Source: Heterodontus francisci (taxonomy: Eukaryota). Taken from it: a stretch of DNA of 64,000 nt. Positions 1 to 64,000 of this stretch are shown here, in pieces. Below the pieces are notes generated by a model. That model saw only the letters and a list, made by a program, of their open reading frames with translations, ran no database searches and was not told the origin of the DNA. The stretch is taken from contig NC_090372.1 in NCBI RefSeq assembly GCF_036365525.1, positions 91,935,754-91,999,753 on the forward strand, written 5' to 3'. Within the stretch, counting starts at the first letter, position 1. Each line of letters starts with the position of its first letter. The translations under genes and the position numbers were made by a program.

Positions 1-288
1 GCCTACTTTTAACGGGCTGCTTTTCTCGGGCCTGGGCCACCTGCTTGTCAACGGTAAACTCCACATGGCAGTGAGTGGAGGCCCTTAAGTGGCCGTTAAC
101 TGGCCTCTTAACAGCCTTAATTGGGCTGGGACGGACGGGCAGTTTACCGCTGCTGCCGTGCCATGTAAAATGGTGGCGGAGGCAGGAGTGGGTCGGGAAG
201 GGCCCCCCTGAGCCTCCCACTCCATTTTACACCGCCCGCCCTCCACCAGCCACCAGCCCACTCTTTGGGGGTGCGTAAAATTCCTGCC
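1..288. mobile_element. Right part of a non-autonomous PIF/Harbinger-type element (MITE)
   Basis: Ends in TAAAATTCCTGCC (276-288), a variant of the TAAAATTCAGCCC terminus of other MITEs here; shares the internal GGCCCTTAAGTGGCC/TTAATTGG motif with 20761-21449 and 31957-32690. Confidence 0.55.
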
Positions 289-692
289 ATCCTAATAGTA
301 GAAGTTCAATCAAGCAGTGGAAACAGGATAGCAACAGACGCTTCAGTTCTGTATGATATTGATCAGGCAGTTTGTAAAATAATTATTACAGATCTATCTG
401 GTGATTGAGTTAATTAACACAGCGACACTTCAGTTCTTGTGGTTGCAGGCTGACAAAGAAGACCTGGTTAAACAGTGTTATACAAAATATTGAGTATTAT
501 GTCTAAAGTAGTATGAAGATTTGTTTACCAGCATAGTTGTTAATGGGTCAACATTAGTCAAATGGTGACTGGTGCCATTTGTGATGTGTTTTACCAGCTG
601 GCAGCATTGACGATGTATGTTGAAAATTAATAATCGGTGTAGTTGGGCCCTGAGTCAATGGGCTAAATTTTCCTCTAACTGCCAGAAACATA

Positions 693-1378
693 GGTCTGAA
701 TTTTATGAGCCCTCTGGCGTCGGGGGCCATTGGGGGAAGTGGGGAGGGGGGCCGGGAAAATTATTCCAGGAGAGGCCTGCCACAACCTCCAATGCCAAGA
801 AGGCCCCACCGTATTTTACTGGCAGTGCGAGGCCTCGGTGTGACCCCCTGCCACAACCACTCAGCTTAATATGCAGATGAGATTACAATGAAAGAATAAT
901 TACCTACCTGGTAGCGATGGCCGTCCCACGCCGATAGTTTGGCCACCGGCCCGGACTCCCACGCCTTCGGAACTCCATGACACTAGTGGGGAGGGGGGAG
1001 CGAAGTTCAAATTTCAGGGTGAGATGGGGGGATAGGGGAGAACTCTTGTAATTGGTTGGAGGGATGGTGGGAAGGGGTTGAGGGTCAAAGGTGCTGAAGG
1101 TGGGGGGTGAAAGGTCAACTTAATTAAAAAGTGTTTTTCAGAGGGGCTAGGTCATTTTAAAAACGAGGCCGGCACCTGCACGATGGTGCCGTACGCCATT
1201 GCTGGGAATGGAGCAGCCGTCTCCTCTATATCACCGGGGCGGCCACTCCACCCCCTCCATTTAAATGAGCTCCAGGGTGAAATATCACGGGGGCTCAGCG
1301 ACAGCCCCTCTGCGCCTGAAGACCACCGACTTCAAAGCCCACCACTGCTGTTTGCAGCGCACTAATAAAATTCAGCCC
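693..1378. mobile_element. Harbinger-type MITE
   Basis: 14-bp TIR GGTCTGAATTTTAT (693-706) / ATAAAATTCAGCCC (1365-1378), 1 mismatch; same terminus as the transposase-bearing element at 55415-57673; no clean TSD. Confidence 0.7.
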
Positions 1379-1639
1379 AATGGTGGGTGACAATGCTGGA
1401 ACAACAATGCATTTTTCCAGGACACAGCTTTATTTGATATGCAGGTTGGATTTTAACCTGAATTCCTACCTGCACCAAATTTCCAGGTTAGCATTCGTTC
1501 CTTGTCATTTCCACTCTGTGCTCCCACTCTGCATGGTCGCAAAACCTGTCGGCTTTTATACCTCTCTTGAAACTAACTTAAAGGGAACAGATGTCTCTGT
1601 TGAAGGGGCATCAGTAATAAACAGTAACAAGAAAAACTA

Positions 1640-2294
1640 TTGAAAAAACTTAAGTAAATCAAACTACAAATTAAAATGCCATTGCTGGTGGTGATAATGC
1701 ACTCCAGTCCCACCAGTGTCGGAGAGCTCAAGCATTCTAGCAGACACCACATGCTCCCTCTCCAGGTACGGACATAGGCCCGGATGAGAAGCAGACAGTC
1801 TGGCCGGATGACCCCCTCGACTGCTCACAGCCTTGATGTTGATGGTCACCTTGGCCAGGCCCAGGAGCAGTCCCATGAGGAGGTCCCTCGACCGCCTGCT
1901 CCCCTCCGCTTTGGGTGACCAAAAATCAGGAGCATGGGACTAAATTGCAACCAGAACCAGAGGAGCAGCCCCCTCAGATATTAGAACAAGGGCTGCAACC
2001 TCATACTTTCCAAATAAATGTGAAACACGGAATCCTCCAGGCCACAGACATTACAGACAGCCTGGGAGTTTGTGAATTGACTTAATAATCTTTTGCACAG
2101 GACAGCCGTATGCAAAACCCTCCATGTCAAATCCTGGATTTACAAAGGAGGACTCCTTCATGGAGTGCCTCCCACTGGGGGCCTCGCCTCCTCTGGACAG
2201 GAGGTACAGAATGTCATAGCGTGCCGGATGGCCGGCGAGGGCGAGGAGGTGGAGGGTGTACAACAGCAGTCCATACAGGAAACCCCTCCATGAG
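1640..2294 (-). mobile_element. Tx1 (L1-clade) LINE, ORF2 3' end, degraded
   Basis: Minus-strand frames give RGFLYGLLLYTLHLLAL, DLTWRVLHTAVLCKRLLSQFTNSQAVCNVCGLEDSVFHIY (zf-RVT-like CxxC..H), FWLQFSPMLLIFGHP, GLLLGLAKVTIN, LEREHVVS: a typical Tx1 ORF2 C-terminus. Confidence 0.8.
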
Positions 2295-2295
2295 G

Positions 2296-2386
2296 TAGGC
2301 GGTGGCGTAGTGGTATTATCACTGGACTAGTAACCCAGAGACCCAGGGTATTCCTCTGGGGACATGGATTCGAATCCCACCACCGC
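2296..2386 (+). promoter_or_regulatory. tRNA-Thr(AGT)-like head with internal Pol III A and B boxes
   Basis: A box TGGCGTAGTGG (2303-2313); anticodon-like loop CTAGTAA within CTGG..CCAG; extra hairpin CCCAGAG/CTCTGGG (2334-2360); B box GGATTCGAATCCC (2366-2378, 1 mismatch to GGTTCGAATCC); GCGGTGG (2299-2305) complementary to CCACCGC (2380-2386). Confidence 0.8.
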
Positions 2387-2614
2387 AGAAGGTGGAATTT
2401 GAACTTAATAAAAATCTGGAATTAAAACTGGTCTAATGATGGCCATGAAACCATTTTCGATTGTTGTAAAAACCCATCTGGTTCACTAACGTCCTTTAGG
2501 GAAGGAAATCTGCTGTCCTTACCTGGTCTGGCCTACATGTGACTCCAGACCCACAGCAATGTGGTTAACTCTTACATGCCCTCTGAAATGGCTTAGCAAG
2601 CCACTCAGTTGTAA

Positions 2615-5516
2615 CTAACCGCTACAAAGTCTATAAAAAGGAATGAAACCAGACGGACCACCCGGCATCGACCTAGGCACCGGAAACGACAATGGCAAAC
2701 CCAGCCCTGTCGACCCTGCAAAGTCCTCCTTACTAATATCTGGGGGCTTGTGCCAAAGTTGGGAGAGCTGTCCCACAGACTAGTCAAGCAACAGCCTGAC
2801 ATAGTCGGACTCACGGAATCATACCTAACAGACAATGTCCCAGATACTGCCATCACCATCCCCGGGTACGTCCTGTCCCACCGGCAGGACAGACCCAGCA
2901 GAGGTGGTGGCACAGTGGTAAACAGTAGGGAGGGAGTTGCCCTGGGAGTCCTCAACATCGACTCCGAACCTCATGAAGTCTCATGGCATCAGGTCAAATA
3001 TGGGCAAGGTAACCTCCGACTGATTACCACCTACCGCCCTCCCTCAGCTGATGACTCAGTACTCCTCCATGTTGAACAGCACTTGGAGGAAGCACTGAGG
3101 GTGGCAAGGGCACAAAATGTACTCTGGGTGGGGGACTTCAATGTCCATCACCATGAGTGGCTCGGTAGCACCACTACTGACTGAGCTGGCCGAGTCCTAA
3201 AGGACATGGCTGCTAGACTGGGTCTGCGGCAGGTGGTGGGGGAACCAACACGAGGGAACAACATACTCGACCTCGTCCTCACCAATCTGCCTGCCGCAGA
3301 TGCATCTGTCCATGACAGTATTGGTAGGAGTGACCACCGCACAGTCCTTGTGGAGATGAAGTCCCGCCTTCACATTGCGGATACCATCCGTCGTGTTGTG
3401 TGGCACTATCACCGTGCTGAATGGGATAGATTTCGAACGGATCTAGCAATGCAAAACTGGGCATCCATGAGGCGCTGTGGGCCATCAGCAGCAGCAGAAT
3501 TGTACTCAACCACAATCTGTAACCTCATGGCCCGGCATATCCCCCACTCTACCATTACCATCAAGCCAGGAGACCAACCCTGGTTCAATGAAGAGTGCAG
3601 GAGGGCATGCCAGGAGCAGCACCAGGCATACCTCAAAATGAGGTGTCAACCTGGTGAAGCTACAACCCAGGACTACTTGCATGCCAAACTGCATAAGCAG
3701 CATGCTATAGACAGAGCTAAGCGATCCCATAACCAACGGATCAGATCTAAGCTCTGCAGTCCTGCCACATCCAGCCATGAATGGTGGTGGACAATTAAAC
3801 AACTAACTGGAGGAGGTGGCTCCACAAATATCCCCATCCTCAATGATGGGGGAGCCCAGCACATCAGTGCAAAAGATAAGGCTGAAGCATTTGCAACAAT
3901 CTTCAGCCAGAAGTGCCGAGTTGATGATCCATCTCGGCCTCCTCCTGAAGTCCCCAGCATCACAGATGCCAAACTTCAGCCAATTCGATTCACTCCATGT
4001 GATATCAAGAAACGACTGAAGGCTCTGGATACTGCAAAAGCTATGGGGCCTGACAACATTCCGGCAATAGTACTGAAGACCTGTGCTCCAGAACTTGCTG
4101 CGCCCATAGCCAAGCTGTTCCAGTACAGCTACAACACTGGCATCTACCCGGCAATGTGGAAAATTGCCCAGGTATGTCCTGTACACAAAAAGCAGGACAA
4201 ATCGAACCCGGCCAACTACTGCCCCATTAGCCTACTCTCAATTATCAGTAAAGTGATGGAAGGTGTCATCAACAGTGCCATCAAGCGGCACTTGCTTAGC
4301 AACAACCTGCTCAGTGATGCTCAGTTTGGGTCCGCCAGGGCCACTCAGTTCCTGACCTCATTACAGCCTTGGTTCAAACATGGACAAAAGAGCTGAACTC
4401 AAGAGGTGAGGTGAGAGTGACTGCCCTTGACATCAAGGCAGCATTTGACCGAATATGGCATCAAGGAGCCCTAGCAAAACTGAGGTCAATGGGAATCAGG
4501 GGGGAAACCCTCCACTGGCTAGAGTCATACCTGGCGCAAAGGAAGATGGTTGTGGTTGTTGGAGGTCAATCATCTGAGCTCCAGGACATCGCTGCAGGAG
4601 TTCCTCAGGGTAGAGTCCTAGGCCCAACCATCTTCAGCTGCTTCATCAATGACCTTCCTTCAATCATAAGGTCAGAAGCCGGGATGTTCGCTGATGATTG
4701 CACAATGTTCAGCACCATTCGTGACTCCTCAGATACTGAAGCAGTCTGTGTAGAAATGCAGCAAGACCTGGACAATATCCAGGCTTGGGCTGATAAGTGG
4801 CAAGTAACATTCGCGCCACACAAGTGCCAGGCAATGACCATCTCCAACAAGAGAGAATCTAACCATCTCCCCTTGACATTCAACGGCATTACCATCGCTG
4901 AATCCCCCACTATCAACATCCTAGGGGCTACCATTGACCAGAAACTGAACTAGAGTAGTCATATAAATACCGTGGCTACAACAGCAGGTCAGAGGCTAGG
5001 AATCCTGAGGCGTGTAACTCACCTCCTGACTCCCCAAAGCCTGTCCACAATCTACAAGGCACAAGTCAGGAGTGTGATGGAATACTCTCCACTTTGATGG
5101 GTGCAGCTCCAACAACACTCAAGAAGCTCGACACCATCCAGGACAAAGCAGCCCACTTGATTGGCACCCCATCTATAAACATTCACTCCCTCCACCACCG
5201 ACGTACAGTGGCAGCAGTGTGTACCATCCACAAGATGCACCGCAGTAATGCACCAAGGCTCCTTAGACAGCACCTTCCAAACCCGCGACCTCTACCAACT
5301 AGAAGGACAAGGGCAGCAAGTACATGGGAACACCACCACCTGCAAGTTCCCCTCCAAGTCACACACCATCCTGACTTGGAACTATATCGCCGTTCCTTCA
5401 CTGTCGCTGGGTCAAAATCCTGGAACTCCCTTCCTAACAGCACTGTGGGCTTACCTACCCCACATGGACAACGGTTCAAGAAGGCAGCTCCCCACCACCT
5501 TCTCAAGGGCAATTAG
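2615..5516 (+). pseudogene. LINE endonuclease-reverse transcriptase ORF, few disruptions
   Basis: APE motifs VLLTNIWGL, DIVGLTESYL, TTYRPPS, VGDFNVHH, ILDLVLTN, SDHRTV; RT motifs ALDIKAAFDRIWH, GVPQGRVLGP, FADD. Disruptions: TGA at 3182, frameshift near 4331, TAG at 4951, small deletion near 5093. Confidence 0.9.
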
Positions 5517-5579
5517 GGATTGGCAATAAATGCTGGCCTGGCCAGCGACGCCCACATCCCGTGAATTAATTTAAAAAAA

Positions 5580-5632
5580 GAGTGGAATGGCACAGAGGGG
5601 ATTTCCAAGAGAAGGCTCAGGTGGCCCTGTCT
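5580..5632 (-). mobile_element. Continuation of the Tx1 fragment beyond the LINE insertion
   Basis: Minus strand HLSLLLEIPSVPFHS joins in frame to WRGFLYGLLL left of 2294. Confidence 0.7.
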
Positions 5633-6029
5633 TCTTTTACAGAGGCTGGTGACTCATACCCAAGTTGTAACTGCTAAGTCAGCTTCCTGCTACAGTAATT
5701 AACATCTATTCAGGCAACCACTTTCAATTGAGTAACAGATACCAGCCACTGCCAGGCAGTTTCTGTTAAACTAAGCTTTTTACAAGCTTGCAGTTTTAAA
5801 GTTCTAAGTCAGAGTCTGACTGCTAATCTAAATTATAGCTTGAGAAAAACTTACCAGAGATATCCCACCTGCACCAAATTCCCAAGTTAGCACTCATTCC
5901 CCATTGCACTCAGTCCTTGTTGTCTCCACTCTGAATGGCCTACTCCTACTCCTATTTCCTATGTTCCTATGTTCTCACTTTGAAGCACCAAGGTCTCAAA
6001 CGGCAGAAGGAGGAGCAGTATCTTGGTCA

Positions 6030-6255
6030 TCAGTTGTGGCAACAGTCCACAAATTTTTGGACATTTCTATGGGTGTTCTGTTGGCAGAGATAAAAACAAG
6101 GAGAGCTTACATCTTTGGCACCCAAGAGAGGAAGCTCTAGAAGAGGGTAATGCAAGCAGCATGGAGGAATGTGGTTGAGGCAGTCAGTGCCACATCAAAC
6201 ACCTGATCAATGACAGCACAGTGCCAAAAACAACTGAATGACCTCAAAAGTTTTG
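6030..6255 (+). pseudogene. Myb/SANT-like DNA-binding domain relic (Harbinger accessory ORF)
   Basis: HKFLDISMGVLLAEIKTRRAYIFG...AAWRNVVEAVSA...AQCQKQLNDLK with in-frame stops, matching the F..L..V..R..LF..W..VA..QCRK..NDL trihelix pattern. Confidence 0.6.
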
Positions 6256-6289
6256 CTGAAGGAGACTTGGTTTAAACATAGGCAGGAAT

Positions 6290-7303
6290 GGGAACTAAAC
6301 ATTCCTGGCTACATTGTATGAGGGATGGATAAGGGAAAAAGAAAGGGGGATCAAGAATAATATTACAATTCTATAGAGGGGTTATTACTAAATGGCTCAA
6401 AGACTGAATCTATTTTGTTAGAATAAAGGAACACAATAGGAGCGGTTACATTGCTAGGTGTTTATCATAGATCCCCAATAGTGAGAAGGAGATTGAGGGA
6501 GCAAATCAGTAGGCAAATTTCAGAGAAATGTAAAAATAATAGAGCACTAATAGAAGGGCACTTCAATTACCCTAACATAAACTGGGGGAAAGAAGAGTAA
6601 AGGGCAAGGAGGGTGAAGAATTCTTAAAATGGGTACAACAGAACTTCTTTGCCAATTTGTTTCTAGCCCAAAAAGGATTGAAGTAGTGCTGGATCTAGTT
6701 CTGGGGAATGAAGAAGGGCAAGTGGTACATTTCAGTGGGAGGAAATCTGGGTAATAGTGATCATAATATAATTAGGTTTAAAGTAGTTATGGAAAGGGAT
6801 AAAGAAAATAAACGGTGAAAATACCCAAAAGGATTTGGGTATCCAATTTCAGTGATTTGAGAAGGGATCTTGCACAGTGGACTGGAAAATGGTTGGCCAG
6901 GAAAACAGTAAATGAATAATGGCAGACTTTCAAAATGGAGATAGTTTGGGTACAAACCAAGCATATTTCCATAAGGAGGAAAGATGAGACATCCAATGCT
7001 CGAGCTCCGTAGATGACAAAGGAAATAGAGGTTAAAATAAAACAAAAAAAGTTTATGACAAATGTTAGGTGCAGAATACATTCAAAAACCAGGCAGAATA
7101 CAAAGAGTGCAGGGAGAATTTGAAAAAGAATAAGAAGGGAAAAAAATGTGAGAAAAGATTAGTAGAAACATAAAAATCTTTTATAAGCATACAGCAAATC
7201 ATGTCTGACTAACCCAATTGAGTGATTTCATGAAGTAACAGAGAGGGTTGATGAAGGTAGTGCAGTTGATGTATAGATGGAACTTTAAAAGGCAATTTCA
7301 TAA
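6290..7303 (+). mobile_element. Degraded CR1 LINE ORF2, segment 1 (host of the LTR and Penelope insertions)
   Basis: Degenerate endonuclease motifs (GHFNYPNINW, VLDLVLGNEEG, SDHNIIRF); ends at TTTCATAA and resumes at 11845 giving FHNVPH (consensus FDKVPH). Confidence 0.8.
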
Positions 7304-8139
7304 TGTCATGCAGGCCCCCACCTGCCAAGTATGACGCACACATTATTTTGCCACATGAACATTAAAACTTAAAATTGCTGCTGGGAAGAAAAGAAGGCCT
7401 ATCACAATGAATTGCCAGGCCCCTCACCAGAAAGATATTTTTTGCATACTAGCAGACAGTGTTGGAACAAAGGACCCAGTCCCTGCTTCCCCAATACACA
7501 GGACTGGTCAGAGCAGTTTAGTCACATGACTAACTGGCAGTTGGAATTTTTTGAATTTGAACTTGCCAAAGAGTTTTAAAACTGAGAAAGCTGATTGCTC
7601 CTGGACTGAAAACACCTCACGCCTGTCTGCTCCCATCTCTTTCTCACGGAACTGAAGACCCATTGAAGACACATGAACCCCAAGAGAGAAAAGTCTCCCA
7701 CAGTGAACAAGGTTTAAGAAGAATACTGGGCCCCAATGAAAAGCAAGATTAGCTACAAGCAAGGGCTACAGTAAGCTTGAAGCACAGTAACAAGAAACTC
7801 TTCAAATATTGCCTCAAACCTCTCTATTTTATTTTTCTTCTGCTCTTTTCTGTCTCTATTTGTACGTGCATATCGCGTATGCATGCTAGCGTGGGGCGCA
7901 GCATGTATCCGTAAGCATTGGCCGAACTAGAGATTAAGTTTAAGTTCAATAAAATTTCACATTTCTTCTTTAAACCTAAGAAAGCCTGTTTATGCTCATT
8001 TATTTGCCTTATATTTGAAAATGGTGAACAAGGATTCACCAAAGGGGGAGCTCAAAACACAATGTGTTTAAAATTAAACCCTGTTACAATAAGACCAGGT
8101 GAAGGTAGTAAAAGACCCCCAGACACCTTTCTCACCTGG
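7304..8139 (+). repeat. 5' LTR
   Basis: Starts TGTCATG; 7419-8139 matches 11112-11836; lacks the last ~8 nt present in the 3' LTR; followed by TGGGTACTAGCATCCG, a possible degenerate tRNA-Pro PBS. Confidence 0.85.
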
Positions 8140-8287
8140 AATTTTGGGTACTAGCATCCGTAATTGTACCCACAGATAAACAAGAGAAATTGGAAGTGGG
8201 AAGCCAAATTGTTCCCAATCAAAAAACAAAAAAAAAGAACAAGATTAATGCAGGTTTTCTTGTGGTTATGTGTGATTGAAAACTAAC

Positions 8288-10365
8288 ATGTCTGCAACTG
8301 AAGCGAGTAGCTCTCCAAGCCGGGGTGAAGTAACTTGGGATAAGTTAAAAGCACTGTCTATGAAGGATTTGAGGAAAATGGCTGAGCAGTGAGGGATCAT
8401 TATACGTGGCAAGGCTAGGAAGTCTGAAATATTAAGGCAAGTGGCCAACAACTTTCCCCTTGAATCTGAAGAAACCAAAACGGGGTTAGAAGCAGAATCT
8501 GACAGGGTATTGCTAGCAAAGATACAATTGAAACAGAGGAAACCTGAATTTGAGGAAAGAGAGAGGGACAAAGAGAGAGGCTTCCAGAAGGTACGTGAAG
8601 AAAAAGAAAGACAGGACAAGGAATGAGAGAGAGAGGAGAGAGAGAAAGAATATTCCAGAAAGAATCCAGAGAGAGAGAGCTGAAATGGCTTGAGTTAACT
8701 AGGAGGTGACAAAGTAAGCCCAGTGAAAGCATGGCCATTTTGGAGGAGCATAACTCAGGGCTGGGTACAAAATTGCTAAAAATCGCTCAATTAATTCCAA
8801 AATTCAATGAGGAAGATGTGGAAGCGTTTTTTGTGTTTTTTGAGAAATTGGCAAGGCCACTAAAATGGCCAGCTGAGACCTGGTCTCTTTTAATACAAAG
8901 CAAACTAACTGGAACAGCCCATGAGGTTTATTCCTTGTTTCCAGACGAGAGTTCATCAAATTATGAACTGACCAAAAATGCTATCCTCGGGGCATATGAA
9001 TTAGTACCCGAAGCCTACTGCCTCAAAAAGCAAGCTAATCAAACTTATCTGGAGTTTTAAAGAAGCAAGCAGTTGGTTTTTGACCAGTGGCTGAGGGCTC
9101 ATAGAATACAGCTCAGCTATGAGACTCTCAGAGAAGTAATGCTGTTAGAGGAATTTAAAGGCAGTCCTGGGATAGAAAGGAAAGCAGGAGACACAGGGGG
9201 CCCTCCTCCAGCCAAAAAGGAAGATGCTATGAGCAAGAGTGATTCCTGGAGACCTGTGTGCCTCCATCGTAATAAAGCAGGGCATTTAAAAGCTGGCTGC
9301 TGGAAACTAAAGGGAAAACCGGTGGGGTTAATCTGGACACACCCGCTCAGTGAAGACACAGAACAAGGTGCGGCCTTAACTGCAGTAAGAGTGAGACCCA
9401 GAAAGCTTATTACAGCCAGTGCAGGAAAAGTTAATAGGATTCCTGAAGGTTATCAGGGTTTTTTGTCTGAAGGGAAAGTAACCCCATACCCCTCAAGTGG
9501 TGCAAGCAAGCCCATAGTGATTCTCAGGGACACAGGGGCCACCAGATCCCTTTTACTGGGAACGGTCTGACCTTTCCCACAAAGAGTGCAGTAAACACCA
9601 GAATGATAGTGAATGGTATTGGAGGGCAGTGTATGCCTGTACCAGTACACTGTGTGTATCTGGAGTGCGACCTAGTTTCTGGATTGGTGACCATAGGGAT
9701 TGTCCCTAGTTTGCCTGTGGACGGGTTGACCTGCTCCTAGGTAATGATCTGGCAGGGGTGAAGGTGGTAACCCCCCCCCCAGTAGTGAAAGAAAGACCAC
9801 AGGAGATCAGAGAGACAGGGCGGTGGCAGAAGACGGACCCCTGCACTTTCCATTAATGTGTAGTGGATCAGGCCATCAAACTAGCTCCCCCAGAGGAGAC
9901 TGCATTGGCATTGCAGGCAAATGACCATGAGGTCTACCTGCCTGAGACTTTCTTCGGAAAGTTAGGAGACCCAGGGAATGAATCAAATGGATTTTCCCTA
10001 GCTGAAGCTCAGCGAGCTGACCCAGTATTGTGAGAGTTAGCACAGGCTGCCCAGTCTGACAGTGAAGCAGAGGGAGTCCCTGGTTGCTACTATTTAAAGA
10101 AGGAGGTACTGATGAGGAAATGGAGTTCTCCACACAGCCCTGAGAGCAAGAAGTGGACATTAGTTCACCAGTTAGTGGTGCCACAGAGGTACTGGACAGA
10201 AATATTAAGAAGTGCCCATGAGACTACAGTGGCTGTACATGTCAGTATAGAAAGGACCAAAGCCCACATAAGACAGCGGTTTGATTGACCAAAGCTCCAC
10301 AAAGATGTGGTGGAGTACTGCAGGAGTTGCCACGTGTGCCTGGTTGAGGGAAACCCCAACCTACA
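8288..10365 (+). pseudogene. Gag (SCAN-like capsid, CCHC knuckle), protease and integrase HHCC domain, disrupted
   Basis: LIPKFNEEDVEAFFVFFEKLA..KWPAETWSLLIQSKLTG..NYELTKNAILGAYELVPEAY; CLHRNKAGHLKAGC; ILRDTGATRSLL; then HETTVAVH...VVEYCRSCHVC near 10215-10340, i.e. integrase directly after protease. Confidence 0.85.
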
Positions 10366-11111
10366 GTGAAACCTGCACCCCTAAGTCCTGTGTTAGGAGG
10401 ACCCTCCAACAGAGGGCTGGTGAATTATAAGGGTTACCCGCTGAGAACAAAAGGGGACAGGCAGGCACAAGGCTGGCAAAAGTTTAGAAAGAGAAGGGGA
10501 AAAAGTGATCAAGAGGGCAGGTTAAAGGAAGTCCAGGAGGAAGCCTGGATGAAAACCCCTACTGTCTGGTCAGCCAACTTCGAACAATGTGAACCATTAG
10601 ACCGCACATCCTCCTACTTTAATGCAGACACTAGAAGCACCCCACCAGAGTTGCTAACAGCATTTACAGGAACCTGCAGAGACAAAGAGAGATCTCTAGG
10701 AGGCACAGAAACCATGAGGGTGATGTCTCACTTAGACAAAGTGCCACAGGAGAGTGCTGCCAAGTCTGCACAAATACCTACACGCAGGGATGTCCCAGAG
10801 AGCAAAGGAGAGATGAAATGGAATCCTCCCCCACAGTCAGAGAAAAAGGGAACCACCCATCCCCTGAAGTCAAAAGCCTTTGCATCTCAAAGACCCTAAG
10901 CAGTCATGGAAATGGGCAAACTGAAGAAAAACTTTCTCAAAGAAACACAGGTTTATTGGGATGCCAAAAATGGGGAAATTAAAGCTGCACTGGCACCCAG
11001 AAAAGACAATTTTAGTAAGTTCCAAGATTGATGAATGAATGGAAATGAATGAGAGAAATGCATGTTTTTTCTTTCTGTATCCTATATTTCTCTCAAACCT
11101 TGTAATGAAAT

Positions 11112-11844
11112 GCCCCTCGCCAGAAAGACCTTTTTTGCATACTAGCAGACAGTGTTGCAACAAAGGATCCAGTCCCTGATTCCCCAATACACAGAAGACC
11201 TGGTCAGGCCAGTTTAGTCACATGACTAACTGACAGTTGGAGTTTTTTGAATTTGAACTTGCCAAAGAGTTTTAAAACTGAGAAAGCTGATCGCTCATGG
11301 ACTGAGAACACCTCACGCCTGTCTGCTCCTATCTCTTTCTCATGGAACTGAAGACCCATTGAAGCCACATGAACCCCAAGAGAGAAAAGTCTCTTACAGT
11401 GAACAAGGTTTAAGAAGCATACTGGGCCCCAATGAAAAGCAAGATTAGCTACAAGCAGAGACCACGGTGAGCTTGAAGCACAGTAACAAGAAACTCTTCA
11501 GATATTGCCTCAAACCTCTCCATTTTATTTTTCTTCTGCTCTTTCCTGTCTCTATTTGCATGTGCGTATCTCGTATGCATGCTAGCGTGGGGCGCAGCAT
11601 GTATCTGTAGGCATTAACCGAACTAGAGATTAAGTTTAAGTTTAATAAAATTTCACTTTTCTTCTTTAAACCTAAGAAAGCCTGTTTATGCTCACTTGTT
11701 TGCCTTATAATTGGTAAGTGGTGAACAAGGATTCACCAAAGGGGGAGCTCAAAACACAGTGTGCTTAAAATTAAACGCTGTTACAATAAGACCAGGTGAA
11801 GACAGTAAAAGACGCCTAGACACCTTTCTCACCTGGTCGGAACA
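11112..11844 (+). repeat. 3' LTR (5' ~115 bp and polypurine tract deleted)
   Basis: Homology to the 5' LTR begins at GCCCCTC(A/G)CCAGAAAGA; ends CTGGTCGGAACA. Confidence 0.85.
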
Positions 11845-12404
11845 ATAATGTACCTCATAACAATCTTGTTCATAAAATAGAAGCATATGGTATTAAAAGG
11901 ATGGTGGTAACTTGGGTATGAACTTAGCTAAGGGATAGGAGGCAGACAGCGGTGATGAATGAATGCTTTTCTGACTGGAAAGAAGTATGCAGACGGGGTC
12001 AATATTAGGACCATTACTTTTCTTGTTACATATAAATGATCTGGACTTTGGTATAGGGAGTACAAATTCAAACCTGGCAGATGATACAAAGAGCAAGCAT
12101 AGTAGCAGACTTCAGGAGGACATAGACAGGCTGGTAAAAAAGGCAGACATGTGGTAGGTGAAATTTAATGCGGATAAGTGTGAAGTGATGCAATTTAGGA
12201 GAAACAAAAGGGAGACGAAGTACAATCCAACTTGTACTATTTTGAGAGGGGTGCAAGAGCAGAGAGACCCGAAGGTGAATATTCATCAGTCCTTGAAGGT
12301 GGCAGGTCAAGTTGATAAGGCAGTTAAAACATATGGGATACTTGGCTTTGTAAATAAGAGCATTGAGTACAAAAATAAGGAAGTCATGCTAAACCTTTAC
12401 AAAT
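11845..12404 (+). mobile_element. CR1 ORF2 (RT), segment 2
   Basis: VPHNNLVHKIEAYGI, ADD, KFNADKCEVMQF, YKNKEVMLNLYK. Confidence 0.85.
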
Positions 12405-12465
12405 AAAAACAAGAAATGCTGGAAATACTCCACAGGTCTGGCAGCATCTGTGGAGAGAGAAGCAG

Positions 12466-12502
12466 AGTTAACGTTTCAGGTCAGTGACCCTTCTTCAGAA
12501 CT
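12466..12502 (-). ncRNA. Minimal type I hammerhead ribozyme motif in the Penelope 3' repeat
   Basis: Minus strand AGTT-CTGAAGA-AGGGTCACTGACCT-GAAAC-GTT-AACT: CUGAnGA and GAAA core, stem II GGTC/GACC, palindromic AACGTT stem III, stem I AGTT/AACT. Confidence 0.75.
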
Positions 12503-12846
12503 GGTAAATATTAGAAATGTAAAAGGTTATAAGCAAGTAAAGTGGGGATGGGGAAAGAGATAACAAAGGAGAAGGTGTAGATTGGACAAGGTCACAGAAT
12601 AGCTGACTAGAAGGTCATGGAGCAATGGCAAACAATATATTAATGGTGTGTTGAAAGACAAAGCATTAGTACAGATAGGGTGTTAACGGACCGAAAATTG
12701 AACAGCAGCAAATACAAACATGAAAAAAACAGTGGGTAAGCAAACTGAACAAACTATGATGAAATAAAAGAAGACAAACACGAAAAAGTATATAAAAAAA
12801 AAAATAACTAAAAATAAAAGTAAAATGAGGGGGGGGGGGGGGGCCG

Positions 12847-15500
12847 TCATGCTCTGAAATTATTGAACTCAATGTTCAGTTGAACAAGCTGTAGTGTCCC
12901 TAATCAGTAAATGGGATGCTGTTCCTCGAGCTTGCGTTGATGTTTACTGGAAAACTGCAGCAATCCCAGGACAGAGATATGAGCATGAGAGCAGGGGGGG
13001 GGGTGTGTTGAAATGGCAAGCAACTGGAAGCTCAGGGTCCTGCTTGCGGACTGAGTGGAGGTGTTCTGCAAAGCGGTCACCCAGTCTGCTTTTGGTATCC
13101 CCAATCTAGAGGAGACCACATTGTGAGCAGCGAATACACTATACTACATTGAAAGAAGTACAAGTAAATCGCTGCTTCACCTGAAAGGAGTGTTTGGGGC
13201 CTTGGATAGTGAGGAGAGAGGAGGTAAATGGGCAGGTATTACACCTCCTGCGATTGCAGGGGAAGGTGCTGTGGGAAGGGGACGAGGTGGTGGGGGTAAT
13301 GGAGGAGTGGACCAGGGTGTCGCGGAGGGAACGATCCCTTCGGAATGCTGACAGGGGAAGGGAGGGGAAGATGTGTTTGGTAGTGGCATCATGCTGGAGC
13401 TGGCGGAAATGGCGGAGGATGATCCTTTGGATATGGAGGCTGATGGGGTGGAAAGTGAGGACAAGGGGAACCCTGTCACGGTTCTGGGAGGGAGGGGAAG
13501 GGGTGAGGGTAGAGGTGCGGGAAATGGGCCGGACACGGTTGAGGGCCCTGTCAACCACAGTGGGGGGGAATCCTTGGTTGAGGAAAAAGGAAGACATATC
13601 AGAAGTGCTGTCATGGAAGGTAGCATCATCAGAGCAGATGCGTTGGAGATGGAGAAACTGGGAGAATGGAATGGAGTCCTTACAGGAGGCAGGGTGTGAA
13701 GAAGTGTAGTTGAGGTAGCTGTGGGAGTTGGTGGGCTTATAATGGATATTAGTAGACAGCCTATGCCCAGAGATGGAGACAGAGAAGTCGAGGAAGGGAA
13801 GGGAAGTGTCGGAGATGGACCATGTAAAGGTGAGAGAAGGGTGGAAATTAGAAGCAAAGTTGATAAAGTTTTCCAGTTTGGAGTGGGAGCAGGAAACGGC
13901 ACCGATACAGTCATCAATTTACGGAAAAAGAGTTGGGGGAGGGGGCCTGAGTAGGCCTGGAACAAGGAATGTTTGACATATCCCACAAAAAGACAGGCAT
14001 AACTAGGACCCATGCGGGTACCCATCGCAACACGTTTTACTTGAAGGAAGTGAGTGGAGTTGAAGGAGAAGTTGTTCAATGTGAGAACTTCAGCCAGGCG
14101 GAGGAGGGTGGTGGTGGATGGGGACTGGTTGGGCCTCTGTTCAAGGAAGAAGCGGAAAGCCCTCAAACCATCCTGGTGGGGGATGGAGGTGTAGAGAGAT
14201 TGAACGTCCAAAGTGAAGAGGAGGCGGTTGGGGCCAGGAAACTAGAAATTGTCAAAATGACTTAGGGCGTCAGAAGAGTCACAGATGTAGGTGGGAAGAG
14301 ACTGGACCAGCGGAGAAAAGATGGAATCAAGATAGGAAAAAATAAGTTCAGTGGGGCAGGAGTAGGCTGACACAATGGGTCTGCTGGAACAGTCCTGTTT
14401 GTGGATTTTGGGAAGGAGGTAGAAGCGGGCTGTCCGGGATTGCAGGACTATGAGGTTGGAAGCTGTAGAGGGAAGATCTCCAGAGGAGATGAGGTCAGTG
14501 ACAGTCCTGTGGACAGTAGCTTGATGTTCGGTGGTGGGGTCATGGTCCAGGGAGAGGTAGGAAGAAGTGTCTGAGAGTTGGCACTGAGCCTCTGCAAGGT
14601 AGAAGTCGGTACGTCATACAACAGCATCACCCTTGTCTGCAGGTGTGATAACAATGTCAGGGTTAGACCTGAGAGAACGGAGTGCCTCAAGTTCAGGTTA
14701 GAGTGAGTGAGGGGGGCAGAGAAATTTAGATGACCAACGTCTCGCCGACAGTTTTCAATGAAAAGATCAAGAGCGGGTAAGAGGTCAGGGGAGGGGTCCA
14801 GGTAGAGGGGGAATACTGGAGGCGGATGAATGGGTCTGCAGATCGGGGGGAGGACTCCTGGTCAAAGAAGTGAGCCCGGAGGCGGAGGCGACGGAAGAAG
14901 AGCTCAACGTCATGCCGAGCGCGAAATTCATTGAGGTGGGGGCGGAAGGGGATAAAACTGAGTCCTTTGCTGAGTACAGAATGTTCAGCATCAGAGAGGG
15001 GGAGGTCAGAGGGTATAGTGAATATACGGCAAGGGGTCAGATCAGAAGGGGTGGAGTCAGAGGGCAGTGAAGGGGAAGAAGGATCTGGAGGGGCAGTAGT
15101 CCCCATCAGCTGCTGGAGCTTGTGTTCCTTGAAAGGAAGAGAAAACGTTTTTTGTTAATGCATCGGATGAGACGAAGGATGAAATGAAACTGCGGAGTAG
15201 AACAGCTTTGAGATAAGGTGAGGCGGTGCTTCTGGAGAGAGAGGTTCAGTGTGTACATCTAGTGGTGCATAGCACTGAGTGTGGATCTCAGGATGCGGCG
15301 AGAACAGCAGTCCGAGGAACGTTGTATTTCTCGGAGATACTTGTAACCCTGGGTGGATTCAAAACATGGTGGGTGAAACAGCAGTTGGAATCCACGTGGA
15401 ATAAGTCGGAGCCAGAGACAGTCACTGAGGAAGGAGATGTGGCTGTGAAAATGGGTTTTGGTAGACACTTTATCAAACACTAGGAGGAAAATAGAAAGCA
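12847..15500 (-). pseudogene. Penelope RT-GIY-YIG ORF, 5'-truncated and frameshifted
   Basis: VLSKGLSFIP, DVQSLYTSIPH, QVKRVAMGTRMGPSYACLFVG, frameshifted YIDD region near 13910-13925, RVPLVLTFHP, CNRRRCNTC, FTCTSFNVV..CIRCSQC (GIY-YIG); stop TGA at 12847-12849. Confidence 0.85.
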
Positions 15501-15502
15501 AT

Positions 15503-16307
15503 GAAGGTGAAGCAGCGATCTATTTGTACTTCTTTCAATGTAGTATACTGTATTCGCTGCTTACAATGTTGTGTCCACTACATTGGGGAGACCAAACGCA
15601 GACTGGGTGACGGCTTTGCGGAACACCTCCACTCAGTCCAAAAGCATGACCCTGAGCTTCCAGTTGCTTGCCATTTTAACACTCTTCCCTGCTCTCATGC
15701 TCACATCTCTGTCCTGGGATTGCTGCAGTGTTCCAGTGAACATCAACGCAAGCTCGAGGAACAGCATCTCATTTACCGATTAGGCACACTACAGCCTGCC
15801 GGACTGAACATTGAGTTCAATAATTTCAGAGCATGACGGGGCCCCCCATTTTACTTTTATTTTTAGTTATTTTTTCTTTTTTTTATGTATTCTTTTGTGT
15901 TTATCTTATTTTGTTTCATCTTAGTTTGTTCAGTTTGCTTACCCACTGTTTTTTTTTCATGTTTGTACTTGCTGCTGTTCAATTTTCAGTCCGTTAACAC
16001 CCTAATCTGTACTAATGCTTTGTCTTTCAACACACCATTAACATATTGTTTGCCATTGCTCCATGACCTTCTGGTCAGCTATTCTGTGGCCCTGTCCAAT
16101 CTACACCTTCTCCTTTGTTATCTCTTTCCCCACCTCCGCTTTACTTGCTTATATCCTTTCACATTTCTAATATTTGCCAGTTCTGAAGAAGGGTCACTGA
16201 CCTGAAACGTTAACTCTGCTTCTCTCTCCACAGATGCTGCCAGACCTGCTATTTCCAGCATTTCTTGTTTTTCTTTCAGATTTCCAGCATCTGCAATATT
16301 TTGCTTT
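15503..16307 (+). repeat. Inverted pseudo-LTR of the Penelope element
   Basis: Plus-strand NVVYCIRCLQCCVHYIGETKRRLGDGFAEHL...GLNIEFNNFRA* plus 3' UTR; reverse complement of 12405-13184. Confidence 0.9.
16179..16215 (+). ncRNA. Minimal type I hammerhead ribozyme motif (second copy)
   Basis: AGTT CTGAAGA AGGGTCACTGACCT GAAAC GTT AACT, identical to the 12466-12502 copy. Confidence 0.75.
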
Positions 16308-16510
16308 TAAACCTTTACAAATCTCTGTTTAGGCCTCAGCTGGAGCATTTGCACATTCTGGACACCACACCTTAGAAAGGATGTCAAGGCCCCAGAGTAG
16401 ATGCAGAGGAGGTTTACCAAGATGATACCAGAGATCATGGAGTTCAGTTATGGTGGTGAGGTTGGAGAAGCTGGGATTGTTCCCCTTTAGAGCAGAGAAG
16501 GCTAAGAAAA
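16308..16510 (+). mobile_element. CR1 ORF2, segment 3
   Basis: Resumes LYKSLFRPQLE... after the Penelope TSD. Confidence 0.75.
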
Positions 16511-16511
16511 T

Positions 16512-16650
16512 GCTGCTCTGATGAAAGGTCATCAACCTGAAATTTTAACAGTTTCTCTTTCCACAGATGCTGCCTGAGTATTTCCAGCATTTTCCGTTTT
16601 TATTTCTATTTTTACTTCAGTTTTCCAGCATCCACTGTATTTTGGTTTTG
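16512..16650 (+). mobile_element. Short Penelope 3'-repeat fragment with degenerate hammerhead core
   Basis: CTGATGA-AAGGTCATCAACCT-GAAA followed by CACAGATGCTGCC...TTTCCAGCAT, as in 16183-16307. Confidence 0.65.
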
Positions 16651-17194
16651 TCATATATGAATGGGACTGTTTCCTACAGCAGTGATAGAATAAAAGTGGC
16701 AGTAAAGCAAACCTCACTGTCTCAATTGCTGCTTTGGGGCAGAAACAGGTAATTCAACTGGTTCTCTGGGAGAAAATTATGACCAACTCTTTTTTGGGGC
16801 AAAGTCTCAGGAGGACTCCTTGCTGCTATGTTTTATGTCAATGCAAATGTTAAATCGTTGGTTGCAGGTGGTTTTATTGAAGAAAATCCAGTCCAAACGA
16901 TGAGAGCAGCAGTGTCCATTATATGACAGCATAAAAATGTCAATACTTCTACACAGCCACAGGTCCTGATGACAATGGACATGACAGATAAGAAGACAAA
17001 TTCTTTGTCCATTTCTATAGTAATGCTGATGTTGTCATGATCATTGTTACCAAAGTTAACTAATTATTCAATATAGTACATGCTATCACTTTTCATTTGC
17101 AGACAAGCTATCAATGGCTTTCGTGGGCCTGTTGATTCTCATTGCAAACTTGGTAGAGTCATTGGATAGATGACTGTCTGGCTCTGCTGAATGC

Positions 17195-19407
17195 TGCTCT
17201 GATGATGCAACCTTCCATGACAGCACTTCTGATATGTCTTCCTTTTTTCTCAACCGAGGATTCCCACCCCACTCATAGCGTCATACAGCACAGCAACAGG
17301 CCCTTCAGCCCATCATGTCCATGCCGGCCATCAAGCACCTATCTATTCTAATCCCATTTACCAGCACTTGGCCCTGCCTCTACCACCCCTTCAGGCAGTG
17401 TGTTCCAGATTCCAACCACCCTCTAGGTGAAAAGTTTTTTCCTCAAATCCCCTCTAAACCTCCTGCCCCTTACCTTAAATCTATGCCCCCTGGCTATTGA
17501 CCCCTCCGCTAAGGGAAAAAATTTCTTTCTATCTACCCTATCTATGCCCCTCCTAATTTTGTATACCTCAATCAGGTCTCCCCTCAGCCTTCTCTGCTCT
17601 AAGGAAATCAACTCTAGCCTATCCTGTCTCTTCATAGCTGAAACGCTCCAGCCCAGGCAACATCCTGGTGAATCTCCTGTGCACCCTCTCCAGTGAAATC
17701 ACATCCCTCCGAGTGTGACGACCAGAACTGTACATTGTACTCCAGCTGTGGCCTAGCTAGTGCTTTATACAGCTCCATCATAACCTCCCTGCTCTTATAT
17801 TCTATGCCTTGACTAATAAAAGCAAGTATTCCATATGCCTTCCTAACCACCTTATCTAGCTGTGCTGCTGCCTTCAGTGATCTATGGACAAGTACACCAA
17901 GATCCCTCTGACCTTCTGTACTTCCTAGGGTCCTACCATCCATTGTATATTCATACAAGAACAGCGAAACCCACATACAAGACAGGCCCTTCCCACCCAC
18001 CCTCCAAAATTCTGGCACATACCCCCCAAAGAGTCATCATTGCAAAGCTTCTGTCCACGAAAATTCTTACCCTCATAAGTGACTTGCATCCACCAGCATA
18101 TTGTGTGTTCTTTCTCCGAGTTAATCTCAGCTCAATACCTCTGGTCATCACTGAAGAGGTACTGTACCTGCATATCCCATTTCACTCCTCGATGTACGCA
18201 CTTGCTTTTGGATTGAAATGCACCCAGTGACCTCTCATAACTACTTCCTGCTGTGGTTGACAGGGCCCTCAACCATGTCCAGCCCATTTCCCGCACCTCT
18301 ATCCTCACTCCTTCCCCTCCCTCCCAGAACCGCGACAGGATTCCCCTTGTCCTCACCTACCACCCCATCAGCCTCCACATCCAAAGGATCATCCTCCGCC
18401 GTTTCTGCCATGTTCAGCATGATGCCACTACCAAACACATCTTCCCCTCCCTTCCCCGTCAGCACTCTGAAGGGATCGTTCCCTCCGTGACACCCTGGTC
18501 CACTCCTCCATTACCCCCACCACCTCATCCCTTTCCACAGCACCTTCCCCTGCAATTGCAGGAGGTGTAATACCTGCCCATTTACCTCCTCTCTCCTCAC
18601 TATCCCAGGCCCCAAGCACTCCTTCCAGGTGAAGCAGTGATTTACTTGTATGCCTTTCAATGCAGTATACTGTATTCGCTGATCAAAATGTGCTCTCCTC
18701 TACATTGGGGAGACAAAACGCAGACTGGGTGACTGTTTTGCGGAACACCTCCGCTCAGACCGAAAGCATGACCCCGAGCTTCCGGTTGCTTGCCATTTCA
18801 ACACCGCACCCCCACTCTTATGCCCACATTTCTGTATGGGATTGTTGCAGTGTTCCAGTGAACATCAACGCAAGCTCGAGGAACAGCATCTCATTTACTG
18901 ATTAGGCGTGCCTGCCAGACTGAACACTGAGTTCAATAACTTCAGAGCATGACGGGCCCCCCTTTTTATTTTTATTTATTTTTTTATTTGTTTATTTTAT
19001 TTTAGTTCGTTTAGTTTGTTTTTACTGTGCCTACCCACTTTTTACATGTTTGTGTTTGGGGCCAGGCTGTTCATTTTTCTGTCAATTAACACCCTCTCTG
19101 CACTAACGTTTTGTCTTTCACCACACCATTAACATACCATTTGCCTTTGCTCCATGACCTTCTGGTCAGCTATTCTCTGTGACCTTGTCCTATCAATACC
19201 TTCTCTTTTGTTATCTCTTGCCCCACCCCCGCTTTACTTGCTTAAAACCTATTACATTTCTAATATTTGCCAGTTCTGATGAAGGTTCAATAACATGAAA
19301 CGTTAACTCTGCTTCTCTCTCCACAGATGTTGCCAGACCTGTGGAGTATTTCCAGCATTTCTTGTTGATATTTCAGATTTCCAGCATCTGCAGTTTTTTG
19401 CTTTTAT
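17195..19407 (+). mobile_element. Penelope-like 3' portion, interrupted by an insertion at 17274-18249
   Basis: 17195-17273 (MSSFFLNRGFP) rejoins 18250 (VVDRALNHV..RIPLVLTYHP), then GIY-YIG remnant and 3' UTR; hammerhead motif with mutated stem II at 19272-19308. Confidence 0.85.
17274..17952 (-). mobile_element. CR1 3' end
   Basis: RDLGVLVHRSLK..YKALARPQLEYNVQFWS; RRLRGDLIEVYKI; GGGCTGAAGGGCCTGTT tail. Confidence 0.85.
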
Positions 19408-19743
19408 ATCTATCAAATTAGTCTCATCTTTCCAAAGTGTGACCCCAGTTCAGGATTTTAGTAGTAGATTTTATAAATTAGCACTCCTGCAGAAGAGCTT
19501 TGCTCAATGGGAGCACATATTGGGAACTTCATTGTGGATGGATGAATTTCTGTCCATTAAAATGGATGCAGATCTGCTCAGGATGTGTTAAACTTATAAG
19601 ATTTACTCAAGGATATCTTGTTTCAGCACCAAAAAATTTGTATTTCAGATTGTTTCAGAGCCAGCTGCTGTGGGCTAATCTGATGGGTAATCACTGCATA
19701 GGAATTTAGCCCCTTGAGCCTGTTCTATGATTCAATTGAGTAA

Positions 19744-20150
19744 CTGTGGTTCACTTGGTAGCACTCTTGCCTCATAATCACAAAGTTCTGGGTTAATGTC
19801 CCACTTCACAGCTTCACCACAAAAATCAAGGCTGACACTCCAATGCAGTAGTGAGGGGGTGCTGCCTTTTGGATGAACCGAGGCCCCATCTGCCTGCTTG
19901 GGTGGATGTAAAAGATCCTATGACCCTATTTTGAAGAAGAGTAGGGGAGTTATCCCCGGTGTCTTGGCCAATATTTATCCCTCAATGAACATCATAAAAA
20001 CAGATTATCTGGTCATTATCACATTGCTGTATGTTGATGTTTGCTGTGTGCAAATTGGACTATACTTCAAAAGTATTTCATTGGCTGGTAAGCACTTCAG
20101 GACATCTGGTGATCATTAAAGGCGCTATATAAATTCAATTCTTTCTTCTC
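19744..20150 (+). mobile_element. tRNA-derived DeuSINE (SacSINE1/AmnSINE1-like)
   Basis: Degenerate tRNA head; Deu-domain-like GGATG..CCGAGGCCCC..GGTGGATGTAAAAGATCC..GAAGAAGAG..GGTGTCTTGGCCAATATTTATCCCTCAA; L2-type tail GGCGCTATATAAAT. Confidence 0.75.
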
Positions 20151-20410
20151 ATGACTCATCTACAATTTAACTCCATATATCCAACTTTGCCCCATATCCT
20201 TTTAATACCTTTGGTGAACAAAAATATCAATCTTAGATTTAAAATTAACAATTGATCTAGCATCAATTGCCCTTTGTGGAAGAAAGTTCCAAATTTCTAC
20301 CATGCTTTGTGTGTAGAACTGTTTCCTAATTTCAATCCTGAATGGTTTGGCTCCTGTCCTAGACTGCCCAACCAGCAGGAATAATTTCTCTGTATCTACC
20401 CTATCTAATG
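20151..20410 (-). mobile_element. Old CR1 3' fragment
   Basis: LDRVDTEKLF..FRIEIRKQFYTQSMVEIWNFLP on the minus strand. Confidence 0.7.
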
Positions 20411-20760
20411 TAGGATGCATGATAAGGTACTGAGCCGCAGAGACAAGAAAGGGCCAGGAATGATGTCTTCTTGCAACTCTTACTCTGTCCATTAGTCTTT
20501 TTGCATGAAAGAAAAGTTATTTAATACTGAAGTGCCTTTCAATCATGTGAGACGTACCATTGACCACAGGGTACCACAAGGATCAGTGCTTAAGCCTCAA
20601 CTCTGTATAATCCATTTCAATTACTTAGATGAGGGGTCCAAGTGAAATGTAGCCAAGTTTGCTGATGATACAAAGCCATGTGGGAAAGTAAGCTGTGAGG
20701 AGGACCCAAAGGGATATAGACGGGTTGAGTGAGTGGGCAGAAAGGTGGCAGATGGAATAT

Positions 20761-21449
20761 CTTGTGAAGGCGGCGGGCTCCTGGCACTGGGCTGCAAATG
20801 TGATGGGAACCCTTCCTCGGCCTTTTCGCACCCCTCCCGTTGTTTTGGAGGCAAAGTTTCAGGTGCCGAGATCTCTGTCCCTTTAAAGACAGGGATCCCG
20901 CCTCCAAGAGCTGCCAGGAGCAGTGGCCACTGCCATTACTGCAGAGGCCTTAGACCCATGCGCAGCAATGGAACCCACAACAGCAAAGGAAGTGAGGTGG
21001 GATCATTGGGGCCAGTCCAGAAGGCCCCAGCGAGGGAAGGTGGGGGGCTGGGTGTGGTCCAGGTGGAGGGGGCGTCCATGGAGCTGGAGGCTTTGCCAGT
21101 GGGGGTCCTCCTTGGGCCACAGATTGCTCACGGAGGAGGGACCCCTCACCAAGCCCACTTTATAAGGTGCCCTCCCCGTGTGGCAGAGGCACCCCCATCA
21201 CTGGTTAGATCCCAGCGGTGGCAAGAAGGGTCCCTTAATTGGCCATTAATAGGATACCTGAGAGCCTCAATTGGCCTTTTGGCGGGAAGGCCGTCATCAG
21301 CCTATCCCACCCCTGACAAAATCGCTTGGCGACAGGGCAGCGACAGGCCCTATGACCCCTCGCCACCCGTCACGATTTTATGGGTCCCCCACAAGCCTCC
21401 AACCCTGCCCCGGGGGTGGGGGGGGCGGGGTGCATAAATTCCAGCCCCT
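20761..21449. mobile_element. Harbinger-type MITE, left end missing
   Basis: Ends ATAAATTCCAGCCCC; internal CCCTTAATTGGCCATTAA and CCTTTAAAGACAGGGATCCCGCCTCCAAGAGCTGCC related to the 31957-32690 element. Confidence 0.65.
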
Positions 21450-21925
21450 AATGTGGGGAAGTGTTAAGTATTCACTTGGAAGGAGAAACAAAAAAGCAGA
21501 ACATTTTGTAAATTGTGAGAGACTGGGAAATGTTGATATTCAGAGAGACCTGGGTGTCCTTTTACACAAAACACAGAAAGTTAGCATGCAAATACAGCAA
21601 GGAAAGAGGAAAGCAAATGGTATGTTAACCTTTATTACAAAGCAATTGGAGTATAAGAGTGAAAGAGTTTTATTCCATTTGTATAGGGCCTTGGTGAGAC
21701 CACACCTGGAGTAGTTTTGGTCAACTTACCTATAGAAGATATACAAAGGTTCAATAGAGTGATTCCTGGGATAAGAGAATTGTCCTATGAGGAGAGATTG
21801 AGCAGGCTAGGCCTATATTCCCTCGAGTTTAAAATGATGAGAGGTGATCTCAACAAAGAACAGTACAGCACAGGAACAGGCCATTCGGCCCTCCAAGCCT
21901 GCGCCAATCATGATGCCTATCTAAA

Positions 21926-24864
21926 CTAAAACCTTCTGCACTTCCGGGGTCCGTATCCCTCTATTCCCATCCTATTCATGTATTTGTCAAGATGCCTCTT
22001 AAACATCGCTATCGTAGCTGCTTCCACCACCTCCCCCGGCAGCAAGTTCCAGGCACTCACCACCCTCTGTGTAAAAAACTTGCCTCTCACATCTCCTCTA
22101 AACATTGCCCCTCGCACCTTAAACCTATGTCCCCTAGTAACTGACTCTTCCACCCAGGGAAAAAGCTTCTGACTATCCACTCTGTCCATGCCACTCATAA
22201 CTTTGTAAACTTCTATCAGGTCACCCCTCCACCTCTGTCGTTCCAGTGAAAACAATCCGAGTTTATACAACCTCTCCTCATAGCTAATACCTCCAGACCA
22301 AGCAACATCCTGGTAAACCTCTTCTGTACCCTCTCCAAAGCCTCCACATCCTTCTGGTGGTGTGGCGACCAGAATTGTACACAATATTCCAAGTGTGGCC
22401 TAACTAAGGTTCTGTACAGCTGCAGTATGACTTGCCTATTTTTATACTCTATGCCCTGACCAATGAAGGCAAGCATGCCGTATGCCTTCTTGACTACCTT
22501 ATCCACCTGCATTGCCACTTTCAGTGATCTGTGGACCTGTATGCCTAGATCTCTCTGCCTGTCGATACTCCTAAGGGTTCTGCCATTTACTGGATACTTC
22601 CCACCTGTATTAGACCTTCCAAAATGCATTACCTCACATTTGTCCGGATTAAACTCCATCTGCCATTTCTCCACCCAAGTCTCCAACCGATCTATATCCT
22701 GCTGTATCCTTTGACAATCCTTGTCACTATCTGCAACTCCACCAACCTTTGTGTCATCCGCAAACTTACTAATCAGACCAGCTACATTTTCCTTCAAATC
22801 ATTTATATATACTACAAACAGCAAAGGTCCCAGCACTGTTCCCTGCGGACCACCACTAGTCATAGCCCTCCATTCAGAAAAGCACCCTTCCACTGCTACC
22901 CTCTGTCTTCTATGACCGAGCCAGTTCTGTATCCACCTTGCCAGCTCCCCTCTGATCCCGTGTGACTTCACCTTTTGTACCAGTCTGCCATGAGGGAACT
23001 TATCAAAGGCTTTACTGAAGTCCATGTAGACAACATCCACTGCCCTTCCTTCATCAATCATCTTCGTCACTTCCTCAAAAAACTTGATTAAGTTAGTGAG
23101 ACACGACTTCCCCTTCACAAAACCATGCTGCCTCTCGCTAATAAGTCCATTTGTTTCTAAATGGGAGTAAATCCTATCCCAAGGAACCCTCTCCAATAAT
23201 TTCCCTACCACTGATGTAAGGCTCACCGGCCTGTAATTTCCTGGATTATCCTTGCTATCCTTCTTAAACAAAGGAACAACATTGGCTATTCTCCAGTCCT
23301 CTGGGACCTCACCTGTAGCCAATGAGGATACAAAGATTTCTGTCAAGGCCGCAGCAATTTCCTCCCTTGCCTCCTTCAGTATTCTGGGGTAGATCCCATC
23401 AGGCCCTGGGGACTTATCTACCTTAATGTTTTTCAAGACGCCCAACAGCTCCTCCTTTTTGATAATGACATGACCCAGACTATCTACACTCCCTTCCCTA
23501 GACTCATCATCCACCAAGTCCTTCTCTTTGGTGACTACTGATGCAAAGTACTCATTTACTACCTCACCCATTTCCTCTGGCTCCATGCATAGATTCCCTC
23601 CTCTGTCCTTGAGTGGCCCAACCCTTTCCCTGGCTACCCTCGTGCTCTTTATATACGTATAAAAAGCCTTGGGATTCTCCTTAATCTTGTTTGCCAATGA
23701 CTTTTCATGACCCCTTTTAGCCCTCCTGACTCCTTGCTTAAGTTCCTTCCAACTTTCTTTATATTCCTCAAGGGCTTTGGCTGTTCCCAGCCTTCTAGCC
23801 CTTATGTATGCTTCCTTTTTCTTTTTGTCGAGGCTCACAATATCCCACGTTATCCAAGGTTCCCGAAACTTGCCAAACTTATCCTTCTTCCTCACAGGAA
23901 CATGCCGGTCCTGGATTCTAACCATCTGATGTTTGAAAGACTCCCACATGTCAGATGTTGATTTACCCTCAAACAGCCGCCCCCAATCTAAATTCTTCTG
24001 TTCCTGCCTCATATTGTTATAATTAGCCTTCCCCCAATTTAGCACCTTCACCCGAGGACTACTCTTATCCTTATCCACAAGTACCTTAAAACTTACGGAA
24101 TTATGGTCACTGTTCCCGAAATGCTCCCCTACTGAAACTTCGACCACCTGGCCGGGCTCATTCCCCAATACCAGGTCCAGTACGGCCCCATCCCTAATTG
24201 GATTATCTACATATTGTTTCAAGAAGGCTTCCTGGATGCTCCTTACAAATTCTGCCCCATCTAAGCCCCTAGCACTAAGTGAGTCCCAGTCAATATAGGG
24301 GAAGTTAAAATCACCCACCACAACAACCTTGTTGCTTTTACGTCTTTCCAAAATCTGTCTACATATCTGCTCCTCTATCTCCCGCTGGCTGTTGGGAGGC
24401 CTGTAGTAAGCCCCCAACATCATGACTGCACCCTTCCTATTCCTGAGCTCCACCCATATTGCCTCGCTGCATGATCCCTCTGAGGTGTCCTCCCGCAGTA
24501 CAGCTGTGATATTCTCCGTAACTAGTAATGCAACACCCCCACCCCTTTTACATCCCCCTCTATCCCGCCTGAAGCATCTAAATCCCAGAACGTTTAGCTG
24601 CCAATCCTGTCCTTCCCTCAACCAAGTCTTGTTAATAGCAACAACATCATAGTTCCAAGTACTAATCCAAGCTCTAAGTTCATCTGCCTTACCTGTTATA
24701 CTTCTCGCATTGAAACAAATGCACTTCAGACCACCAGTCCCGATGTGCTCAGCAACATCTCCCTGCCTGCTCTTCCTCTCAGTCTTACTGGCCTTATTCA
24801 CTAGTTCCCCCTCAGTTATATCACTTGCTGACCTACTGCTCTGGTTCCCACCCCCCTGCCACAC
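21926..24864 (-). pseudogene. CR1 ORF2 (APE + RT), one frameshift near 22290
   Basis: CFNARSI, YYRPPNS, VVGDFNFP, LDLVLGN, SDHNSV, YMDFSKAFDK, PQGTVLGP, FADDTK; C-terminus continues in ORF 21926-22384 (RGDLIEVYK, WNLLP). Confidence 0.92.
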
Positions 24865-25788
24865 TAGTTTAAATCCTCCCGAGTGACGCTAGCAAACCTC
24901 GCAGCCAGGATATTAGTGCCCCTCCAGTTTAGATGCAACCCGTCCTTCTTGTACAGGTCCCACCTGTCCCAGAAGAGATCCCAATGATCCAGATATCTGA
25001 AACCCTCCCTCCTACACCAGCTGTTTAGCCATGTGTTTAGCTGCACTATCTTCCTATTTCTAGCCTCACTGGCACGTGGCACAGGGAGTAATCCCGAGAT
25101 TACAACCCTAGAGGTCCTGTTTTTTTAACTTACTACCCTAACTCCTTGAACTTCCCCTGCAGGACCTCGTCACTCTTCCTGCCTATGTCTTTAGTACCAA
25201 TGTGTACCACAACCTCTGGCTGTTCACCCTCCCCCTTCAGAATGCCCCCTGTCTGTTCAGAGACATCTTTGACACTGGCACCAGGGAGGCAACATACCAT
25301 CCTGGAGTCTCTTTCACGTCCACAGAAGCGCCTATCTGTGCCCCTGACTATAGAGTTCCCTATAACTATTGCTCTTCTGCGTTTGTCCCTCCCTGCTGAA
25401 CAACACAGCCAGCCGTGGTGCCACTGCTCTGGCTGCTGCTGTTTTCCCCTGATAGGTCATCCCCCCCAACAGTATCTATAACGGTATACTTGTTAGAGAG
25501 GGGGATAGCCACAGGGGATTCCTGCACTGACTGCCTGTCCCTTTTAGTGGTCACCCATCTATCTGCCTGTACCTTGGGTGTAACCACGTCTCTAAAACTC
25601 CTGTCTATGATGCTTTCTGCCACCTGCATGCTCCTCAGTGCATCCAATTGCTGCTCCAACCGATCCATGCGGTCTGTGAGGAGCTGCAACTGGGTACACT
25701 TCCTGCACATGTAGTTGTCTGGAACGTTGGAAGCGTCACGGACCTCCCACATCTCACAGGTGAAGCACGTTACCCCTCTGACTGACAT
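24864..25788 (-). pseudogene. CR1 ORF1 (CxxC..CxxC, leucine zipper, SGNH/GDSL esterase), frameshifted
   Basis: MSVRGVTCFTCEMW..YMCRKCTQLQLLTDRMDRLEQQL; IVIGNSIVRG; VVVHIGTKDIG; DGLHLNWRG; stop TAG overlaps the ORF2 GTG (TAGTG). Confidence 0.85.
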
Positions 25789-27071
25789 TCCTAGCACTAA
25801 TTAATAAATTAATTGGAAATAAATACTTATTAAATCCCTACTAAATTAAGTTACAATTAACTATATGGTCCCGAGCTCTAGATTTCTGCTATAAATATTA
25901 AATGCTAAATACAGTAATCTCCTCCCTCCGGTTTAGTTACTGCTCTACTTATTAATTAATTAGTTAATTAGGGTTAATTAGTTTATCAATGTTTTATTTT
26001 CAAATTCAGTGCAGATTCCCTACCAGCCAATCAGGTCACAGCTTTCCTGTGACGTCATTTTTTTCAGTTTTTTTCCACCCGAGGTAAGTTCCTCACTGCT
26101 CCGGTACTCCGCCCTCTGAGTCTTCTCCCAACCAATCACCTTGCAGCTCCCCTCTGACATCACTGTTGGCTTTTTATTTTCAAAACTCCGGTGCGCTGGA
26201 AGAGCTCCACTCGCTCCCGGGAGGTAAGAGACTGGGCCTCGATCCTCGGGGTCGATTTATCGGCTCCGCTCTCGGCGTTCTCCCCACAGGTCCGCTCCGT
26301 TCCTCTCCGCTCCGCTCCCGGAAGGTTATTTCATATAAAATTTTTAAGGGGCTTGATAGGGTAGATGCTGGGAGGTTGTTTTCCCTGGTTGGGCTGTCTA
26401 GAACAAGGTGGATATTTAGGACTGAGATGAGGAGAAATTCCTTCACACAAAAAGCTGTGGGTCTTTGGAAAGTTCTACCCCAGGGAGCAGTCAGTGCTCA
26501 ATCATTGACTGCATTCAAGACAGAAATTGATAAAATTTTGGATACTAAGGGAAATTAAGGCATACAAGGATAGTGCAGGAAGGTGGAGTTGAGGTAGAAG
26601 ATCAGCTATGATTGTATTGAATGGTGGAATAGGCTGATGGGCTGAAAGGCCTATTCCTGCTCCTATTTTTTTATGTCCTTATGTTCTTAAAATGAAACAG
26701 GTTGAATGACAGCAAGCTGTGGGAGTATTGAGTTTATCACTGAAACATCAGCATGGAACTTTGTTGCAATCACTGGAAGTGTGGCAGGATAGAATTCCCA
26801 TCACTGATGGCAGTGTGTTGGAACAGAACTATCATCCACCCAATTGTCACAGTGCTGACCCTGCTCATGTTTCTGGGGTCAAGCTAAAATAACTATGTTG
26901 GCTATGTGCTGAAAATGCCTGTAACAGTGGGTCTAGTCTGGAGGATGGGAAATGAGGTGCTGCTGTAAGATTTCAATGTCTGTAGTGGCTTAAGGGACCA
27001 GGCATCAACAAAAAAAGATTTGGTTTGGAAGCAGCATTACAAATTTATCTCTGAGAGGCCACACTCTGAGA

Positions 27072-27226
27072 GAAGTATTTAGATGAGCACTTGAAATGCC
27101 ATAGCATATAAGGCTACGGGCCAAGTGCTGGAAAATGGGATTAGAATAGATAGGTGGTTGATGGCCGACACAGACACAATGGGCTGCAGGGCCTGTTTCT
27201 GTGCTGTATAACTCTATGACTCTATG
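27072..27226 (+). mobile_element. CR1 3' tail fragment
   Basis: GGGCCTGTTTCTGTGCTGTATAACTCTATGACTCTAT; near-identical to 61215-61368. Confidence 0.8.
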
Positions 27227-27239
27227 TAGTCCACAAGGA

Positions 27240-27440
27240 CCCAATATTTTCAGAGTCTGCAGTGGAAGGGCTTGTGACCCAAATGGGGGAGAGGATGGAG
27301 ACCCATTTGGGATTAAATGGAGAAAACACTCACAGAGTAATGCTCAGGCACAGTGGAAGAATGTGGCCAAGTTATTTGGCATCAACTATATGACCTTCAC
27401 ATGAAAATTAAGTGTCATAAATGTCATGATCTTACCAGGT
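27240..27440 (+). pseudogene. Myb/SANT-like relic (old Harbinger)
   Basis: PIFSESAVEGLVTQMGER, frameshift, then ..AQWKNVAK, resembling PRFSD..LE.LV..V..R..W..VA. Confidence 0.45.
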
Positions 27441-27804
27441 AAAGCAATGCTAAAGGAGGCAGTCACAATAAAATACACAGAACTGAGTATATCTGCCTAC
27501 AAACCTGCCTCCTCCCTTGCCTAACACTGTGGAAGTGATTCAAACATTTATCATTCATACACTAAAGGTATATTGGGTGCTTACAGCCTTCACCTGTAAG
27601 TGACCCTTCTCTCCAGTCTTATATGCCAGCACCTTACTTAAAACCTCACATGATATGTAATTCTTTAGCTTGTGCAGATGTCATCACCTCCATCATGGCT
27701 TGCTTGCTAGCATCTAAGCTTTTATTGTATCTCCCAGAAAGCAGAAAGCATTCTCAATTTTTGCATTCATCTTATCGGATTGGTGTATCAGATTCTGCTA
27801 GATT

Positions 27805-29194
27805 AGGGAGAGAGAAAACAGGGAACAACAGACCTGTTAACCTGACATCAGTAGTAGAGAAAATGCTTTAATCTATTATAAAGGATGTGATAACTGGACA
27901 TTTAGAAAATAATGGTAGGATTGGGTAGAGTCAACATGGATTTATGAAGGGGAAATCATGTTTGACAAACCTGTTCGAGTCTTTTAAGGCTCTAACTAGC
28001 AGACTAGATGAGGGGGAAGCAAGGAATGTGGTGTATTTGGAATTTCAGAAGGCTTTCGATAAAGTATTGCACAGGAGATTAGTAAGCAAAATTAGAGCAC
28101 GTAGGATTGGTGGTAATATACTGGCATGGATTGAGAATTGGTTAACGGGCAGAAAACAAGAGAGTAAAAATAAACGGGTCATTGTCAGGTTGGCAGGCTG
28201 TGACTAGTGGGGCACCGCAAGGATCAGCGCTTGGGCCCCAGCTATTCACAATCTATATCAATGATTTGGATGTGAGGACCAAATGTAATATTTCCAAGTT
28301 TGCTGATGACTCAAAACTAGGTGGGAATGTGAGGATGCAAAGAAGCTCCAAGCGGATTTAGAAAGGTTAAGTGAGTGGGCAAGAACATGGCAGATGGAAT
28401 ATAATGTGGAAAAATGTGAAGCTATCCTCTTTGGTAGGAAAAACAGAAATGCAGAGTATTTCCTAAATGGTGACAGATTGGGAAGTGTTGATATCCAAAG
28501 GGACCTTGGCATCCTTGTTCATAAGTCACTGAAAGTGGACATGCAGGTGCAGCAAGCAATTAGGAGGCAAATGGTATGGTGGCCTTTATTGCAAGAGGAT
28601 TTGAGTACAGGAGTAAAGAGGTCTTGCTGCAATTGTATAAAGTTTTGGTGAGACTGCACCTGGAGTATTGTGTACAGTTTTGGTCCCCTTACCTAGAGGG
28701 AGTGCAACGAAGGTTCACTAGATTGATCCCTGAGATGATGGGATTGTCCTGGGAGAAGAGATTGAGGAGACTGCCTATATTCTCTAGAGTTTAGAAGAAT
28801 GAGAGGTGATCTCATTGAAGCATACAAAATTCTTACAGAGCTCGACAAGGTTGATGCAGGAAGGATATTTTCCCTGGCTGGGGGGTGTCTAGAACCAGAG
28901 GACACAGTCTCAATAAGAAGTGGGCCATTTAGGACTGAGATGAGGAGGAATTTCTTCATTCAGAGGTTGGTGAATCTTTGGAATTCTCTACCCCAGAGGC
29001 TGTGGAGGCTCAGTCATTGAATGTATTCAAGACAGCGATTGATAGATTTCTAGATATTAAAGATATCAAAGGATATGGGGATAGTGCAGGAAAATGGAGT
29101 TGAGGTAGAAGATCAGCCATGATCTAGTTGAATGGTGGAGCAGGCTCAAGGGGCCGAATGGCCTACTCCTGCTCCTATTTCCTATGTTCCTATC
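27805..29194 (+). mobile_element. CR1 3' 1.4 kb
   Basis: [44 protein letters not shown], tail CCTACTCCTGCTCCTATTTCCTATG. Confidence 0.88.
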
Positions 29195-30694
29195 TAGGCT
29201 TTGGATTGACAGGATATCAATGTTTTTATTTGCTTACTGTCGCTTTTTATTTTCTACCTGAAATATTTGCAGAAGCTTTTGTATCTGTATATATACCTTC
29301 ATTTATATGTTAGTTACCTTAATTTGTTCATGGAGAAGAATCATTGCTTTTACAAATGTTATAGGACTCAAACATTGCATTTGTGAGACTTACCTTGGAA
29401 TTGGACATTTTCTAAGACCAGGCATTAACTTTAAATTTATGTGAAATTCTTACCATTTTTATTCATCTGATGCCTGTTTGCATTTCACAATAATTAGAGC
29501 ACTCACATTGCTTTTGTCCTTACTATTGAAGTGCTCCAGAACTTGAAACTGGATGCACTTTCTTGACTACAGTAATGGAGAAAAATTGAATTTTATTATA
29601 ACAATACATTGCTCACGCACCAGGTAAACCTTTTATATTGTCATCAGAAATATTTAAGAGGACAGCCTACTGATGTGCTGTGTTATAATTTTATAATGCC
29701 ATCATCAGCAAAGCCAGGAAGATGACAGACTATCATGGGGAGTGGGGTGGAAGATAAAATCAAAAATTGGTGGGAGCACAAACCAGCCACTTGGTTATAC
29801 ACACTGTCAGATGTTCCTTTCCATTGAATTCTTCCTTGCACTTGGCTCAGAGTCAACAGGTACAACACTCAATACCAACCTTAGCTTCAATGGAGAGGAA
29901 AATTGGGTGGGATGTATAATGGGCAGCCAATCCACTATGATTGGTTTTGTGCCCCTACAAAAGCTGAGTTTTACCATTAGACATTCAACATGTCCCATAT
30001 ATTTTTGAGCATGAACTCCAATGAATGTAGCATGAGAGTGCCACAGTTGCATTAATTCTGACATAGATGATGACCAATGGTGGACAAAAATTAAAATAAA
30101 ACAAGCATATTTAAAACTTGGAACTAGATAGCACTAGGACTTTGAGAGTTCGTTATAGGGTTCATTTAAAACTGTTTTCCAAATAATGCAATAACTGCCA
30201 ATCAAAATGGCAGCTGAACATGATTTTTCATGTTTAATTGAAGCATTTGGATCAATCACAATATAATAATGCTGCTTTCACACTTTTCAGGTAGCCAATT
30301 AACTGCTTAATTGGTATTTCTGGTGGAAAATTTCAGCACTGACACAATTTTGTTTGTAAAATCCATACTTAATATAAAATTACAGTGTCTCAGATTGAAA
30401 ACAAGGAACACATACTGAAGATGGGGTAAAAATCCAAATTGGAAAAATAACACCAAAAAGAGTTTGTACAAATGTTTTCAAGGCTAATGTGCTTCTGACT
30501 CATTCAAATCCCACAAGATGCCTTTAAACATATGCCAGATGTCTATGAAAGTAATTAAAACAGTATAAATTCAACGACGCTCTGAAAGTTAAACTGTATT
30601 CACTATTTAAATGTGTTATTGTTTTATTTGTAAGCAATACTATTTTCCAAATCAAGCAATTCCATCACCACTGGAGCAATCAATCTATAGTTAG

Positions 30695-31120
30695 TAAAGA
30701 AATAGCACTTCCATAGCTTTTGGCATGTCTGACAGACATCCCAAAGTGCTGCAGAGCAAATGAATTACTTTTGAAGTGCTGCCACTATTGTTATGCAGGC
30801 AACCATGACAGCTAATTTATACAAAGCAAGGTCCCACAAGTACCAAATGAGGCAAACATCCAAATCTGTTTTGGTGTTGCTGTTTGAAGGATAGGACGCA
30901 AGTATTCTCTGCTCTTCAAATAGTGCCAGGCATCTTTTAGATCAACCTGAACAATCAGATAGGGGCCTTGGTTCACATCTCTTTCAAAGATGACACCTCT
31001 GATATGCAGTACTCCTTCAGTGATGCACTAAAGTATCAGCATAAATTAACTGCTGAAGTAACAGTTCTGCACTTAAACAGACATTCTTATGACTCAGATG
31101 AAAGTGCTACCACTGAGTCA
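30695..31120 (-). mobile_element. Degraded DeuSINE
   Basis: Reverse complement of 19744-20150 motifs (CTCTTCAAATAGTGCC..ATCTTTTAGATC, GCAGTACTCCTTCAGTGATGCAC, AGTGCTACCACTGAG). Confidence 0.65.
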
Positions 31121-31956
31121 ATTTAAGCTGTATCATTGCATTTCAGTATGTCAGTGCAATTGATTTATTTACATATTTTCTGAAACAATTAATAATCTAA
31201 ATTTTACAATGTATCAGGCACATAAAAACCTTGATGCATGCTTAATAAAATATTGCCATTGCATTATTTAAGCTGCATCATGGCATTTTATAAAACACAT
31301 CTAAAATATATACACCACTGTTATATTTTTATTGCACATTATATTTGGATTATTTTTAATAGTAAGCATTAGATGTACTGACTAACCAACATCAGCTGTA
31401 AATGTGAATGCAGGATTCACTTTATATTTTCCAGTCGTGCTCCGCGCCACAGCCAAACCCCTGCCCCAGCCTCCTGAACAATTCTGCAAGACAAGTGCTT
31501 AACAAGGCTCATAACAAGTAAAACTCTTCTATCCACAAGGGACCCTATTAAGCCAGAAAACTCCCACAGAATCTCTCTGATGTAAGTAGCTCTTAGGATG
31601 GTTCCTTAAGGGATATCAGATGCTTTGAAAGTCTGCAGAATGGAATGTATTTTGGAAGGATAAACAGTTGGAGAGAGGGATGGTTTTCTCCTACACCAAC
31701 CTATCACCGAATGGTGAGTCACTCTCACAGCCTTGGCATGCCGCTCTAACAACCCCCTAACCTAAAGACCTGGATTAAGCATTTGATAAGTAACCTTGAC
31801 ATATGGCACTAGACTTGATCATCTGGAATATCACAGTGATTAGAAATACATGCAGAAGGTGTACACATAACGGATAAGGAAACTGAATTGTGGAACGTAC
31901 AACTACTAGAAAGTGTTAGCTGGAGGCAGGATAGGAGAAAATATTCTCACAGACAG

Positions 31957-32690
31957 GGGCTAAATTTTATCAGCCCTTTAGAGACAGGCAAGGAAGCAAG
32001 GCAGTTTGGGGGGGGGGGGGGTGATGGGGAGAGTAGAGTGCTCGTCACCTTTTCAACACCATTGAATTTTGTCAGAAGCGGGAAGGTTGAGGATGGCTTT
32101 CCCGCCCAGACTCCAATTAAGGCTTTAAGTGGCCAATTAATGGCTACTTAAGGGCCTCTTCCTGCCACCGCTGGCATTTAACCAGTGGCGGAGGGGTCCT
32201 CCACCATGCAGCGGGGCTGCCCAGTAAAACTTGGCAGCCTACGTGGGCTGAGGGGGTCATGGCATCCACCTACTTGGTAATCTGTGGTCCCTGGCAAAGG
32301 CTGCTCCCACACCAAGATACCCCCAAACCCTGCCTTCACCAACCTACTCCCCATCCCTCGCTGGAGCCTGCGTGACTGGCCTGGCAAGCCCGCCCTACTT
32401 ACCTTCACCAGACCTCCAGCACTGCTCCTGGTCTTGGGTCTACTGCAGTCCCAGCAGTATCCACCGCTCCCAGTAGCACTGTTGAGAATGCTGAGCTGCC
32501 GTTCCGCTGATTGGCAGGCAGCTTTTGGAGGTGGCACCCCATCCTTAAAGGGACAGTGCCCCAGTGTCGGGCAGTTAACTGCCTGAGCATTGTAAAATGC
32601 AGTCTTGGGTCCCTCAAATGGCCGAGGTGGGGTTCACCTTGCCTTTCTAGCCCAGTGTCGGGACACCACCGCCTGCATAAAATGCAGCCC
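31957..32690. mobile_element. Harbinger-type MITE
   Basis: TIR GGGCTAAATTTTAT (31957-31970) / ATAAAATGCAGCCC (32677-32690); 3-bp flanks CAG/CGG. Confidence 0.75.
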
Positions 32691-33057
32691 CGGGCTTCAT
32701 GTCTACTTTGAATGGGCTGCAGAGAAACTAACTGAAGCTCTGCACATATACCTACACCTGGCAAATCTACTATGTAGTGGGGATAGGAGATGGAGTGGTT
32801 GGGGATGATGGTAGTGTACCTCTGCTGTGGTCAGGAGGATGGTGGCAATGTAAACTTGCATTATATGTTGATTATAATATCTTAAATCAAACATTTAGGG
32901 AGTGGACATTTTCCCTGTGATGGTTTATCACTTTTTACTTCAAGAGTTCATCAGTTTTGAAACCAATTATTTTTTACACTTAATTTTGAATAAACAATTT
33001 CAGCAATGCTGATTAATTCTTGTTTATTTGCACTGTTATGACCAGCTGCAATCATCC

Positions 33058-34657
33058 TAGAATCATAGAAAGTTTGCGACACAGAAGGAGGCCACTTGGC
33101 CCATCGTGTCTGCAAAAAAAGAGCCACCCAACCTAATCCCACTTTCCAGCATTTTGTCCGTAGCTCTACAAGTTACGGCACTTCAGGTGCACATCCTGTC
33201 ACCTTTTAAATGAGATGAGATTTTCTGCCTCTACCATCCTTTCAGGCAGTGAGTTCCAGACCCTCTACCTTCTGGATGAAAAAATATTTCCTCATCTCTC
33301 CTCTAATCCTTCTACCAATCACTTAAAATCTATGACCCCTAGTTACTGACCTCTTTGCTAAGGTAAATAAGCCCTATACCTCCACTCTATCCAGGCCCCT
33401 CACAATTTTGTACATCTCAATCAAATCTCCCCTCAGCCTTCTCTGTTCCAAGCAGAACAACCCAGCATATCCAATCTTTCCTCATAGCTGCAATTTTCCA
33501 GTCCTGGCAACATCCCCGTAAATCTCCTCTGTATCTTCTCTAGTGCAATTACCTGCTTTCTGTCTGTAACCTTCAAGGCTACAGACCAGGTGCTGGAAGA
33601 TGGGATTAGATTAGGTGGCTAGTTTTATCAGCCAGCAGAGACACGATAGGCTGAATGGCCTCCTTCTGTGTCATAACCTTGCTATGATTCTATGATTCTT
33701 TTCTAGGTGGCCAGAACTACACACAGTACTCAAGTTGTGGCCTAACTAATGTTTTATATAGTTCCAGCACAACCTCCCTGCTCTTGTATTCTATACCTCG
33801 GCTAATAAAGGAAAGGATTCCATATGCCTTCTTAACCACCTTATTGACCTGTCCTGCTACCTTCAGGGATCTGTGGACATTCACTCCAAGGTCCCTCACT
33901 TCCTCTGCACCTCTCAATATCCTCCAATTTATTGTGTATTCCTTTGCCTTGTTTGACCTCCCCAAATGCATCACCTCACACTTTTCTGGGTTAAATTCCA
34001 TTTGCCACTTTTCTGCCCACCTGACCAGTCTATGGATATCTTCCTGCAGCCTACAGCTATCCTCCTCGCTAGCAACCATGCAGCCAATGTTTGTGTCATC
34101 TGCAAACTTCTTGATCATTCTGCCTACGTTTACATCCAAATCATTAATACATACCACAAAAAGCAGGGGACTTAGCACTGAGCCCTGCAAACCCCACTGG
34201 AAACAGACTTCCAGTTGCAAAAACACCTGTCAACAATTATCCTTTGTTCCCTGCCACTGAGTTAATTTTGTATCCACCTTGCTACATTCCCCTGGATCCC
34301 ATGGGCTTTTCTTTTGAACCAGTCTTCCACATAGGACCTTGTCAAAAGCCTTGCTAAAATCCATGTAGACTACATCAACTGCATGACTCTCATCAATCCT
34401 CCTTGTTACTTCCTCAAAAAATTCCATCAAGTTAGTCAGACGCGATCTTCCTTTAACAAATCCATGCTGACTATCCTTGATTAATCTATGCCTTTCTAAG
34501 TGACAATTTATCCTGTCTCTCAGAATTGATTCCAATAATTTTCCCACGACCAAGGTTAGACTGACTAGCCTGTAATTATTCGGTCTATCCCTTTCTCCCT
34601 TTTTAAACAAAGGTTCATTATTAGCAGACCTCCAATCCTCTGGCACCACACCTGTAT
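33058..34657 (-). mobile_element. CR1 3' 1.6 kb with a nested plus-strand CR1 tail (~33565-33700)
   Basis: VPEDWR, YMDFSKAFDKV, LQGSVLSP, FADDT, RPQLEYCV; opposite-strand tail GGCTGAATGGCCTCCTTCTGTG..CTATGATTCTATGATTCT. Confidence 0.88.
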
Positions 34658-35004
34658 CCTACCACATTAAAAACTAAGTCTATATAATTAAAAGCATATA
34701 CTGCATAAGATTAGCAAACTAAATTCCCACAACAGCCACTTCTTGCCCCAGTAAAATGTCCCTGCTGTACAGCTTTCAAGTGGGCTGGTATTGTTCTGGA
34801 AACACAAGTTCTACGATCATCATGCAAAAGCCCAATTCCTATTTAAATGGCTGTGAAACACTTAGTGATGTGCTTAGGACTTGAAATATGCTATATAAAA
34901 CAGGTTCCTTATTTTCATTAACAACAACAAAAATTGCTGGAAATACTAAGCAGGTCAGACAGCATCTGTGGAGAGAAAAACAGAGTTAACGTTTCAGGTC
35001 TGTG

Positions 35005-37575
35005 TCTCCAGAGCTCCCTGGATGAAGAAAGAGATAGAGATTAAGATGAAGAAGAAAACGTGTGCTTATGACAGATATCAGGTGGATAATACAACTGAAA
35101 ACCAAGCGGGATATAGAAGGTTCAGAAGGGAAGTGAAAAAGCAAATAAGAGAAGCAAAGAGAGAGTATGAAAAGAGACTGGCAGTTAATATAAAAGGGAA
35201 TCCAAAAGTTCTTCTATGGGCATATTAATAGTAAAAGGGTGATGAAAGGAGGAATGGTGCTGATTAGGGACCTAAAAGGAGATTTACACATGGAGGCAGG
35301 GAGCATGGCTGAGGTATTAAATGAATACATTGCATCTGTCTTTACCAAGGAAGAAGATGCTTCACAGGTCATGGTGAAAGAGGAGATAATTCAGACACTT
35401 GAAGGATTTAAAATTGATAAGGAGGAAGTATTTGATAGGCTAGCTGTACTTAAAGTTGATAAGACACCAGGACTGGGTGAGATGCATCCAAGGATACTGA
35501 GGGAAGTGAGAGCGGAAATCGCAGAGGCACTGGCCATAATTTTCCAGTCTTCCTTAGACTCGGGGGTGGTGCCAGAGGACTGAATATAATTGCAAACGTT
35601 ACACGCTTTTTCAAAAAAGGGTGTTAAGATAAGCCCAGCAACTATAGGCCAGTCAGTTTAACCTCAGTGATGGAGAAGCTCCTAGAAACAATAATTCGAG
35701 ACAAAATTAATAGTCACTTGGCAAATTAAGGTTAATTAAGGAAAACCAGCATGGATTTGTGAAGGGAAAATTGAATTTTCAGACTGGAGGAAGGTTTGTA
35801 GTGGAGTTCCCCAGGGGTCGGTGTTGGGACCCTTGTTCTTCCTGATATATATTAATGACCTAGACCTTAGTGTACGGGGCACAATTTCAAAATTTGTGAA
35901 TCATACAAAACTTGAAAACATTCTGAACTGTGAGGAGGATAGTGTAGAACTTCAAAAGGACATAGACAGGTTGATGGAAATTTAATGCAGAGAAGTATGA
36001 AGTGATTCATTTTGGTAGTGTCATGAAAGTGTGCTATGCCGAATGATAATTTTTAAATCCACCAGCTATAAATCTAAATTAAACTTAAAATAAAAAGAAA
36101 CAGATAAAAGGTGACTTTACTAGCAGCTAAGATGGCCACTGCAATTTGCATCACTATAGCCTACATTCCAATGCACTGAGGTAGAGACGAGTTGTCTGCC
36201 CAGTCCCAACAAGAACAATGGCCTGGGGAATTTGAGTGAACTACCTCTCCTGCTCCCATTAGCAGCACATCAGGCTATCACTTGGACATTAAACTGGTGG
36301 AGATGAACCACTCAAACCTAATAACTTGAACAATGGGACCTGGGTTGAGAGAAGGGAAGTCCTAAACATGGGCTGATTAAGTTGCAAGAGAAAATACATA
36401 CTGGTAACTATCATGCTTAATCATTGGGTGATGGTCATGTGACAGGCCCACCATCTGTGTGCTTAAGCTGGTGTTTTCTCTGCAGCAAACAGACAAGCAG
36501 CTAGAAACTGACAAGAGAAGACCCAAGTGGGGTCCCTCCTCTCCCTCCCTCCAGTTCACCTTGCAAGCTTTGAACCTTGCCTCCTGGCCATAACTGCCTA
36601 AGCCTATCACTGCTGCAAACAGAGACCCCATGAAGGAAATCATCCACATCGCTTTTTCTAGGAGGACCAACGAATTAGCTGTCTATATCTGCAAACCAAA
36701 AGCCTCAGGACAACCAAATTCAGCATGAAGCCAGCCGAGTCACCAACCTCCACAGAATGTATACCCTTTTTATTGCTCCGTACTCTGATCTGACCAATCT
36801 ATCCTTCCCCACTCTGTAAGTCATTAGTATGTGTGTGTGTGAACCTCGAGTGTGTCTGTGTGTGTGTGTGAAAGTTGGAACATAGTTTATTATTTTACTT
36901 AGATTGGTTTACATACAAAAAAGCTAACCTCTTTCGTTGTTAACCTCAGGAAAACCTGTCCAATTAGTTCTTTAAATGATTGTAGCACGTAAATAGTTAA
37001 ACATTCACTGAATTAGCAAGTATATCCACTTTAAATAAGAAATAAACCTGTTGTGGTCAAACAAGGGGAGGACAAGAGGGGAACCCTTTGACCCCTCCTC
37101 ATCTGATCATATCAGTAGGAAGAACGTGGAGAGACAATATAAAACAAAGAGTGCAATTCTAAAAGGGTACAGGAGCAGAGGGACCTGGGTGTATATGTGC
37201 ATAAATCATTGAAGGTGGCAGGACAGGTTGAGAGCGTAGTTAATAGAGCATACAGCATCCTAGTCTTTATTAATAAGAGCATAGAGTACAAAAGCAAGGA
37301 AGTTATGTTAAACTTCTATAGAACACTGGTTTGGACTCAACTGGAGTATTGTGTCCAATTCTGGATGCCACACTTTAAGAAAAATGTGAAGGCATTGGAG
37401 AGAGTGCAGAAAAGGTTCACGAGAATGGTTCCAGGGATGAGGAACTTCAGTTACATGGAAAGATTGGAGAATTTGGGACTGTTTTCTTTGAAGAAGAGAC
37501 AGTTGAGAGGAGAGCCAGCACAGACACGATGGGCTGAATGGTCTCCTTCTGTGGTGTAAGGATTCTGTGATTCTT
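35005..37575 (+). mobile_element. CR1 ORF2 with internal deletions, split by a solo LTR
   Basis: AEVLNEYIASVFTKEE, HPRILREV, GVPQGSVLGP; HFG|RKN rejoined across the LTR; QLEYCVQFW. Confidence 0.85.
36019..37114 (+). mobile_element. Solo LTR (1096 bp, Gypsy-like)
   Basis: TGTCATG...CATATCA termini; perfect 4-bp TSD GTAG (36015-36018 / 37115-37118); start identical and end similar to the 7304-11844 LTRs; (TG)n near 36830-36870. Confidence 0.88.
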
Positions 37576-37576
37576 T

Positions 37577-38632
37577 CATGAGAACTGGCAAAAGTTAGAA
37601 ATGTAATAGGTTTTGAGCAAGTGAAAGGATGGAGAGAAGAACAACAAAAGGTAGTGTCTGTGATAGGGTGGAGGACAGCAGAGATTAAAGGTCTCATGGG
37701 ACAAAGTCAAAGGGAGTGGTAATGGGATAGAAAAACAAAAGATGTGTCTGGATGAGGTGTGAATGACAGGGTATCAGCTGTCTGAACACAAAGTAAAGGG
37801 ATTAAAAAGGAAATGGGGGGTGGGGGAGGGAGAAGAAAAAAAAGTGAACCAGCAAAAGAAAAGAAAAAAATGGGGGCAGAGGTGATGACATAAAATTATC
37901 GAACTCAATGTTGAATTAGGAAGGCTGTAAAGTGCCCAGTTGAAATATGAGGTGCTGTTCCTTGAGCTTCATTGGAACACTGTAGCAGACCAAGGATAGA
38001 AAGGTCAGTGGGAGCAAAGTGGAGAATTGAAATGACAAGCAACAGGAAGCTTGGGAGCATGCTTGCAGACTGCATGGAGGTGTCCTGTAAAGTGGTCACC
38101 CAGTCTGCTTTTAGTCTCCCCAACATAAAAGAGACCCCTTTGTGAGCAAAGTATACTAAATTGAAAGAAGTACAAGTAAAATCGCTGTTTCACTTGGAAG
38201 GAGTGTTTTGGGCCCTGGACAGTGAGAAGGGAGGGGGTAAAAGAGTAGGTGTTGAATCTCCTGCACTTGAATGGAGAGTTGCTGCAGGAAAGGGGGGAGA
38301 TGTTAGGGGTGATTGAGGAGGGGACCAATCTGTTTGGGAGGGAATGGTCCCTTCAGAATGCTGAAAGGAGAGGGGAAGATGTGTTTGTTGATGGCATCAT
38401 GAAGGTGGCGAAAATGGCGGAGGATAATCTGTTGAATATGAAGGCTGGTAGGATGGAAGATCAGGACAAAGGGAACCCTACAAAGGTTTTGGAAGGGAGG
38501 AGAAGGGGTGAGAACAGAAGTGCATAAAATAAATCAGACAAGGTTGAGGCCTCGCTCAACCACGGTGTGGGGAATCCTCGGTTGAGGCAAAGGGAAGACA
38601 TATCGGAAGTGCTAGTATGGAAGGTTGCATCC
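37577..38632 (-). mobile_element. Degraded Penelope-like 3' part
   Basis: QGPKHSFQVKQR, YVGETKSRLGDHF..PVACHFNS and 3' UTR similar to 12490-13630. Confidence 0.82.
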
Positions 38633-38789
38633 TTATTTTGTTTTCTTTCGTTTTATTCCAGTCCTGTATTTTGGTAAGAATTTCACCTTACACTATGTCT
38701 CCAGAATTGTGGAATGTAGCACTAGTGACCTTTAACAGGGTGTTAGGTTCAACTGGCTTTTTCGCAAACATTTTGGAAACCGTTTACAT

Positions 38790-41700
38790 TGCCATCCCTT
38801 CCTATTGATTCCTACCACAAACTCTGATTTTTAGCCACTGACTCCATCCTGCTCCATTTCCACTGTCTGAGGCTGAAACGGAATGTTTGCAACCTCGATG
38901 TTGTATTTGATCTTGAACTCAGCTTCTCCATTTCCTCTCCAACACCAAGACTGCCTACTTTCAACTCTAATATCACCCAGCTTTTACCGTGCATCAGCTC
39001 ATTTCCTGGAGAAACCCTCATCCACACCTTTACTACCTCCAGACTCAACTATTGCAATACTCTCCTGCCTAGCTTCCCACCCTCTGTTAACTTGAACTCA
39101 TCCAAAATTCAGTTGCCAGTATCTTAACTTACACAACATCCCATTCCCCCATTACCCCTGTGCTTACTGGCCTGCATTGGTTCCTGCTTCAGCAATGCCT
39201 TGATTTTAAAATGATCAATCTTGTGCTCAAATCCTTCCATGGCCTCATCCCTCCCTACCTCTGTAACCTCTCCAAGCTTTACAACCCTCCAAGATCTCTG
39301 ATCTCCACCAATTCTGGCCTCTTGTGCATTCCTGATTTGAATTGCTCCACAATTAGCAGCTATGCTTTCAGCTGTTTGGGCCCTCAGCTCTGAAATTTCC
39401 TCCATATACCTCTCCACCTCTCTATCCTTTAAGTCGTTCATTAAAATTTACCTCTTTGATCAAGCTGGGTATTGTGTAATGAGAGAGGAATAATTGACAA
39501 TCTAGTTGTGCAAGACCCCTTGGGGACGAGCGACCATAATATGATAGAATTCTTCATCAAGATGGAGAGTGACGTAGTTGATTCTGAGACAAGGGTCCTG
39601 AATCTTAGTAAAGGAAACTACGAAGGTATGAGGCGCGAATTGACCATGACAGATTGGGAAATGTTACTTAAAGGGATGACGGTGGATAGGCAATGGCAAA
39701 CATTTAAATAGCGCATGGATGAACTGTAACAATTGTTTATCCCTGTCTGGCGCAAAAGTAAAACGGGAAAGGTAGCCAAACCATGGCTTACAAGGCAAAT
39801 TAGAGATAGCATTAGATCCAAGGAAGAGGTATATAAATTTGCCAGGAAAAACAACAGACCTGAGGATTGGGAGCAGTTTAGAATTCAGCAAAGGAGGACC
39901 AAGGGATTGATTAAGAAGGGGAAAATAGAGTACGAGAGCAAGCTTGAGGGGAACATAAAAACTGACTGTAAAAGTTTCTATAGGTATGTGAAGAGAAAAA
40001 GATTGGTGAAGACAAATGTAGGTCCCTTACAGTCAGAAACAGGGGAATTTATTATGGGGAATAAAGAAATGGCTGACCAACTAAATGCATACTTTGGTTC
40101 TATCTTCACAAAGGAGGACACAAATATCATACCAGAAATGTTGGGGAACACAGGGCTTAGTGAGAGAGAGGTGTGCATCCCAGAGTACTTAAGGAAGTGG
40201 CCCTAGAAATAGTGGATGCATTGGTGGTCATCTTCCAAGATTCTATAGACTCTGGAACAGTTCCTACTGATTGGAGGGTAGCTAATGTAACCCCACTATT
40301 TAAAAGGGGAGGTAGAGAGAAAGCAGGGAATTATAGACCAGTCAGCCTTACGTCAGTAGTGGGGAAAATTCTAGAGACCATTATCAAAGGTTTTATAGCA
40401 GAGCATTTAGAGAACAGTAGTAGAATAGGGCAGAGTTAGCATGGATTTACGAAAGGGAAATCATTTTTGACAAATCTACTAGAATTCTTCAAGGTTGTAA
40501 CTAGTAGAGTTGATGAGGGGGACCCAGTGGATGTGGTTTATTTGGACTTTCAGAAGGCTTTCGACAAAGTCCCACATAAGAGATTAGTGTGTAAATTAAA
40601 GCGCATGGGATTGGGGGTAGTGTATTGCGATGTATAGAAAATTGGTTGGCAGACAGGAAACAAAGAGTAGGGATAAATGGGTCTTTTTCCAAATGGCAGG
40701 CAGTGACTAGTGGGGTACTGCAGTGATCGGTGCTAGGACCCCAGCTATTCATAATATACATTAATGATTTAGATGAGGGAACTAAATGTAATATCTCCAA
40801 ATTTGCAGATGACACAAAACTGGGTGGGTGGGTGAGTTGTGAGGAGGATGCAGAGAGGCTTCAGGGTGATTTGGACAAGTTGAGTGAATGGGCTAATGCA
40901 TGGCAGATGCAGTATAATGTGAATAAATGTGAGGTTATCCATTTTGGTAGCAAAAACAGGAAGGCAGATTATTATCTGAACGGCTATAAACTGAGAGAAG
41001 GGAATATGCAGCGAGACCTTGGTGTTCTCGTACACCAGTCGCTGAAGGTAAAGCATGTAGGTGCAACAGGCGGTAAAAAAGGCAAATGGTATGTTGGCCT
41101 TCATAGCGAGAGGATTCGAGTACAGAAGCAGGGATGTCTTGCTGCAATTATACAGGGCCTAGGTGAGGTCACACCTGGAATATTGTGTGCAGTTTTGGTT
41201 TCCTTATTGGAGGAAGGATGTTCTTGCTATAGAGGGAGTGCAGCGAAGGTTTACCAGACTGATTTCTGGGATGGCAGGACTGATGTGTGAGGAGAGATTG
41301 AGTCAGTTAGGATTATATTCGCTGGAGTTCAGAAGAGTGAGGGGGGATCTCATAGAAACCTATAAAATTCTAACAGGACTTGACAGGGTAGATGCATGAA
41401 GGATGTTCCCGATGGTGGAGGAGTCCAAAACCCAGAGTCATTGTCTAAGGATACGGGGTAAACCTTTCAGGACTGAGATGAGGAGAAATTTCTTCACCCA
41501 GAGAGTGGTGAGCCTGTGGAATTTGCTACCACAGAAAGCAGTTGAGGCCAAACATTGTATGTTTTCAAAAAGGAGTTAAATATAGCTCTTGGGTCTAAAG
41601 GGATCAAAGGGTATGGGGCGAAAGCAGGAACAGGCTACTGAGTTGGATGATCAGCCATGATCATAATGAATGGCGGAGCAGGCTCAAAAGGCCGAATGGC

Positions 41701-41860
41701 CTACTCCTGCTCCTATTTTCTATGTTTCTAAGCTTTTGGTCATCTGTCCTAATAATGCTTTATGTGGCTCAATTTCAGATTTGTCTCATAATGCTCCGGT
41801 GAAGTGCCTTGGGATGTTTTTACTACATTAAAGCCACGCTATAAATGCAAGTTGTTGTTT
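38790..41860 (+). mobile_element. L2 LINE 3' end (38790-39466 and 41730-41860), split by CR1
   Basis: SRLNYCNTLL..LELIQNSVASIL..PITPVLTGLHWF..AFSCLGPQL; tail GCTATAAATGCAAGTTGTTGTT. Confidence 0.8.
39467..41729 (+). mobile_element. 5'-truncated CR1 (2.3 kb)
   Basis: 5-bp TSD AAGCT (39462-39466 / 41730-41734); [37 protein letters not shown], tail CCTACTCCTGCTCCTATTTTCTATG. Confidence 0.9.
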
Positions 41861-42716
41861 ATCATTGTTACTTTTTAACCATAGCTACTGTTTTGTAAAG
41901 CTTTGTGAACAGAGGAATGTTGATCCCTGGAGCTAATTGATGTGATAATTTGATTGTCTAATGGTGTTCCTTTTTCGTGTTACATCAATTGAAAGCTTTG
42001 AGAAATTTGACATTACAAATGGAAGAGGACATTTACACCACACCCTCCAGCAACATAAATCATCGAATAACTGCTAAATTGCTTAAAATGAATACCTGAA
42101 TAAGGTCAGAATGAAGCTTTTCAAAATGTAACTTAACAACAAGCATACTGTGTGAAGTCTCATAACAATAGAATATAAACTCTCAAAATGTTTCCCATTG
42201 ATATCGTCTGTATCAAGTATTTCATTTTTACTGAGGTGAAAATATACTTTCAAGCCACATTATCATTCTTTGCGCTGTGAAATAGATGAAGAAAGATTTG
42301 TTAAAGTTGTGGTAGGCAGTCAAATGTATTCTTGGTTCAAACCTATATTTAGATCAGGGTTCTTTTTAATAAACTCCAGATAAAAATAACCAATTTACCA
42401 ATAACCATTGTACCACACACCATTAATTACTGACTCACTAATTCATTGAGTGAAAACAAAAGACACCAAAATAATTTATTATACACAGAAATTATTAGGC
42501 TTTTAAAATGCTGTTAATAGAGGAAATTTTGCAGAGAATTGACTATATTTAATGGGATAAATATTAAAACTAAATAACTGGGAAATATTTTATACTTGGA
42601 TAAACATTGTGCATTTAGTTTTTTGTTTTTGCATTGGGATTTCCATAAATGGAATGTATTTGACACATTTCAACTCTGCTTGACGCCAGTACCCATACAT
42701 TAATAGTTGACGACTA

Positions 42717-45466
42717 CAGTGTTGTCCAATACATTAACCATCAACCACATGTGGTTAATTGGGAATCCAGATGTGGCTAATTGCATTTATGAGTAATAAA
42801 TAAAAAATGAGTAATAGATTCATCCTTGGGCACATGATCTCAATACTAATATTCACGTGGACTCAACTTTTTGCTGCATTTGGTGATAAAATTGTAATAC
42901 AAAAAAACAGTATGTTTGAGTGATTTTTGATCATTGCAAGTGCCTCACTTCCTTAGTTACTTGCCATCGACGTTTCAGCTGGTGGATGGGCCTCCCGCCC
43001 AAAGAAAAATTCCAGCCATAGACTTAATAAGATAGTGTTCTCATTCTCTATTATTTCACAATTGTTTATAATGAAAACTTTCACACTCCATTGTACAATA
43101 ATGGTATTTTGAAGATTATAGGAAGGGACATTTGTTTTCCCTATATGGGAGAACGAAAGCAGTTGCTTCATCAAATATTTACTAAGAAATGGTTCAATTC
43201 AATTTTTGTAAAATTCCCAAAAGGGTGGCCTTTCAGATAATGAATCAAATATTGGACTCTAGTTTAATGGCTGCTCTTGGCAAGGCTAACTTCCCTTATA
43301 CCAATCTGGTTTTTTGCCTTAGGACTTCGGTACAAGTCATTTAGTCTAAAACGTCTGCAACAGTTCAGTACTATAACTTCCTTATGAGTAGAATGAAAGA
43401 CACCATGTTAGTCAAAATAGATGACTTAGTTTATGTAGTTATAAGGTTCTGTGTAGTATTCACTTCTACTTTATTGCAAGAAGTTGAATATATAACAGTT
43501 CATAGCTGAGATGTTGACCTGAAGGCTGACAGCTGCAAGTGCGGATCAAAGGTAGCAAACTCCAAGGTGGCAGAAATGACCTCCAAAGTCTTAGCAATCA
43601 CCTTGAAAATAGTGAAAGTACAATCTCAGAACAGGTTTTGTGAACAAAAGAACTCAACCTAGACAAAGAAGCAGCTGTCATATCTCTGTATTTAAAGGCT
43701 TTCCAGCCTGTCAACTTCTCAGCACCGTCAATGCCCGCTGTCCTCTCACCTTGCTCAACTTCTAAGTTCTAGGAAGCCTGGAAAACAGTGTGCTGGCAGT
43801 TAAAGTCAGAATCCATGCTTAAAGATGCAGTCAATTGGCTTTTAGCATATGTTAACAGCAGACTTTCTTGTCCCATGGGGGTTTCCCACACACTCACGAA
43901 TGCGTTCCAGCTAAATGTAGAAGTCAGCAGGTATCTGCTGGCTTCCCAACACGCCACCATTTTTGATATTTTAACCTTCCATGCACACTGACACCCTCCT
44001 ACCCCAGCAGGTTAACATTCCCCTTGCATCTCATTTACACTCCAAGTTAAGTTCAGCACTTTACATGAATCATTTACTCCTTCAGAACTGAAGTAAAACA
44101 GGCTAACTAGAAGTTCTCGATTTCCTGCCAAAATTTCCAACCCAAAATGGCGGAAGTGGCATAAACAGCCACTTACACAAGGTTCTCGTCAATCCTTCAT
44201 GAAAGTATATATTCTTGAGGTAAACATCCAGCACCAAATCTCCTACTCATACCATTTCAATGATCTGTCACCTTGAACTTCACTCAGATAAATCGTTTAT
44301 AAAGTTTAAATTCAGCACAGGTTGAAATCTTCCTAGCCTGAGAACATTTTCTATGATTTGATAGTGTTACATCTTGAAAGCCAAAATTGCCTGCAAAAGT
44401 CACCCAGCTTCCCAAGTACATAAAACTCCTGATTTGTGAAAGGTGAGCATCAGCTCTTCAGTAACCTGTGATATTCTGCATTTAACATCTGAGCAATTCA
44501 TATTTTTCAAGCTACCAGACTTCTCCTGCTTTCTAATTTAGCACCACTGGGGCTTGTGCTGCTAGTTCAGTGGAAATTGATTTTCTTCCCCAGTGGACAA
44601 ACTTGTGCTCCTTTTCCCTGTCTGTCCTCCACTGTGTCCAACCTCCAGAAAACAGTTTTAATTTATGACACAGTGAGGATATTTTTTTCAGATCCAAATA
44701 ACTCAGCCCCCAACATGACTATTTTAGCCCCACCCAACACCTAACGTCCATCAACTGAAGCAGTTCAGTCAGCATGTGCTGTTAGTGTGTACTTGACACT
44801 GTACATTTTTGTATGTTCAGTAACATCTAATTGCCGTGGCTGAAGCTTTAACGTTTAGTGCACTTGTCTACTGTGTTCTGAATTTTAAAGAATAATTAAG
44901 CCTTTAACAAACTTTGCAGAGGTAACAAATTTACAAGAACGTTACCAGAATTGAAGGGATTCAACTATCAGGCAAGATTGAGTAGTGTGGGGCTCTTTTC
45001 TCTGGAAAAACAAAGAATGAGGAGACTTAATTTGAAATACCTCAATCATGAAGGGATTTAATAGGATGGATGTGGAGAAACTGTTTCCATTTATGGATGA
45101 GTATACACTAAGAGGGCATAAATATAAAATAACCCCCCAATCCATCCAAATGGAAGAATTTCTTTACACAGAGTGGTGAGAATGTGGAACTCAGTGGAGT
45201 GGTTGAAGCAGACAGCATTAACACACTTAAGGGAGACTTAACGTATTCATGAAGGAGAAAGGAATAGGGAAGCTATGGGAGCAGGGTAGGAAGAGGTATT
45301 TAGAGGAGGTAGAGGCTTGTGTGGAGTATAAATACTGGTATAGACCAGTTGGGCCAAATTGTCCATTTCTATGTAATTCTATGTAGTATGAGAGGGAGGC
45401 CCAAAAGCGCCTGATGTGGTCCAGCCAGTTCTGGTGGAAGATGGCTTAACCAGTTGGACAACACCA
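42717..45466 (-). mobile_element. Old hAT (Charlie/MER3-like) DNA transposon relic
   Basis: TIR CAGTGTTGTCCAA (42717) / TTGGACAACACCA (45454-45466); subterminal CCACATGTGG; minus-strand traces PFTNQEF, FQDVTLS, CTEV resemble Charlie-type transposase motifs (PFTDGEF, I.LS, TEVRWL). No convincing 8-bp TSD. Confidence 0.5.
44915..45385 (+). mobile_element. Degraded CR1 3' end
   Basis: TTCTTTACACAGAGTGGTGAGAATGTGGAAC; tail GGGCCAAATTG..TTCTATGTAATTCTATGT. Confidence 0.7.
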
Positions 45467-46673
45467 GATATCCTCAAGTCTGTACCCCCTGGACTTGAAG
45501 CAAAAATGGGGACCACACCATGGAGATCCACCAGGATGGGAGAGAGAGTAAAGGTGCTGCAGAACTAGAGGGGAATGAAGAGCCAAAGGCTAAGCAGTTA
45601 AGATTTAGAAAGCACAGTTGTAAGTGATTTGGAGAATGTTTTCCTAGTGACAAACACAGGAGGAAAGAGGTGTAAGGGGAGAGGGAATGGGATGTGGTTG
45701 TGCAGGATACAAGAAAGTGGTCAGAGATGAATGACATTAAGGTACAGGTTTTGTCCCTGCATCTCCAATTCCATGTCCCAGCATTCATGCATACCGCACC
45801 CTTCCCTATACACAATGTTTCACCCTCAGAGGAAGAGTCTTCAGCTGATAATCATTGCATTTGGAAATTATCCTCCTGAATCTCATTGTTTTATTGCATT
45901 TCTCCCCACCTTCAAAAGCCTCAAAACTTACAATGCTTTTGCCCCTCAAGAATCCCCTTACAATCTGGACCAAATATCACATTCTAATGGCTCTTAGAAA
46001 CTTCAAATAGGCACGTGTTCTGAAGGAATTTCTCCATTAATTTACTACATTCCAACATTTGAGATGTTAGTGACCATATTGTTGAGTTCACAACAGCAGT
46101 TAGAGAATTTTAATTCTTTATTAAGCACATTGTTAAAACAGACCAACACATTGCACGACCAAGTATTACTAAACTAGAAAGTATGTTTGACTTTTATGTT
46201 TCCATCTGAAACAAAGTTGTGCATTTCTTCTTGCCTCTTTCTTCTTCCGCAAGGTGTACATGTTTATCAGTTGATTTTACTTTTGTAGTAAGGTCTTGAG
46301 TGCCACAGTGGGAGCACTATGTTTTTTTAATTCTCCCTTGGTCATATTCACAAATATTTGAAGGCTATGTTTTTTCTCCTTACATAAAACACACATTAAA
46401 CCAACACACAATACAATTTTCTCATTGGTAACAAAGACAAGCACCACTTATCAAACCTCTACAACAAAAGATTGTAGCCCTGGCAGAAACAACTTCAGCA
46501 ACTAGCCGACGTACACAGGTCATCAATGAGCTCTTTTATCCAATCACTGAAAAGACCACATCAGGAGTAGTCCAACTTGTACCTGGCTTTCCTCTATAAA
46601 GTAATTGTATTTTATGAATGAAAAAATGGCAAAAGTAATGAACATAGATTGAACTGTTCATTTTCCAGTACTG

Positions 46674-46679
46674 TTTATT
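46674..46679 (-). terminator. Candidate poly(A) signal AATAAA for STK31 (another at 46117-46122)
   Basis: TTTATT on the plus strand ~280 nt past the stop codon; usage unknown. Confidence 0.4.
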
Positions 46680-46955
46680 TTTCCAGTATTTTCTTTCCAA
46701 GAAAAACCTTAGATTTTTCTCAAATTAAATAGTAACCTCAGGAGAAAAAAAAAGTACCAATGAAAAGAACTCTACCCCACTATTGTTATCCATGGAAAAG
46801 ACTATCACAAAGTTGTACCGAGCATTGAGAGGCATGTTTTAAAGTTCTCCTCTTCTATTACTACCCTATAGAAATTACCAGAAGTATTAATACAACAAAA
46901 CGTATTTGACACAACTAATGAAAATAAGCTATAAAAGATAAATCTGGGAAAGGTT

Positions 46956-47174
46956 TTATGTTGCAGCTTCACCCAGCAATTCAGATTTGGTTTCATCTGC
47001 AAAAACACTGGCCACAATTGTTTCATTGGATGCAGAAGTATTGGCGTCTTCGTGAATAGTGTCAGCAGTTTTTATCTCCAAGAAGCAGTCTTCCTTTAAC
47101 ATCTGGTCCACTCTCAATCTGTCATTAGGATTGAAAGAAATCAACCTTGACACCAGACTCAGCAGTTTAGGATC
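46956..47174 (-). CDS. STK31: STK31/TDRD8-like kinase, last coding exon
   Basis: Acceptor TTTTTCCTTTTTCTTTTAAAG|GAT, phase 0; DPKLLSLVSRLISFNPNDRLRVDQMLKEDCFL...GEAAT*, kinase subdomain XI, resembling my recollection of human STK31 DDKVKSLLCSLI..EQVLNAECFL. Confidence 0.85.
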   Translation of the reverse strand, partial: DPKLLSLVSRLISFNPNDRLRVDQMLKEDCFLEIKTADTIHEDANTSASNETIVASVFADETKSELLGEAAT

Positions 47175-47545
47175 CTTTAAAAGAAAAAGGAAAAATTACT
47201 TTTCAGTACCAACAGGAAATAATTCTGCCACAGATACTCTTAACTTACTGTATCATGTTTCTGGATTTTTTTATTTCTTTGCCCCCAAAGGAAGTGATCT
47301 AGGTATCAGTTATTTTAAAATACACTTTTAATCAAAGCTTATTTTAAAGGCCTGGCAGTAAATTGTTTTCAATTTCAGACGAGGCATCTGAAACCACAGC
47401 CTGGGGTCAATGAAAGTTAATTTGACATTCCTGGCACCGTTCACATGCATTGCTACTGTGACAATCCTATTAGTTCGAACACAGCAGGGGTCACTGTCCT
47501 GGTGAACTTGGAGGCACGGTGGGCGGGGTGGGAGGATGGAGTTTG

Positions 47546-48956
47546 AGCAAAATACTGCGGATGCTGGAGCTCTGAAATGAGAACAGAAAGTGCCGGAAAT
47601 ACTCAGCCGGTCTGGCAGCATCTGTGTAGAGAGAAACAGAATTAACATTTCAGGTCTGTGACCCTTCATCAGAACTGGCAAAAGTTAGAAATGTAACAGT
47701 CTTTGAGCAACTGAAAGGGGGAGGGGGGGGAAAGAACAAGAAGGAAGGACTGCGATAGGACAGAGGGGAGAGAGATTAAATGACAGATGTCATGGAACAG
47801 AATACAAATGGCGTGCTAAATAGAGTGCTAATGGCAGAATAATGAACAGCTCTGTATGAAAGCAAAAACATGAAAAATAAGTTTAAGACCAGCAAATGGT
47901 TAAAAAAAATTAAATATATATAAACAAAAAATAATGGGGCTCATGGTCGACTGAAATTATTGAACTCAATATTGAGACCCGAAGGTTGTAGACTGCCTAA
48001 TTGGAAGATGAGGTGCTGTTCCTCTAGCTTACACTGATGTGGAATATTGCAGCAGACCGAGGACAGAAATGTGGGCATTTGAACAAGGTGCTGAATTAAA
48101 ACGGCAAGCAACCAGAAGCTCGAGATCATGCTTGCAGACTGAGCGAAGGTGTTCTACAAAGTGGTCACCCAATCTGCGTTTGGTCTCCCCAATGTAGAGA
48201 AGACCGCATTGTGAGCAGTGGATACAGTATACTAAGTTGAAAGAAGTAAAAGTAAATCACTGCTTCATCTGGAAGGAGTGTTTGGGGCCTTGGATGGTGA
48301 GAAGAGAGGAGGTAAAAGGGCAGATATTACACCTCCTGTGATTGCATGGGAAGGTGCTGTGGGAAAGGCTTGAGGTGTCAGGGGTGGCAGAGTGGACCAG
48401 GGTGTCGCAGAGGGAACGGTCCCTTCGGAATGCTGGCGGGAGGGGAGGGGAAGATGTATTTGGTGGTGGCATCACACTGGAGGTGGCGGAAATGGCAGAG
48501 GATGATCCTTTGGATGTGGAGGCTGGTGGGGTGGAAAGTAAGGACAAGGGGAACCCTGTCGCGGTTCTGGGAGGGAGGGGAAGGGTTGAGGGCAGAAGTG
48601 CGGGAAATGGGTCGGACACGGTCGAGGGTCCCGTCAACCTGTGTGGGAAAATCCTCGGTTGAGGAAAAAGGACATAACAGATGCACTGTTCTGGAAGGTT
48701 GCATCACCAGAACAGATGCGTCGGAGATGGAGAAACTGGGAGAATGGATTGGAGTTCTTACAGGCGGCAGGCTGTGAGGAGTGTAGTCAAGGTAGCTGTG
48801 GGAGTTGGTGGGCTTATAATAAATACGAGTGAACAGACTATCCCCAGATATGGAGGCAGAGAAGTCGAGGAGGGAAGGGAGGTGTCAGAGAGGAACTGTA
48901 GGAAGATGAGAGAAGGGTGGAAATTGGAAGCAAAGTTGATGACATTTTCCAGTTCC
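47546..48956 (-). mobile_element. Penelope-like 3' part in the last STK31 intron
   Basis: RVPLVLTFHP, CNHRRCNIC, GLNIEFNNF; 3' repeat with hammerhead motif at 47640-47676 (GAAAT variant). Confidence 0.87.
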
Positions 48957-49111
48957 AGAACAGCGCAGATCAGATCAGATGGGTTGCCTTAGGGACAAAT
49001 GCTGAAACTGAGCAGTTCAAGAGATAAATTTAACTCCCACCACCCTTCAAAATTAAGCTCCAAATCCCTTGCATTAAATCAGTCAATATTAATTGTTAAT
49101 ATGCATATACT

Positions 49112-49902
49112 GGCCTGGATTTTCCAGTCAGCAACGAAGGAACAGTACTTGCTGTTCATCTTGCTGATAGGTGCCCACAGACTTCTCTCAGGTTTTTAAG
49201 CAGCAACGTTCTGTCATCAGGCCCCCGATCCAGTGCAACACCCTCTACAACGGACCAGTGACATGTGTGAACAGGTCAAGCAACAGCGAGGTTCTTCAAC
49301 AAATCAGATTGAAGAATCCTCATTGAGACATGCAGGCCCCAATCTTGACTGAGGCAGGCTTTGTGTTGGGGGAGGGGAGGGAGAATGTGGGTGCAAGGAA
49401 ACCTGTTCAAGAAACCTGGAAGTCTGAGTTTCTCCACATGCTGTGGAGATTTTCTTTCAAGCAGGTACCCCATCCAGAAGCTTGGCTCCCTGTCAGGCGA
49501 AGAATGGTGCAGAGGAGGAGGCAGCCCACGAGCTATTAGGGAGCCCACTGCTGGATTAATGCGAGGATCTTGGATCCTGTCTGGGTCGTGGGTGGAGTCA
49601 AGGAAGCAGGTAAGCTTAGTGGCCTGAGAAGAAGCACTCTTGCTGCTCCTGGTCCACAAACAGTGCTGTAAATGCAATTACCATTTCCACAAAGCCGTCC
49701 TTGCTTACCTTTAACTGCCGGGTTAAACCTGGAAAATAGGCACGCAGACTCATTATAATATTTAAATAGTCAACCCACTCCTGGTTGTCCATTTCCCTTA
49801 AAACCAGAAGTGGTTGGGTTGGAGTCGAATTTGAGATTTAAAAAAATTTTAACCTGACACCTGGCCCTAACCCACCTATTTCTGTCACTAAAAATACTCC
49901 CG
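49112..49902. mobile_element. Probable old Harbinger-type non-autonomous element
   Basis: Starts GGCCTGGATTTTTC, ends AAAATACTCCC (degenerate TIR); GC-richer than flanks. Confidence 0.4.
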
Positions 49903-49942
49903 CAGAGTGTATACCAGGAAGTTTAAAATAAACTTCATTCAT

Positions 49943-50295
49943 GTTTAGTTTAGTTTAGTTTAGAGATACAGCACTGAAACAGGCCCTTCGGCCCACCGAG
50001 TCTGTGCCGACCATCAACCACCCATTTATACTAATCCTACACTAATTCCATATGCTTACCACATCCCCACCTGTCCCTATATTTCCCTACCACCTACCTA
50101 TACTCGGGGCAATTTATAATGTCCAATTAACCTATCAACCAGCAAGTCTTTGGCATGTGGGAGGAAACCGGAGCACCCGGAGGAAACCCACGCAGACACA
50201 GGGAGAACTTGCAAACTCCACACAGGCAGTACCCAGAAGTGAACCCGGGTCGCTGGAGCTGTGAGGCTGCGGTGCTAACCACTGCGCCACTGTGC
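49943..50295 (-). mobile_element. HE1-like V-SINE
   Basis: Minus strand: A box TGGCGCAGTGG, B box GGTTCACTTC, V-domain GGGTTTCCTCCGGGTGCTCCGGTTTCCTCCCAC, CR1-derived tail and (TAAAC)n; reverse complement of 61819-62169. Confidence 0.9.
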
Positions 50296-52117
50296 AGCAA
50301 TGTACAGCAAGTGAAATAGAGGGAAAAAGATGAGATTGAGAGAAATAAAACAGATCAAAGAAAATGTAAAAAAAAAGTATTTAACTCTCCAACAGTAATT
50401 AAATTCCGAAGGAGTGAGATTCCACACTTGTAAACTTAATTTTTCTGGGCCAGAGGCATTGTTTGGCAGTAATTATATCAAACCATTAAAAATTCATTTA
50501 CTAAATGCGCCAGCCCTAACGTTTTCTGCTATGTTTAGTGGGTAACTAGTGAGTAAACACTCCAACTTCATGCCCTTCATGTGTTTCAATGCTGAGTCCC
50601 TGGGTGAGATATTGTTTTATCGCAACCTGTGCAGGAGCAGGGTAACTCAGGCAGCAACTTCCAGATTTCCACATTTAACTGCTTGCGCGTGTATCCCGAA
50701 GTTGCTGTCTGACTTGCACTTCCTGACACAAAATACAGGCCGTTAAATTTCAAAAGATTCTTCATCTAAATACAATAAAAGGTGGATGTATATGTGCAAG
50801 ACATTATGGGTAAGCTAATTCAAACAAATATCAAATTTATATATATTCAAAATGCCTTCCGTACAGCCATAGCACAAGCCTGTTGCGTACATGAGGATGG
50901 AACCAAGTTTCAGGCCACAGCTGACTTCGTGTCACTGCATGCGACAGCCTTATGCTAGTGTCATCTCATGCCAGAGACTGCAGAAAGGTACAGCCAGTCA
51001 AGCAATGTTGGCTCTCGATCATGCTGGCGGGTGAGTTAGTCCATAGTGATACCACCAGGGTCTGCTGGGCAGCTTCATTTAGAAAAAGGAGCCACCACCA
51101 GCATAATACCTGCCAAAGCTGGTAAGTTCACTCCTTTGCAGATCAGGGGGTATAAATGTTAATGAATTGGCATGGAGAATTTCTCAGGCCCAATCTGCCT
51201 GTCATCCCTCAGTAGAGCTTCCTCTTCTTCCAAGCACCTCAGCTCAAAGAATGTCTATTGGCAAACTTACTGGTGCTAGTAAGAGGGCTGGGAGCAAAAA
51301 CAATTAATGACAACTGGCACAGTGACTCATGAAAGACTAAATGCCAGTTGGAAAAAAATTACAAGAACCCAGATAGGGTCCAGTTACCTGCACCACAGTG
51401 AACTCTTTAAACGTTCTCCTGACCAAAAGTCCGCCTCCAAGCCTCCTCCCTACCAGGTTTTCTAGGCAAGTTCAGAATGTGGCCTACACCGAATCCGTGG
51501 GCCGGAAAATGGAGAAGCAGTCTTCTCTACCTCATTTCAAAAACCTTAATGTAATTCATGCTTGCTTAGCACAGAGCTTCCAACATCTGATCAAAGCCAA
51601 ACTACAGAATACAGTGAGGCCAAAGCTAGGCAGCAATCATCAGAACTGGTTTCTGCCAGAAGTCATGCCTAGTCTGCACCCGAAATGGGGGTATACCAGA
51701 CACTAAAATGAATCTTGGGAATGTACAGTGAGATCCTGTAGCTTTTCTAATGACTTTGTGATTGACTATTTTTTTTTCCATTTCAGCTAAGTAAATTGAA
51801 TACTCAGGGTGTGCAAGTTTCAAAATCACAGGCTCATACAATTTATTAATGAATTGAAAATAATGATGGAAATAAACATTCATCTCATTTTGACAAAAGA
51901 CATAAGTTCCGCTGACTGGCTGCAGTTGTGGTCATACTGCACTGTAGAGAGTATAAATAGCAACAAATTCTACAACCTGGTCAATGTGGAAATATAGCTT
52001 CATAGAAATAAACTTGCTTGTAGTGGAGAAAAGACTGATGAGGCATGAGTCAACTCTTGAAGACTGTAAAAAAGTTATGAATTGAAACCAAACCTTATTA
52101 GCTACAAATTTGCTTAC

Positions 52118-52186
52118 CATACTTAGCTCACTAAGATCTGGAGTTCCACCAGGGTTTACTGTGAAGTCATTCTTGGGGAAATTCAA
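52118..52186 (-). CDS. STK31: STK31-like penultimate coding exon (69 nt)
   Basis: TTTGCAG|TTG...ATG|GTAAGC, phase 0/0; LNFPKNDFTVNPGGTPDLSELSM; splices in frame between the other two exons. Confidence 0.85.
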
Positions 52187-52206
52187 CTGCAAACGTATGA
52201 AACAAT

Positions 52207-53053
52207 TGTAAGAAATGGCTAACTAATAACCTTATAAAATCTTAAGAAAATTTATTGAAGATTATAAAAAGTTCTCTCTCTCTCTCTCAAGAAAGATTCT
52301 ATAGCTGGGCTGACAGACACAGGACAGCGTAGGCCTGTTATGTTTGCCAAGGACATGACTCCAGCACAGGCTCTGAAACAGGACATTCCGAAAGCCTGAT
52401 AAGATGGGATCTCATGACCCATATCTAAATCAACTGTCTGAGCAAAGGTTAAACAGGATGGTCGAGCAAGCGATGAGCCATGAGATGATTTCATGGGCAC
52501 CGGACGGAATATCTGTCCCTTGCTAAATGGACGACTGAATAAGTGATTGAAATGTGACAACCACGAGTCCTTAGAAATAAAGTATATAAACAGATGCTTG
52601 GAAAGGAAATAGTCTTTGTCAGATAGAAAAAAGCTTCTCAAGGTGGATCTATGCTGACTCCAGCCTAACCCCCTGGCTAGCTCAAGAAGACTGAGAGCAG
52701 AAGAGACTGTCACCGCCAGCTACGGAGATCAGCATCATTTGGTTCCTCCATTCATTCGTCCAATCCGGGACCAGTAAACTGTTCTGAGGAGACTGTCACC
52801 TTCAACTACGGAGATCAGCACGGCCTTCTTTCCCCATCTGTTCATCCGATCGGAGACCGATAGGTAGACCGTTCTCAACTATTACGGGTTGAAAGTCTTT
52901 GCTGCCTACTTAGCTTTTGCATCATTATATTTAAACTGCTGCCTCTAAATATGTGTTATATTTAAGCTGTTGCTTCTTAATAAACTACCTTAAAATCACA
53001 GTATGAGCTCAACCCCCTTCTTTGGGTATCTCTGACCAAACCTAAATCTTACA
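52207..53053 (+). mobile_element. Solo LTR (ERV-like, 847 bp), antisense in an STK31 intron
   Basis: 7-bp inverted termini TGTAAGA/TCTTACA; flanks CAAT/TAAT (4-bp TSD, 1 mismatch); TATATAAA near 52584; AATAAA near 52979; internal ~80-bp direct repeat GAGACTGTCACC..CTACGGAGATCAGCA. Confidence 0.8.
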
Positions 53054-53099
53054 TAATATAACAGTTTCAAATTTAAGCATTTTGTCCTCCCATTAATTA

Positions 53100-54200
53100 G
53101 GAACCTAGGAAGATGAGTAGGCCACTTGGCCCCTCCGGCCTGTTTTGCCATTCAGTGAGACCATGGCTGATCTGTGACCTATCTCCGTATACCTGCTTTT
53201 GCCCCATATCTCTTAATAGCTTTGGTTAACAGAAATCTATTAATCACAGATTTAAAAATAAGAACTGATCCAGCATCGACTGCCGTTTGCTGAAGAGAGT
53301 TTCAAACTTCCACCACCCTTTGCATGTAGAAGTGTTTCCTAACTTCACTCCTGAAAGACCTGGCTCTAATTTTCAGGCTACATCCCCTATAATTTCTCTC
53401 TATCCACCCAATCAGCTCTCCTGAATATCTTGAAAACTTCAGTCAAATCACATTTTAATCTTCTAAATTCTAGGGAATACAACCCTAGTTTGTGTACTCT
53501 CATAATTTAACCGTTGGAGTCTAAGTATCATTCTGCTAAATCTATGCTGCACTCCCTGCAAGAGCAACATATCCTTCCTAACGTGTGGTGCCCAGAACTG
53601 AACGCAAAACTCCAGGTGTGGTCTTTGCATAGCTGTATCATGACTTCTACCCCCTTGTATTTTAGTCCTCTAGATAGAAAAGCCAGCATTCATTAGCATT
53701 TTTGACTTTTTTTTTGTACTTGTCAATGACATTTTAATGATCTATGTAATTGGAACCCCAAGTCTCTTTGGACCTCTACTGCTTCTAGCTTTTCACCACT
53801 TACTATCGATATTTCTTTGTACTTTTATGGTGCCATCCACACTGCTTATAATGTCACCTATCTTTGGATCATTGACAAACTTAGATATGTGACACCCTAT
53901 CCTGCCATCAGCCATTAATAAATACAGTGAATAGTTGAAGCCCAACACAAATCAGTGGGATGCCCATTAACCCAATCTCTGTCTCCTGCTGCTCAGCCAA
54001 TCACCGAACCAGGTCAACAAGTTGCCTTCAATTCCATGGGCTTCAACTTTAGCTAACAGTCTCTTACGAGGAACTTTTATCAAATGCCTTCTGGGAGTCC
54101 ATATCAATAACAGCCATAGATATTCCCATAACCATTATTTTAGTCACCTTTTCAAAAAAAAATCAATCATGGTTGGTCAGGCAAGACATATCCTTTACAA
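53100..54200 (-). mobile_element. Degraded CR1 3' part
   Basis: AFDKSS-like and HLEFCVQFWAP remnants and CR1 tail on the minus strand. Confidence 0.75.
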
Positions 54201-54232
54201 ATTCATTACATTTAATATCAATTAGAACATAC

Positions 54233-54358
54233 CCACAAAAGCAGGCATCCATAAGCAAAAACATCAGTTGCAGGGACAGCAGATTGGCCACTTCTGACTT
54301 CCGGGGCTACAAGATCTAGTTTATCTGCTACCATCCAGCTAACAATATTACGCTGATC
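54233..54358 (-). CDS. STK31: STK31-like exon encoding kinase subdomains VIII-IX (126 nt)
   Basis: TATGTAG|GAT...TGG|GTATGT, phase 0/0; DQRNIVSWMVADKLDLVAPEVRSGQSAVPATDVFAYGCLLLW, resembling my recollection of human STK31 SQRASVNMMVGDLSLMSPELKMGKPASPGSDLYAYGCLLLW. No upstream exon found in the window. Confidence 0.9.
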
Positions 54359-54404
54359 CTACATATGTAAAAAATGTGGTTACATTTATGGAATACATCA
54401 CATT

Positions 54405-54530
54405 TCAATTACATTACATTCCTACATTACGATAGTGACTACAGTTCATGAGCTTTTCATTGGCTGTAAAGTGCTTTGGAACATCCTGAGGTCATGAAAG
54501 GCGCTATATAAATGCAAGTCTTTCTCTTTT
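54405..54530 (+). mobile_element. DeuSINE/L2-type 3' tail fragment
   Basis: TTCATTGGCTGTAAAGTGCTTTGG..GAAAGGCGCTATATAAATGCAAGTCTTTC. Confidence 0.7.
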
Positions 54531-54773
54531 TGGAATAGGTACTTAACTCTTCACAAAAGATTTATTTCTTTGCTCCGTTAAGTGAAGTTTATACGTTTTT
54601 CAATCTATAGCAACACACAACAATTCCTTACTGCTGAAATTTATATTAACTTGTTTATAGTGACAAATGGAAGTCAAATTGGTCAGAAATTGAACTTGTT
54701 GCCACAACAAAAATCCAAAATTGGCCATTTCTGAATTGACTCCAGGAAAACAAGTTTCACCAGATGTAGTTCT

Positions 54774-54975
54774 TTTTAATTCATTCACGAGATATGGGCA
54801 CCACTGGCAATGTCAGCATTTATTGTCGGTCCCTAATTGCCCTTCGAAGGTGGTGGTGAGCTGAACCGCTCCAGTCTATGTGGTGTAAGTACACCCAAAG
54901 TGTTGTTAGGGAGGGATATCCAGGATTTTGATCTAGCGACAGTGAAGCTGTGGCAATATATTTCCAAGTTGAGAG
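54774..54975 (-). mobile_element. 3' end of the same LINE family as 2295-5579
   Basis: Reverse complement of ~5375-5575 (AAGGGCAATTAGGGA..AATAAATGCTG..GCCCATATC). Confidence 0.8.
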
Positions 54976-55739
54976 ACAAGAGGATAAATAGGTAGATAGA
55001 CAAAGTTATTAAAACTCCAGTACTATAAATATCGCAGATAACATCCTGATTGTCAACATTCACTTTGTCCACTGCCAACAAACTCAGTCCAAATCACAGA
55101 ATGTCACAGTATTGAAGCAGACCAGTCTATGGTGGAATTTTCCTCTGCATGAGCCATCTAGTCTTAACTCACTCTCCTACTGGCTTCTTGTATACCAGAC
55201 CTTTACAGAAGCCATGAGGCCAATTTGGCCCAGAGTACATGCTCTGGCTCTTTGAATGAGTTAAGTCCACTTAGCTGCATTTCCATGCTTTTTCCTAATA
55301 AAAATACAGCAACCAAATGTGATGGAAATAGTATGACAACAGCAAGTGATTGCTATATGCAAAACATACACTAGTCAACCTTCCATGGTGTTGTATATAG
55401 GGAGTCAAGACCAAGGGCTGAACTTTCACCACGGAGGCAGGAAACAGAAGCCGGGTCTGTTTTTGGGTCAGAAACTCACCTCTGGCGAGAACCTATTAAA
55501 GTTCAGATTTTTGCATGGGGAAGCCCTTAATTGGTAAGGAGATAGATTTCCTGTCCACTTAGAGCCACTGGGAGGGGGGACTGTGGGAACAAAGGTGGGT
55601 CAGATGAAGTGTAGGACTCATTCAGACTCCCACAGCAGCCATCACTGAGGTTGCTGGTTGCCCTGAGGGCGAGAGCTGCCAAAGCCTTCCAATGCACCAG
55701 AGGGAAGTATAATATCAAAGGGGGCTGGAGGCCTGGCAC

Positions 55740-55830
55740 CCAGGGCAGGGCAGTTCCACGCTTCATCGATGCCAACCTGGATCTAATGCTGGACGCTGTG
55801 AGAGACAGGAGGGGCGTCCTCTTCCTGGAG
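55740..55830 (+). pseudogene. Harbinger Myb/SANT-like ORF, N-terminal remnant
   Basis: GRAVPRFIDANLDLMLDAVRDRRGVLF. Confidence 0.65.
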
Positions 55831-56289
55831 AGGGAAGAGCAAGGGCACTTCTCTGTTCAAAGTCACCTCCTCCTTCTGCTTCACCCCCGATGAGCTCTCT
55901 CCTTCCAGGGCCTCATTGCCCTCAAGGTCCACACCTCTCTGGAGGGCCATGTAATGGAGAGCTCAGCAGACCACCACAATGACCCTGAAAAAATGTGATA
56001 TTTTCACTGATTCATGGGAATCTCTTGCCTGAGACCATCCAAAATGGAGAAGAAGCATCCACGAAGATGCTAGCCAGTTCAAACCATGGCGAAATGCCCA
56101 GGCAGCGACCAAGTGCAAACAGCGGAAGGAGCATTCGGAATTTCGAGCATCCCATTCACTCGCCTCACCAAACACCACCTGCCCCATCTGTGGCAGAGTG
56201 TGCGGATCCAGAATTGGACTATTCAGTCACCCAAGGACCCACAACCCGAGAATGGAAGAAAGTCATCCTCATTCCTGAGGGACTGCCTG

Positions 56290-57162
56290 AGAAGAGAAGA
56301 CAACAATGACGGAGACCTTTGCAGGAGGGTACTGGAGGGCGCCACCTAACTGCTCCAAGCACCAGAATAGCATCTTCAGAAGCCTGATAGCCTGCTCAAT
56401 GGTTCTCTTACTGAGCAGGTGGCATTGGTTGTATTGCCTGTCTGGGGCTCCTGCAGAGGGGTCAGTTGCCATCTCTTCAAGGGATGTCCCTTGTGCCCTA
56501 GGATCTATCCATGCACTTTGGGGGTTGAAGTGAAGATCTGCCGCACCCTGGACAGGTGGAGGATGAAGGAGTCATGGCAACTGTCAGGAAAGTGAGCGCA
56601 CACATGGAGGAAGCTCTTGTTGTGGTCGCAGATCAGTTGCATGTTGAGGGAGTGGCAGCCCTTCCTGTTGATGGATCTCACTGGCTGGTCGCTGGGTGCC
56701 TTAATGGCCACATGGGTGCAATTGATGATGTCCCACACCTGGGGAATTCAGCAACAAAACTCAATGCCCTGGCAAAGAGGGCATCAGTGACCAGCGAGAT
56801 GCAGTGGTGTGTTGCTGCTTGCTTGATGTCACTAAGGTTCACCGCAGATCCTTAGAAGGAGCCAGAAGCGAAGAAGTTCAAGGTCACAGTTTCTTTGACA
56901 GCTACTGCCAGGGCATGACGACCAATGCTGCGAGCTTTTTGGCGAAGAGGTCACAGATGTCTGTGACCATCTGCCTGGAGATATGCAGTATCCTGCGGCA
57001 CTGGGTCTCTGACAGCTCCAGGTAGCTCCATCTTCGGACGTAGATCCTGTGGTGAAGGTATGGCCTCCGTGACCTTCCTGCCCCTCTTTTCTTTCCTGTG
57101 CCCTCCTGCTGCTGCAGGCCTTTCCTGCAGAGGGCATTGACCCTCCTCTCCACTGGGTCCAA
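56290..57162 (-). pseudogene. HARBI1-type DDE transposase, disrupted
   Basis: SYLELSETQCRRILHISRQMVTDIC; IINCTHVAIKAP..INRKGCHSLNMQLICDH..HFPDSCHDSFIL; YNQCHLLSKRTIEQAIRLLKMLFWCL..GGALQYPP. Confidence 0.88.
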
Positions 57163-60066
57163 AATCTGAGAGCCGTGCCCCCATTGTCAGCTGCAGCTTT
57201 CCTTCTGGGCAGGTGGCTCCCCAACTGTCCTTGGCAGCCTTGCCCCCTGCTCTTATGCACCTGTGATGCCAGGGCAGGGAGCGCCGACCCTTGTTCAATG
57301 CCCGTGTCCTGAGTGCCCACTCTCCCAGCCATCTGCACAACGCCAAGGTCACCCCGTTACTAACAGCTGAATCCCCCTTTGCCCTGTTGACCCATTTATG
57401 TGGCCAGGGAGTTGCTGCCTCCCCTCAAATGATCTGTTTCTGAAGGCATGAGCATCCTGTGCTCCCCTTTAAAATTTCAAGTTCAAACACCAACAAGCTC
57501 TTAATGAGCTTTTCAACAGCTTTCAACAAGGAGTGGGATTCCTGTCCCAACCTGGTGATTATTGCCAGTTTCGAGATCAGGGTCTTGAAACTGACATGCT
57601 GCCTGCCGCCAGTATTTTCAGGGCCCCCCCCGGCCTCCATTCCAGACATCGGGGGGCCCTGCAAATTCAGCCCCAAGTGTCATCTTCAAGTAAAGGTTGG
57701 CTAGAGGACAGGGATAATCAGACCAGGGCCTGCAAAGATAATTCAGTCCACAATTTAAAGTCATGCATTCTCGCCTTGTTCATAAAATCATGTTATAAAT
57801 TTCTTTGTCCACATTTATACTTTAAGCAACCTAAGTAAACTGGTCACACTGTAATTATAGTGATCTACTAGTGGTGACACTGCAGGACTTCCACATGTTG
57901 TAATTAAATAACTGGTGTAATTAAGGTAAACAAGTTTGCATAGACAATTTCTATTCTAAAGGTAGAAACAGGAATCTATACTTAAAAACTTTTTGCAAGA
58001 CATGAAACGTTATTTATTATACACAAACACAATGATGTCTGTTGCATTGCTCATAATTAAGAGACTTCACTGGTTTGTAATAAATAGGGGTATTCATGTA
58101 ATTTAAGGGATGACATGAGGGCCACTGATCTATAGTAACTAAATAAATCAATCCTTTCAAAAATTAAATTGTATACTGGATTTTTACTGGTGCTTTGTGG
58201 ACTGAACTTCACAACTCTGACCATTACTTAATGAAAATCAAGTAAGTAGCCTTTGTTTTTGATCTTTTTTTTTAGCCCTGTATTTATTTTTTAAAGCAGA
58301 TAATACATATCAAGATAGTAAGCAAGATGCCCCAATTACAGCTGTATATCTGGTATTTAGCAGGGAGGAGGAAATGGAGTTCAGTTGTCCTTGGGAGTCC
58401 AGGACTTTGGTTGCACTGGAGATGCTCCTGGGATTTGGTAGAATTGGGGTGGGGGTCTTCAAGCTTAACAGTACTGCAGTAGAATCTGGAATTTTATGCC
58501 AAATCTAAGAAATTCTTGTGCTGCTAGTGTGGAGGGCAAACCTGAGATTTGACACAACGGGGAGTGGAATGTGATATTTCACTCACTGGTGGATTCCTGA
58601 GGAACAAATTTCATATGTATGGCATTGGAAACTGATTGCCTCCTGGGGGTGTGCGCTGCACTACCAGCCACTTGGGTGTCACCCATGTGACGCACCATCT
58701 TGAGAAGCAACTGAACTGGTCCTATCTTGACATCACACAGCTATAGTGGCTGATATGGCATCCATTTTCCAAATTTGGACCACACATTCAACAAATTTGT
58801 ACGTGATTCAACAAAGATCAAGTATTGAGCTTCAAAACGGGCCCAGCACTAGTGTTATTTAAAGGGCCAGGCACCCAACTTGAAGGTAAAGCAATTTTGA
58901 ATAATATTTGTTATTGCAAACTGTCTGAAAGTGCTCTGGTGTGTTTTTGGAGGTGTTTTGGTAAGTTCCTGGATTTGGCAGGGAGTGTTGCTGCATCCTC
59001 ATTGGAAAAGCAGAGGATTAGGTGACTTGTACACACAAAGGCTGTAACAGGTATGGGGCAGCAGGGCCAGTGCCTCTGGGTCTGCAGCACGACATGGAAA
59101 TGGAGCAGAGGCTGCCGAGAGAGCAAGCTTTGTGCAATGAGAGTGCTAGTGGCTGCAAGTATCAGATCAAGTGATGAGGCCTCTTCATCAGTGCAGTGCT
59201 GTTGCTTTCTCTCCTCCTGCTGGGGCTACTGTGGCTAGGCACCTGAAGACTTGTGCTCCAAAGTTAGCTGTGCCTGTGGCCAATCTGCTCAAATACAGCT
59301 ACAATGCTGGTACCTTACCTGACAATATGGAAAAACTGCACAGGTATGTTGCATCCACTAAAAGCAGGACAAATCCAATTCAGCCAAATACCACCCAATC
59401 AGCCAACTCTCAAGCGTCAGTGAAGTGATGAAAGATGCCGTCAACAGTGCTACCAAGCCGCACTTACTCACCAACATCCTGCTCACTGATGCTCAGTTTG
59501 GGTTTCACTAGGATAACTCAGCTCCAGACCTCATTATAGCCTTGGTCCAAACATAGATAAATGAGCTAAATTCCAGAGGTTAGGTAATAGTGACTGCCCT
59601 TGACATCAAGACTGAATGTGTCATCAAGGAGCACTCTCCACTGGTTATAGTCATACCTAGCACAAAAGGAAGACAGTTGTGGCTGTTGGAGGCCAATCAT
59701 CTCAATCCTAGGACATCGCTACAGGAGTTCCTCAGGGCTAGGCCCAAGCTTCTTCAGCTGCTTCATTAATGACTGTCCCTTCATTATAAGGCCAGAAGTA
59801 GGGATGTTCGCTAAAGATTGTAGAATTCAGTTCCATTCTGAATTCCTTGGATAACGAAGCAGTTCGTGCCCGAATGCAGCAAGACCCGAACAAGAGGCAA
59901 GTAGCATTCGCACTACACATTCTAGACAATGACCTTCTCCATCATGTGAGAGTCTAACCACTTCCTCTTGACATTCAACAGCATTACCATTGCCTAATTC
60001 CCTCACCATCAACATCTTGGGGATAACCGTTGACAAGAAACTCAACGGGACCAGTCACATATATAA

Positions 60067-61365
60067 CATAAAGATGAAGAGTAGGACCAAAAATTCCAAG
60101 GAACCCTGGATGTCATGGAATATGGAGGATTGGATGAGGGAAAAAAAAGGAGACTTATGGCAGATTCAAAGCACTGAAAACAGCAGAGGCCCTAGAGGAG
60201 TATAGAAACAGTAGGGAGGGTACTTAAAAAAAGTAATTAGGAGAGCGAAGAGGGGACATGAAAAAACACTGGCGGGCAAGATAAAGGAAAATCCCAAGGC
60301 GTTTTATAAGTATATTAAGGGCAAAGGATAAGCAGGGAAAGAGTAGGGCCCATTAGGGACCAAAGTGGCAATCTGTGTGTGGAGCCGGAGGACATAGGTG
60401 AGGTTTTAAATGATTACTTTTCATCTATGTTCACTATGGAGAAAGACGATGTAGGTGTAGAGATCTGGGAGGGGGACTGTGATATACTTGAACAAATTAG
60501 CACTGAAAGTGAGGAAGTATTTGCTGTTTTAGCGGGCTTAAAAGTGGATAAATCCTCAGGCCCAGATGAGATATATCCCAGGCTGTTATGTGAGGCAAGG
60601 GAGGAGATAGCAGGGGCTCGGACACAAATTTTAAAATCCTCTCTGGCCACAGGAGAGGCACCAGAGGACTGGAGGACAGCGAATGTGGTACCATTATTCA
60701 AGAAGGGTAGCAGGGGTAAACCAGGTAGTTACAGGTTAGTGAGTCTACCATCAGTGGTAGGGAAACTATTGGAAAGAATTCTGAGGGGCAGGATTAATCT
60801 CCACTTGGAAAGGCAGGGATTAATCAGGGATAGTCAGCATGGCTTTGTTCTGGTCCCCACACTATAGGAAGGATGTGTTTGCACTGGAGACGGTGCAGAG
60901 GACATTCACCAGGATGTTGCCTGGGTTGGAGCATTTCAGCTATGAAGAGAGACTGGATAGGCTAGGGTTGTTTTCCTTAGAGCAGAGAAGGCTGAGGGGG
61001 GACCTGATTGAGGTATACAAAATTATGAGGGGCATTGATAGGATAGATAGGAAGAAACATTTTTCCTTAGCAATAACCAGGGGCATAGATTTAAGGTAAG
61101 GGGCAGGAGGTTTAGAGGGGATTTGAGGAAAAGTTTTTTCACCCAGAGGGTGGTTGGAATTTGGAATGCACTATCTGAAGGGGTGGTAGAGGCAGGAACC
61201 CTCACAACATTTAAGAAGTATTTAGATGAGCACTTGAAACGCCATAACATACAAGGTTACGGGCCAAGTGCCGGAAAATGGGATTAGAATAAATAGGTGC
61301 TTGATGGCCAGCACAGCCATGATGGGCCGAAGGGCCTGTTTCTGTGCTGTATAACTCTATGACTC
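60067..61365 (+). mobile_element. CR1 with the RT core deleted near 60848
   Basis: Flanked by TATAA (60062-60066 / 61366-61370); DSQHGFV fused directly to FWSPHYRKD. Confidence 0.85.
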
Positions 61366-61818
61366 TATAATGCGGCTACAACAGCAGGTCAGAGGCTGGT
61401 TATTCTGTGACGAGTGACTCACCTCCTGACTCCCCAAATTCTTTCCACCATATAAAAGGCACAAGTCAGGACTGTGATGGAATACTATCCACTTGCCTGG
61501 ATGAGTGCAGCTCCAACATCAGAAGAACAATGCAAAGCAGTCTGCTTAATCGGCACCCCATCTACACTTTAAGCATTCACTCCCTCCAGCACTGGAGCAC
61601 AGTGGCTGCAGGGAATACCATCGATAATACACAATGCAGTAAGCCTTGTCAAGTCTTCAACAGCACCATTCAAGCCCATGGCCTCTATCACCTAGAAGGA
61701 CGAAGGCAACAAGTGCATGGGAACACCACCAACTGCAAGTTTCCCTCTAAGTCATAGATCATCCTGACTTGAAAACACATCGCCGTTCCCCCATCGCTGG
61801 GTCAAAATCCTAGAACTC

Positions 61819-62169
61819 GGGCGGCACAGTGGCGCAGTGGTTAGCACCGCAGCCTCACAGCTCCAGCGACCCGGGTTCAATTCTGGGTACTGCCTGTGCG
61901 GAGTTTGCAAGTTCTCCCTGTGAACCGCTTGGGTTTTCGCCAGGTGCTCCGGTTTCCTCCCACAGCCAAAGACTTGCAGGTTGATAGGTAAATTGGCCAT
62001 TATAAATTGCCCCTAGTATAGGTAGGTGGTAGGGGAATATAGGAAAGGTGGGGATGTGGTAGAAATATGGGATTAGTGTAGGGTTAGTATAAATGGGTGG
62101 TTGATGGTCGGCACAGACTCGGTGGGCTGAAGGGCCTGTTTCAGTGCTGTATCTCGAAATAAATAAATA
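61819..62169 (+). mobile_element. Full-length HE1-like V-SINE
   Basis: 5-bp TSD AACTC (61814-61818 / 62170-62174); A box TGGCGCAGTGG, B box GGTTCAATTC, V-domain, CR1-type 3' end GGGCTGAAGGGCCTGTTTCAGTGCTGTATC, (TAAA)n. Confidence 0.92.
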
Positions 62170-62319
62170 AACTCCTACCTAAGAGCACTGTGAGAATACC
62201 TTCACCACATGGATTGTAGTTGTTCAAGAAGATGGCTCACCATCAATTTCTTAAGGGCAATTAGAGATGGACATTAACCTTGCCAACAGTGCCCATATCC
62301 CATGAACAAATAAAAAAAG

Positions 62320-63470
62320 TGACTAAAGTAGTGTACAGGGGATGCCTATGGATGTTGTTTATTTGGACTTCTCGAAGGCATTTGATAAAGTCCCTGATAA
62401 AACACTGTTGGCTCAAGTTGAAGTTCATGGAATTGAAGGCAAATTATTGACATGGTTAGCAAATTGGCTGAGCACTAGGTGACAGAGATTAGGAATAATG
62501 GGAAGCTAATGGCAGGATGTGACAAGTGGTGGATCTCAGGGATCTGTGTTGGGGCCTCAACTGTTCATTGCATTTATTAATGACTTAGATGGTGGGACAG
62601 AGAGCCACATATTCAGGTTTGCACATGACACAAAGATAGATGGCACTGCAAGCAGTGTAGATGGAAGCATAACATTACAAAGAGATATTAACAGACTAAG
62701 TGAATGGGCAAAACTGTGGCAAATGCATTTCAATATAGGCAATTGTGAGGTCATCCACTTTGGACCTAAAAATGAATACATCAGAGTACGTACTAAATGG
62801 TGAAAAACTAGGAGCAGTGGAGGTCCAAAGAGACTTAAGGGTTCAGGAACATAGATTGTTAAATGTCATGGCCAGATACAGAAAATAACAAAAAAATGCT
62901 AATAGAATGCTGGCCTTTATATCTAGAGCACTAGAACACAAGGGGGTAGAAGTTATATTATAGCTAAACAAAGCTTTGGTTAGACCACACGTGGAGTACT
63001 GTAAGCAGTTCCGGGCATCACAAGTTCAGAAAAATATATTGGCTTTGGAGGATAGCTGGACTCCAAGGAGTAAATTACACAAACTAGGGTTGTATTCCCT
63101 GGAATTTCAAAGGTTAAGGGGCGATCTGATCAAGTGTTCAAGATATTAAGGGAAATTGATAGGGTAGACATGTGAGAAATAGCTTAAAAGTTGGAACCAG
63201 ACCTTTCAGGTATGAAGTTAGGAAACACTTCTACGTGCAAAGGATGGTAGAAGTTTGAAACTCTCTTTTACAAATAGCAATTGATGCTGGGTCAATTGTT
63301 AACTTTAAATCTTAGGTTTATCGATTTCTGTTTAACAAAGGTATTGAGGAATATTGGGTAAAGGTGAGTAGATGGACTGTGTCACAGGTCAGCCATGATC
63401 TAATTGGATGGCAGAACAGGCTTGAGTGGCTAATTGGCCTTCTCCCGTTCCTTTGTTCATGTTTCTATGT
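62320..63470 (+). mobile_element. Degraded CR1 RT and 3' end
   Basis: YLDFSKAFDKVP, QGSVLGPQLF, FAHDTK, RPHVEY, CR1 tail. Confidence 0.82.
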
Positions 63471-64000
63471 TGCTAACTGAGTAGAAACTACTGGAAATTA
63501 CAGAAAAATATTCCATAAGTACAGCTGACTGAGGTTACTAATGTACCCAGGGAAGTTAGGTACTCTGTAGATACTCAGACTGCACCACTTGCATTCACTT
63601 CACAGAAGTACAGCTCTGAGGAAAAGTATTAAGTTCAAGTTCAGGCTTTTGGGTGAGACTGAAGCCTTCAAGCAATAACTTTAATGAAGTCATTAAAAGC
63701 CTCAAAATAGACAATTTAGTGGATTTAACATATTTCTTGATTTACTTTAGGACCTTGTTTTGGACCTTAAAAATTTCAGATTGAGAATAAAATGATAGTG
63801 AAAAACTGAGGAAAAGATGATGCAGTGCAACCAAGTGGCCAAGTTGTACAACTACAGAGTGAAAACTTATCATAAATGTGGACAGGGGAACTTACGATGA
63901 AAAAAGTTGACACCAAAGTATAATGAAGGTTTTATAGACATGAAGTGCATAAAATTTTAACATTTTTCAATAAGATATAGTGTAGACAAAAGAAGTAACT

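Follow-up and report, generated by a model that had tools for sequence, protein, structure and literature searches.

The shark Heterodontus francisci carries, within the 64,000-nucleotide stretch of DNA analysed here (the window, from a genome of 6.0 Gb), a tRNA-like head, equipped with an A and a B box, that runs into a reverse transcriptase gene, which raises the question of what such a unit is and which polymerase transcribes it. LINEs are held to depend on Pol II and SINEs on Pol III, with Pol III products regarded as short and devoid of coding capacity (PMC5786205, PMC10886601), and Pol III is deemed to lack the processivity that long elements need (PMC10886601).

The unit is a full-length, inactivated LINE copy, assigned below to elasmobranch Zenon-1, that occupies positions 2293-5579 of the window on the forward strand, as do all its parts. 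Its head (2295-2387) is tRNA-derived without being a foldable tRNA gene, and ARAGORN called no tRNA on it. Both boxes of the initial annotation were found, the A box at 2303-2313, recognised by what we take to be its consensus, and the B box at 2367-2375, the first G of which is an A here and a G in the family. The attribution of the head to tRNA-Thr(AGT) was not confirmed: although its loop is Thr-like, alignment to the tRNA-Leu and tRNA-Thr of the source genome, the two types compared, placed it nearer to Leu(AAG/TAG) (70-79, z 7-9.6) than to Thr(AGT) (52-65, z 4.4-7.5). Downstream lies a conserved body (2388-2611), common to LINE and SINE forms and predicted to be a translation element, whose A-rich spacer holds an AATAAA at 2407. 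It is followed by a single APE-RT frame (2615-5516; endonuclease from about 2723, reverse transcriptase at about 4320-4930), in which Pfam recognised Exo_endo_phos and RVT_1, and a conserved ATG at 2643-2645 lies out of frame with it, 80 nt 5' of the endonuclease start. The element closes with an AATAAA polyadenylation signal (5525-5530), about 40 nt from its end, and with three Ts and seven As (5570-5579); among copies the T-run ahead of the A tail varies from 0 to 9. The body of about 230 nt and the A tail ending at 5579 were as first described, and ORF1 was missing both from this copy and from those sampled without use of the head. What had been reported as one APE-RT ORF is indeed a single frame by Pfam, but here it is broken by two stops (3182 and 4951) and three deletions (4331, 5095 and 5469); because of these lesions, the altered G in the B box and a TTTT at 2454 that is private to it, the copy is dead.

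Rfam, applied to positions 1500-6500, gave a sub-threshold lncRNA match on the neighbouring LINE flank and none on head or body. Folding of the body yielded an MFE z of just -2.2, and no covariation support for a body structure was obtained. An identification of the body as the Deu domain of SacSINE1 was discarded because the published Deu alignment differs by eye. One copy elsewhere (L059) sits in sequence resembling the published Deu domain, and DeuSINEs therefore appear to be a separate family in the source genome.

The element interrupts a LINE fragment on the reverse strand that we take to be of Tx1 type, the 3' part of which lies at 1603-2292 and the 5' part at 5580-5622. A flanking GAG had been read as a target-site duplication that, counted once, rejoins the interrupted frame perfectly, but eight of 11 uninterrupted relatives carry one codon more than this; another has the extra codon plus a base, two are deleted at the site, and in none is the stretch that short. 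In the closest relative these flanks are separated by 2 nt. Judged by these sequences, the insertion was blunt or nearly so, and the whole unit of head, body, ORF and tail fills this single site despite the missing duplication. In 30 copies the flanking duplications measured 0-6 nt, at least 3 nt in 12 of them against 5.7 expected by chance, a slight excess, and none reached 7 nt. The element does start at the head, as annotated, but the exact start at 2295 was not confirmed: since the family has a G at -1 in 36 of 39 copies and at -2 in 31 of 39, its 5' end lies somewhere in 2293-2295. At four loci (L056, L062, L098 and L123) young copies directly abut older copies of the same family, which may reflect an insertion preference.

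To what extent head and ORF belong together was apparent from the other copies. A query over head, body and ORF start returned 9,728 candidates, and the junction was covered, at 96-100%, in 40 of the 40 matches scored; the copies fetched with it all begin at element positions 1-5 (39/39), and 35 reach the tail. Because a head-spanning query favours headed copies, three samples were picked without the head. Among 30 loci (40 matches) obtained with the ORF alone, 23 reach the 5' end of the head and seven start within the body; the first 30 by position out of 709 exact pre-ORF motifs gave the same proportions (23 and seven, one of the latter with an insertion-displaced head); and 15 of the 20 examined among 49 matches to an outside homologue reach the 5' end of the head, the other five being truncated. 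No alternative 5' region or ORF1 common to copies was present in these three samples, nor did any sampled copy extend upstream of the head with an ORF1 or another promoter. In the first two of these samples, then, full-length copies begin at the head and the rest are 5'-truncated, and even copies just 83-91% alike share this start. Body and ORF are also bridged in contigs from two further organisms, and at least half of the sampled words were present in five organisms. The junction is thus family-wide rather than peculiar to this locus, being present in sharks and a ray, and head, body, ORF and tail move together as the single unit that the initial annotation had supposed. These results show that the element is one copy of an old and abundant shark-and-ray retroelement family (locus L047 was left out as a duplicate of L046). 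Old fragments of the same family, 72-78% alike, lie in the window at 59243-60065, 61374-61818 and 62170-62319 on the forward strand and at 54770-54969 on the reverse. The closest outside protein homologues were P0001 (42%) and P0002 (39%); a metagenome search gave a single weak match (35%), and no relatives were found in viral contigs. About 215 residues of a public shark aldo-keto reductase gene model (P0004) are 85% identical to the ORF, a segment that is either a gene-prediction error or an exonised copy.

Sequence identity places the family as elasmobranch Zenon-1, a LINE already catalogued in 2026 (PMC13343379, Genome Biol Evol). Motifs of the window match the Zenon-1 rows in its supplement, and all seven shark and ray Zenon consensuses given there open with the same head, boxes and body, whereas two hagfish and one coelacanth Zenon have no head and do contain runs of four or more Ts (first 400 nt, compared by eye; the coelacanth 5' end is of low confidence). 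Zenon elements are described as lacking ORF1 and ending in poly(A), with the elasmobranch members absent from repeat databases (PMC13343379), and our family has APE and RT in a single ORF, no ORF1 and a poly(A) tail. The placement in the Zenon clade by RT phylogeny is taken from that work, our own basis being identity to the consensuses. The words "tRNA" and "promoter" are absent from its text, and "tRNA" from its supplement.

The same head, body and tail recur in short elements, of which at least 6,629 copies share an exact body-to-tail junction. Most of the 25 SINE forms examined consist of head, body and the last 77 nt, and they are 66-95% alike to the window copy; rarer ones break at 339, 378 or 392 and rejoin within the ORF's terminal part, and are therefore deletion products of the LINE. 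A tRNA-derived head with A and B boxes is a SINE2 trait that the LINE shares, but shortness and lack of coding capacity, also typical of SINE2, belong solely to these forms of about 395 nt, the LINE being 3.3 kb long with a frame of 972 codons in copy L069, which retains head, open frame and tail. Four of 49 protein matches were without an internal stop. Selection was visible in a set of 42 headed copies of full length, which diverge by 1.7-4.5% from the majority letters of the alignment columns: for non-CpG variants present in at least four of the 42, pN/pS was 0.15 (17 non-synonymous, 33 synonymous), against 0.75 for singletons. The head-bearing source elements therefore relied on their own protein; as far as substitution patterns can tell, they kept the ORF under purifying selection, and the family is autonomous in origin. 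Of the earlier proposal, an autonomous SINE-LINE hybrid that took over the promoter of a SINE, the autonomy was supported, but capture by the LINE is only one possible direction, several of the SINE forms having arisen from it by deletion.

Evidence on the polymerase came from the terminators, the shortest of which for Pol III are TTTT and TVTTT (PMC8466645). On the sense strand of the 42 copies, outside the tail, TTTT occurred at 0.14 runs per copy and at no common site, as compared with 15 A4, 12 C4 and 8 G4 sites common to the set, and TVTTT occurred 0.55 times per copy versus 10.2 on the antisense strand. The sense strand is T-poor (20%). With protein and codon usage held fixed, the four unbroken copies had 4-7 TTT against 14-18 expected (z -3.2 to -3.6), TTT ranking 6-7 of 64 for depletion behind four lowest triplets that all contain CpG. 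Absence of TTTT alone gave P 0.005-0.1 in L069, according to the null, and 0.09-0.2 in L142 (one run), and is a modest signal for a single sequence. Since the 42 copies are one lineage and not independent, the depletion counts as one observation with controls. In the control frames TTT was not depleted and 3-9 T4 runs were present; these were the CR1-type ORF2 of the window (22216-24888, reverse strand, open over 890 codons, with 28% identity to the ORF of Zenon), a frame of the window that we take to be Penelope-like and three Tx1 ORF2 (L184 and L185 were dropped as non-ORF2 frames, and L187 had no frame above 900 nt). The window holds RT fragments at 13139-14241 and 48378-48884 on the reverse strand, presumably Penelope-like, and, on the forward strand at about 7300-10900, broken gag-pol-like frames after an LTR-like stretch, which we take to be Gypsy-like. 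Older Zenon-1 copies have 1.2 T4 runs per 3.26 kb, equal to simulated neutral decay. Zenon-1_Hmel, which has no head, shows at least seven T-runs of length four or more over roughly 2.5 kb when read by eye (PMC6740152, supplement).

The commonest letters of 97 young heads and of 13 old ones disagree at 22 columns; the A box holds none of these and the B box one, of CpG type, and columns 164-273 show no such difference between old and young copies. An AATAAA is present at 33 of 35 3' ends, followed by 0-9 Ts and 0-12 As; four or more Ts precede the A tail in 11 of them, those with the shorter A runs, and fewer than four in the other 24. This order of AATAAA, T-run and oligo(A) is like that of T+ SINEs, and growth of the T-run may be due to post-insertion slippage. 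The pairing of AATAAA with poly(A) would be just as expected of Pol II, poly(A) being general to Zenons (PMC13343379). Contigs from RNA runs span the element from head to tail, one of them bridging body and ORF; such contigs show no start, strand or polymerase.

We believe, on three lines of indirect evidence, that Zenon-1 is probably transcribed end to end by Pol III, and that this transcript would be the sole source of translated RNA. TFIIIC would bind the A and B boxes, and Pol III would initiate on purines some 10 nt 5' of the A box, read through 3.3 kb because terminators have been selected against, and stop at the terminal T-run or downstream, the RNA then being polyadenylated as in T+ SINEs. 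The alternative that survives best, although improbable in our judgement, is a Pol II element in which head and body form an internal Pol II promoter or the head is just a processing signal (for example for RNase P) that cuts a precise 5' end out of a longer Pol II RNA. It agrees with the view that LINEs are transcribed by Pol II (PMC5786205, PMC10886601), with AATAAA and poly(A) and with the partly kept stems of the head, but it does not predict the strand-specific loss of TTTT and TVTTT, which is absent from the headless Zenon and from the other LINEs compared. Nor is it favoured by a head that is no foldable tRNA and whose boxes are fixed while other positions change, or by the AATAAA lying 113 nt from the element start in 36 of the 42 copies, which suits Pol II poorly.

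A Pol III transcript would also have to be translated. Upstream of the endonuclease there are ten ATGs, each common to at least half of the copies, and wherever one of them is in frame, a stop in the same frame separates it from the endonuclease domain in most copies; no start codon was found, and the ATG at 2643 is present, out of frame, in the Zenon-1 of all five species. The in-frame TAG at 2594-2596 is replaced by four different codons in ten of the 42 copies (L041, L045, L050, L057, L058, L064, L144, L146, L151 and L152), which opens the frame from upstream ATGs; four of these ten come from a sample picked for long frames, and about ten other copies carry a second stop besides the TAG. 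Cap-scanning thus seems unlikely under either polymerase, and the routes that remain are internal entry, read-through or frameshift, which are general options of translation (PMC3894237). On the Pol III reading, the RNA, without an m7G cap and with ten upstream AUGs, would be translated through internal entry, with the conserved body as guide, and the protein would use target-primed reverse transcription to copy the RNA that encodes it, besides mobilising the deletion-derived SINE forms.

The burden of translating an uncapped RNA would be removed if labour were split, Pol III making the template for reverse transcription and Pol II transcripts, from host read-through or internal activity, supplying the protein largely in trans. 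This would account for T-run avoidance, and the 3'-heavy RNA-run contigs resemble, weakly, fragments of read-through LINEs; nevertheless, a pN/pS of 0.15 on shared variants indicates that selection acted, in the lineages that were copied, on the protein each encoded, and a Pol II RNA would be no easier to translate by cap-scanning, given the ten upstream ATGs, so that we regard it as still less probable than the Pol II element. A one-off chimera, in which a SINE had nested on a 5'-truncated LINE or been joined to it by template switching at this locus only, would draw on the abundance of SINE forms that share its head and body (6,629 exact junctions) but is refuted by the same junction in 40 of 40 scored matches, 709 exact pre-ORF motifs, seven published consensuses and contigs of two other organisms.

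To the complete proposal we would give about even chances: Zenon-1 would be an autonomous vertebrate LINE, older than the split of sharks and rays, transcribed by Pol III, polyadenylated in the T+ style, translated without a cap through an IRES-like element in the body and giving rise to SINEs by deletion. If so, a long-lived, high-copy family would break the rule that pairs LINEs with Pol II and SINEs with Pol III, and would provide a natural Pol III mRNA, with a cap-independent translation signal implied in the 230-nt body. A SINE would here owe its head and body immediately to the 5' end of a LINE that is still living, a direct case for the origin of conserved SINE bodies, which PMC5786205 leaves as a question. 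Being compact, with a single ORF and a Pol III promoter, such an element would be of interest as a tool, and unbroken natural copies exist.

Among known systems, the nearest are the published elasmobranch Zenon-1 consensuses (CarCar, HypSab, RhiTyp, ScyCan and SquAca Zenon-1/2/3), which have the same head, body and pre-ORF region (400 nt), poly(A) and no ORF1, the five Zenon-1 among them being 3,244-3,314 nt long; the head, the missing terminators and the SINE forms are not described in the available part of PMC13343379. The lepidopteran Zenon and its deletion derivative Persaeus likewise combine a single ORF, poly(A) and non-autonomous forms made by internal deletion, but Persaeus is reported without tRNA homology or a Pol III promoter, and Zenon-1_Hmel has an in-frame ATG and internal runs of four or more Ts, unlike the shark element (PMC6740152, in the portion available). 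RTE-1_DAn and relatives (Repbase, PMC5786205) are also LINEs said to hold tRNA-like sequence; they belong to the RTE clade and are likened here by description only. The T+ SINEs (B2, Dip, Ves; PMC8466645, PMC10572872) share the tRNA head, AATAAA and the A tail, and their full or rudimentary T terminator may have its counterpart in the T-run of the shark element; their T-run is longer where the A tail is shorter (PMC8466645), as in the shark element, from which they differ in being non-coding and below 600 nt, with all 12 known families in placentals. The DeuSINEs SacSINE1 and LmeSINE1 (PMC5499810) also include a shark tRNA-headed SINE with a conserved body, but their Deu domain is unmatched by the shark body (by eye) and their partner LINE is L2-2_CM. 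TRIMp3 elements (Cassandra, Helenus and Ajax; PMC10886601) are likewise non-SINE retroelements with a Pol III promoter derived from a small RNA, but they are non-autonomous LTR elements of 0.3-1.3 kb that encode no protein. In the open literature covered, neither an autonomous LINE transcribed by Pol III nor this head was found described, and a prior note in subscription papers or Repbase is possible. Compared with these systems, what is new are the missing sense-strand terminators, the T+-like 3' end and the purifying selection on the ORF of head-bearing sources, in a family whose head goes unremarked in PMC13343379.

Follow-up and report, generated by a model that had tools for sequence, protein, structure and literature searches.

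T-cluster deficit on the sense strand of a tRNA-headed Zenon LINE from Heterodontus francisci and its possible link to RNA polymerase III read-through

The sense strand of a tRNA-headed LINE in the genome of Heterodontus francisci is depleted of T clusters throughout its family, and this deficit is a stronger signal than the scarcity of TTTT by which it was first noticed. The element always includes its tRNA-type head as an integral component. Its T-cluster deficit is limited to one strand and one family, extends over synonymous sites and fits the known stop motifs of RNA polymerase III (Pol III). We infer, with a probability of about 0.7, that the deficit arose from selection for full-length read-through by Pol III. 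The family itself has already been published; as far as the searched literature goes, the Pol III reading is the new part, with no earlier publication of it found in a search made mostly outside subscription journals and Repbase reports.

A Zenon element with a tRNA-type head

The window analysed here, 64,000 nt of contig NC_090372.1, holds one full-length, decayed copy of the element on the forward strand (2294–5579), delimited by alignment to the family majority and by the common 5′ start point of the copies. Its parts run in the order tRNA-type head, body of about 250 nt, single endonuclease–reverse transcriptase (RT) frame and A tail. A predicted A box of a type 2 Pol III promoter lies at 2303–2313, 11 nt into the majority, and a predicted B box at 2367–2377, both called by sequence match to the box consensus. 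In the majority the boxes occupy positions 11–21 and 75–85, a tRNA-like spacing near the 5′ end, and the B box is canonical; that of the window copy is damaged by one substitution at 2368. ARAGORN called no tRNA and Rfam no RNA family in the head, although missed tRNA calls are common for SINE heads.

The endonuclease and RT frame (2615–5516; Pfam PF03372, PF14529 and PF00078) contains no run of four T (T4). In the window copy it is broken by stops near 3182 and 4951 and by small deletions near 4331, 5094 and 5469; in the majority it is open for 975 codons, with its earliest in-frame Met at codon 204. ORF1 is absent from this single-frame element, the longest AUG-started frame in the 425 nt upstream of the endonuclease being 46 codons. 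The last upstream AUG (2643–2645) is out of frame with the RT frame and opens an overlapping frame of 46 codons in the majority.

We searched the 6-Gb genome with the body–ORF junction, scored 40 of the 5,289 candidates and took 39 other copies. After 2 duplicates and 5 rearranged or cut copies had been dropped, the 3,299-nt majority was built from 33 rows (32 copies and the window copy); the window copy is 97.6% identical to it over 3,295 columns. Because 28 of the 37 distinct junction-bearing copies start within 3 nt of one 5′ point, the head belongs to the unit that transposes. The copies are 85–98% alike and have nearly one common majority sequence. Twenty further copies, chosen as candidates for an older subfamily, gave a majority 98% identical to the first and so provide no independent test; all sites share the history of one lineage. 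Two copy pairs (L043/L051 and L052/L053; contig C28) have flanks in common, which points to segmental duplication.

The window also holds older relatives. An interrupted copy of the same family at 59243–62318 (+) survives in three pieces (59243–60065, 61374–61818 and 62170–62318; 73–78% identity to the majority), split by a CR1 fragment at 60066–61373 with an ORF at 60319–60867. A 3′ fragment at 54770–54969 (−), 81% identical to the majority, has no sense T4. Elsewhere, frames with zinc-knuckle-like and protease-like motifs at 9061–10899 (+) are probably the remains of an LTR retrotransposon, and 9992–11009 is a T4-free stretch of 1 kb.

By sequence comparison, the element is an elasmobranch Zenon LINE of the kind described in the main text and Supplementary Table 2 of Stuart et al. 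(2026, PMC13343379). Its first 400 nt match, by eye, the consensuses from elasmobranchs (CarCar, RhiTyp, ScyCan, HypSab and SquAca) in that table, and the tRNA head opens seven of seven elasmobranch Zenon consensuses, near letter for letter by eye over those 400 nt. Two hagfish consensuses and one from coelacanth are without the head and, again by eye, have T4 or longer runs within their first 400 nt. When five B-box words were compared with the first 400 letters of about 1,000 CR1-group consensuses, 3 rows matched, all of them elasmobranch Zenon; three of the published elasmobranch consensuses thus contain the element's own B-box word. Six of the 7 elasmobranch consensuses also show the last upstream AUG, which was not seen in SquAca_Zenon-3. 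The terms tRNA, promoter and polymerase III occur nowhere in the main text of PMC13343379, which accordingly discusses neither the head nor the deficit of T clusters.

A poly-A tail, given as unique to Zenon within the CR1 group (Stuart 2026, PMC13343379), is present in copies of the element. An RT tree, made without a named Zenon protein, places the element in a supported clade apart from the CR1 of the window. We rejected assignment to canonical CR1 (the lineage with an esterase ORF1 and a microsatellite tail), given the 27% identity to the window's CR1 protein, the separate clade and the A tail, and assignment to the short, non-coding tRNA-derived SINEs (SINE2), given a length of 3.3 kb and a frame of 975 codons.

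The head and body (2294–2610) and the 3′ tail (5505–5579) align to an abundant SINE; the tail comprises AATAAA at 5525–5530, followed by an end rich in T and A and by A7. A majority built from 30 SINE loci matches positions 1–319 of the element majority at 92.9% identity and positions 3220–3297 at 94.9%. Exact matches to the SINE head-to-tail junction number 4,624 in the genome, and a few SINE copies retain extra bases from the end of the ORF, as deletion derivatives would. These SINEs are likely internal-deletion derivatives of the Zenon element, or the donor of its head. We take them to be putatively SacSINE1/Deu-like, a label matched by description.

T clusters on the sense strand

The initial annotation had described a coding sequence purged of TTTT, and the counts bear out its observations. 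After a sole TTTT at 2454–2457, the forward strand is without T4 or longer runs over 2458–5634, the longest T4-free stretch on either strand of the window (3,181 nt; the runner-up has 1,579). We counted 14 runs of four or more A (A4) in 2298–5572, in line with the estimate of about 14, and 14 sense T4 or longer runs in the CR1 at 21852–26322, which had been offered as a comparison with many such runs. The four homologous pieces of the older copies, 1,617 nt in total, contain zero sense T4; the interval 59238–62318 taken as a whole has 9 T4 runs, every one outside those pieces. The suspicion that the TTTT at 2454–2457 is a copy-specific mutation was correct: its third position is G in 26 of 33 rows and T only in the window copy, and the majority has no TTTT in the 5′ UTR. 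In all 3,299 nt, the majority has 0 T4, 6 T3 and 16 A4 runs. Among 24 full-length copies, 16 are T4-free up to the tail; of the others, 7 carry a single T4 there and 1 carries two.

The T4 count is a weak statistic on its own. Zero T4 in the window ORF compares with 3.7 expected from base shuffles (P = 0.017) and with 1.2 from dinucleotide shuffles (P = 0.27), and zero in the majority ORF with 2.1 from synonymous-codon shuffles (P = 0.087). Thus, the claimed T4 depletion stands against base shuffles and loses significance once dinucleotides or codon usage are held fixed. With T at 20% and A at 28%, A4 runs are at expectation (14 versus 15.0), and the contrast between T4 and A4 is therefore partly an effect of composition.

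Smaller T clusters give a much clearer result. In 5,000 shuffles of the majority ORF that held protein and codon usage fixed, none had as few T3 (4 versus 12.6 expected), as few junctions of a T-ending with a T-starting codon (T|T; 4 versus 24.4; observed/expected (o/e) 0.17) or as few 4-nt windows holding three T (25 versus 59). The four T3 of the ORF are its four TTT Phe codons, and TTA is used in none of 90 Leu codons. Within the ORF, the autocorrelation of T with T rises from 0.65 at distance 1 to 0.74 at distance 2 and lies at 0.9–1.1 beyond. The avoidance also extends to isolated TT across codons, which is found at 4 of 66 sites where no T3 would form.

The deficit fits known signals for Pol III termination. 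In addition to T4 we counted the interrupted tracts T3VT2, T2VT3, T3VT, TVT3 and T2VT2, since interrupted T tracts partly stop human Pol III, isolated T3 barely does so and the T2GT2 variant is almost inactive (Orioli 2011, PMC3141230). The sense strand of the ORF has 1 such motif versus 6.4 expected (P = 0.003) and the antisense strand 30 versus 28.7, confining the deficit to the sense strand. The only motifs left in the 3,299-nt majority are two T2GT2, one in the ORF and one in the UTR. The initial proposal, that the coding sequence was selected to be readable by Pol III, therefore gains from T3, codon-junction T|T and interrupted motifs what T4 alone does not give it, and selection is the inferred cause.

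In the same lineage, CpG at synonymous sites has fallen to an o/e of 0.20. These sites therefore do change over time, yet T|T has not filled in (0 of 40, 0 of 40 and 4 of 42 junctions by ORF third). Across the 33 rows, at non-CpG sites, changes to T before T after insertion are as frequent as elsewhere (0.0080 versus 0.0069), and loss of T is 0.0140 versus 0.0137. The normal rate of mutation to T before T indicates that the deficit arose in the transposing lineage rather than by decay in the host, and we rejected host mutation bias as its cause. We also rejected avoidance of splice acceptors, given that pyrimidine tracts are not depleted (35 versus 26 expected), and avoidance of the element's own endonuclease, given normal sense A-runs (antisense T-runs).

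Two other families of the same genome, represented by 11 copies each, lack the deficit. The CR1 majority has 12 T4 versus 13.0 expected and a junction o/e of 0.88; the majority of a family that we take to be Penelope-like, by our own reading of its protein, has 5 versus 7.3 and 0.86. RT fragments of the latter, a young, abundant family with copies 95–96% alike, lie in the window at 13139–14241 (−) and 48378–48884 (−).

Outside controls comprised the loci with an RT-bearing frame of at least 250 codons, 70 of 80 from metagenomes and 77 of 80 from genome_contigs (147 of 160; the other 13 were left out). Junction o/e is 0.53–1.29 in the metagenome controls and 0.51–1.35 in the genome_contigs controls, against 0.17 in the Zenon element. 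Terminator motifs reach at least 2.8 per kb in 147 of 147 control ORFs and 0.36 per kb in the element, the lowest of 148 by about eightfold. No metagenome control ORF of at least 700 codons is free of T4 (0 of 42); two short control ORFs (372 and 401 codons) are. Among the controls measured, no head-less LINE has an equally strong deficit. A scan for A and B boxes was passed by 1 of 96 control loci with at least 300 nt upstream, BLAST of the head against the 147 control loci gave no match and a scan of 50 viral_contigs stretches confirmed no relative. Many prokaryote genome bins contain animal-type LINE contigs (L220–L299), most likely as host contamination.

The closest comparison is with the seven relatives with DNA in the element's RT clade (support 0.996). 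Six are T-rich (30–36%), with 5–28 T4 and a junction o/e of 0.79–1.13. The seventh, L221 (stretch 1–3099, 5′ end missing), is the only in-clade control matched in composition (T 20%) and is TT-poor in part, with 1 T4 versus 3.8 expected (P = 0.06) and 13 T|T junctions versus 25.5 (o/e 0.51, P = 0.0005). However, L221 is normal in its numbers of T3 and of terminator motifs, possesses an in-frame AUG and contains T5 and T6 runs in its 3′ UTR. The nearest proteins, P0002 and P0003, are 47% identical to the element in the RT and similarly poor in Phe (1.7% and 1.6%, versus 1.9% in the element and a control median of 4.6%); compared as proteins only, they may represent a second T-poor Zenon lineage. 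In another, head-less relative (L070), a motif of about 35 nt, seen by eye, occurs twice at 370–480 in a long 5′ region and is possibly a structured RNA.

Read-through, rival explanations and translation

We propose that TFIIIC would bind the two boxes and that Pol III would initiate about 10 nt upstream of the A box, read to the tail and stop at T-runs, either within the tail or in the DNA downstream. If a source copy acquired a T4 or an interrupted T-tract, its transcription would then end early and it would leave no full-length offspring, as only full-length RNA would carry both the promoter and the 3′ end bound by the RT. Weak stop sites would add up over 3.3 kb, and purifying selection on the transposing lineage would clear T clusters. 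In the tail itself (5555–5579 in the window copy) the pattern is GAA-T(n)-A(n) and follows AATAAA by about 40 nt; in LINE copies n is 1, 2, 4, 5 or 9, and T-runs of n ≥ 4 occur in 8 of 25 parsed LINE copies (of 37) and 3 of 12 parsed SINE copies. Subfamily structure gives these no support as an inherited terminator: they are scattered over subfamilies and may reflect decay after insertion. Assembled RNA contigs from 4 of 24 runs cover 30 of 30 bins of the element; they carry neither strand nor start nor end, may be DNA or intronic copies and were not taken as transcript support.

That isolated TT is avoided too is the main loose end of the Pol III reading, as isolated TT does not stop human Pol III and its avoidance lies outside the known rules for terminators. 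Also counting against it are the weak T4 statistic under codon control, the partial TT poverty of L221, the T-richness of the other six in-clade controls, the single lineage behind the majority and the damaged B box of the window copy. Moreover, Pol III is regarded as having poor processivity, and SINEs measure 100–700 bp (Kojima 2024).

The avoidance of isolated TT speaks for a rival reading, in which Pol II transcribes the element like other LINEs, the SINE head was captured or is a relic, and T avoidance has another source, for example a context bias of its own RT or surveillance of U-rich Zenon RNA. We consider this unlikely. Also in its favour, L221 shows partial TT poverty even with T-runs in its 3′ UTR, and P0002 and P0003 are as Phe-poor as the element (as proteins only), yet the deficit is missing in six of the seven in-clade relatives and in both same-genome families. 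LINEs are described as Pol II products (Kojima 2024) and AATAAA sits about 40 nt before the tail; against this reading, the boxes are retained across the shark and ray consensuses of PMC13343379, and there is no in-frame AUG, unlike in L221 and P0001. Unbiased host mutation, undepleted pyrimidine tracts and normal sense A-runs also count against it.

It is considerably less probable that Pol III shaped only an ancestor or only part of the RNA pool, with recent copies arising mainly by Pol II read-through and inheriting a T-poor sequence. The high likeness of the copies and their near-single majority leave room for little change in the ORF, so the pattern could persist passively, and splicing from a host Pol II transcript could provide the missing in-frame AUG; the starts of 28 of 37 copies within 3 nt of the head start nevertheless argue for initiation at the head, and T|T has remained nearly empty in every ORF third while synonymous CpG decayed. 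Chance combined with a T-poor, A-rich composition, for which the T4 count of the single copy under dinucleotide shuffles (P = 0.27) and the two short T4-free control ORFs might speak, is already largely refuted and very improbable, with T|T and T3 below all 5,000 codon-preserving shuffles, none of 42 long metagenome ORFs free of T4 and the element lowest of 148 in motif density.

The least certain step of the Pol III reading, and its second loose end, is translation: on an uncapped RNA, it would have to begin at a non-AUG codon that lies upstream of a leader rich in Arg. Pol III RNAs are without an m7G cap and as a rule untranslated (Kroutter 2009, PMC2666806). We propose a non-AUG start because the majority has no in-frame AUG ahead of the endonuclease; L221 and P0001 have one. 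The AUG-less, Arg-rich leader, a stretch of 75 nt ahead of the endonuclease, has 8 CpG, of which 7 fall within Arg codons of the RT frame. Read in the frame of the upstream AUG, these CpG would lie at synonymous junctions, with 7 of 8 retained, whereas elsewhere in the ORF the figure is 18 of 112. Such retention speaks for an RT frame translated from a non-AUG start, as would suit an uncapped RNA, although constraint at the level of DNA or RNA could also explain it. In folding predictions, the head, body, leader and tail were no more structured than shuffles (z −1.2 to +0.7), so a structured IRES is unsupported here.

Extending the Pol III reading, elasmobranch Zenon may be an autonomous coding retrotransposon in which one uncapped Pol III transcript serves as both template and mRNA, with a non-AUG start aided by the conserved upstream body, and may have given rise, through internal deletions, to the shark tRNA/Deu SINEs; we give this composite proposal even odds. 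LINEs are, in the textbook division, coding elements transcribed by Pol II, and SINEs short, non-coding elements transcribed by Pol III. If our reading is true, a 3.3-kb coding LINE with a tRNA promoter breaks this split, a Pol III RNA is naturally translated and a role is suggested for the conserved SINE body. Codon choice throughout the coding sequence would then be a natural case of shaping by Pol III termination. The element would also be a direct test system, in which one added TTTT should abolish both full-length RNA and mobilization.

Comparison with known elements

The element resembles the elasmobranch Zenon consensuses in PMC13343379 in its length class (2.9–3.3 kb), the absence of ORF1, the single APE–RT frame and the poly-A tail. 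Head-less Zenon, from hagfish, coelacanth and Lepidoptera and in the invertebrate-type contigs L070 and L220, is likewise ORF1-less with a poly-A tail, and the contigs fall in the same RT clade (0.996); in the sequences compared no tRNA head was seen and T-runs are plentiful. Lepidoptera Zenon also yields internal-deletion derivatives, Persaeus, which are described as being without a Pol III promoter (PMC6740152).

Tail and head each have parallels elsewhere. RTE-1_DAn and elements related to it are autonomous LINEs containing tRNA-like sequence, but belong to the RTE clade and not to Zenon (Kojima 2018, PMC5786205). The T+ SINEs B2, Dip and Ves have the same 3′ order of AATAAA, T-run and A tail, but are mammalian, short and non-coding (Vassetzky 2021, PMC8466645), and the tail T-runs of the Zenon element differ in being scattered across subfamilies. 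A further likeness is to the SacSINE1/Deu tRNA SINEs of cartilaginous fish: SacSINE1 of sharks has a tRNA head, a Deu domain and a LINE tail (Luchetti 2017, PMC5499810). The SINE of this genome has the same plan of tRNA head, conserved body and LINE-type tail, and consists of the element's first 319 and last 78 nt at 93–95% identity. Whereas those SINEs are short and non-coding, the Zenon element has a 2.9-kb coding frame between the same head and tail.
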